Source of the DNA: Acaryochloris marina S15
Lineage (GTDB): Bacteria > Cyanobacteriota > Cyanobacteriia > Thermosynechococcales > Thermosynechococcaceae
Direction: 5' to 3'
Assembly (NCBI RefSeq): GCF_018336915.1
Contig: NZ_CP064923.1
Span: 1,500,001 to 1,532,000 of the forward strand
DNA: 32,000 nt
Part shown: positions 1-32,000 of the stretch, piece by piece
How the letters are laid out: each line of letters starts with the position of its first letter
How positions within the stretch are numbered: the first letter of the stretch is position 1
Translations under genes and position numbers: made by a program
Notes under the pieces: generated by a model
Told to the model about the DNA's origin: nothing
The model's database searches: none
Seen by the model: the letters and a program-made list of their open reading frames with translations, nothing else

Positions 1-1244
1 TGATGGGGTTTCCCTTTAGGCTTAGGACGGGCAATATATCGGCTGCGCGCTAGGTCAACTAATTCCTGTTCTTTTTGCTCAATGGTGCGCTGTAAGACCT
101 TGACTTCTGCTTTTAGATAGTCAGCCACTGAGCCATATTGATGATTGAGCAGACGGGTACTCTGTTGGAGGCTATGGAGATAACCCACTAACTGCTGATT
201 TTGATCTTGAACGCCAGTTGCTTCTGGCGCAAAGAACTTGATGGCAATTAAACACTGACGTTTATCGGGAGTGGGGTTATAGCTGACAAAGTCAGTGAAT
301 TGGCTCATGATGCCAAAGCCTCTCCCCCCTTCATCCATCAGATCCACATCTTCCAGAGATTTGAAAATTTTGTCAGGGTTGTCTAGACCTGGACCTCGGT
401 CCCAAATTTGCAGTACTAAAACATTACTGGAAATGTTGAGCTCCAAGTCAATCGGCGTGGTGTGGGGCAGATCCTTATGGGCATATTTCAAGACATTATC
501 CACACCCTCACCCAATACCGTTTGCAGCTCTAACCAAGGTTTCATGGGAATGTGAGGCTGCTGAAGCTGCCCAAACCAGTCCAGGGCCGCCTGGGCGTTT
601 TCCCGTTTGGTTTCTAGGGTTAAGGTATGAGACTTTAATTGCTCCTCTCCGGCAGCAATTTCTGAGACGAGACTCTGGAGATGCTGCAGCTGCGCTTTGA
701 GGTGTAGACGTTGCGAGTTGATCTCATCCGCTGCCGCACGAAGTTGTGGTGTTTGCAAATCCCCAATACATAATTGCTCCGACATTTGCCGCATTTGAGG
801 GGAGTTGCCGTCATCCAGTACATAGACCTTCAGCTTTGTTGCAGGATAGTCCATGCTCAAGGCCGCTTTAGCCGTTTCCCGAACCATCTCAACCGGTTCG
901 TTATAGCAGGTAATAAATACATCTACTCTCGGCCATTTAGCCTCTGGCAAAGCGGGGCGCATTTGTCTGAGGGGTTTGGCATCTCGGATAATGGGTCGCC
1001 ACAGACCAATAAAAAACATGACGCCGCCAATATAGCTATATATTTCAGCGAGTAATAGTGGAATGGCTATCCATAGGGCATTGAAGTTGACCGAATTCAG
1101 GATTCGCCACTGTAAATACCAGCCCCCAAAAATGAGGTTTATGATCACCAGAAACCGAAAGAGTAGGGTTCTATCCTTGAGTCTGATGCGAATATTGCCA
1201 GAAAAGGCAGGGGTATTTTCAATAATGGGGACGGCATTAGTCAT
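1..1244 (-). CDS. Family-2 glycosyltransferase, cellulose-synthase-like processive glycan synthase. First 414 codons only; the gene continues past the left edge. Carries a GHKL/HATPase-like insertion.
   Basis: Missing from the supplied ORF track because it runs off the window. My reverse-complement translation from the ATG at 1244..1242 stays open to position 1. It begins MTNAVPIIENTPAFSGNIRIRLKDRTLLFRFLVIINLIFGGWYLQWRILNSVNFNALWIAIPLLLAEIYSYIGGVMFFIGLWRP, which contains two TM-like segments. WPRVDVFITCYNEP and KVYVLDDG follow, the GT-A motifs seen in BcsA/CesA-type enzymes. The visible part ends ...RYIARPKPKGKPH, where such enzymes continue with H-AKAGN. An AAGGA lies about 12 nt upstream of the ATG. 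Confidence 0.8.
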   Translation of the reverse strand, partial: MTNAVPIIENTPAFSGNIRIRLKDRTLLFRFLVIINLIFGGWYLQWRILNSVNFNALWIAIPLLLAEIYSYIGGVMFFIGLWRPIIRDAKPLRQMRPALPEAKWPRVDVFITCYNEPVEMVRETAKAALSMDYPATKLKVYVLDDGNSPQMRQMSEQLCIGDLQTPQLRAAADEINSQRLHLKAQLQHLQSLVSEIAAGEEQLKSHTLTLETKRENAQAALDWFGQLQQPHIPMKPWLELQTVLGEGVDNVLKYAHKDLPHTTPIDLELNISSNVLVLQIWDRGPGLDNPDKIFKSLEDVDLMDEGGRGFGIMSQFTDFVSYNPTPDKRQCLIAIKFFAPEATGVQDQNQQLVGYLHSLQQSTRLLNHQYGSVADYLKAEVKVLQRTIEQKEQELVDLARSRYIARPKPKGKPH

Positions 1245-1462
1245 GAGACTGTGTATCCTTACTGCTTGACTAAAGAGTGATGATGTTGAGTTCTATGAAC
1301 AATATTTTTGAGAATCACCACAGTAGCGTTGCGGTTAAGTTGAGTATTGACACCTAGCTGCTCATTCTCACAACATCTCGCAAAACATTCATTTTGAGAT
1401 CGCTGTGAAGTCGGCTTGAGGCCATCTATTGCTATAGGGAGAGTATCCATTTATCAGAAAAG

Positions 1463-4400
1463 TTATTTGTTATTGTTTTTGGACAGAGCGCTGTTTGGGG
1501 CTCCCCAATAGGTCCCGGTCGAATCAGTAATAAGCTGCAATTTAGGTTTGGGGGTAGGGGGTAAGCCCGTACCAATTTCTTCGTTGGCAACGGCTTTCCA
1601 CCAGGGGGAGCTACGGGAGATATCGGCGACGAGTAACGGTTGGCGATCGCGCAAACGATACAAGATTGACTGCAGGACAATACTATTGGTGGAGCCACTA
1701 AAACCAGGATTAGACTGGCCCGATTGCTCGTTTACCCCTTCGTAAAAACCCAATACGGGGTTATACAGGTCTAATGCTGACTGATACAGCTCTTGAGCGT
1801 AGTCATTGTCGGGAAAAATTGCGTGATAGGCAAAGGCTGCAGCACTGCTGATGACCCGTTGCTCAGACTCTAGTGCTTTGTTCGCACTTGAAGCCGCCCA
1901 AGCTTTTTTATCTTTATCCATCAGACTGCTATGAATGACGTAAGGGGCCTTAGTCGACAGGGTTGTTCCAGCTGCAGTCAGTACCCCTTCCCGGTTATAC
2001 CGTTCTTGTTGAGCTTGCAACATCGGTAGAACTAATCGCCGCATTTGTGGATCTAGACCTAGCTCTAAGCCATAAACCATAAATGGATTGCTAACGATCT
2101 GTTGATCGGTATCGGGCTTCTTCCGAGGACGATCTCGCTCAATCGGAATTTGGAACCCTTCTAACTCTGCGGTTTTATAATCCCCGCCTACAGCCGCTTC
2201 CGTCACATCAAAGCCCCAAAGCTGAAATCCTCGGGCTGCATATTCTTCGTAGCCCAACCGTGAATCGGGTTTCACTCGGATTAAGCGACGGCCATTGCTG
2301 TCTGCTTCTACAAAAGCACTATGAATGCGGCCATCTCGAACGACCCGCAGGAACGACCAGTCCAACACAATCTCATCAATAATTTCGGTATATCCCTTAT
2401 GACACCCCTTGAGGTTGTGCAGCGCTAACAAGAAACGACCCACGTCTAAACCTGACCAGCCAATTCCTTCTGGGGACGGATTCATCCCATAATCAACCGA
2501 TTCTAGGGTACGGATATCATAGTTACGATGGGGCAATTCGCCACCATGTAACGGCAGCCGTTTTATTGCACCTAAAAATAACCGAACCCGCTGATCAAAT
2601 TCCTCGATGGTAATCACATCCAGCGATTCAGCAGCCTGGAGTGCGGCGATATAATCTCCCATCCCCCAAAGGGTTGCGACTTTCATGTCGCTGCGATCGC
2701 TAACTAATCCCGTACTGGAATCATAATTGGCCTCAAAATATTTCCAGGCTGCTTTGGCATATCGTTTCTCAGCCAAGTGAGGTCGGCGAGTTAAATCTTC
2801 GCAGACAGAAGAATTTTTGGGTTTACCACCTGACAGAATTGGAGCCACAGCCAACTGAACAGGCTGCTTCAGCTGTTCAGGCTGTTCTATCTTGCCAATT
2901 GATTCGGGTGGAGCCGGTGCTGATGCAACCACAGGAGCTGGAGCTGTTGCAGGCGCAGAGGTAGGCAAAGATGTCGTAGTTTGACCCGGTGGAAATTTAG
3001 GACTTGCGCCATCACCTTCAATAAATTGGCAGCAAACAACTAGGTTCGGATCAACAGCGCTAGGTTGAGATACCGTTTGCTGAGTGGGAGATTGAGCAAC
3101 AACAGGGCTAGGAGGCGGCGCTGCACTTGGGCCAGGCGTTGGAGCCGGAGCGGGTGCTGGAGCTGGGGCTGGAGCGGGTGCCGGGGCTGGAGCTGGAGCG
3201 GGTGCCGGGGCTGGAGCTGGAGCGGGTGCCGGGGCTGGAGCTGGAGCGGGTGCCGGGGCTGGAGCTGGAGCAGGTGCCGGGGCTGGAGCTGGAGCAGGTG
3301 CCGGGGCTGGAGCTGGAGCGGGTGCTGGAGCAGGTGCCGGAGCGGGTGCTGGAGCCGGGGCGGGTGCTGGAGCCGCAGCTACATTATCTGGAGCGGGGTA
3401 ACCTTCCGCAACTATCGTGTTTTGGGGATTTCCAGTAGAGGCATTAACACCATTTCCCCCAATCAGCGGTCGATATCCTCTGGCTTTGTAATAGAGGATC
3501 TCCATGATCAGCCCATTCGTGTTACCCGTCAGGGCTCGATTGGGCTCATTAGTTTCCTCATACAATCCGGCAAAAAATCCACCCCCATCTGGACTCATCA
3601 AGCCCTTCGCCACTTCAAATAATTGATCCGCATAAGGTTCGTCGGGAAAGATATACCGCCAACCAAAGGCAGCCTTGGTACTAATACTGCGCTTGTCAGG
3701 ATGAAGTTCATTTTTTTCTGTAATCGTGGCCCAAGCCTCGCCATTGGAAAAAACCGTGTTGTAGAGGAAGTAGGGCGGGCCGTCAATATTGTCTTCCGTC
3801 ACAGCCGTTAACTGCCCCGTTGCCTGATAGCGACGTTTTTGGACTTCTAGGACCCGAGCTGCATAGTCTCGCATCTGGTCACCGAGAAAACCAAATTCAA
3901 TGCCATCCAGAATATAAGATTCACTGACCACATAGTTATTGGCATTGGTTTCCTGGTATGCCCGAGTATCTACCGGGATCTGCACCCCATAGATTTCAAC
4001 CATTTGAAAGGGTTCAAAGGATAGGGCTTTCGGAACGGAGAACCCCCATAATTCATACCCTCGGGCTGCATATTCTTCATAGCCTAGGCGGCCTTCTTGT
4101 ACGGGTAGAGTTTGGCCATCTTCAAGGACTGTAGCCCCATACATATTGCCATCTTCAATGGAACGTTCAATCGCCCAGCGATCAACAATAGCCTGCAACC
4201 ATTCAGCATATTGGGGGTGGCAGGTTCGGAGGACATGGAAAGCCGCCAGCACTCGACCAATATCGAGAGCCGACCAACCAATTCCCCGTTCAATAGGGTT
4301 GTTACCATAGTCCACCATGTCGCCATTGGCAGCGTTATAGACCTTATTCGGCAGGCTATCTTCAAATAGGGTGAGTTCTGCAAGGCTGGATAAAAACTTA

Positions 4401-6133
4401 TTCAATTTTTGATCCAATTCATCTTGCGGGATTAGGTTCATCCACCGGGCCGCATTGAGGGCCATCAGGTAGTTACCCATGTCCCACAAGGTACCAGAAG
4501 GATATCCTCCCGATGAATTGGTAAACCCAGTGGCTTCTTGATAGTTATTGACAAAATATTGCCAAGCAGTGCGGGCGTAGGTTTCTTCTTCTGGTGTTAA
4601 AGGGTTGGTAATACCGCCGCAGGAATTATCGGTGGGGGGTGGGGGTGGTGCAGAAATTGGAGCAGGGGCAGGGGCAGGGGCCGCCGCAGGTGTAGGAGAT
4701 GGGGCGGGGGCAGGTGCTGGAGCGGGCGTTGGCGCTGGGGCGGGTGCTGGGGCGGCGGGGACTTGAGCCGTTTCAGGCGCAGGAAAACCTTCCATAACAA
4801 CGGTTGATTCAGGGGCTCCAGTTGAAGCACTAACGCCATCCCCTCCAATTAGGGGGCGATTCCCTCTCGCCTTGTAATAGAGGATTTCCATAATCAACCC
4901 GTTGGTATTTCCGGTCAGAGACTGATTGGGTTGTTGAGTCTCCTCATATTGGCCCGCGAAAAATCCCCCTCCATCCGGGCTCATTAAGCTCTTGGCTACT
5001 TCAAAGAGTTGTTGAGCATAGGGATCATCTGGAAAAATATAGCGCCAACCAAAGGCGGCTTTCGTACTAATACTGCGTTTATCGGGATGGAGTTCATTTT
5101 TTTCCGTGATCGTGGCCCAGGCCACTCCATTAGAAAAGACTGTGTTGTATAGGAAGTAGGGCGGACCATCAATGTTATCTTCAGTCACGGCTGTCAATTG
5201 ACCTGTGGCCTGATAACGCCGCTTCTGAACTTCAAAGACCCGAGCTGCATAGTCCCGCATTTGGTCGCCCAAGAAACCAAATTCAATGCCGTCTAAGATA
5301 TAGGACTCACTAACGACATAGTTATTAGCATTGGTGTCTTGATAATTACGAGTATCTACAGGAATTTGTACCCCATAGATTTCAACCATCTTGTAGGGTT
5401 CAAAGGACAATGCCTTGGGAACCTGAAAATTCCAAAGTTGGTATCCCCTTGATGCATATTCCTCATACCCGAGGCGGCCTTCCTGCACTGGCAAGGTTTG
5501 GCCATCTTCAAGGACTGTAGCCCCATACATATAGCCATCTTGAACGGAACGATCCACCGCCCAACGATCAATAATGGTTTTCAACCAATCTGCATACTGA
5601 GGGTGACAGGTCCGCAGGACATGAAACGCAGCCAAAACACGCCCAATATCTAGTGCTGACCAGCCAATCCCTCGTTCGATGGGGTTGTTGCCATAATCCA
5701 CCATGGCTCCATCGGCAGCGTTATACACCTTATTCGGCAAGCTATCCTCAAACAGCGTTAACCCTGCTAGTGAAGATAGGAATTTATTGAGTTTCTGATC
5801 GAATTCTTCTTGGGGGATGATGTTCATCCATCGAGCGGCATTGAGGGCCATGAGGTAGTTGCCCATATCCCACAAGGTACCGGAGGGATATCCCCCCGAT
5901 GAATTCGTAAATCCCGTTGATTCCTGATAGTTGTTGACAAAATATTGCCAAGCGGTGCGGGCGTAAGTTTCCTCCTCTGGTGTTAAAGGATTCGTAATCG
6001 CCCCACACTCATTGGCTTCTTGGGCATGGGCAACCTTCTCTGTGGTAAACGGTAGCCACAAAGGAGGAGAAAAGATGCCAATTGCCAGACAGGCAACCAG
6101 TCTAACTATCGGTAGAGAACGACGTCGATTCAT
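1463..6133 (-). CDS. Secreted 1556-aa protein with three tandem DUF3131-like modules joined by Pro/Ala-rich linkers; putative glycan-active protein
   Basis: From the ORF track. It has a Sec-type signal (MNRRRSLPIVRLVACLAIGIFSPP...KVAHA/QE). Three modules of about 430 aa share the motifs LWDMG, IGWSALDIGR, EGRLGYEEYA, TAVTEDNID, STKAAFGW and TGNTNG. From memory I associate these with the DUF3131 family; this was not searched. Modules 1 and 2 are near-identical at protein level and module 3 is divergent. Confidence 0.85.
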   Translation of the reverse strand: MNRRRSLPIVRLVACLAIGIFSPPLWLPFTTEKVAHAQEANECGAITNPLTPEEETYARTAWQYFVNNYQESTGFTNSSGGYPSGTLWDMGNYLMALNAARWMNIIPQEEFDQKLNKFLSSLAGLTLFEDSLPNKVYNAADGAMVDYGNNPIERGIGWSALDIGRVLAAFHVLRTCHPQYADWLKTIIDRWAVDRSVQDGYMYGATVLEDGQTLPVQEGRLGYEEYASRGYQLWNFQVPKALSFEPYKMVEIYGVQIPVDTRNYQDTNANNYVVSESYILDGIEFGFLGDQMRDYAARVFEVQKRRYQATGQLTAVTEDNIDGPPYFLYNTVFSNGVAWATITEKNELHPDKRSISTKAAFGWRYIFPDDPYAQQLFEVAKSLMSPDGGGFFAGQYEETQQPNQSLTGNTNGLIMEILYYKARGNRPLIGGDGVSASTGAPESTVVMEGFPAPETAQVPAAPAPAPAPTPAPAPAPAPSPTPAAAPAPAPAPISAPPPPPTDNSCGGITNPLTPEEETYARTAWQYFVNNYQEATGFTNSSGGYPSGTLWDMGNYLMALNAARWMNLIPQDELDQKLNKFLSSLAELTLFEDSLPNKVYNAANGDMVDYGNNPIERGIGWSALDIGRVLAAFHVLRTCHPQYAEWLQAIVDRWAIERSIEDGNMYGATVLEDGQTLPVQEGRLGYEEYAARGYELWGFSVPKALSFEPFQMVEIYGVQIPVDTRAYQETNANNYVVSESYILDGIEFGFLGDQMRDYAARVLEVQKRRYQATGQLTAVTEDNIDGPPYFLYNTVFSNGEAWATITEKNELHPDKRSISTKAAFGWRYIFPDEPYADQLFEVAKGLMSPDGGGFFAGLYEETNEPNRALTGNTNGLIMEILYYKARGYRPLIGGNGVNASTGNPQNTIVAEGYPAPDNVAAAPAPAPAPAPAPAPAPAPAPAPAPAPAPAPAPAPAPAPAPAPAPAPAPAPAPAPAPAPAPAPAPAPAPAPAPAPAPAPTPGPSAAPPPSPVVAQSPTQQTVSQPSAVDPNLVVCCQFIEGDGASPKFPPGQTTTSLPTSAPATAPAPVVASAPAPPESIGKIEQPEQLKQPVQLAVAPILSGGKPKNSSVCEDLTRRPHLAEKRYAKAAWKYFEANYDSSTGLVSDRSDMKVATLWGMGDYIAALQAAESLDVITIEEFDQRVRLFLGAIKRLPLHGGELPHRNYDIRTLESVDYGMNPSPEGIGWSGLDVGRFLLALHNLKGCHKGYTEIIDEIVLDWSFLRVVRDGRIHSAFVEADSNGRRLIRVKPDSRLGYEEYAARGFQLWGFDVTEAAVGGDYKTAELEGFQIPIERDRPRKKPDTDQQIVSNPFMVYGLELGLDPQMRRLVLPMLQAQQERYNREGVLTAAGTTLSTKAPYVIHSSLMDKDKKAWAASSANKALESEQRVISSAAAFAYHAIFPDNDYAQELYQSALDLYNPVLGFYEGVNEQSGQSNPGFSGSTNSIVLQSILYRLRDRQPLLVADISRSSPWWKAVANEEIGTGLPPTPKPKLQLITDSTGTYWGAPNSALSKNNNK
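3136..3376. repeat. Tandem repeat encoding the long (Ala-Pro)n linker; six head-to-tail 24-bp units flanked by degenerate copies
   Basis: The unit GGGTGCCGGGGCTGGAGCTGGAGC, or its AGGTG... variant, sits at 3176-3199, 3200-3223, 3224-3247, 3248-3271, 3272-3295 and 3296-3319. Degenerate GGTGCTGGAGC-type copies lie on both sides. On the minus strand this encodes the APAPAP... run in the 1556-aa protein. Confidence 0.9.
4631..4762. repeat. Low-complexity G-rich tract (C-rich on the coding strand) encoding the first Pro/Ala linker between modules 1 and 2
   Basis: The sequence ggtggggggtgggggtggtg...ggggcaggggcagggg...gggtgctggggcggcgggg encodes PAAPAPAPAPTPAPAPAPAPSPTPAAAPAPAPAPISAPPPPP on the minus strand. 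Confidence 0.8.
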
Positions 6134-6215
6134 CAGGTAGGATGGCCCCAGTCAAACAATGCAAAAGAAACACAAACCTTGTTATTGGTGAGCAGGTGAA
6201 TAGGGCTAAATCCTA

Positions 6216-7724
6216 TTAGGTACCTAGCTCAGAAACACCAGCCCAAACAGCTAGAGGTTTGCCAACCTTCTTAAATAATAAGCACTCTAAGATAATGCCA
6301 TTGTTATTAGCTGTCAATACGGCATTAGGCTCATCTAAGGTTTCATAAAAACCACTGTACCAACCTTTTTTCGAACCAACTTTTTCTTGCACAAAAGCAA
6401 ATAACTTTTTGGTGTAATCCGTGTTGTAAAGAACATGCCAACCGATCGCAGCTTTGGTACTCACAAAGCGGAGATGATTATAATTTTCTCCGGTATCACT
6501 AATCGTTGCCCAGGGTTTACCATTCACATATAAGGTGTTGTAAACAAAATAGGGTTCTCGATCCAAATTATCTTCAGTGATAGCCGTTAATTGCTTAGTG
6601 GCTTTGTAGCGGGCTTCTTGGGCGGCGAGCATCCGGTCTGCATAAGCTTTAGGGAGCGCTTTGAATCCTGTTTCGATGCCATCGAGGAAAAAAGGCTCAC
6701 TTAAAACATAGTTATTCGCTTCCGAATTTTCGCGATCGCGCACATCAAAAGGAATGCTGTGGCCATAGAGTTCAACGAAGGCCGATTTGTTGTTGTAATC
6801 TAACGCTTTATCAACATTAAGCCCCCAGAGTTTCAAACCATAGGCCGCATAATCTTCGTACCCTAAGCGTCCTTCTTGGTTATATTGCTCTTGACCATCT
6901 TTGATACTGGTGCCATACATTTGGCCACCTTTTGTCAACCGTTTGACATCCCAGGCTTTCCACACTGCTGTGGTTTGGGGTTCAAACTCGGGATATTTGG
7001 CGGCAATAATTTTTAGCCATAGGGCAATTCGACCCAGGTCAATCGCTGACCAGCCAATCTCTTCCCGCTTATCTAGGGAACCATAATTCACCGGCATTAG
7101 ATTTTGGGAATTGTAGACCTTATTGGGAAGCTCCCCTTTATACAATTCCAACTTGGCAAGGGTGGTCAGCATCTTGCTCATGGTCGCTTTGAATTCTTTT
7201 TCCGAAACCAAGTCCAATTCTCTAGCACTGACCAGAGCCGCCATTGCCGCACTTTGATCCCAAAGGGTCACCGATTGAAATTGATCAACCGAATTAGCCA
7301 AGCCTGTTTCTGGATTAATATTGGTCTCAAAATAGCTCCAGGCTTGCTTGGCGACCTTTAGCTCAGCAGGGGAGAGTTTACCGACATGAGCTGGGACATA
7401 GGGCGTTGTCGTCTTTGCAATTTCTGATTGACTCACCCGGTCGCCTGGAAATTTAATAGAGCGGGAATCAGGCTTTTCATGCTTAGCTTTAGGTTTCGTT
7501 TTGTCTGGGGCAGATGTAGTTGAGCTGGGGGCGGTAGCCGTGGTGGTAGGGGCAGAATCTTTAGTTGATTTTTTTTGGGAAAGATTACCCGATAGCATTT
7601 CTAAACCTGCGATCGCAGCGACAGCTGTCACTACACCACCTAAATAGGTGAGAAAAGCAAGTTTTTTAGGTGGCATTTCGAAATTAGAATTCATGACTGC
7701 TCCCACTTGGAATAATGACTGCAA
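6216..7724 (-). CDS. Membrane-anchored protein with a single DUF3131-like module; paralog of the modules in the 1556-aa protein
   Basis: From the ORF track, 502 aa. It has an N-terminal hydrophobic anchor (KKLAFLTYLGGVVTAVAAIAGLEML) and an S/T/P/K-rich spacer. One module follows with LWDQS, IGWSAIDLGR, EGRLGYEDYA, TAITEDNLD, STKAAIGW and TANNNG. The real start may be the Met at codon 11. Confidence 0.85.
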   Translation of the reverse strand: MQSLFQVGAVMNSNFEMPPKKLAFLTYLGGVVTAVAAIAGLEMLSGNLSQKKSTKDSAPTTTATAPSSTTSAPDKTKPKAKHEKPDSRSIKFPGDRVSQSEIAKTTTPYVPAHVGKLSPAELKVAKQAWSYFETNINPETGLANSVDQFQSVTLWDQSAAMAALVSARELDLVSEKEFKATMSKMLTTLAKLELYKGELPNKVYNSQNLMPVNYGSLDKREEIGWSAIDLGRIALWLKIIAAKYPEFEPQTTAVWKAWDVKRLTKGGQMYGTSIKDGQEQYNQEGRLGYEDYAAYGLKLWGLNVDKALDYNNKSAFVELYGHSIPFDVRDRENSEANNYVLSEPFFLDGIETGFKALPKAYADRMLAAQEARYKATKQLTAITEDNLDREPYFVYNTLYVNGKPWATISDTGENYNHLRFVSTKAAIGWHVLYNTDYTKKLFAFVQEKVGSKKGWYSGFYETLDEPNAVLTANNNGIILECLLFKKVGKPLAVWAGVSELGT

Positions 7725-7907
7725 TAGTCAGTAATTAGACAATATTGATTGATAGCTAGGACAATCGCCTAGAGAAAGTATTCCTGATTTTTGAAAACTA
7801 GAAAAAAATATCAATAACAATCAATTAAGATGGACTTTCTTTCGTTAAAAGAGACTTGCCTGCTCTAGAATTCCCAACTTAACAATCGGTTTAACACTCT
7901 TAAAAAA

Positions 7908-10046
7908 CTAAAAATCTATTCTCAATTGCCCAGAAAAGATATGGCTATTACTGGCTCCAGACCCACTCGAAATAATGTTGGTGAGAACATAACCAAAATC
8001 AAGCTCTACATTCTCAGCCAAAGACGCTGTACATTTTGCTTGTAGCCCTCGACCGGTACTCTTACCCCCATTTACTACTTGGTTACCAATGGAGGCAGCA
8101 AATTGACAGGTTAAAGGATCAAAAATTTTCCCTTTCCAACCCACTTCAGCGTTATAGAGTAAAAAGCCTAGGGGGGAAAAATAACCACTCTCGGCTTCTA
8201 AGTCTTCCGCAAAATTCCAGGTAAATACGTTAGCTGCGACAGAAAATGGCCCTATTTTTCGCTCTAAGCGGCTGAAAGACTGGATTTCTTGGTTACCATC
8301 ACTGAAGAATCCAGCTTGTAACAGGCCAAAGAATGTAGTCTTACTGTCAATTTGCCAAAATACACTGGGACGAATCCGCCAATAGCTAATGTCATTTTCT
8401 AAAGTCGTGGTGTTGAATTTATAGGGGCCATGCTCGACTTCTCCAGAGACTAGGACTTGGCCAAAGAGGGACGTCTTCGCTCCCACCTTAAACGTAGGTT
8501 GAGGAGCTAAACGGTTAAATACTTCGGCACCCGCTGCCACATTGATGGAAACCTCTCCGACCTCAGTCTCCCACCCTAAAATTAGTGGAATATTTTTGAC
8601 GGGTTCCTGACCATCCTGGCTATAGGTATTCATCCCTGTTGTAAACGTGACAACATCTCCATTCCGAACTCGGAACGTAACCACTTCTTCAATTTTTAAG
8701 TTTTCTTTGCCAAATTCATCGAAATCAAGCTTGAAGTCAGTCGTTGAATTCTCTAAGACAATAAAAGATACCTGTGGATCATCAGCGGCTCCAATCGGGG
8801 TTAAGTCAGCTGGCAACCGATTTTGAGGCGTAATTTTAGGCTGTTGAATCGGTATATCTGCAGGCACTGTAGGAGATTGAGCGGTCGTTTGTGCAGGAAC
8901 TTTAGGTGTATCTTGCACAAGAACAGGCTGAGATGTAGGTGAAATATTTTGCTGCGGACGGGGGGAGGGAACCGATCGGAAACGGGGGATAGAGGTAGGG
9001 GATGGGTTGTTCCTAGAGGCCTCTGGCACAGTAGGTTGGGACCTTAGTGGTGCTAGCGGTGGCGGCCCTGATGGACGGACAGCAGGGCTAGAATTAGGCG
9101 TCTGCTCAGCGGGCGTTGCAGCGCCTCCTTCAACAGAATTATTGAGTGGAGTAGAGGAAGGTAGATTCCGAGGAACGGGACCGGAAGGACGGGCCGTTGG
9201 ACTAGATGTAGGAACTCTATCAACAGGCGTTGCAGCACCTCCCTCGACAGAATCTTGGGGGGAGGAGGAGGAGGGGAGCGCTGGGATATTCGTTGGACCT
9301 GAAGGGCGAGTCGCTGGACTATAGACGGGAATTCTATCTGTAGGTGTTGCAGCCCCTCCCTGAAAATCATCTGGTGAGGAGCGAGGAGGAATATCTTGTG
9401 GCCGAGGCGCTGGACCTGAAGGGCGAGCAGCTGGACTATAGGTAGGAGGTTTGTCAGTAGGCGTCACAGTCCCTCCCTGAGAATCATCTGATGAGGGGAG
9501 GGGTGAGGCAATTTGCCGAGGAGTAGGACCTGAGGGGCGAGCAGCCGGACGATAGGTAGGGGTTGTAGCCCCTCCCTGAAAATCATCTGGTGATGAAGGG
9601 AGATTAGGGACTTCTGTTTGCCGAGGACCAGGGCCTGAGGGCCGGGCAGTCGGACTGATGATGAGTAGAGGGGAGTTGGGAGGGACTGGAGCCGGAGAAT
9701 ATGGCTGAGAATCTTCAAAGGGTGGAACTCCCCCCGTCCCTGTGGGGATATTCACATCAGTAGGAAACGTAGCTCCGCCTTTGGGGCCTGCTTGAGACTG
9801 GCTGGTAGGAGTAATGGCCGGTAATGGCGGAAAAGGCTGGGTAGAATGCTGGGGACTCGTTGGCTTTTGTGGAGAACGACCAGATTGAACAATAGGCTGA
9901 TGCAAACTGGGATTCAACCCATAGGGGCCTGCAAACAATAACGGCTGCTGAATCACAGGAGGGTCAGTGATCGATAACTCCTGAACCTCTGGAATATTGA
10001 GGTCAGTTTGACAGCCTAAACATAGCGTTGCCAACACGGAGAGCAT
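7908..10046 (-). CDS. Putative outer-membrane protein: short signal or lipoprotein-like N-terminus, about 250 aa of Pro-rich repeats, and a C-terminal beta-barrel-like domain ending in Phe
   Basis: From the ORF track, 712 aa. The N-terminus is MLSVLATLCLGC/Q, with a Cys after a short hydrophobic stretch; it is not a textbook lipobox. Six RPSGP-containing repeats follow. The last ~290 aa show alternating hydrophobic/polar strand-like segments rich in G, S, N and aromatics, and end ...HIFSGQLRIDF, a terminal aromatic typical of the OMP beta-signal. Confidence 0.75.
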   Translation of the reverse strand: MLSVLATLCLGCQTDLNIPEVQELSITDPPVIQQPLLFAGPYGLNPSLHQPIVQSGRSPQKPTSPQHSTQPFPPLPAITPTSQSQAGPKGGATFPTDVNIPTGTGGVPPFEDSQPYSPAPVPPNSPLLIISPTARPSGPGPRQTEVPNLPSSPDDFQGGATTPTYRPAARPSGPTPRQIASPLPSSDDSQGGTVTPTDKPPTYSPAARPSGPAPRPQDIPPRSSPDDFQGGAATPTDRIPVYSPATRPSGPTNIPALPSSSSPQDSVEGGAATPVDRVPTSSPTARPSGPVPRNLPSSTPLNNSVEGGAATPAEQTPNSSPAVRPSGPPPLAPLRSQPTVPEASRNNPSPTSIPRFRSVPSPRPQQNISPTSQPVLVQDTPKVPAQTTAQSPTVPADIPIQQPKITPQNRLPADLTPIGAADDPQVSFIVLENSTTDFKLDFDEFGKENLKIEEVVTFRVRNGDVVTFTTGMNTYSQDGQEPVKNIPLILGWETEVGEVSINVAAGAEVFNRLAPQPTFKVGAKTSLFGQVLVSGEVEHGPYKFNTTTLENDISYWRIRPSVFWQIDSKTTFFGLLQAGFFSDGNQEIQSFSRLERKIGPFSVAANVFTWNFAEDLEAESGYFSPLGFLLYNAEVGWKGKIFDPLTCQFAASIGNQVVNGGKSTGRGLQAKCTASLAENVELDFGYVLTNIISSGSGASNSHIFSGQLRIDF
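9051..9785. repeat. Degenerate in-frame tandem repeats of about 115-125 bp encoding the Pro-rich units (..SPxARPSGPxPR..SSPDDFQGGAxTPTD..)
   Basis: The protein repeats ARPSGPGPRQ, ARPSGPTPRQ, ARPSGPAPRP, TRPSGPTN, ARPSGPVPRN and VRPSGPPP are each followed by (D/S)(F/S)(Q/V)(G/E)GA(A/T)TP(T/V/A). At DNA level the recurring strings are cctgaagggcgagc and ggcgttgcagc. Confidence 0.7.
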
Positions 10047-10167
10047 GAGAGATGATCCACCACAGAACAGAGCATGGGGGAAATTCAGTCAAAAAACGAC
10101 ATTTTTTGAGAAAATCAATCTGCCCCAGTTTAGAGTGCCCTGTAAATTGTGGACTAACGCATGATTT

Positions 10168-11529
10168 TTACGTCTGTCTAGAGGAAATAGGTCGCCATCC
10201 TGGGAAAACACTTTGCCGTTGACGAGCTACGACCAGGGCATCATCGCCGACATTCTTAGTAATAGTGGAACCCGCTGCAACGGTAACATCCTTCCCTAGC
10301 GTAATTGGAGCCACTAGGACGCTGTTTGCACCAGTTTTAGTGCGATCGCCAATCTGAGTCAGGTGTTTGTTCACTCCGTCATAGTTGGCAGTAATCGTAC
10401 CTGCGCCAATATTGACCTGGGTTCCCAACGTTGCATCCCCTAGATAAGACAGGTGGGCAACGTTGGTGCGATCGCCAATCGTCGTTTTTTTCATTTCGAC
10501 AAAATTACCGACCCGGCATTTCTCGCCAATTTGTACATTCCCCCGCAGATGCGTGTATGGCCCTATCCGAGAGTTACTGCCCACTCGGCTATCTGAGATA
10601 ACGGAATAAAGGATCTGAACATTTGCACCAATCTGGCTATTCTCGATCAAACTTCCAGGACCGATACGGCTACCGGTATCAATTTTGGTATTGCCCCGTA
10701 GGTGGGTTTGGGGTTCGATAATCACGTCGGTCCCCAATTCGACTGCTTCATCGATGGTAATGCTATCTGGGTCTACGATGGTTACCCCTGCGGCTAGCCA
10801 ATCATCCTTAATCCGATCTTGCAAAATTGTGTAGGCGGTCGTTAATTGTTTGCGATCGTTAATGCCCAGAATTTCTTGATAATCATCGACATCCAGAACC
10901 ATTACTGGGTCTAGGTAGTTAACCGCATCGGTCAGGTAATATTCTTTCTGGTCATTTTCGGCTTTGAGATTGGGCAACACTTCGGCTAAAGCCGACCAAC
11001 GAAAACAATAGACCCCCGCATTGATCCGTTGATTTTGACGCTGAGCAGGCGTACAGTCTCGATCTTCAATAATTTCCTGCAAATGCATTTGAGCATCACA
11101 AAAGACCCGACCATAACCCTTGGGATTGGGAAGTTGAGCCGTCAAAATGGTCGCCGCATTCTGATGTTCTTGATGGGTTGCCAGCATTTTTTGCAAGGTC
11201 CCGGGTCGGAGCAAGGGGACATCACCATTGAGAACAAGCAAGTCTCCTTCAAAGCCTTGCATCACAGGCAGCACTTGCTGGACGGCATGGCCGGTTCCTA
11301 ATTGCTCCGTTTGTTCCACAAATTCTAAGTTGGGCCAGGCTTGCATCTCCGTCCGCACTTGATCGGCAGCATAGCCCACAATCACGATCTGGCGAGATGG
11401 AGAGAGGTTTTGGGTGCTGCTTAATACCCGCTCAACCAGACTCTTACCCCCTAACTGATGTAGTACCTTGGGCAGGTTCGACCTCATGCGTGTGCCTTTA
11501 CCCGCTGCCAAAATTGCTACCGCGATCAT
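10168..11529 (-). CDS. glmU: Bifunctional UDP-N-acetylglucosamine pyrophosphorylase / glucosamine-1-phosphate N-acetyltransferase
   Basis: 453 aa. The N-terminal nucleotidyltransferase motif is [24 protein letters not shown]. The C-terminal half consists of left-handed beta-helix hexapeptide repeats ([40 protein letters not shown]). Length and order are typical of GlmU. Confidence 0.95.
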
Positions 11530-12421
11530 GTCCTTGTCCTAGGGAGTCAACACCCACGGAGTATATCGTGCTTCTTCGCCAATAAGGACAACAGATTGTT
11601 GCTAAAGATGGTAAGTCAGTTTAGACAAGGTGGGTTGATCAGAACGTACCTATCGAACGTATCTGATGTGAGTCCACTTCATTTGAATTGGGAATATTCA
11701 GAAAATCAGGGTTTGAAATAGCAGATTGCTCGATGCATATTCTGGTAGGTTACATTCAGAAGTGTTGATGATTGGAAGCATTCAAGTTTTATCTCAAAAT
11801 GGCCCTCTCAATTGCCTCCTGACATGGGCTATTGATATCAAAAATCTATGATCGCCATAAATCAAGGGGGGGATATCCTGGCACTCCCACTGGATTTGTG
11901 AGGACCATATTTTTAACCCAAAAAGCTAACATTCCAATCCCTTACAAGCAGGAAATTGAGGATCCTATTTCCTACCATTTTTATCACTCCATACTCAATC
12001 TAAATATTGGTAATGATGGAGAGCAGGGCTAGTTCTCAAGATCGGATCACAGGAATATTATTGACTGAGGAAGGCATGTGTTTTTACCTATGATGCGTTT
12101 ATGTCTTGCAGGTTACAACTTGTGACATGGGAGAAAATAACGGCTTCTAAACTATTCCCATGATTTTCACAAATTTGAGTTTATATAGGGCTAGTAGAAC
12201 TCAAAGACCTAGGGATCGAGAGCAAGAAAAAGGAAATGCGTAAATCTGGGAACTAATTATTAATAATCTCAGGCGTTGTTTGATTCTGATTGTTTTCCAG
12301 AAATACATAGTAAACAACTTCAATCTGTGCTGATTTTCTTAATTCTTTATTGATCATAACTCAAAAAAATATGGCAGTATTAATACATTCAGGTGATATT
12401 TATAGAGAGATTCATTGATTT

Positions 12422-12799
12422 ATGGCTAGGAAAAGTAAGCAAACTAAGCCCATAACAGGTGAGGCGTTAATTACGAAGGTCAAACAACTGAGTGACTTGA
12501 CCCGTGAAGAGAAAGCCAAAGCCTGTGGATATACGTCTAATGAGTCAGACGGCTCGGAACGAATTAAAGTGATGGCCTTCCTCAATGCTCTGTTGGATGC
12601 AGAAGGAGTGAATTTAGATCGGCATTCCTCTGATGGAGATGGTCGAGGTGGGCGCAAAGCCAGTTATAAGGTTAGTGTGCAGTCCAACGGTAATATTTTA
12701 GTGGGACGTACTTATACCAAAGCTTTGGAATTAGAGCCTGGAGATGAATTTGAAATCACGGTTGGTCGCAAGCATATTCATTTGAACAAGGTGGCTTAG
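12422..12799 (+). CDS. Cyanobacterial AbrB-like (cyAbrB) transcriptional regulator
   Basis: 125 aa. The N-terminal part is KPITGEALITKVKQLSDLTREEKAKACGYTS. The C-terminal AbrB/SpoVT-type swapped-hairpin region is YKVSVQSNGNILVGRTYTKALELEPGDEFEITVGRKHIHL. This closely matches my recollection of Synechocystis Sll0822-type cyAbrB proteins. Confidence 0.85.
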   Translation: MARKSKQTKPITGEALITKVKQLSDLTREEKAKACGYTSNESDGSERIKVMAFLNALLDAEGVNLDRHSSDGDGRGGRKASYKVSVQSNGNILVGRTYTKALELEPGDEFEITVGRKHIHLNKVA

Positions 12800-12908
12800 T
12801 TCATGGAGCTGGCATCCAAAATGCCCTTATAGTCTCAGGTACGATGAGGAGACCAACGGCTCATCGACTTTCTATTAAATTTCAATTACATTCAATACCT
12901 ACAAATCA

Positions 12909-12945
12909 ACGGGTGGCTTATCTTTTGGATGCCATCCGTTTTCTC
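12909..12945 (+). terminator. Candidate rho-independent terminator downstream of the cyAbrB gene
   Basis: ACGGGTGGC (12909-12917) pairs with GCCATCCGT (12931-12939), giving 9 bp including one G-U. The loop is 13 nt and the stem is followed by TTTTCTC. Confidence 0.5.
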
Positions 12946-13217
12946 ATGGGTGGGATCAGCGTTTGGCTTTAGGCAAGATCCAAATCATCTATGTCATTGA
13001 CCCGAAAGATGGGATATTTCTCTACCTATGCTTGTCGGGAATTTGCTGATAACGCCTAACCGATATAGACTCCGGCTACCTCATGGGGCTAATCAAATCA
13101 ACTTTAGAGCCAGCGAATAATCTAGGGTGATTATTGTCTCGTCATCTCTGTTGCCAAGATGCATTAGATTTGCGATCGCACCCTCCATACCCCTCGCGAA
13201 AACAAAAACAAATGTAC

Positions 13218-13223
13218 TATAAT
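13218..13223 (+). promoter_or_regulatory. Perfect TATAAT -10-like hexamer about 75 nt upstream of the topoisomerase start
   Basis: TATAAT at 13218-13223 within aaatgtacTATAATcttcc. I saw no convincing -35 element, so the support is weak. Confidence 0.3.
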
Positions 13224-13298
13224 CTTCCAATCCAGTCCCCCTAAATAAATCCCCATTAAGACTGCGTCAGTTATTCACGCATCACTAGAGAACTGAAC

Positions 13299-15422
13299 AT
13301 GCCTCGCCTACTGATCGTCGAATCCCCCGGAAAAATCAAGAAGCTCAGATCGATTCTAGGTGCAGGCTGGAATGTCCGGGCCTCCGTAGGCCATATCAGA
13401 CAGCTCGCCAATACGGGCACGGGTAACCTAGGGTTTGAGGTGCAGAATGGCCACATCAACTGTAGTTATGAACCGCGAGACGACCGGGCCAAAAAGACCA
13501 TCGCCGATCTCAAAACCGCTGCCAAACAGGCCGACGAGATTTTTATTGCCAGCGACCCGGACCGAGAGGGGGAGGTAATCGGGTGGCATATTGCCCAGGT
13601 GCTGGGGATTAAGAAACCGAAGCGCGTGGTCTATCAAGAAATTACGGAACGAGCCGTTCAGCAGGCCATTGCCCATCCCAAGTCCTTGGATATGGATTTA
13701 GTGGAGGCCGGTCGCTGTCGAGATTGTCTGGATAAGCTCGTGGGCTATCGGGGCTCTCCCTTAGTCTGGCGCTTGAACAACGGCGCGAAATCCGTCGGCC
13801 GAGTCCAGTCCGCGACCCTGCACCTGATTTGTCAGCGTGAACGCGAGATTCAAATCTTTGTGCCTCAAGATTATTGGTCGGTGTTTGTCGAGTATGCCGA
13901 AGGATTCAAAGGGTTTTACCACGGTAGTACTGCAGCAAACGAGCCAGACGAAACCACCATTGAAGATGCGGGTTCAGAGGCCAAAACCGAAGAATCCACC
14001 CGAGTTACCTCCCAGGCTGCCGCCGATGCCTTAGTTGAAATTGCCCAAACCAATCCTCACCACATCCTCTCCATAGAAGGGAAGATCACTCCCAAAAAGC
14101 CCCCCGCCCCGTTTACCACCTCGGCCCTCCAACAAGCCGCCGGATCGCGTCTCAAGTTCAGTCCTGAGCAAACCATGCAGGTGGCCCAAAAGCTCTATGA
14201 AGCGGGTCTGATTACCTACATGCGAACGGATTCGGTGATCTTGTCCCCAGACTACTGTGGTGCCGCCAAAAAATGGCTAGAGCAAAATGACGTAGACAAT
14301 GTCCCTAAAACAGTCGCTAAGCAAAAAGGGGGCAAGCAAACTCAGGAGGGCCATGAAGCCATCCGCCCGACGGATATTTTCAAACCCTCCGCTGAACTGA
14401 AGCAATCCCTCCCGGATGATCAGTTCAAACTATACGTGTTGATTTGGACCCGAGCTTTAGCCTCCCAATGCAAACCTGCTCAGATCCGTAAAACCATCGT
14501 TATCAGCCAGTCTGGCGAGGTTCAATGGAAGGCCAAGGGCAATCTAGTTGAGTTCAAGGGCTACTCGAAATACTGGAAAGATATTAAAGCCGATACAGAA
14601 CTCCCTACCCTGCAGCCTCAACAGATCCTCACCCTAGCCCAGGCCGATTCCCAGCAGAAACAGACCCAGCCCCCCCCTCGCTACAGTGAACCGAAGCTGG
14701 TCCAGCTGATGGAGAAAAAGGGGATTGGTCGGCCATCCACCTATGCTCCCACGATCAAGACCATCAAGACTCGGGGCTATGTCGATTTGATCAAAGGCAA
14801 ACTCCAGCCCACCCCGATTGGCATGGAGGTGGATCAGTTTATGGAGGGTGCGTTACCGGAGCTATTGGAGGCTAAGTTTACGGCCCAGATGGAGAGTTCC
14901 TTGGATGCGATCGCACAAGGGAATCAGGAATGGCAAAACTATCTGATCGACTGGAACCGCAGTTATTTTGCTCCGGCCTTAGCTAAGGCATTGAAAGATT
15001 TACCTGAAGCTACTGGCAGCTATGGGGGTAAAGACTTACAAAAGTCTAGAACCAAATGTCCGGGTTGCAGTAACCCCATGTCCAAAGTGCCCAGCCAAAA
15101 GGTAAAGAAGAAGTATTTCCTCAAATGCGAAAACGGCTGCACGGCGGACGATGGGCGAGGTTTGGTGATGTTCTGGTCCGATAGGGATAAGAATTGGCAA
15201 GTCCCCCAGGCAAAGTCTGATCAGCCTGCAGAACTCACTGATTATCCTTGTCCGGCCTGTAACCAGAAAATGGAGATTTACCAATACCAAAAGGAGGGGC
15301 AGGCCAAGCAAATGCTTCGATGCTCAGATCCCAAAGCCAGAGCTAACAAGAAGCATAAAGATGCCGTCTATTTTCAAAGTAAAGGACGGTGGTGGAGCCC
15401 TAAACATGGGGAATTGGAATAA
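13299..15422 (+). CDS. Type IA DNA topoisomerase, short 707-aa form
   Basis: Toprim N-terminus MPRLLIVESPGKIKKL...IFIASDPDREGEVIGWH. Catalytic-Tyr motif GLITYMRTDS, plus EGHEAIRPTD and GIGRPSTYAPTI. The C-terminus has one clear C4 zinc ribbon (CPGCSNPM...18...CENGC) and a second, partly degenerate one (CPACNQKM...RCSD). Confidence 0.9.
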   Translation: MPRLLIVESPGKIKKLRSILGAGWNVRASVGHIRQLANTGTGNLGFEVQNGHINCSYEPRDDRAKKTIADLKTAAKQADEIFIASDPDREGEVIGWHIAQVLGIKKPKRVVYQEITERAVQQAIAHPKSLDMDLVEAGRCRDCLDKLVGYRGSPLVWRLNNGAKSVGRVQSATLHLICQREREIQIFVPQDYWSVFVEYAEGFKGFYHGSTAANEPDETTIEDAGSEAKTEESTRVTSQAAADALVEIAQTNPHHILSIEGKITPKKPPAPFTTSALQQAAGSRLKFSPEQTMQVAQKLYEAGLITYMRTDSVILSPDYCGAAKKWLEQNDVDNVPKTVAKQKGGKQTQEGHEAIRPTDIFKPSAELKQSLPDDQFKLYVLIWTRALASQCKPAQIRKTIVISQSGEVQWKAKGNLVEFKGYSKYWKDIKADTELPTLQPQQILTLAQADSQQKQTQPPPRYSEPKLVQLMEKKGIGRPSTYAPTIKTIKTRGYVDLIKGKLQPTPIGMEVDQFMEGALPELLEAKFTAQMESSLDAIAQGNQEWQNYLIDWNRSYFAPALAKALKDLPEATGSYGGKDLQKSRTKCPGCSNPMSKVPSQKVKKKYFLKCENGCTADDGRGLVMFWSDRDKNWQVPQAKSDQPAELTDYPCPACNQKMEIYQYQKEGQAKQMLRCSDPKARANKKHKDAVYFQSKGRWWSPKHGELE

Positions 15423-15427
15423 AGAAA

Positions 15428-15452
15428 TCCCCTACAAAAAAATTGCAGGGGA
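15428..15452 (+). terminator. Weak hairpin just after the topoisomerase stop codon
   Basis: TCCCCTACA / TGCAGGGGA forms 9 bp with one A-C mismatch around a 7-nt A-rich loop. The T-run (CTTTTGT) sits 8 nt further downstream, so it is not canonical. Confidence 0.3.
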
Positions 15453-15686
15453 AGTAAGGCTTTTGTAACTTCAGTACTTTTACTTATGATGCCCACTGAG
15501 CATAGGTTTTCACCCTCAGCGGTAGCCCAAAGATGGCGTCTATCGACCCCTCATTCAATCATTACTTCGTCCATGCGAGAGGTAGAAGCTGAAACTGAAG
15601 GATAATCATCCAAACGTTACTGGGTATCCCCCTAGAATTGCTGAAGAAGGAGCATTTGGGTAAATCGGCGTCAAACCCCCCCAATA

Positions 15687-15962
15687 TTATTCAGCGAATA
15701 TCTTATTGAATAAGTTGGTGACTTTGCTAAACGTCTTTGCTCTGCTACGACGCCCCTCTGCCAGTCTCGCATCCAAATCATCAGTGGATTCTAACTCATG
15801 AGTTGGTTCTAACTCATGAGTACTTTCCAGAAGACTTACTGCATCTTCAATCGGGGGAATAGTCTGTACTGCTGCATCCTGAATCTCGTCAGGCTTGGGG
15901 TTAGAAGTCTGTAAAGGCTTATCTACTTCAAGCTCTGAAGCTACAGGGTTAGAGAGTTCCAT
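15687..15962 (-). CDS. Hypothetical small acidic protein (91 aa)
   Basis: Supported by the ORF track only. It contains an 18-bp tandem duplication, TTCTAACTCATGAGT at 15789-15803 and again at 15807-15821, encoding THELEP/THELES. I recognise no domain. Confidence 0.3.
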   Translation of the reverse strand: MELSNPVASELEVDKPLQTSNPKPDEIQDAAVQTIPPIEDAVSLLESTHELEPTHELESTDDLDARLAEGRRSRAKTFSKVTNLFNKIFAE

Positions 15963-16274
15963 CTTTCAATATCTCGATACTTACAAATCTCTTATGGACA
16001 GGTTTATTGTTGGGCCGGCGCTCATTTATGGTCAGCTTTCAACAACCACATTGCTGGCATGTAATCTCTTAGTCCCTTAGTATTCCCCTCGGCAAGAGCT
16101 AGAGGAACATTGCGACGAATATGAAACCTGATCGAAATCGAAGCACAGGATTTAATGAAATTTTTTTGTCCCACATTGGAGCAGTTCAAGTTTGTTGCAC
16201 AATGGCAGATAGCGTAAAAGCAAACAGCGTTCTGAGGCGTTGCAGTCAAGCGGGAATCTTTTCAAAGCTTTGTA

Positions 16275-16291
16275 ATACCAATTTGTGTTTT
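16275..16291. repeat. IS630-family left terminal inverted repeat
   Basis: ATACCAATTTGTGTTTT matches the reverse complement of 17402-17418 (ATACCAATTTGCGTTTT) at 16 of 17 positions. Further internal similarity (GTAATT) lies a few bases in. Confidence 0.8.
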
Positions 16292-16339
16292 GGGATGTAA
16301 TTTAGATAGGATCTAATCCTATGTTCATTCCATAAGTAT

Positions 16340-16858
16340 ATGAGTCGAGTTAGTACAGTTAAACCGCATCTAACAGTGGATGAGGTGAAAGACAAAATTG
16401 CTACGGCTCCGACTGCCCGCTGTCAGCAAAAATGGATGATTATTTATAACGCCCTGGTAGATCCTCGCCCAGCTATCGAAATAGCCACGCATACTGCTAC
16501 TAGTCTTCGAACGGTCCATCAGGTGATTTCCGCTTACAATCGCCTAGGAGCAGCAGCAATTGCTCCTAGGGCTAAACGGAAGAAGAATCCCGGTGCTTAT
16601 CTGAGTATCGAAGAAGAGATTGAATTTTTAGAATCGTTTATTGAACGTGCTCAACAAGGTCATTTAACAACGGTTCAAGAGATCCAAACGGCCTTTGAGA
16701 CTAAAGTGGAGACGTCAGTGGCACCCAGTACTATCTATCGTTTGCTAGACCGACACGGATGGCGCAAACTCATGCCTCGTCCGTCCCATCCCAATGGAAA
16801 CAAAGCGGCACGAGAGGCTTTTAAAAAAACTTTCGGGGGCTGGTCCAAACCGCTGTAG
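16340..16858 (+). CDS. IS630-family transposase OrfA (HTH / winged-helix DNA-binding part)
   Basis: 172 aa. It includes ...IEIATHTATSLRTVHQVISAYNRLG...STIYRLLDRHGWRKLMPRPSHP..., typical of IS630/Tc1-like N-terminal domains. Confidence 0.85.
   Translation: MSRVSTVKPHLTVDEVKDKIATAPTARCQQKWMIIYNALVDPRPAIEIATHTATSLRTVHQVISAYNRLGAAAIAPRAKRKKNPGAYLSIEEEIEFLESFIERAQQGHLTTVQEIQTAFETKVETSVAPSTIYRLLDRHGWRKLMPRPSHPNGNKAAREAFKKTFGGWSKPL
16823..16829 (+). promoter_or_regulatory. A7 slippery heptamer; candidate programmed -1 frameshift or transcriptional slippage site
   Basis: OrfA reads TTT AAA AAA ACT. A one-base slip backwards gives ...FKKNFRGL... in the OrfB frame. That frame has a stop (TAA at 16822-16824) immediately upstream, so fusion must occur here. 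Confidence 0.65.
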
Positions 16859-17403
16859 CAGATCGCTCAGCTGAAGACCAACGTCCCATTGTGATCATGG
16901 CAGCAGACGAAGGGCGCTTTGGTCGTCTAGGGCAAGTAAGAAGAGCTTGGTGTGCTCCTGGAATTCGACCCGAAAGTGGGCAGCAGCTTGTCCGTGAATA
17001 TCTCTATGGCTATGTTGCTGTTGCTCCTGCGTTAGGAAAGATGAGTGCTTTAGTCTTACCCTTTTCCAATACTCAGATGATGAACTTATTCCTAGCACAA
17101 GTGGCGGATGAATTTTCAGACTATTTTGTGGTGATGCAGGTCGATGGAGCGTCTTACCACACCGGAAAGAAGCTCGTCATTCCAGACAATATACGCTTGA
17201 TTGTTCAGCCTCCTCGAAGTCCACAACTCAATGCTGTAGAGCATATCTGGGAGGAGGTGAAAGAAAAGCACTTCTACAATCAGGTTTTTGATTCTTTAGA
17301 TGAGGTATCCGATACCTTGTGCAAGGGACTCAAAGAACTCATGGATTTACCCGATAGGCTGACTTCTATGACCAATTTTCCTCATATGAGAATTACGATT
17401 TAA
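16825..17403 (+). CDS. IS630-family transposase OrfB (DDE catalytic part), reached by a -1 frameshift from OrfA
   Basis: The -1 frame is open from 16825 (KNFRGLVQTAVADRSAEDQRPIVIMAADEGRFG...). The ORF track lists it from 16891. The candidate DDE triad lies in AADEGRFG, VMQVDGASYH and NAVEHIWEEVK. Confidence 0.8.
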   Translation, partial: KNFRGLVQTAVADRSAEDQRPIVIMAADEGRFGRLGQVRRAWCAPGIRPESGQQLVREYLYGYVAVAPALGKMSALVLPFSNTQMMNLFLAQVADEFSDYFVVMQVDGASYHTGKKLVIPDNIRLIVQPPRSPQLNAVEHIWEEVKEKHFYNQVFDSLDEVSDTLCKGLKELMDLPDRLTSMTNFPHMRITI

Positions 17404-17418
17404 AACGCAAATTGGTAT
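17402..17418. repeat. IS630-family right terminal inverted repeat
   Basis: AAAACGCAAATTGGTAT. It lies directly after the transposase stop codon (TAA at 17401-17403), overlapping it by two bases. Confidence 0.8.
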
Positions 17419-17430
17419 AAGACCTACATT

Positions 17431-17853
17431 TCAGATCGTTCTAAGCAGTAGATTCTCAAAAGGATGCGTATTTTTCCAGCGATAGGTGTTGAAGTCACGC
17501 TCATCAACGGACAAAATTCGGCCATGTCCAAGATGCTCTGCCAAAACCACGAGAGAGGCATCAGCTAGGTCCATGGGCAAATTTCGATATTGGCAAGTGA
17601 GTTCGTGTATTCGTGCGCTATGGGCAAGGGTCAGCTCAAAGACAATGAATGCTTCTTGAGACAAGTTGAGAATAAACCGTTCTTGAGCCGAGGCCCCTAA
17701 ACGCTTCAGCAGAAAATGGCAGGTTTCTGTGACGACTGGCCAGGTGGTAATCAGGGGTTCTTGAACTTGGGTTAACGCTTGAATCGCTGGGGAGTGATAA
17801 CTGTCTTGTCGGTTGGCTAAAGCTAGCTAAAATCCTGTATCGACGATAATCAC
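17431..17853 (-). pseudogene. vapC: PIN-domain VapC toxin gene interrupted by an in-frame amber codon at codon 9
   Basis: My translation from the GTG at 17853 gives VIIVDTGF*LALANRQDSYHSPAIQALTQVQEPLITTWPVVTETCHFLLKRLGASAQERFILNLSQEAF... and then continues into the 77-aa ORF in the track. The TAG is at 17829-17827. The PIN acidic residues are otherwise present (IVDT, VTET, DLADAS, VDERD). The GTG overlaps the vapB stop codon as GTGA. Confidence 0.8.
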
Positions 17854-18107
17854 TGGGTTAGGCCATATTTCTCTTCTAGGCTATCGCCATAGTCCAATTT
17901 GTAATGGGTCGATAGGTTATCTTCGGCCTCTCCACACCCAATAAATCCACTTTCCGTTAAGAGATCGATGGGATGCTGCGGGGCATATTCTTGGTAATAA
18001 GCATCTAACGCCAATTTGATAATCTCTGTGACACTTTTTTCGGTCTGCCGCTGAAGGTAATTCAGTTTGAAGGCATATTCGTCATCAAGTCGGGCATTAA
18101 TGCGCAT
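17850..18107 (-). CDS. vapB: Ribbon-helix-helix (CopG/VapB-type) antitoxin
   Basis: 85 aa. MRINARLDDEYAFKLNYLQRQTEKSVTEIIKLALDAYY is a typical RHH N-terminus. It has a 4-nt overlap with the downstream PIN gene. Confidence 0.8.
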   Translation of the reverse strand: MRINARLDDEYAFKLNYLQRQTEKSVTEIIKLALDAYYQEYAPQHPIDLLTESGFIGCGEAEDNLSTHYKLDYGDSLEEKYGLTQ

Positions 18108-18115
18108 GGCATAGA

Positions 18116-18135
18116 TGTCATAAGGTTGTATGACA
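18116..18135. promoter_or_regulatory. Perfect 7-bp inverted repeat with a 6-bp spacer just upstream of vapB; candidate operator
   Basis: TGTCATA (18116-18122) and TATGACA (18129-18135) lie 9-30 nt upstream of the vapB ATG. RHH antitoxins typically autoregulate through such repeats. Confidence 0.4.
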
Positions 18136-18330
18136 ATCTAGCACTCGTCCTAGGAGAAAGGGCTGCCTCACCCCAAAGCGTGGTCCGATTCTATGGTTAA
18201 CAATCGCAGCCTGTCTCATCAACAGTCTGGAAGAAACAGTGGCGAAGAAAGCTAGCTGCTCCATATCATCAAAGCATTGATTTTTGCGAAACTCCAGATG
18301 GCATCGGTCTCGAATAATTAACCAATCCAA
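18118..18330 (-). CDS. Doubtful 70-aa ORF between the 178-aa gene and vapB
   Basis: Supported by the ORF track only. It has no recognisable motif. Its 3' end contains the candidate vapB operator and promoter, so the stretch may be non-coding. Confidence 0.2.
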   Translation of the reverse strand: MDWLIIRDRCHLEFRKNQCFDDMEQLAFFATVSSRLLMRQAAIVNHRIGPRFGVRQPFLLGRVLDCHTTL

Positions 18331-18854
18331 AATCTAAATCGAATATTCCTGGACTCAACTTTACCTAAAAACGTTGAGAGGTCATGGAGATCTTGAAGGA
18401 CATCCACTAACAATTCATCACTATTCTGTATCTGTGGGTGGGCAAGTACATCAGGATTATCCTTCAAGTGCTGGATCAGCTCATGTATCGTTTTAATGGC
18501 AATTCCAGCATCGGCAGCGCTAAACCAGTCAGCCTGCCCTTCCAGTTCATGCAATTTAGCTCGCAAACATTGTCGATCAGCCTCAAGCTCAGCTCTATCT
18601 AATTCATATGTAGTGTTAAGTTCACCCAAGGCATCAGCAATGTCCAGTTCATCTAGAGCATTTAACGCATCCTCGTAAAATGCAGGGTCTTCTATAACGA
18701 AATGATCTAACTTGGTTAGCCTCTTGTCTTTGGCTATTTTCTCCAATTTTCCCCATACTTCAGTGATAGCAAGAACCTCACTTGGAGAATTCTCAGGTAA
18801 GGATTCCATCCATCTCTCATACTCAAGAGCAATACTAAAGGTAGCAGGTGACAC
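18318..18854 (-). CDS. Hypothetical acidic protein (178 aa)
   Basis: From the ORF track. It is D/E/L-rich and predicted helical (..DELDIADALGELNTTYELDRAELEADRQCLRAKLHELEG..). I recognise no family. Confidence 0.55.
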   Translation of the reverse strand: MSPATFSIALEYERWMESLPENSPSEVLAITEVWGKLEKIAKDKRLTKLDHFVIEDPAFYEDALNALDELDIADALGELNTTYELDRAELEADRQCLRAKLHELEGQADWFSAADAGIAIKTIHELIQHLKDNPDVLAHPQIQNSDELLVDVLQDLHDLSTFLGKVESRNIRFRFWIG

Positions 18855-18911
18855 TCTCTAAGCCCTATAAATTCTAGACATATACAGTCAAAGTACGGCC
18901 TTCCATGCTTT

Positions 18912-19466
18912 TTATCTTTGATACATTAGGTCGGTTCTTGCTACATATTTCACACCTCTAGACACCTCAGCCCCTTCATGAAGAATGAGATGCTGAAACA
19001 AAAGGCCAAAACCCTTTCGAGGCGTAATTGAGTGTATTAACTCGGTTAGGAAATTTGTTTGTCCACCCTCAAAATCATCGTTCAAATAGACCAGAAATGA
19101 ATAATAACTCTTTTCATTTCCATTCCGTTCAAGTGAACCATCATAATGAGGGCTAAATTTCATGCCAACTTTATATCGATAGCATCTAAAGCGGTCATGA
19201 GCGCTCGATAAGACTCTTCCCTGCATTGTTGATGGGACGTACTCTTGTGCTTTTAAAAATAATTTCTCTGCAAGGGAGGAATCGTTAAAAATCACTCGCT
19301 CATTATTGCGTACATTGGTATTAACCTCGGCCTCTCCATCATTACGAACCGTTGCCAGACTAGGGTTAAGCTGATTGATTTTTCCAATTAATTCATCGCA
19401 TTCTTTGACTGTCAAAATATTGGGAATCTCAATAATTAATGGAGCTGCTTTATTAATAATGGGCAT
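18912..19466 (-). CDS. 2OG-Fe(II) oxygenase, prolyl-4-hydroxylase-like small form
   Basis: 184 aa. The HxD motif is in KFSPHYDGS and the distal His is in LILHEGAEV. A basic 2OG-binding residue lies in GVKYVARTD, and YLNDDFEGGQTNF is typical of the P4H-like subfamily. Confidence 0.85.
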   Translation of the reverse strand: MPIINKAAPLIIEIPNILTVKECDELIGKINQLNPSLATVRNDGEAEVNTNVRNNERVIFNDSSLAEKLFLKAQEYVPSTMQGRVLSSAHDRFRCYRYKVGMKFSPHYDGSLERNGNEKSYYSFLVYLNDDFEGGQTNFLTELIHSITPRKGFGLLFQHLILHEGAEVSRGVKYVARTDLMYQR

Positions 19467-19799
19467 AAATCTTGATTACAGAGGGATCTAACGTACCAGT
19501 CACAAGGGCTCAAAAATTTCTTAAGCGTGTAAATCTAACAGCTTACCTGCATCACAGAATCCAAGGCTTGATGCCGGAGCATATTGCCAACCTGCTCTTA
19601 GGATAAGGAGCTTGGGGCCTTGATACCCAGCTCAACATCCATGATGTCCAACCACACAGTTCGCTATGCAACCAGGATTAGAATATGTCCCCCCCTGCTG
19701 AGCCTCTCAGTTGAGAGGCTGATTACGCATAAAGAATCATCCAGGGACACACCATCTTTTTCTATAATGATTGTCTGATCATCTGTTTGGGTATTTATT

Positions 19800-21053
19800 G
19801 TGGCTGTTACTCCCTTATCATCTGCTGACCAATCCTCTGGCGCACAACAATATCCCGACGCCTTGGGTCGATTTGGTCCCTACGGCGGGAAGTATGTTCC
19901 AGAGACCCTAATGCCCGCCCTAGCAGAACTAGAGTCAGCCTTAGCCCAATACCGAAACGATCCAGATTTTCAGACTGAACTCAGCCAACTACTCAAAGAC
20001 TATGTGGGTCGGCCTAGCCCCCTTTATTTTGCAGAGCGGATTACCGCCCACTATGCCCGTCCCGATGGTAGTGGCCCTCAGATCTATTTAAAGCGAGAAG
20101 ACCTCAACCATACGGGAGCCCATAAAATCAACAACGCTTTAGCTCAAGCCTTGCTGGCCAAGCGCATGGGTAAACAGCGGATCATTGCCGAAACCGGAGC
20201 CGGACAACATGGGGTAGCAACAGCAACCGTCTGCGCCCGCTTTGGCTTTGACTGCGTGATTTATATGGGGGTCCAGGATATGGAACGTCAGGCTCTCAAT
20301 GTATTTCGGATGCGGCTATTAGGGGCAGAAGTTCATCCTGTGGAAGCGGGGACAGGCACTTTGAAGGATGCCACCTCTGAAGCGATCCGTGACTGGGTCA
20401 CTAACGTGGAGACCACCCACTATATTTTGGGTTCTGTCGCTGGCCCTCACCCCTACCCAATGATGGTGCGAGACTTTCACGCGGTGATTGGCGAAGAGAC
20501 TCGTCAGCAATGTCAGGAAAAGTGGAATGGCACTCCCGATATTTTGCTCGCCTGCGTGGGGGGTGGGTCTAACGCCATGGGCCTATTTCATGAGTTTGTG
20601 CCTGATACTCAAATCCGCATGATTGGGGTAGAGGCTGCCGGGGCTGGAGTGAATACCGATAAACATGCGGCCACGCTCACCCAAGGAGAGGCTGGGGTGC
20701 TGCATGGGGCCATGAGTTATTTACTTCAAGATGAAGATGGTCAAGTTTTAGAAGCTCATTCCATTAGTGCGGGACTGGATTATCCTGGTGTCGGGCCTGA
20801 GCATAGTTTTCTTAAAGACAGTGGCCGTTGTGAATATTACAGCGTCACGGATATGGAGGCGGTCGGGGCTTTTCAGCGACTAACGGAGTTGGAAGGGATT
20901 ATTCCCGCTTTGGAAACGAGTCATGCGATCGCATATCTGGAAACCCTCTGTCCTCAGTTAGAAGGCAGTCCCCGAATTGTCATTTCTTGTTCTGGTCGGG
21001 GAGATAAAGATGTGCAAACCGTCGCTAAATTTATAGAGCAGCAGTCTTCCTAG
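19800..21053 (+). CDS. trpB: Tryptophan synthase beta chain
   Basis: 417 aa with a GTG start. Motifs: [19 protein letters not shown], the PLP-lysine motif [21 protein letters not shown] and [10 protein letters not shown]. Confidence 0.95.
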
Positions 21054-21142
21054 CTGGCTAAGCAGTGACGCTTCTATATTTCAGCAACAAGAGTTAATAA
21101 AGGGTTAAAATCGGGTTGCGGTTCGTTTAAGGCTTCAACCCC

Positions 21143-21883
21143 ATGCCCTTTGTCGTTTTGGGAATGGTGAGTTTTCTATCTTGGTTCGTCAGCATGGTGG
21201 CTGGCGGTGGTAGCCCCTTAGTATTGATTCCCCTCGTCAGTTTTATGTATGGCGCTCAGGCGGTGGCTCCCGTCATTACGACGGGGATGTTGTTAGGAAA
21301 TATCCAGCGACTGTTTTACTTTTGGCAAGATATTGATTGGGAAGTGACTCTTTGGCAGTTACCGGGAGTAATTATTGGCTCTATCTTGGGTGCTTTTACC
21401 CTTAACTACATCAATTTAGAAGGGCTACAGATCGTTATCGGCATCGCTTTGCTGCTGATGGTGGCAAACTATTGGTTTGGCAATCAGGAAAATACCTTTA
21501 ATCTCAAGACCTGGCAATTTTTACCCCTGGGATTTGGCAATTCCTTTGCTTCAGGTTTAATTGGCAGTACCGGACCGATCATGAACCCGGCCTATATTAA
21601 TTACGGGCTATTGAAAGAAGCAATGGTTGCGACCAAAGCTGCCAACATTATTCTGGCCCACGTAATCAAGTTGTGCGCCTATGCCTCCTTGGGAACCTTG
21701 AGCAAAGAGTACGTTATTTATGGGGTGGTGATTGGGGCTGCTGCAATTCCTGCCAATTGGTTAGGGCAGTGGGTGCTTAGCCGTATGAGTAATGACTTGT
21801 TTAAGCAAGTCACCTTTATCTTTATTGCGGTGAGCGGTGTGCTCATGCTTTGGCAGCAACGCCAGTTTTTGATGGTTTGGTAA
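21143..21883 (+). CDS. TauE/SafE-family (DUF81) anion exporter membrane protein
   Basis: 246 aa. It is polytopic and hydrophobic with the two-halves pattern, and has GGGSPLVLIPL near the N-terminus. Confidence 0.8.
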   Translation: MPFVVLGMVSFLSWFVSMVAGGGSPLVLIPLVSFMYGAQAVAPVITTGMLLGNIQRLFYFWQDIDWEVTLWQLPGVIIGSILGAFTLNYINLEGLQIVIGIALLLMVANYWFGNQENTFNLKTWQFLPLGFGNSFASGLIGSTGPIMNPAYINYGLLKEAMVATKAANIILAHVIKLCAYASLGTLSKEYVIYGVVIGAAAIPANWLGQWVLSRMSNDLFKQVTFIFIAVSGVLMLWQQRQFLMVW

Positions 21884-21913
21884 GTCTAGCCACGAATTCA
21901 GCAACGCCTGGAC

Positions 21914-21946
21914 AAAAAAATGACCTTTGCAGGAAAGGCCATTTCT
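21914..21946. terminator. Bidirectional hairpin terminator between the convergent TauE-like gene and hemB
   Basis: ATGACCTTT (21920-21928) pairs with AAAGGCCAT (21934-21942), giving 9 bp with one mismatch and a 5-nt loop. A7 precedes it, which is a U-run for the minus-strand hemB transcript. TTTCTCC follows it on the plus strand. Confidence 0.6.
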
Positions 21947-21968
21947 CCAAATCAGCTTAAATCAGGTT

Positions 21969-22949
21969 CTAGGCCAACCAGCGAGCCGCGTCCTTGGCGT
22001 GATAGGTGAGAATCATATCGGCACCCGAGCGCTTAAAGCTCATTAGGGTTTCCATCACAAGTTTCTCTTCATCGACCCAACCGTTTAAGGCAGCGGCTTT
22101 GACCATCGAATATTCACCGGAGACGTTGTAGGCCGCCACGGGTAGGTTAGAGGCTTGCTTCACTTGCCAGATAATATCCATATAGGCCAGGGCAGGCTTC
22201 ACCATCAGCATATCTGCCCCTTCAGCAATATCCAGTTCAATCTCTTTGATCGCTTCGCGGGAATTGGCAGGGTCCATCTGATACGTTCTGCGATCGCCAA
22301 ATTGAGGCGCGGATTCTGCGGCATCTCGAAACGGCCCATAGTAGGCGGAGGAATACTTAGCGGCGTAGGACATAATCGGAATATCTTCAAAGCCGCCTTC
22401 ATCTAGCCCAGCCCGTATCGCTTGTACAAATCCATCCATCATGCCGGAAGGGGCAATAATATCGGCCCCTGCTTTTGCTTGGGATACGGCTGTTTTCTTC
22501 AGCAATTCTAAGGTCGGATCATTGAGAACTCGGCCCGTTAAATCCCCCGTTTCTAAATAACCACAATGCCCATGCTGAGTGTATTCGCACAGGCAGGTGT
22601 CCACAATCACCATCAGATCGGGCACGGCTTCTTTGACGGCGGTTGAGGCCTTTTGGACAATACCGTGATCGTGCCAAGCTCCAGTGGCGTCAGTATCTTT
22701 CTCAGTCGGAATCCCAAAAAGAATCACGGCTGGAATCCCGAGGTCATAAACTTGCTTAGCTTCTTCTACGACCTTGTCAATGGAAAGCTGGTAGACCCCC
22801 GGCATGGATGAGACTTCTTGGGCTACACCTTCACCTGGTACGGCAAACAGGGGATAAATCAGATCGTTCGTGGTAACAACGGTTTCTTGCACCATGCGGC
22901 GCAATTGGGGATGGTTGCGAAGACGGCGCGGGCGATGGGTGGGAAACAT
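21969..22949 (-). CDS. hemB: Porphobilinogen synthase (delta-aminolevulinic acid dehydratase)
   Basis: 326 aa. Motifs: [36 protein letters not shown], and the active-site Lys regions MVKPAL and [17 protein letters not shown]. Confidence 0.95.
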
Positions 22950-23123
22950 AACCTGTAGGACTCTGCAATGAACGATAGGAGGGGACTTGTGTCGCCTTAA
23001 CCCAAATCTTATTACAGTTCCTATGGCCCAATGAAGAGATGTTCATTATCTTCACGGTCTACAATTTAAGAAGCGTACTTTAAGGAGCAGCTAACCGTTG
23101 ACGAACCTGAATAGAGGTTTCCT

Positions 23124-23384
23124 ATGAACATCAGTCTTACCCCAGATCAAGAGCGTTTTATCCAAGCGAAGCTCCAAATTGGGAAATATCGCTCTGCCGA
23201 AGAAATTTTGGAACTTGCTTTGCGGCTGCTAGATGAATATGAGCAATCTGATGACGACTGGGTTGAAGACGTCCGTCAGAAAATAGATGCAGCAATCGAA
23301 GCGTCCCAGCATACTCCTCCAGTGGATGGCGAAACTTTTGTGAATGAGATTGTAGAGCGATTTCAGCAGGCTAATTCGGCATGA
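23124..23384 (+). CDS. parD: ParD-type (RHH) antitoxin
   Basis: 86 aa. MNISLTPDQERFIQAKLQIGKYRSAEEILELALRLLDE is a classic ParD/COG3609-like N-terminus. It shares an ATGA overlap with the downstream toxin gene. Confidence 0.85.
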   Translation: MNISLTPDQERFIQAKLQIGKYRSAEEILELALRLLDEYEQSDDDWVEDVRQKIDAAIEASQHTPPVDGETFVNEIVERFQQANSA

Positions 23385-23680
23385 GCCGCTACGTCATCAA
23401 TATTCTTGCTAGCCAAGACCTTAATGAAATTGCTGACTACTTTGCTGAACATAACCTTGAAGCGGGTGAGAAATTCTTTCTTGCCTTTAATCGTAAGTGC
23501 CAACAGCTTGTCTCATTCCCGAATAGTGGCAAAAGCTATGCCCCCATTCATCCAGACCTTCGAGGACTCTCTCTGGAGAATTACATCATCTTTTACAGGC
23601 TTTTGGATGATGGTATCGAAGTTCTTAGAGTTTTGAGTGGTCGCCACGACTTCCCCGATTTCTTTAAAGAGTTAGATTGA
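23381..23680 (+). CDS. parE: ParE/RelE-family toxin
   Basis: 99 aa. Motifs: DLNEIADYFAEHNLEAGEKFF...FPNSGK...NYIIFYRLLDDGIEVLRVLSGRHD. Confidence 0.85.
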   Translation: MSRYVINILASQDLNEIADYFAEHNLEAGEKFFLAFNRKCQQLVSFPNSGKSYAPIHPDLRGLSLENYIIFYRLLDDGIEVLRVLSGRHDFPDFFKELD

Positions 23681-23788
23681 GCTACAGATTTTAGGGCGCC
23701 ATGAGTCGCCCTGCAAAAAGACGAATTGAATCGTACTGAACTCCCACTTTCCGTGATATTCATCCTGCTCCAACTCAAGACAGTAGCT

Positions 23789-24838
23789 TTAGATATGGCT
23801 CAAGTGCATATCATCCGGTTTGGGAGCATCACTCTGAAGGGCATCGTTCCCCACCCACATGCGAACCAGATGACGTTTCTTTTCGGGCTCTTCCCAATCT
23901 ATATACTCCGTCCGATCATGAGCGATCAGATGATTATTGAGGAAAATCATGTCGCCCGGTTGGAGCTGAAGCTCATAAGTTAGATCTTCTTGGTTGAGGG
24001 TCGCTTCAAATTGATCTAAAACGAACCGATCTTCATCTGATAGAGGCAATCCCGCTTTGTCATGTCCTGCATCTATCCAATAGCGCATATACCGACAGGT
24101 TAACCCTGGATACCAGTGCCCCCATTCAAACACAGGAAATGAGTTCCGTAATCGATCCAGGTGGGATCGGGTGCCGACCTCACCGACAATGATTTTGTCG
24201 CGAATAAAATTCTGGCAAAGCCGTCGTAATACCTCCGGTTGAGATTGGAGCAGTCGCTGATAGGCCGTGAAGGTATTCGCTAAACGATTGACACCTCCTT
24301 CCCGAGCTGTCTTCAGGCAAAGCAAAGACACAACCCCCGGCATTAGGTCCGCATCCGTGCTGTCCGTATGGTACCCAGGAGATGTACAGGTACTAGAAAA
24401 GAGGACATTCGCTTTACGGTGATCCTGGCCGCGATCGCAGACGTCATACAACAGGCCACGTTTATCTAAAACAGACCCTAAGGCATAGCCCAGTTGCAGC
24501 AAAAGAAGTCGGCTAGCGGATTCGCCATATTCAGCAACATTAAACCCAGACAGTAAGACAACGCCCGTGGTTTGGGTGAGGTGATAGCGCATCACATTCG
24601 CCAGCAGGTCAAGATTCTGGATTTTCATCCCCCTTGCTTCAGGAGACTGCCAGGTATATCCCCTCGCCTCCAACCAGTGATTCAACACTAAAACCGAGGA
24701 CAATATGGACTCTGGGAGCGTAATTTTCCAGTGAGGATTGGTTTCTAGGCCTGTGCTAGTCCAGCTAGGCTGTGACTTAGCCTTGATCATCACCGAAGAT
24801 AAGTCTTCGATATGACCCGTAGAAGTGAGAAGTGGCAT
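23789..24838 (-). CDS. TauD/TfdA-family Fe(II)/2-oxoglutarate dioxygenase
   Basis: 349 aa. The HxD facial triad is in SPGYHTDSTD and the distal His is in NNHLIAHDRTEY. An Arg lies in KRHLVRMW. The size and layout are typical of clavaminate-synthase-like amino-acid hydroxylases. Confidence 0.85.
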   Translation of the reverse strand: MPLLTSTGHIEDLSSVMIKAKSQPSWTSTGLETNPHWKITLPESILSSVLVLNHWLEARGYTWQSPEARGMKIQNLDLLANVMRYHLTQTTGVVLLSGFNVAEYGESASRLLLLQLGYALGSVLDKRGLLYDVCDRGQDHRKANVLFSSTCTSPGYHTDSTDADLMPGVVSLLCLKTAREGGVNRLANTFTAYQRLLQSQPEVLRRLCQNFIRDKIIVGEVGTRSHLDRLRNSFPVFEWGHWYPGLTCRYMRYWIDAGHDKAGLPLSDEDRFVLDQFEATLNQEDLTYELQLQPGDMIFLNNHLIAHDRTEYIDWEEPEKKRHLVRMWVGNDALQSDAPKPDDMHLSHI

Positions 24839-25000
24839 GACAATGGCAATCGGATTCGATTGAGACGTAGGGGGGCGGTTAAAGAGTTGGGGCAGATAGC
24901 AGCGCTGATCATCGGCACACCTGGCATTTGCCAGACATCTTGAAGCCTCATAGGGTGAGGCGCTTCAAAATACAACACCTTGCTCAAAGCAAGAACACCC

Positions 25001-25711
25001 TTAGGCGGCCCAAGCATAAGACACAGCTTCGGAAGCTCGCTGAATACCATTAAAGAATTTCAGTCGAGAATCCATCGCCTTCCTGATCGCACGATCCAAA
25101 CAGATGGAGTCTTCCACCGTCCTTAATCGGGGTTCGATCAGCGCTTCCAAATGAGCCGCATGGTCATCATCTAGATCAATATGTACTTCGAAAAAGATCA
25201 GTGCTTCCGAGGAAAAAGGGGATGCCCCGACAATGCCTTGACGAATTTGGGTATATAGGGAATTCACAATTCCTTCTGATGCGAAGCAAACAGCTCCCAA
25301 CGCGGCTAAATAACCATATTTATGGGATAGAGAAAGATAGGTATCAATCATGGCCTGGGTTTCTGGCTCAGGAGGCGTCAGTTCTAACGTCCCATCATCA
25401 ATCCCTAAAGAACGGGTAAAGCGCCGGAATAATTCTGGATGAGCATGAGCCAAGTTGCCCTGTCCCATTTCATCCAAGAGATTTTCCATAATCACCAACT
25501 GGGCACTCTCATCGGGGCAACAAGACATAATGCTGGCCAGGATGCGATTAAAGGCTTGGGAAAATTTGTACATCTGAACCGCTAAAACACGCACTTCTGC
25601 CAATGTCAGCTCTCCAGCCCGACATTGCTCAAGAACAGGATGTCTCCAGAGGGGATGTCGTTCGGTAAGACTGCGAAAAGAATCCATAGAGTTAACAGTG
25701 ATCGTTCTCAT
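25001..25711 (-). CDS. Heme-oxygenase-like diiron oxidase/oxygenase family protein (iron-containing redox enzyme family)
   Basis: 236 aa and all-helical. Candidate 3-His/3-carboxylate ligands lie in MENLLDEMGQGNLAHAHPELF, CFASEGI and FFEVHIDLDDDHAAH. This spacing resembles CADD/UndA/SznF-type sites as I remember them. Confidence 0.75.
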   Translation of the reverse strand: MRTITVNSMDSFRSLTERHPLWRHPVLEQCRAGELTLAEVRVLAVQMYKFSQAFNRILASIMSCCPDESAQLVIMENLLDEMGQGNLAHAHPELFRRFTRSLGIDDGTLELTPPEPETQAMIDTYLSLSHKYGYLAALGAVCFASEGIVNSLYTQIRQGIVGASPFSSEALIFFEVHIDLDDDHAAHLEALIEPRLRTVEDSICLDRAIRKAMDSRLKFFNGIQRASEAVSYAWAA

Positions 25712-26475
25712 TTGTGCACCTCAATCGCCATATGTAAGGGGTAATCAACTAACGGTCCGAAAAAGTCTGGGTCAAGTTCAACGTGCTCAGGTAAAACCCG
25801 TAATTCACGTACAGTTGGCATGCTAGAAAAACCAGCCATTTGCAAGGCTTCAAAGAAATCTTGCAGGGTTTTATGAATCAGCTGGACCTCTAGCCAGGAA
25901 CCATCGCGCTTCCAAATGCGCCCTGGACATTGCTGGTCACGTCCACTGAAATAGTTATTGCCATCCACTTCGAAATAAAAGGGGAACTCAGCTTGACGCA
26001 TATAAGGAAAGGAGGGGTGAGGGATGCTAAACACAAACCGCCCTCCGGGTTCCAGCACTTGAAAGATTTCTGCCATGCAAGCCTGGGTTTGGGCAACGGT
26101 TAGGTAGTTAAACAAGAAAACAGCAACTACTAAGTCAAACCGGTCTTGGGTGTAATGACGGACGTCCGTAGCACATCCCGCCTGATAGGTAATCCCCAGA
26201 GGCTCTTGTTGTTCTTGAGCCTGGGCGGCTTCAATCATCCGCGGGGAGAGATCGACGCCTAAAACGGAGGCTGCCCCCAGCTGTCGGAGTTGGCGACTAC
26301 AGTACCCTTCGCCACATCCGAGATCCAGAATCTTTTGTCCTGAAACAGGGGTACACATCTCCAAAATAGCGGGACGGGCTGTGAAATCAGAGAGAGAACT
26401 GGGGCCACCTCGAACCCATCGAGCCGCTGTATCGTTGTACAGGGATTGGGTTACTTGTTTATTGGCAGTAATCAT
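25708..26475 (-). CDS. Class I SAM-dependent methyltransferase
   Basis: 255 aa. Motif I is ILDLGCGEGYCSRQL, post-I is VLGVDLSPRMIE, and further motifs are FDLVVAVFLFNYL and LEPGGRFVFSIPHP. It has a 4-nt ATGA overlap with the downstream diiron-enzyme gene. Confidence 0.9.
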   Translation of the reverse strand: MITANKQVTQSLYNDTAARWVRGGPSSLSDFTARPAILEMCTPVSGQKILDLGCGEGYCSRQLRQLGAASVLGVDLSPRMIEAAQAQEQQEPLGITYQAGCATDVRHYTQDRFDLVVAVFLFNYLTVAQTQACMAEIFQVLEPGGRFVFSIPHPSFPYMRQAEFPFYFEVDGNNYFSGRDQQCPGRIWKRDGSWLEVQLIHKTLQDFFEALQMAGFSSMPTVRELRVLPEHVELDPDFFGPLVDYPLHMAIEVHK

Positions 26476-26719
26476 GTATTCTTCTGGGTCCTAAATGGAT
26501 GAACAACACAAATGAAAGATTGGGTAACACTTCAGCGAAAATCTGGCATAAATATATGATCTGCTGTTACTTCAGATAGAGATGAGAAGGAATGAATGGA
26601 TAGGGGGAAATATCCACTTTTTCGATCATGCCTAGGATTAGTCATTAACCAATCACCGCCTAATGTTGTTGACTACTCAACTGAATTTTTCCACAAAAAA
26701 TATTTTAGTATTTTTGCCA

Positions 26720-26735
26720 TAGAGAATATTCTCTA
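26720..26735. promoter_or_regulatory. 16-bp perfect palindrome in the AT-rich divergent intergenic region
   Basis: TAGAGAATATTCTCTA lies about 245 bp upstream of the methyltransferase start. It could be a dimeric-regulator site, but no other support exists. Confidence 0.3.
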
Positions 26736-27440
26736 CATAGCTTTCACTACCGTAGAAACAGTGCCTTTAGATACCCTTTCATCCAAGAGATAGACAATGC
26801 TACCTATGTGGATTTATCTCCGATTACTTGTGATGAAAAAATATAGGCATCAGCTCATAAATATCTTTAAGGAGAAATGTTCAGCTTGTTTTGATTGGGG
26901 CAATTCATCATTAAAAACTGATTTAATTTTCAACGATAAATCAGAGAATATTAGGTCTGCCTAGGAGTCGCATCAGTGTAATCACGTAACTTTAATGCAC
27001 GGAAACACCCATAGATAAGGTTTTTTTGAGTGGTTACACGCATGTCTTGAGGTTTGGGAATTGATTATTTCAACGAGTACTCATTTCAATATTATTGAAA
27101 AATAAACTTAAAAAACTCATTATTAATTAATTATTAATACTTAATAAAGAAAGGTCAACTCCTGAATTTTGAATGCTCACAGCCTTAAACATATATTCTT
27201 TCCACCTTAAGTAATTACAGATTCTCGTATAGAGACACTCTGCTGATCTAGAAATTATTCTCTTCAGCAAATATTCCTAAAAAAATTTCCTTGGATTTCA
27301 ATCTTTTTTCGAGCTAGAGAGCGGGATTATTAGTCTTTATAAAGATAAAAATGGTCAAAATAAACTTCACGCCTTGGAACATGTTTTGGCAGATGGGGAA
27401 CCCTAGAGCTGTTGAAATTTAGATCGTTGGGGAGACTCTC

Positions 27441-28004
27441 ATGTATGGCCTAGTCAATAAAGCCATTGAAGAGATGGTGCGCAGCCATTTTAGTGATGCA
27501 ACCTGGGACGCGATCAAACAAAAAGCTGAGGTCAAAACAGAAGCTTTTATCAGTATGGAAGGCTATCCCGATGAATTGACCTACCGGTTGGTGGGGGCTG
27601 CTAGTGAAGTATTAAAGCTCTCTCCCGCAGCAGTTATGCATGCCTTCGGTAAGTATTGGGTTCAGTTCACGGCCAAAGAAGGGTATGGAGAACTGATGGA
27701 AATGAATGGGGAAGATTTACCCGAATTCCTGGAGAATCTGGATGAGCTGCATGCCCGTGTCGGTGTGATGTTTCCCAAGTTACAGCCCCCATCCTTTGAC
27801 TGCGATGAAGCGGATGAGGAGGAATTAACCTTGCATTATCACTCGGAACGAGACGGACTAGCCCCCATGGTCATGGGATTGGTAGAAGGGCTGGGAGAAC
27901 GTTTTGAAACAGAGGTAGATATCAACCAGACCCACAGCCGCGAGGAGGGCGCCGATCATGATCAGTTCTCAGTTAAATACAAAGTCAAGTGCCCCTTCCA
28001 TTAA
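27441..28004 (+). CDS. H-NOX (heme nitric oxide/oxygen-binding) sensor protein
   Basis: 187 aa. MYGLVNKAIEEMV... aligns by eye along its whole length with my recollection of Nostoc sp. H-NOX and the sGC beta1 N-terminus. The proximal His is in NLDELHARVG (His104, codon 27750-27752). The heme-propionate motif Y-x-S-x-R is LHYHSERDG. Confidence 0.95.
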   Translation: MYGLVNKAIEEMVRSHFSDATWDAIKQKAEVKTEAFISMEGYPDELTYRLVGAASEVLKLSPAAVMHAFGKYWVQFTAKEGYGELMEMNGEDLPEFLENLDELHARVGVMFPKLQPPSFDCDEADEEELTLHYHSERDGLAPMVMGLVEGLGERFETEVDINQTHSREEGADHDQFSVKYKVKCPFH

Positions 28005-29514
28005 TCCGATCGAGCGCAGTTTACCCCCCGAAAGTTTTGCTCAGGTTTTCCCCTTCCATTTTGTTTTCAATCGCAACTTAGAGATTCTGCAAGCGGGCAA
28101 GGTTCTGCAACGCATTTCTCCTGAAGGGTTGATTGGCGGGCAGGTAGATGATTTTTTTCAGATCCAGCGTCCAAAAGTGGCGCTAGATTTTGATGCCCTG
28201 GTGAAAAAGTCGAAAAAACTCTTTTTAATCGAATCGATTCACCAGGGATTCCAGTTAAAGGGCCAGTTGATGCCCATTGAGTCAGAGGAGGTGATGTTCT
28301 TTATCGGCTCCCTCTGGGTCACAGATTTCTCCGACCTCAAAGACTATGGGGTAAAGCTGCAGGACTTTGCCACCCATGAACCCACATCAGATTTTCTCTA
28401 TCTGCTACAAGCTCGATCCACGGCCCTGACTGATACCACCCATATGGCAGAGGAGTTAGCGGCCAAACAAACCGAATTAGAGCAGACCTTGCAGGTGGTT
28501 CAGGAGAAAAATAACAACTTGCAGGTAACCCTCAAACAATTAGAAACTACTCAGGAGCAGCTAATTCAATCGGAAAAGATGGCATCCTTAGGCCAGTTAA
28601 TTGCCGGAATTGCCCACGAAATCAATACACCGTTGGGCGCTATCCGATCCTCCGTAGAAAATATCTCTGACTTTTTAGAACGCAATTTAGGGGCACTCCC
28701 TAGCTTTTTCCAGGATTTAACGGGGGAGTGCCATCAATTATTTGCAGAGTTGCTGGACTCGGCCAACCAGGATCTGGTGATCCTCAGTAGTCGCGAAAAA
28801 CGCAAACTGAAGCGGGGAAATATCCGCATTCTGGAAGCGGAAGGGATCGATCAGGCTGATGATGTGGCGGATACCTTAGCGGAGCTGAATTATCTGGAAG
28901 AGATCGAGGTTCTTGTCCCCCGGCTGCAGTCGGTAGGAGGACGCCAGACCTTAGATATGGCCTATCAATTTTCAACCCTGCTGAATAGCACTAAGACGAT
29001 CAGAACCGCCACGGATAAGGCAGCCAAAGTGGTCTTTGCCCTGAAGAGCTACTCCCACTTTGACCATACGGGCAACAAGGCACCCACAAATCTCATTTAC
29101 GATATTGAAACGGTTTTGACTCTCTACCAAAGCCAGCTCAAGAATGGGGTGGAGGTCATTCGCAATTATGAGCCCATTCCAACGGTGTCCTGCTACCACG
29201 ACGAACTGAGTCAGGTGTGGACCAATCTGATTCATAACGCTCTACAGGCGATGGACTATCAAGGCACCTTAACTCTGGATGTCCAGCAACAGGAAAATCA
29301 GATTCAAGTCAAAGTTGCCGACAGCGGCCAGGGGATACCGGCTGAAGTCATGCCCAAGATATTCCAACCCTTTTTTACCACTAAACCCCCTGGAGAAGGG
29401 AGCGGTCTAGGACTCGATATTGTCCAAAAGATTGTGAAGAAGCATGAGGGAGATATTTCAGTGGAATCCGAACCCGGAAAAACCCAATTTACAGTGTCGA
29501 TCCCCCTGGCTTAA
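27958..29514 (+). CDS. HNOBA-domain sensor histidine kinase (H-NOX-associated kinase)
   Basis: 518 aa. The N-terminal region FAQVFPFHFVFNRNLEILQAGKVLQRI matches the sGC-type HNOBA (PAS-like) domain. A coiled coil (QTELEQTLQVVQEKNNNLQVTLKQLETTQEQLIQSEKM) and the H-box IAGIAHEINTPLGAI follow. The HATPase motifs are HNALQAM, DSGQGIP and GEGSGLGL. The start is uncertain because the ATG at 27958 overlaps the H-NOX gene by 47 nt. Confidence 0.9.
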   Translation: MISSQLNTKSSAPSINPIERSLPPESFAQVFPFHFVFNRNLEILQAGKVLQRISPEGLIGGQVDDFFQIQRPKVALDFDALVKKSKKLFLIESIHQGFQLKGQLMPIESEEVMFFIGSLWVTDFSDLKDYGVKLQDFATHEPTSDFLYLLQARSTALTDTTHMAEELAAKQTELEQTLQVVQEKNNNLQVTLKQLETTQEQLIQSEKMASLGQLIAGIAHEINTPLGAIRSSVENISDFLERNLGALPSFFQDLTGECHQLFAELLDSANQDLVILSSREKRKLKRGNIRILEAEGIDQADDVADTLAELNYLEEIEVLVPRLQSVGGRQTLDMAYQFSTLLNSTKTIRTATDKAAKVVFALKSYSHFDHTGNKAPTNLIYDIETVLTLYQSQLKNGVEVIRNYEPIPTVSCYHDELSQVWTNLIHNALQAMDYQGTLTLDVQQQENQIQVKVADSGQGIPAEVMPKIFQPFFTTKPPGEGSGLGLDIVQKIVKKHEGDISVESEPGKTQFTVSIPLA

Positions 29515-29555
29515 TGCTGGCAAGGGATAGAGTAGCCGTTTAGCAATGGATAAAG

Positions 29556-29954
29556 GTGATGGTTAAGCCAGTGGTTCTATGTGTAGATGATGAGAAAGTT
29601 ATTTTAGACAGTCTCAAAATACAGATTAAGAAAGAACTGAGCGACCTCTGCAATGTTGAAGCGGCCATCGATGCCAACGAAGCCTTAGAAATTGTGGAAG
29701 AGCTGCAGGAAGAGGGCGTAGATGTAGTGTTGGTGCTGTGTGATTGGCTGATGCCAGGGATGAAGGGCGACGAGTTTTTCGTCAAACTCCATCAAGATCA
29801 TCCCAGTATTATCAAGATTATGCTCTCTGGGCAAGCCGATCAGGCAGCCATTGAACGGGCCAAAGAAGAGGCAGACCTCCATCGGTTTATCCATAAGCCT
29901 TGGCGTAAAAGCGAATTAATTGAACTGCTGAAGTCAAACCTGGAAGCGCTATGA
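29556..29954 (+). CDS. Single-domain response regulator (REC only)
   Basis: 132 aa. Motifs: LCVDDE, the acceptor Asp in [14 protein letters not shown], and MLSGQAD. The conserved Lys sits in FIHKPW. Confidence 0.9.
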
Positions 29955-32000
29955 GTAAGCCTTTTATCCTTTGTGTGGATGACGAATCTACCGTTCTAGA
30001 GTCCCTCAAAATTGAATTACGCAAATCCATCGGCCAGGACTGCGCCATTGAAACAGCTCAGGGGGGTGAAGAAGCCCTAGAGATTGTGGATGAACTCCTA
30101 GAAGATGAATATGAAGTGGCGGTGGTGATCTCTGACTACATCATGCCTGGCATGAAGGGGGATCAGGTGCTTCAGCGCATTCATGAGAAATCCCCCGAGA
30201 CGATCACGGTGATGCTGACGGGGCAGGCAGACGTAGATGCGATCGCACATGCCGTTACCCATGCCGATCTCTATCGCTACATTGCCAAACCCTGGCAGTC
30301 AGACGATTTGAAGTTAACCATTTCCGCTGCGGTCCAGAGTTATCTGACAGATCAGCAGTTAGCCGATCAAAATCAAGAACTACAGTCGGTGAACCAACAG
30401 CTGCAGCGACAGACAGCGGAACAAGAACAGGTCATTCAAGAGCGGACTGCTGCCTTAGAGGCCGCCAATCAGAATCTGAATCTGCAAATTCAACGGGTTC
30501 TACTGGTTGAGCAGATTACCCAAGACATTCGTCGCAGCCTCGATACCCAGCATATTTTCCAAACCACCGTCGATCAGTTGGGCTATACCCTAGAAACCAA
30601 TCGCTGCTTTATTCAAAGCTATTCAATCCAGACTTCTGCAGACTCTGATCTGGCGGAGTATTTAGAGATAGATTATGCCTCCTGCCTGGAACTGGAGATG
30701 GGCAATCATCCTTTGCTGTCAGAAATTTTTGGTCATGATCGCGTATGGGCTATTCCTGAACTAGATCGGGACAAGATGACTGAGGGGGAAATCCAGTTTT
30801 GTGAACAGGCCCAGCTCAAGTCTTTGATGGCGACTCGCACCTCCTATCAGGGCCAAGCCAATGGGGTAATTGTGCTACATCAGTGCGATCGCAACCGCAA
30901 TTGGTCTGCAGCAGATATCGAACTGTTAGAAGCCGTGGCGGGTCAGGTGGGAATTGCCATTGCCCAAGCCCAACTCTTAGAGCAAGAGCAACAGCAGCGC
31001 CAGGCCTTAGAAACCAACAATACGGCCCTGGTACAAGCCAAGCGAGAGGCCGATACGGCCAATCAATCTAAATCCCAGTTCTTAGCCAATATGAGCCATG
31101 AGCTGCGGACTCCCATGAATGCCGTGATTGGCATGACCGGTCTGCTGCTGAATACAGATTTGGATGTGCAGCAAGAAGACTTTGTGGAAACCATCCGCAG
31201 CAGCGGGGATGCATTGTTAAGCCTGATCAACGATATTTTAGATTTCTCCAAAATAGAAGCTGGGAAGCTGGAATTTGAGAATCAGCCCTTTGACCTACGG
31301 ATTTGTATCGAACAGGCCCTCCGCATTGTCGCCCCGAGAGCGGTGGATAAATCCTTAGAGTTGGCGTACCTATTTGAACCCGAGACTCCTGAGTGGATCG
31401 TGGGAGATGTGACCCGGCTGCGGCAAATTATCGTAAACTTGCTCACCAATGGCATCAAGTTTACGGAGACTGGCGAAGTGGTGGTCTATATCGAAGACGT
31501 TACGGCCGATAGTCCCACCCCAGTCCGAGCAGGACACCATATGCTCCAGATTGTGGTTAAAGACACGGGGATTGGCATTCCTGCCGATCGCATGGATCGA
31601 TTGTTTAAATCCTTTAGCCAAGTAGATGCGTCCACCACCCGCAAATATGGCGGTACGGGCTTAGGGTTAGCCATTTGTCATCGACTGTGTGAGCTGATGG
31701 GAGGCCACATGTGGGTCACAAGCAAAGTCGGCCAAGGCTCTTCCTTCTGCTTCACGATTTCCGTCCCCGTGGCTGATCCGGCTCAGCGACCCATGATTTC
31801 CCCTGCCCACCTGGATGGCAAGCATCTGTTGATCGTGGACGATAATCCTACCAACTGTAAAATTTTGACCCTGCAAGCAAAGGCCTGGGGCATGACCAGC
31901 CAGGCCGTCCAGGGAGGTGCCGCCGCCTTAGAACTGCTGACAGCCGATCATTCCTTCGATCTGGCTGTCCTGGATATGCAAATGCCAGAAATGGATGGGT
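29951..32000 (+). CDS. Hybrid sensor histidine kinase (REC, coiled coil, GAF, HisKA, HATPase, REC...); runs off the right edge
   Basis: Not in the ORF track because it is open to the window end. My translation begins [20 protein letters not shown]...[12 protein letters not shown]...YIAKPW, which is REC1. A coiled coil and a GAF domain follow ([21 protein letters not shown]...[20 protein letters not shown]). The H-box is [16 protein letters not shown] and the HATPase motifs are [17 protein letters not shown] and [12 protein letters not shown]2 starts at [12 protein letters not shown]...[14 protein letters not shown]. The gene shares an ATGA overlap with the upstream REC gene. Confidence 0.9.

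Follow-up and report, generated by a model that had tools for sequence, protein, structure and literature searches.

Cyanobacterial cellulose synthases of the "PCR type", for which Nobles 2001 and Zhao 2015 are reportedly the sources, include alr3757 of Anabaena, Npun_F1469 of N. punctiforme and A2118 of Synechococcus 7002, and publications on this group have treated the synthase alone. A 2025 review assigned the 788-aa A2118 to the same type and listed the partners of PCR-type synthases as unknown (PMC12430437). In Synechococcus 7002, A2118 is required for a cellulase-sensitive, CBM-labelled periplasmic or wall layer (PMC4851311); alr3756-alr3757 are listed as one transcription unit (PMC12267927), and alr3758 is an anti-sigma antagonist (PMC4192349). 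The characterised relatives of DUF3131, a domain encoded next to the synthase described here, all act on beta-1,2-glucan and not on cellulose (PMC12102758). A similar gene set has been described in Klebsiella ("block 3b").

We analysed a window of 32,000 nucleotides from Acaryochloris marina S15, this being the whole stretch of DNA considered. The ORF list of the window contains, as the initial annotation had it, four consecutive minus-strand genes in positions 1-10046, here called A to D, separated by gaps of 218, 82 and 183 bp (Table 1). This cluster probably encodes, in the form found in Acaryochloris, a conserved apparatus for synthase-dependent beta-glucan production with the PCR-type cyanobacterial cellulose synthase at its centre. 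The synthase, described as "plant-like", is already known; its neighbours A-C are previously unstudied partners that look like its missing periplasmic glucan-handling proteins and outer-membrane exit pore. The reported cesA mutant of Synechococcus 7002 points to cellulose, or else some other glucan with beta-1,4 links, as the most likely product; we infer this product, as well as the enzyme activities of the cluster proteins.

Table 1. Features of the four-gene cluster, in positions of the window
Feature	Coordinates	Strand	Basis
Gene A, 712-aa outer-membrane protein (short hydrophobic N-terminus, Pro-rich repeats, C-terminal porin)	7908..10046	-	ORF
A residues ~120-345, six ~38-aa Pro-rich repeats, RPSGP core, lineage-specific	9012..9689	-	sequence, homolog comparison
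A residues ~420-712, predicted 16-stranded beta-barrel of the BcsC/PgaA/PelB polysaccharide-porin class, terminal Phe, no TPR	7911..8789	-	AF2, Foldseek
Gene B, membrane-anchored periplasmic protein, one DUF3131 module (paralog class 1)	6216..7724	-	502 aa, DUF3131 E=4.6e-157
Gene C, secreted 1556-aa protein, three DUF3131 modules, Pro/Ala-rich linkers	1463..6133	-	three DUF3131 matches, signal-like N-terminus
C module 1, paralog class 2	4814..6016	-	42% identity to B module, 90% to module 2
C module 2, paralog class 2, recent duplicate of module 1	3428..4630	-	grouping of modules
C module 3, paralog class 3, divergent	1466..2812	-	~30% identity to B
Gene D, first 414 aa of a BcsA-family GT2 (cyanobacterial CesA, "PCR type")	3..1244	-	N-terminal part matches CelA/BcsA, E=1.5e-24
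D residues ~215-329, SpoIIAB/RsbW-type GHKL kinase domain (HATPase_c_2)	258..602	-	HATPase_c_2 E=6.5e-15

Gene D runs off the window, with its remainder beyond the edge, and of the "polytopic" BcsA/CesA-like GT2 noted at the outset the family assignment stands, while only two transmembrane segments, both N-terminal, lie within the window. The full-length ortholog in the close relative L005 (801 aa, 76% identical to D) matches BcsA structures (E=2e-51), has the TED and QRLRW motifs and lacks a PilZ domain, which agrees with the synthase-dependent logic first proposed for the cluster. D is assigned as the ortholog of the Anabaena PCR-type synthase alr3757, with which group it shares the two N-terminal transmembrane segments, the absence of PilZ and an extra segment inserted between U1 (DDG) and U2 (DADH). 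The Nostocaceae ortholog of D lies in an alr3754-alr3761-type cluster, and the PCC 7120 alr3758 primer has an exact match in the L088 cluster. A2118 would be an ortholog of the D group, as judged by the size given in publications, by identity to the protein of PCC 7120 and by the class that the review assigns to it. The GT2 has no match to OpgH; since its score against the CelA equivalog (328 bits) is far under the cut-off of 699 bits, its linkage specificity is not assured.

Contrary to what the plant "PCR" label implies, the insertion in D is a helical hairpin that separates the DDG motif of the GT2 domain from its HAKAGN motif, and the HATPase_c_2 domain sits in the loop of this hairpin. 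Among solved structures, the best relative of this domain is SpoIIAB, an anti-sigma F factor (E=2e-3); the two align over the N, G1 and G2 boxes for ATP binding. The domain is also 33-48% identical to a standalone 138-aa kinase of Nostoc-type clusters. In the cluster loci the kinase forms part of the GT2 in some cases and is standalone in others, and both forms were never seen together. Clusters without the insertion encode the kinase separately, accompanied by STAS and PP2C and in most cases by a neighbouring giant sensor kinase, as in L088 (barrel, DUF3131, DUF3131, GT2, STAS, RR-PP2C, HATPase_c_2, sensor kinase); among the fused loci, STAS and PP2C directly follow the GT2 in L009, L036, L054 and L080, and STAS in L050. 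No STAS or PP2C gene was found in the 32-kb window. The accompanying genes in relatives recall the SpoIIAB-SpoIIAA-SpoIIE and RsbW-RsbV-RsbU modules, from which the present arrangement differs in that the kinase domain is part of the same polypeptide as a glycosyltransferase and the cluster loci examined encode no sigma factor; because of these two features, the synthase itself is the likely target. The arrangement implies partner-switching control in place of PilZ and the c-di-GMP sensing on which other cellulose synthases depend, with a direction of control that we infer. The kinase domain had been missed in the initial annotation.

Both predictions made for the DUF3131 proteins were borne out, B being anchored by a single hydrophobic segment (residues 21-42) and carrying one module, and C having a signal of the form RRR, hydrophobic stretch and AHA-Q followed by three modules (1580 bits in sum). 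The true start of B is more likely the ATG at 7694, judging from the 96%-identical relative P0001, which would give a 492-aa protein; its orthologs across cyanobacteria are 62-96% identical. The Pro-Ala repeat arrays of C lie at 3140-3349 and 4665-4753. Four conserved DUF3131 paralog classes can be distinguished, three of which group with proteobacterial members. Module 1 of C groups with the second modules of Pleurocapsa, Waterburya, Microcoleus and Nostoc, and also with protein 2 of Pantoea and Paracoccus; the C counterpart in L005 has two modules only.

The module of B is predicted with high confidence (pLDDT 90.6) to adopt an (alpha/alpha)6 fold like that of glycoside hydrolases, in line with the initial proposal, and all top 20 Foldseek matches were GH144, GH192, GH189, GH162 or related SGL-clan structures (TM 0.61-0.70), which places the modelled (alpha/alpha)6 barrel in the beta-1,2-glucanase/Cgs clan. 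By sequence, DUF3131 is nevertheless a family of its own that matches none of those enzymes over the full length; its profile matches locally the GH189 cyclization domain of Cgs (E=2.9e-6), and like GH189 it is genetically coupled to a GT2, but DUF3131 is periplasmic rather than cytoplasmic and its partner is a cellulose-synthase-type GT2. Across the family E242 never varies and D120, E181 and D218 hardly do (57-58 of 60 diverse members), the latter three being kept in three of the four modules of the window. Module 3 of C departs from the family at several conserved acidic positions (D47G, E234N, E275T, D276T). The putative hydrolase or transglycosylase role of DUF3131 fits the modelled fold and the conserved acidic residues.

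Gene A has no Pfam match above threshold, and its copy in the window matches BCSC_C under the Pfam cut-off (E=0.005); nevertheless, BCSC_C is matched by 28 of 34 homologs of A. The last ~290 residues, ending in ...LRIDF, form a closed beta-barrel in the AF2 model (pLDDT 90.4), the top Foldseek match of which is PgaA (4y25, E=1e-10, TM 0.73/0.78), the others of the top four being PelB (9h80) and BcsC (9b8a, 6tzk), and the GYFSP motif aligns with GGYYSP of BcsC. The C-terminal barrel suspected from the sequence is thus upheld, and the domain models as a 16-stranded porin of the PgaA/PelB/BcsC class that differs from PgaA and PelB in having no periplasmic TPR domains and a sequence signal limited to the weak BCSC_C match. 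The statement that the three non-synthase genes lack characterised homologs has to be amended, as remote characterised relatives are known for the barrel and for DUF3131. The N-terminus of A (MLSVLATLCLGC), noted before as signal- or lipoprotein-like, is short and hydrophobic, lacks a charged n-region and does not form a canonical lipobox; Nostoc homologs have clear Sec signals. The 115 homologs found are cyanobacterial wherever an organism is named. The Pro-rich repeats, which show 65% DNA identity to the close relative L006 compared to ~81% elsewhere, are absent from a 409-aa Nostoc homolog and from the Nostoc homologs of 409-495 aa in general. Only the Acaryochloris lineage has the Pro-rich spacer, and the idea that it replaces the TPR scaffold fails on these repeat-less homologs and on the Paracoccus cluster, which has a normal TPR and PgaA_barrel porin.

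Like the proteobacterial Bcs system (BcsA-BcsB-BcsZ-BcsC), the cluster has a processive GT2 of the BcsA family, a glycosidase-like (alpha/alpha)6 component in the periplasm and a 16-stranded BcsC-type barrel; it differs in the absence of the PilZ/c-di-GMP module and of TPR from the porin, with SGL-clan DUF3131 in the place of GH8. Profile searches of proteins A-D found no BcsB, GH8 or TPR, in line with the early remark that the usual accessory parts are missing. The "distinct cyanobacterial system" proposed earlier is not supported, since plasmids of Pantoea and Paracoccus carry the same core (GT2 and about three DUF3131 paralogs). Klebsiella block 3b, Pantoea stewartii pDSJ10 and the Paracoccus plasmid share the PilZ-less BcsA-like GT2 with three DUF3131 proteins, which in pDSJ10/Paracoccus-type clusters fall in or near the cyanobacterial paralog classes; both plasmid clusters contain SpoIIE and RsbW-like genes, and that of Paracoccus also STAS. 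They differ from the cyanobacterial clusters in a GT2 without the hairpin and kinase insertion and in extra OpgC (Paracoccus and Klebsiella), GH16, GH2 or globin genes; no homolog of the barrel of A was found in clusters of these three types.

In the proposed mechanism, D would polymerise UDP-glucose and thread the chain through the inner membrane, its family membership coming from sequence and the product from the Synechococcus 7002 mutant. In the periplasm, the nascent glucan would meet DUF3131 modules of distinct, anciently diverged paralog classes, B being tethered to the inner membrane beside the synthase, where it may replace BcsB as periplasmic partner, and C being soluble with its modules on extended Pro/Ala linkers. 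To judge from their fold and acidic residues, these modules would cut, trim or transglycosylate the chain, the role of BcsZ in Bcs systems, and the polymer would then cross, or be anchored at, the outer membrane through the porin A. Synthase activity would be set by a partner-switching phospho-relay rather than c-di-GMP: the STAS protein would titrate the kinase domain in the cytosolic hairpin of the catalytic domain, and its phosphorylation state would be set by the receiver-PP2C phosphatase under the large sensor kinase.

The clan membership of DUF3131 raises the rather unlikely alternative of a periplasmic or secreted, OPG-like beta-1,2-glucan system, in which the GT2 makes a beta-1,2- or other non-cellulosic glucan and DUF3131 proteins, as true beta-1,2-glucanases or transglycosylases like OpgG/OpgD or the Cgs GH189 domain, set its length or cyclise it. 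The nearest characterised structural relatives are all beta-1,2-glucan enzymes, the sole sequence-level link of DUF3131 is to the Cgs cyclization domain, OpgC occurs in two of the proteobacterial versions, distant DUF3131 genes lie beside glycosyltransferases (GT2 in Mesorhizobium), recalling the Cgs GT2-GH189 fusion, and the GT2 falls under the CelA equivalog threshold. However, the GT2 resembles BcsA/CesA and does not match OpgH, mutation of cesA in Synechococcus 7002 removes cellulase-sensitive material that binds a cellulose-binding domain, and periplasmic glucans need no outer-membrane porin; moreover, the SGL-clan group PgSGL4 has no beta-1,2-glucan activity, so the fold does not fix the substrate. 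The same group, as a precedent for inactive clan members, speaks for another reading to which we give little credence, namely that DUF3131 modules are non-catalytic glucan-binding scaffolds, BcsB-like or periplasmic guides that align chains into a laminated wall layer with no cutting or transfer. The absence of BcsB, the BcsB-like membrane tether of B, the several modules on long Pro/Ala linkers, which resemble a spacer or organiser, and the loss of acidic residues in module 3 of C agree with it, but the conservation of E242, D120, E181 and D218 is the pattern expected of catalytic residues.

Chance adjacency of the four genes, with no shared function, appears highly improbable. B stands alone in many genomes of lichen Nostoc, the Pleurocapsa, Thermosynechococcus-labelled and two Acaryochloridaceae loci lack an adjacent barrel, and the GlmU neighbour is kept only within Acaryochloris. 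On the other hand, among the 33 loci not labelled Nostoc, a multi-module DUF3131 gene adjoins B in 30, the GT2 is present in 23, the barrel in 24 and all four genes in 15. The syntenic quartet predicted for other cyanobacteria is therefore found, the same gene order recurring in many genera (Acaryochloris, Waterburya, Coleofasciculus, Microseira, Microcoleus, Crinalium, Calothrix, Anabaena and Nostoc), and the linkage of GT2 and DUF3131 extends to Alpha- and Gammaproteobacteria.

The family memberships, folds, gene linkage and fusion pattern of the four open reading frames A to D, which occupy positions 1-10046 of the window and are separated by gaps of 218, 82 and 183 bp (see the table below), are best read as those of a synthase-dependent beta-glucan system. 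A putative scheme of enzymatic activity, substrate, polymer identity and direction of regulation can be drawn on this basis: a known synthase of the "plant-conserved region" (PCR) type (D) would supply the glucan chain, a TPR-less porin of the BcsC/PgaA type (A) would form the outer-membrane part, the DUF3131 proteins (B and C) would act as periplasmic glucan-processing enzymes, with B possibly also serving as a BcsB-like partner, and partner-switching control would replace c-di-GMP. The synthase and the general logic are already known. For the kinase insertion, the accessory set and the conservation across phyla set out below, the searchable literature seems to offer no description; no paper was found in it that deals with what DUF3131 does or with a cellulose synthase under partner-switching control.

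Features of the Acaryochloris marina S15 window and of selected comparison loci
Feature	Position	Strand	Description
D	3-1244	minus	N-terminal 414 aa of GT2; CelA/BcsA match, E=1.5e-24
C	1463-6133	minus	1556 aa; Sec-type signal; three DUF3131 domains linked by Pro/Ala repeats
Tandem array in C	3140-3349		Period 24, 8.8 copies; encodes Pro-Ala linker
Module C2	3428-4630		DUF3131
Tandem array in C	4665-4753		Period 36, 2.5 copies; encodes Pro-Ala linker
Module C1	4814-6016		DUF3131
B	6216-7724	minus	Single membrane anchor and single DUF3131 domain, E=4.6e-157
A	7908-10046	minus	712 aa; hydrophobic short N-terminus; six ~38-aa Pro-rich repeats; C-terminal end ...LRIDF
A, residues 1-50	9900-10046		MLSVLATLCLGC; conserved among Acaryochloris relatives; neither canonical Sec signal nor lipobox
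Transposase	16340-17403		IS630-type, split over two ORFs (HTH_33; DDE_3)
Oxygenase	18912-19466		2OG-Fe(II) oxygenase, apart from the TauD cluster
TauD cluster	23789-26475	minus	TauD-family dioxygenase, Haem_oxygenas_2 (haem-oxygenase-like) protein, SAM methyltransferase
H-NOX row	27441-29954		H-NOX (haem-NO-binding) protein, HNOBA histidine kinase, single-domain response regulator, side by side
Pantoea stewartii pDSJ10 (L091)	1482-20102		"Cellulose synthase catalytic subunit", three DUF3131, SpoIIE phosphatase, small ATP-binding protein
Paracoccus NZ_CP040760.1 plasmid (L092)	3671-20365		OpgC, SpoIIE, GT2, three DUF3131, ATP-binding protein, STAS, two GH16
Lichen-associated Nostoc (L093)	10001-11533		Solitary B
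Mesorhizobium plasmid (L094)	1-4106		Distant DUF3131 protein downstream of glycosyltransferase gene
Sulfitobacter plasmid (L095)	4208-10101		Distant DUF3131 protein downstream of glycosyltransferase gene

The closest named relatives are Acaryochloris metagenome-assembled genomes. The related Acaryochloris locus L006 shares ~81% DNA identity with the window and stays collinear with it as far as about position 11574. B probably starts not at the annotated TTG but at the ATG at 7694, since translation from the latter yields 492 aa, the length of a 96%-identical relative (P0001). A promoter and terminator scan of the intergenic gaps gave counts no higher than those in shuffled sequence. The next gene upstream of the cluster is glmU, which was rejected as a member of the system, being adjacent only in Acaryochloris relatives among the loci examined.

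The fragment of D is 76% identical to an 801-aa ortholog in a near relative (L005), and L006 encodes an ortholog of 807 aa. These full-length proteins match BcsA structures (E=2e-51) and the plant-type Cellulose_synt Pfam family and contain HAKAGN, DADH, TED and QRLRW, so that, together with the CelA match in the window, D belongs to the inner-membrane processive GT2 synthase-translocons. As the same orthologs score well under the CelA equivalog cut-off, their linkage specificity is not guaranteed. An OpgH-like identity was rejected, there being no OpgH match in NCBIfam. Unlike Bcs cellulose operons (types I-III), which include BcsB and the endoglucanase BcsZ (GH8), the window cluster has neither, and Pfam and NCBIfam scans of A, B and C returned DUF3131 only; unlike synthase-dependent systems of the Bcs, Pga, Alg and Pel kinds, which possess a periplasmic TPR scaffold, it gave no TPR match in A, B, C or D in the Pfam scan. 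The initial annotation had noted these three absences from inspection of the sequence, and the profile scans bear them out.

D has the characteristics of a PCR-type cellulose synthase (CesA), namely orthology to alr3757 of Anabaena PCC 7120, two N-terminal TM segments, a U1-U2 insertion and no PilZ. The L006 ortholog is 62-68% identical to the GT2 of a Nostocaceae locus (L088), in which the gene order is barrel (433 aa), DUF3131 (494), DUF3131 (939), GT2 (695), STAS (112), RR-SpoIIE, HATPase_c_2 (138) and a giant sensor kinase, and a published primer for PCC 7120 alr3758 matches exactly inside the 3' end of this GT2. In PCC 7120, alr3758 is described as an anti-sigma-factor antagonist downstream of alr3757 (PMC4192349), and alr3756-alr3757 ("unknown protein" and "cellulose synthase catalytic subunit") are listed as a single transcription unit (PMC12267927). 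Judged by this gene order, the primer match and these publications, the D-type GT2 is the PCR-type CesA of a 2025 review, which lists alr3757, Npun_F1469 and A2118 and considers interaction partners and regulation to be open questions (PMC12430437). Candidates can now be named for both: as partners, a porin of the outer membrane together with periplasmic (alpha/alpha)6 proteins of up to four conserved classes, and as regulation, a phospho-relay in which some lineages have the kinase built into the synthase itself.

Synthase-dependent systems are activated through a c-di-GMP receptor (PilZ or an equivalent), whereas the full-length D orthologs have no PilZ; D carries a HATPase_c_2 domain (E=6.5e-15) instead. 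In D this domain occupies the loop between two helical arms that form a cyanobacteria-specific insertion between DDG and HAKAGN and are present in the Nostoc orthologs too. Its closest solved relative is SpoIIAB, an anti-sigma factor and Ser kinase, with which the N, G1 and G2 boxes (ExxxN, DxGxG, GxGxG) align, identifying it as a GHKL Ser-kinase domain. The so-called PCR of these proteins is better read as a helical hairpin hosting an anti-sigma-type kinase. Two forms of the synthase are found: next to the short one (~660-695 aa) lie genes for STAS, RR-PP2C and a separate HATPase_c_2 protein of 138 aa, in most cases with a large sensor kinase adjoining, whereas the fused one (~790-807 aa) contains the kinase as an insertion and a standalone copy occurs in none of the fused loci. 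The inserted and standalone kinases are 33-48% identical. STAS and PP2C genes are adjacent in the Nostoc-type clusters and lie directly downstream of the fused GT2 in four loci (L009, L036, L054, L080), with STAS also in L050. The replacement of the standalone kinase by the fused one, with STAS and PP2C retained by fused loci, constitutes Rosetta-stone evidence that the partner of the kinase would be the synthase rather than a sigma factor. In the 32-kb window neither STAS nor PP2C was found; L006 has a STAS gene at a distance of ~8 kb, upstream of its barrel gene. A small gene downstream of the Pleurocapsa fused GT2 was considered as a STAS candidate and rejected. The Pleurocapsa fused GT2 is 788 aa long, equal in size to A2118 of Synechococcus 7002, which has a ~90-aa insertion relative to the 693-aa PCC 7120 protein (Zhao et al., PMC4851311), so A2118 is presumably of the kinase-insert type, judging from its published size.

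For the C-terminal 313 residues of A, 115 homologs were found, all annotated as hypothetical and, where named, all cyanobacterial. The AlphaFold2 model of this domain is a closed barrel of 16 long strands (pLDDT 90.4), and Foldseek ranks PgaA first (4y25, TM 0.73/0.78), followed by PelB (9h80), BcsC (9b8a, 6tzk) and then general porins. Pfam BCSC_C is matched by 28 of 34 aligned family members (best E=9e-7; the window copy, at E=0.005, falls below the cut-off), and the best PDB match of the family profile is BcsC, via the GYFSP/GGYYSP motif. A thus has the fold of an outer-membrane porin of the BcsC/PgaA/PelB/AlgE class, as the initial annotation had anticipated for its C-terminus. The further suggestion that the Pro-rich region replaces the TPR spacer does not hold: Nostoc homologs (409-495 aa) have no such repeats and retain only a short stretch at the N-terminus, in which a LIAAPENFNPGL motif is conserved, and by this comparison the repeats represent a lineage-specific expansion, not a conserved TPR substitute. 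A 705-aa protein encoded upstream in Pleurocapsa was rejected as a barrel homolog, being a beta-helix protein without similarity to A.

DUF3131, a family of 975 clusters at 50% identity (E<=1e-3), gains here a fold and a likely process, the handling of the product of the adjacent GT2. The module of B was modelled as an alpha/alpha barrel (pLDDT 90.6, AlphaFold2), and its best 20 Foldseek matches (E 4e-12 to 9e-7, TM 0.61-0.70) are all members of the SGL clan or structural-genomics relatives, in agreement with the (alpha/alpha)6 glycoside hydrolase fold suspected initially. They include GH144 structures (CpSGL, 5gzk; the "putative glucoamylases" 4qt9, 3eu8 and 4gl3; XcSGL, 8xul; 5z06), EeSGL1 (GH192), PgSGL3, Cgs with the GH189 cyclization domain (8rf0, 8rf9, 8rfe, 8wy1) and fungal GH162 (6imu, 6imw); the model thus conforms to the single superimposable (alpha/alpha)6 barrel of the clan (GH144/162/189/192-194). 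A direct search of the B sequence against PDB gave no match, and going through a distant DUF3131 protein from Mesorhizobium added no link either. DUF3131 profiles built from 28 and 60 sequences match the Cgs GH189 domain (E=2.6e-4 to 2.9e-6) over its first helices only, and on the strength of this limited match DUF3131 is a family of its own, with kinship to the beta-1,2-glucanase clan of PMC12102758.

Among 60 diverse members E242 is invariant, D120, E181 and D218 are retained in 57-58, and Y328 is also conserved. B, C1 and C2 keep E242, D120, E181 and D218, and C3 lacks several other acidic positions. The clan is defined by Glu, Phe and Tyr (E239, F286 and Y367 of XcSGL) plus a catalytic acid/base pair, and the D120-E181-F245 spacing of DUF3131 resembles E142-E211-F268 of CpSGL, in a comparison of spacing rather than a residue-level superposition. 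From these residues we infer that the modules may be catalytically competent, in which case they would probably found a new CAZy family. The modules fall into four conserved paralog classes: B belongs to class 1, the modules of C to classes 2, 2 and 3, and class 4, absent from the window, is found in Pleurocapsa, Waterburya, Microcoleus and Nostoc. C1 and C2 share 90% protein identity, which points to a recent tandem duplication; the counterpart of C has two modules in L005 and three in L006, as in the window. In the composition profile, the DNA arrays encoding the linkers of C coincide with stretches where GC content and GC skew are locally high.

With B as the anchor, a scan yielded at least 592 loci in species-representative genomes, 80 of which were taken for analysis. 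In the 33 loci not labelled Nostoc, several of them cut off by contig ends, B is accompanied by a multi-module DUF3131 protein in 30, the barrel in 24, the GT2 in 23 and all three in 15. The expected synteny of the quartet was recovered in many cyanobacteria, with exceptions: it is present in Acaryochloris, Waterburya, Coleofasciculus, Microseira, Microcoleus, Crinalium, Calothrix, Anabaena and some Nostoc, and in many lichen-associated Nostoc genomes (L093 and about 36 loci among L012-L084) B stands without barrel, multi-module DUF3131 or GT2 within 10 kb. Nostoc NIES-3756 (L001) has a GT21-type GT2 followed by a barrel-B pair, and no barrel is adjacent in Pleurocapsa, Thermosynechococcus-labelled and two Acaryochloridaceae loci.

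Relatives of the B module, 42-44% identical, are encoded on plasmids of Pantoea, Salmonella, Vibrio and Paracoccus, typically with three or four matches per record, and among the proteobacterial DUF3131 proteins some fall into cyanobacterial classes 1 and 2 or close to class 3. Over the conserved C-terminal region, the GT2s of Pantoea and Paracoccus share ~31-33% identity with their cyanobacterial counterparts; they have no hairpin. The A-barrel profile matched nothing in these two clusters; the porin of the Paracoccus cluster is a TPR plus PgaA_barrel protein (E=1.2e-8). Additional genes encode a GAF protein in the Paracoccus cluster and a globin, a hybrid response regulator and a GH2 enzyme in the Pantoea cluster. 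The same gene set has been mentioned in passing for Klebsiella (PMC12974863). An accessory locus of enterobacteria that has gone unstudied, found in Klebsiella, Pantoea and Salmonella plasmids, is thereby tied to the same machinery. On the Mesorhizobium and Sulfitobacter plasmids, a glycosyltransferase gene is immediately followed by one for a distant DUF3131 protein (24-26% identity, 776-943 aa), which indicates that the pairing of the two is wider than the BcsA-like clusters.

The main rival to this interpretation is that the polymer is not cellulose. Cellulose (beta-1,4-glucan) as the product of PCR-type CesA would follow from the published Synechococcus 7002 cesA mutant, the sole evidence for it. 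The rival draws on the substrate of the characterised DUF3131 relatives, which is beta-1,2-glucan in every case, and on the OpgC or GH16 genes that accompany the proteobacterial versions, a hint that the product there may be a substituted or non-cellulosic glucan. The second rival, in which DUF3131 would be a non-catalytic scaffold, is favoured by the losses in C3 and opposed by the conserved acidic residues of B, C1 and C2. The synthase-dependent beta-glucan system remains the best reading. More tentatively, and with considerable doubt, the GT2, the DUF3131 paralogs and the partner-switching genes might constitute a widespread undescribed class of glucan machinery in Cyanobacteria, Alpha- and Gammaproteobacteria, in which a SpoIIAB-like kinase and STAS would gate a CesA-type enzyme directly, without sigma factor or c-di-GMP, and DUF3131, as a new family of glycoside hydrolases or transglycosylases, would act on the nascent chain, e.g. 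cutting it to length, cyclising it or grafting it into a periplasmic wall layer.

The other 20 kb of the window are unrelated to the cluster. They contain the IS630-type transposase, the small TauD cluster and the separate oxygenase, and the H-NOX row looks like an NO- or O2-sensing signalling operon.

Follow-up and report, generated by a model that had tools for sequence, protein, structure and literature searches.

A methyltransferase, a predicted dimetal oxygenase and a TauD-family dioxygenase encoded beside an H-NOX phosphorelay in Acaryochloris marina S15

Three adjacent enzyme genes and the locus of a haem-NO/O2-binding (H-NOX) sensor face each other in the window, by which is meant the whole stretch of 32,000 nt of Acaryochloris marina S15 DNA that was analysed. 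The question raised by this locus is whether the enzymes form one functional unit and what such a unit has to do with the sensor. A previous sequence-only reading had described the three open reading frames as a SAM methyltransferase (MT), a haem-oxygenase-like diiron enzyme and a TauD-family dioxygenase, and both the coordinates and the Pfam families agreed with it. The features considered were the following (coordinates of the window):

21143-21883, strand not given: TauE/TSUP permease, 1.9 kb beyond the cassette (Pfam)
23124-23680, strand not given: parDE (Pfam)
23789-24838, minus strand: TauD-family Fe(II)/2-oxoglutarate (2OG) dioxygenase, 349 aa (Pfam TauD, 1.1e-29)
24839-25000, minus strand: HDO-TauD spacer, 162 nt, with three stem-loops (RNA fold -48.8 kcal/mol, z = -2.2)
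25001-25711, minus strand: haem-oxygenase-like dimetal oxygenase (HDO), 236 aa (Pfam Haem_oxygenas_2, 2e-26)
25708-26475, minus strand: class I SAM methyltransferase (MT), 255 aa, the opening gene of the cassette (Pfam Methyltransf_25, 9.7e-23)
26476-27440, no strand: AT-rich divergent intergenic region, 965 nt, between MT (minus) and H-NOX (plus), GC about 0.34
27441-28004, plus strand: H-NOX haem-NO/O2-binding sensor, 187 aa (Pfam HNOB, 2.3e-55)
27958-29514, plus strand: HNOBA-domain histidine kinase, 518 aa, overlapping the H-NOX gene (Pfam HNOBA, 2.3e-32; HisKA; HATPase_c)
29556-29954, plus strand: stand-alone receiver domain protein, 132 aa (Pfam Response_reg, 6e-19)
29951-32000, plus strand: REC-GAF-HisKA-HATPase hybrid kinase, continuing past the window end (Pfam)

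The enzymes of the cassette

The MT was assigned to class I from its matches to Pfam Methyltransf_25/11/31 and from the SAM-binding GxGxG motif, present as DLGCGEG. It matched 3bkw in the PDB (3.7e-20), and the NCBIfam search gave no equivalog at or above its cutoff, a weak similarity to the Mg-protoporphyrin methyltransferase ChlM scoring 45 bits (cutoff 159). The stop codon of the MT overlaps the HDO start in an ATGA at 25708-25711, exactly where this overlap had been placed before.

Among 46 homologues of the HDO, down to 20% identity, the ligands E81, H91, E146, H177 and D181 were invariant and H184 was at least 90% conserved, so that the full metal-ligand set claimed in the sequence-only reading is kept, with the last ligand nearly invariant. 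The pattern of these residues (E...H in core helix 1, E in core helix 2 and H-x3-D-x2-H in core helix 3) aligns to the ligands of CADD (CT610), the dimetal p-aminobenzoate synthase of Chlamydia trachomatis, which is alike in its seven-helix fold, its six ligands and its length. The complete ligand set argues for a predicted dimetal oxygenase and not for a haem-binding haem oxygenase. The AF2 model (pLDDT 93.3) was all-helical and of a single domain, with the seven helices of the haem-oxygenase-like fold, and was matched by Foldseek to CADD, PqqC, UndA, BesC, HrmI and FlcD (TM 0.72-0.88). The top structural match was CADD (TM 0.80-0.88), followed by PqqC, UndA, BesC and HrmI, and CADD was also the top sequence match (54 bits; 74 bits with a profile).

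However, the HDO is about 23% identical to CADD, it is always paired with an MT, and its score against the NCBIfam family fol_rel_CADD was 89.5 bits for a family cutoff of 200. Moreover, Tyr27, Tyr43 and Lys152, which are essential in CADD (bioRxiv 10.1101/2022.08.01.502304), correspond to L27, L43 and I156 in the HDO, L27 and L43 being invariant across its family. Since these three residues are replaced and the NCBIfam score lies below the cutoff, the HDO is, judging from its sequence, not a CADD-type self-sacrificing enzyme. The sequence-only reading had proposed placing the HDO among the characterised clades, with a CADD-type grouping and a loss of metal ligands as the result that would speak against it; the HDO does group nearest CADD, but with the metal ligands retained and the three CADD residues gone. 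Membership of HamA (DUF3050) was also considered and was rejected at 18 bits only.

Other systems resemble the cassette in part. In the streptozotocin pathway, which acts on a free amino acid, SznE/SznF combine a cupin with MT and HDO activities, and methylarginine is N-oxygenated to an N-nitrosourea, so that an NO-related N-nitroso group is formed; SznF-like N-oxygenases carry an extra carboxylate ligand (Glu) on a beta-turn insertion in auxiliary helix 2 (PMC7848743). The catalytic parts list of the cassette is alike, with a SAM methyltransferase and an HDO, and a cupin in some of its relatives. In contrast to SznF, the HDO is a stand-alone protein of 236 aa without an N-terminal domain or a fused cupin, no C-terminal cupin being found by Pfam or in the AF2 model, and the third enzyme of the cassette is a TauD-type Fe/2OG oxygenase. 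Sequence and profile comparison detected no match between the HDO and SznF, and a weak sequence match (28.6 bits) to HrmI, which was also a fold match. In HrmI/HrmJ and BelK/BelL, an HDO N-oxygenase and an Fe/2OG partner act together on a free amino acid; there, however, no methyltransferase takes part, and HrmI is 362 aa long with extra elements. The nearest relatives of the HDO, CADD and BesC, are not N-oxygenases, which counts against N-oxygenation as a guess for its chemistry.

The TauD protein scored 104.6 bits in Pfam against a cutoff of 27 and belongs to the TauD/TfdA type, with the H157-x-D159...H307 triad and the 2OG-binding R322 all invariant, as expected of the double-stranded beta-helix of this family. 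The structures nearest to its AF2 model (pLDDT 88.7) were FrbJ, TtnM, BBOX, TmpA, AsnO and VioC; HrmJ was not the nearest. FrbJ and TtnM were also the best sequence matches (2e-19 and 3e-14, respectively) and have the HxD...H triad and the 2OG Arg in common with it, but identity was about 20% and TM about 0.62, and their phosphonate and polyketide pathways have no counterpart at this locus. Furthermore, as had been stated before, no NRPS or PKS gene is adjacent; the TauE/TSUP permease listed above lies 1.9 kb beyond the cassette.

Conservation of the cassette and of its H-NOX neighbours

Gene neighbourhoods were counted in 81 cyanobacterial HDO loci. The MT adjoins the HDO in 79 of them. A fused HDO-MT ORF occurs in the locus L104. 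The SAM methyltransferase and the dimetal HDO are the invariant core of the module. The third gene is less constant, TauD being present in four of the 81 loci, all of Acaryochloris type, while 67 others have a 338-aa gene (U338) in its place. An invariant H-S-D...H and an Arg in U338 are reminiscent of a 2OG oxygenase; BLASTP and hhalign gave no significant support for a diverged TauD, and no match was found in Pfam or the PDB. In the reading preferred below, the third partner is an Fe/2OG oxygenase, which in this genome would be of the ancestral TauD type.

Beyond the cyanobacteria, HDO-MT-TauD operons whose gene order is unlike that of the window were seen among Planctomycetota and on numerous metagenome contigs of aquatic origin; Mariniblastus (L113) and metagenome contigs of GC 0.35-0.65 have the order HDO>MT>TauD with 4-bp overlaps. 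All metal ligands are kept in the HDOs of these distant lineages, and the MT of the window shares 41-56% identity with the MTs of the metagenome operons. Moreover, the TauD of the window carries RYMRYWI, which is common to all MT-adjacent TauDs and private to MT-linked ones; the closest TauD outside Acaryochloris was P0131 (37% identity). More distant TauD homologues (P0135 and P0137) lie in unrelated gene contexts, and the domains fused to TauDs of the wider clade were of mixed kinds (NDK-like, deaminase, DUF952 and TubC_N), lacked the cassette signature and were uninformative. Given the orthologous operons in Planctomycetota and metagenomes, with RYMRYWI in common, the trio is an old unit, and it forms a widely conserved, uncharacterised cassette. 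Its conservation as a unit, which the sequence-only reading had proposed to test, thus applies to distant lineages, where it is a tight operon, and not to most cyanobacterial loci, where U338 stands in for TauD. Relatives also carry genes of the kinds usual in the tailoring of metabolites (GNAT, HAD and aminotransferase). A separate Cupin_2 gene joins the cassette in L098, L097 and L114; its identity as a SznF-type cupin was rejected, as only generic matches (e.g. gentisate dioxygenase and OxdC) were obtained.

On the other side of the intergenic region, the H-NOX protein is orthologous to Alr2278 of Nostoc (232 bits) and retains both the haem His (LHARVG) and the Y-x-S-x-R motif (HY.S.R). An H-NOX two-component system is recognised by an HNOB domain that has this motif and the proximal His and is followed by an HNOBA kinase, and the downstream kinase and receiver are like those of Nostoc Alr2278-Alr2280; the counterpart of the hybrid kinase in L082 has 897 aa. 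H-NOX adjoins MT-HDO in 74 of the 81 cyanobacterial loci and the HNOBA kinase does so in 75, the loci spanning several cyanobacterial orders; of all partners of MT-HDO, the H-NOX/HNOBA-kinase/receiver phosphorelay shows the most consistent linkage. At least three arrangements were observed (co-directional downstream, divergent upstream, and with a gene of about 930 aa in between), the other flanks being variable. In Nostocales, the adjacency is part of an extended block of synteny (apcEABC ... FtsW), and therefore many of the 74 loci are not independent. The link recurs, nonetheless, in two unrelated loci: that of P0131 (H-NOX>HDO>MT>FIST>SpoIIE ... TauD), with FIST being the NosP NO-sensor domain (PMC12570481), and L104, where the HDO-MT fusion and TauD are followed by a partial H-NOX. 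Fusions of cNMP-binding domains to the HDO also recur among relatives. The trio is kept without a nearby H-NOX in the Acaryochloris-like L083 and L084, and a sensor gene is absent nearby from most non-cyanobacterial cassettes (L100, L113, L098 and L107), so the cassette can work without H-NOX. Within the library searched, no paper was found on the flanking MT-HDO genes or on an enzymatic partner of cyanobacterial H-NOX, and nothing relevant on an H-NOX/HDO/MT association, on alr2276/alr2277 or on PDB entry 7N7V.

The parDE module and the AT-rich gap noted before do flank the cassette. However, the gap had been taken for the cassette boundary, and it is instead a divergent region common to the cassette and the phosphorelay. 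A. marina and three other loci have this layout as well, and across the five loci about 134 nt (window 26919-27052) form a conserved block, the remainder being divergent. Examined as a structured RNA, the block gave no more than a weak stem between distant segments, in which a single pair covaried, and an Rfam scan of the window gave no match. The hemB gene was observed 1 kb beyond the cassette.

Possible roles of the cassette

Nostoc-type H-NOX serves as the structural model of the haem domain in soluble guanylate cyclase of animals, and to our knowledge the source of the physiological ligand of cyanobacterial H-NOX is still unsettled. The position of the cassette beside a haem-NO sensor suggests that it makes or removes the signal of this sensor. 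From the MT-HDO adjacency, the age of the trio, the sensing link, the SznE/SznF precedent and an HDO that is probably not of CADD type, we infer a shared pathway, a functional connection with H-NOX signalling and the whole of the chemistry that follows, whereas the gene structure, the enzyme families, the intact catalytic residues, the predicted folds and the patterns of co-conservation were observed. The reading preferred here, quite possible though tentative, is that of a genuine enzyme module acting on a free small molecule and coupled to haem-sensor signalling, which may yield an NO-type ligand. The MT would methylate a metabolite that bears an amine or a guanidine group, the methylated metabolite would be oxidised by the HDO and the Fe/2OG enzyme would oxidise it further, the product or a by-product being a ligand, or a ligand precursor, handled by the haem sensor pathway; the guess favoured here is N-oxygenation that gives a species of NO type or one that releases NO. 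In this genome, the module would be transcribed divergently from the H-NOX locus off the common 965-nt control region. A bolder and rather unlikely extension is that the cassette would be a NOS-independent enzymatic source of an NO-type ligand or another small haem ligand for H-NOX (and elsewhere for NosP), by which cyanobacteria would make their own gasotransmitter-like signal, gated by cNMP in some lineages through the cNMP-binding-HDO fusions.

The trio could also be a stand-alone specialised-metabolite cassette in which a free amino acid or an amine is tailored to give a natural product or a compatible solute, the proximity of H-NOX being inherited synteny of no functional significance. 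This is possible but somewhat doubtful: the trio is found by itself in Planctomycetota and on many contigs from metagenomes, lacks H-NOX in L083/L084 and has GNAT, HAD and aminotransferase genes beside it in relatives, and the Nostocales loci have a long syntenic block in common, whereas the H-NOX link outlasts rearrangement across cyanobacterial orders while other neighbours change, and recurs in the two unrelated loci, one of them with a NosP-type FIST, and the cNMP-binding domains fused to the HDO in relatives point to a regulated signalling enzyme. It is improbable that external NO or redox stress is what the phosphorelay detects and that the cassette, instead of being the signal source, is a co-regulated module for detoxification or repair of NO-derived or oxidised metabolites. 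The divergent control region with its conserved 134-nt block between MT and H-NOX would fit such a role, as would the general view of H-NOX systems as sensors of exogenous NO (PMC8738867 and PMC5702739); however, the locus encodes no DNA-binding response regulator, its partners being a hybrid kinase and a receiver that stands alone, most non-cyanobacterial cassettes have no sensor nearby, and O2-activating dimetal and Fe/2OG enzymes would be unusual detoxifiers.

Far less probable is a maturation role, in which the haem-oxygenase-like protein and the MT would provide H-NOX with its haem or with a different cofactor, or would modify the one or the other. The fold of the HDO, the weak ChlM similarity of the MT and the nearby hemB gene could be read in this sense, but the complete dimetal ligand set speaks for a dimetal oxygenase and against a haem-binding haem oxygenase, recombinant Nostoc H-NOX was repeatedly crystallised without such partners (PDB entries), and cassettes are present in genomes without an adjacent H-NOX. 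It is hardly credible, finally, that the HDO would be a housekeeping CADD-type p-aminobenzoate synthase for folate with two unrelated neighbours: although its best sequence and fold matches are to CADD, this identity was rejected on the three replaced residues, two of them invariantly Leu in the HDO family, and on the score far under the 200-bit cutoff, and it would leave the obligate MT pairing unexplained.

Returning to the preferred reading, the uncharacterised HDO/MT pair found beside H-NOX in most of the H-NOX-bearing cyanobacterial loci examined is a concrete candidate for an enzyme partner of the sensor. The cassette also defines a broad, unstudied clade of dimetal HDOs with a fixed MT partner, whose chemistry is likely to be new.

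The spacer between the HDO and TauD genes

The spacer of 162 nt reported earlier corresponds to 24839-25000, and a hairpin after the HDO stop had been proposed to separate the transcription of TauD. This hairpin is present (TCTTGCT-TTG-AGCAAGG with a T-rich tail, 24978-24994, minus strand), having seven pairs of which only three are G-C. However, terminator-like sites in its region numbered 2, compared with 3.5 +/- 2.6 in shuffles, and were thus not above chance, and the hairpin is conserved only in A. marina. A weak terminator-like hairpin between HDO and TauD counts against reading the three genes as a single unit. Across related loci, stem-loops 2 and 3 of the spacer are conserved through compensatory changes, while stem-loop 1 is kept only in A. 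marina.

Cassette genes and predicted enzymes

The cryptic three-enzyme cassette proposed by the sequence-only reading was confirmed as observed. Its interpretation was partly supported: the genes belong to a conserved cassette of haem-oxygenase-like dimetal oxygenase (HDO), SAM methyltransferase (MT) and Fe(II)/2-oxoglutarate (Fe/2OG) dioxygenase of the TauD family, but the reading has to be enlarged, as it overlooked a consistent partner in cyanobacteria, an H-NOX (haem-NO/O2 sensor) phosphorelay. The cassette is uncharacterised and represents a new clade or variant within known enzyme superfamilies. The features concerned are as follows.

25708-26475, minus strand: MT, class I SAM methyltransferase, 255 aa (Pfam Methyltransf_25, 9.7e-23)
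25001-25711, minus strand: HDO, haem-oxygenase-like protein, 236 aa (Pfam Haem_oxygenas_2, 2e-26)
23789-24838, minus strand: TauD-family protein, 349 aa (Pfam TauD, 1.1e-29)
27441-28004, plus strand: H-NOX, orthologue of Nostoc Alr2278 (232 bits)

The coordinates and families of the three co-directional cassette genes were borne out by ORF calls and Pfam, as were the 162-nt spacer between HDO and TauD and the ATGA shared by the stop codon of MT and the start codon of HDO. None of the three proteins reached an equivalog cutoff in the NCBIfam search. The same layout was present in Acaryochloris marina MBIC11017, with an HDO 89% identical to that of the window, and in other Acaryochloris assemblies.

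Among 46 HDO homologues, down to ~20% identity, residues E81, H91, E146, H177 and D181 were invariant and H184 nearly so, in agreement with the full set of metal ligands claimed previously. The AlphaFold model of HDO (pLDDT 93.3) was best superposed on CADD, the Chlamydia trachomatis p-aminobenzoate synthase (TM 0.80-0.88), followed by PqqC, UndA, BesC, HrmI and FlcD, while the nearest relatives by sequence were CADD (54 bits; profile, 74 bits) and BesC (profile, 70 bits), HrmI being a weak match. However, HDO scored 89.5 bits against the CADD family model (cutoff 200), and Tyr27, Tyr43 and Lys152, essential in CADD (bioRxiv 10.1101/2022.08.01.502304), are replaced at the aligned positions by Leu27, Leu43 and Ile156; thus, HDO is predicted to have a CADD-like fold without the self-sacrificing chemistry. 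Regarding TauD (model pLDDT 88.7), H157-x-D159...H307 and R322 were invariant among the compared homologues, and both sequence and fold resembled FrbJ, TtnM, BBOX, TmpA, AsnO and VioC, each of which hydroxylates a free small molecule. Both oxygenases look competent from their residues and models.

Distribution of the trio

A total of 81 cyanobacterial loci encoding HDO were surveyed. MT adjoined HDO in 79 of them, while TauD appeared in only four, all from Acaryochloris, so that the three-gene cassette did not stand as a general unit within cyanobacteria. It did stand overall: tight HDO>MT>TauD operons with 4-bp overlaps were found in metagenomes (contig GC 0.35-0.65) and in an assembly of Mariniblastus (Planctomycetota). 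The metagenome operons came from a scan that yielded 23 loci and was seeded with P0131, the nearest TauD homologue outside Acaryochloris (37% identity), whose own locus also holds HDO and MT. An MT homologue 41-56% identical to that of the window lay immediately upstream of TauD in 13 of these loci, a weaker match appeared in seven more, and 12 of the 23 had an HDO with all ligands. Moreover, the motif RYMRYWI was common to the window TauD and every MT-linked TauD, and was not found in more distant TauD homologues from unrelated contexts; of the 149 top-ranking representatives of clusters at 50% identity, 31 carried it. This pattern, together with the MT/HDO-linked relatives, makes the window TauD an orthologue of the cassette type. 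Acaryochloris retains the ancestral trio with an altered gene order.

A shared pathway is further supported by two Acaryochloris-like contigs (L083 and L084) that keep MT>HDO>TauD together though H-NOX is not nearby, and joint action of HDO and MT by a single ORF with both domains in a metagenome locus (L104:5520-6698). The latter contig (GC 0.42) carries EF-hand genes and may be eukaryotic with introns, since several ORFs seem to share out its MT portion. A Cupin_2 gene was an optional cassette member (L098:8297-9058, L097:2675-3172 and L114:8744-9502), for which sequence searches returned only generic matches; in L114 (Bacteroidota), HDO was accompanied by the cupin, a HAD hydrolase and a class IV aminotransferase in place of MT and TauD.

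In 67 of the 77 non-Acaryochloris cyanobacterial HDO loci, MT was adjoined by U338, an unrelated and highly conserved 338-aa protein family, 66-85% identical across orders and with no Pfam or PDB match.

L011:4715-5731, minus strand: U338 example (alignment A3, with 66 other loci)

Its invariant residues were H169-S-D171...H247 and R258/R264/R266 (alignment A3). As U338 was missing wherever TauD was present, the third oxygenase of these loci may be U338, not orthologous to TauD.

H-NOX signalling and the proposed pathway

Downstream of the window H-NOX lie an overlapping HNOBA histidine kinase, a stand-alone receiver and a REC-GAF-HisKA-HATPase hybrid kinase. H-NOX accompanied MT-HDO in 74 of the 81 cyanobacterial loci, and the HNOBA kinase in 75. 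In Nostocales the order was U338<, MT>, HDO>, H-NOX>, kinase>, embedded in a longer syntenic block with apcEABC upstream and ftsW downstream, so these loci are not independent. The four-gene association persisted in Acaryochloris, Leptolyngbya-like genera, Alkalinema, Drouetiella, Sphaerothrix and a Chroococcales MAG; in the non-Nostocales lineages the other neighbours differed, and the genes were divergent or split by a ~930-aa gene. Furthermore, the P0131 locus reads H-NOX>HDO>MT>FIST>SpoIIE ... TauD, FIST being the domain through which NosP NO sensors bind haem (PMC12570481), and L104 holds a partial H-NOX (9914-10198) after the HDO-MT fusion and TauD. An N-terminal cyclic-nucleotide-binding domain was also recurrently fused to cassette-type HDO (L091:7756-9024, L093:1916-3046, L097:3226-4251; P0242, P0253-P0256), giving proteins of about 340-422 aa. 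Signalling links of three kinds therefore recur around the MT-HDO pair. In the full-text literature, of which coverage was incomplete, neither a link of H-NOX with an HDO/MT pair nor a mention of the genes upstream of alr2278 was found.

The most cautious reading has MT, HDO and the Fe/2OG oxygenase acting one after another on a free small molecule. Because the sensor linkage recurs, the cyanobacterial MT-HDO pathway is probably tied to H-NOX signalling, and the favoured reading is that its product would be the ligand of the sensor or a precursor of it, an attractive if unproven hypothesis. On the other hand, many non-cyanobacterial cassettes had no sensor gene nearby, which argues that the pathway is self-sufficient; sensor coupling may be lineage-specific. 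The closest chemical precedent is SznE/SznF, whose MT, HDO and cupin together turn arginine into an N-nitrosourea (PMC7848743). The likeness lies in MT plus HDO, with the separate Cupin_2 gene of several cassette relatives; no sequence relationship between SznF and the window HDO was detectable, and the precedent is one of analogy.

Intergenic elements and flanks

The borders described earlier, parDE and, at the opposite end, a 965-nt stretch of ~34% GC, were both found, but the earlier reading had overlooked that the AT-rich gap separates MT from a divergently oriented H-NOX gene. Within it, a ~134-nt block (26919-27052) remained conserved throughout the five Acaryochloris-type intergenic regions between MT and H-NOX, while the rest diverged. 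The block holds an inverted repeat, GTGTAACCAC...GTGATTACAC, and the motif AATAYTCTCTGA, which none of the other retrieved loci contained. The block may act as an operator for both sides or encode a small RNA.

In the HDO-TauD spacer, the hairpin flagged previously was present (24978-24994) as a weak terminator-like element of seven pairs, three of them G-C, but was conserved only in A. marina, and terminator-like sites in this region did not exceed the shuffled expectation. Two further stem-loops, GCCTCA...TGAGGC and CTGGCA...TGCCAG, were retained, with compensatory changes, in related Acaryochloris-type loci, and the spacer (24839-25000) folded somewhat better than shuffles (z = -2.2), a pattern that would be expected of a transcribed intercistronic region.

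The parDE pair (23124-23680), between TauD and hemB, was found in this genome alone; in A. marina its place is taken by a 563-aa ORF, and in L082, another retrieved locus, the equivalent position is occupied by a toxin module of PemK type. Toxin-antitoxin insertions seem to accumulate at this site downstream of TauD. Finally, a TauE/TSUP permease (21143-21883) and a small 2OG-Fe(II)_Oxy_3 oxygenase (18912-19466) are located in the window some 2-5 kb away from the cassette, and a PKHD-type 2OG oxygenase and a TauE permease directly follow the trio in a metagenome locus (L107:8128-9674), a proximity that may be a coincidence or an export link.
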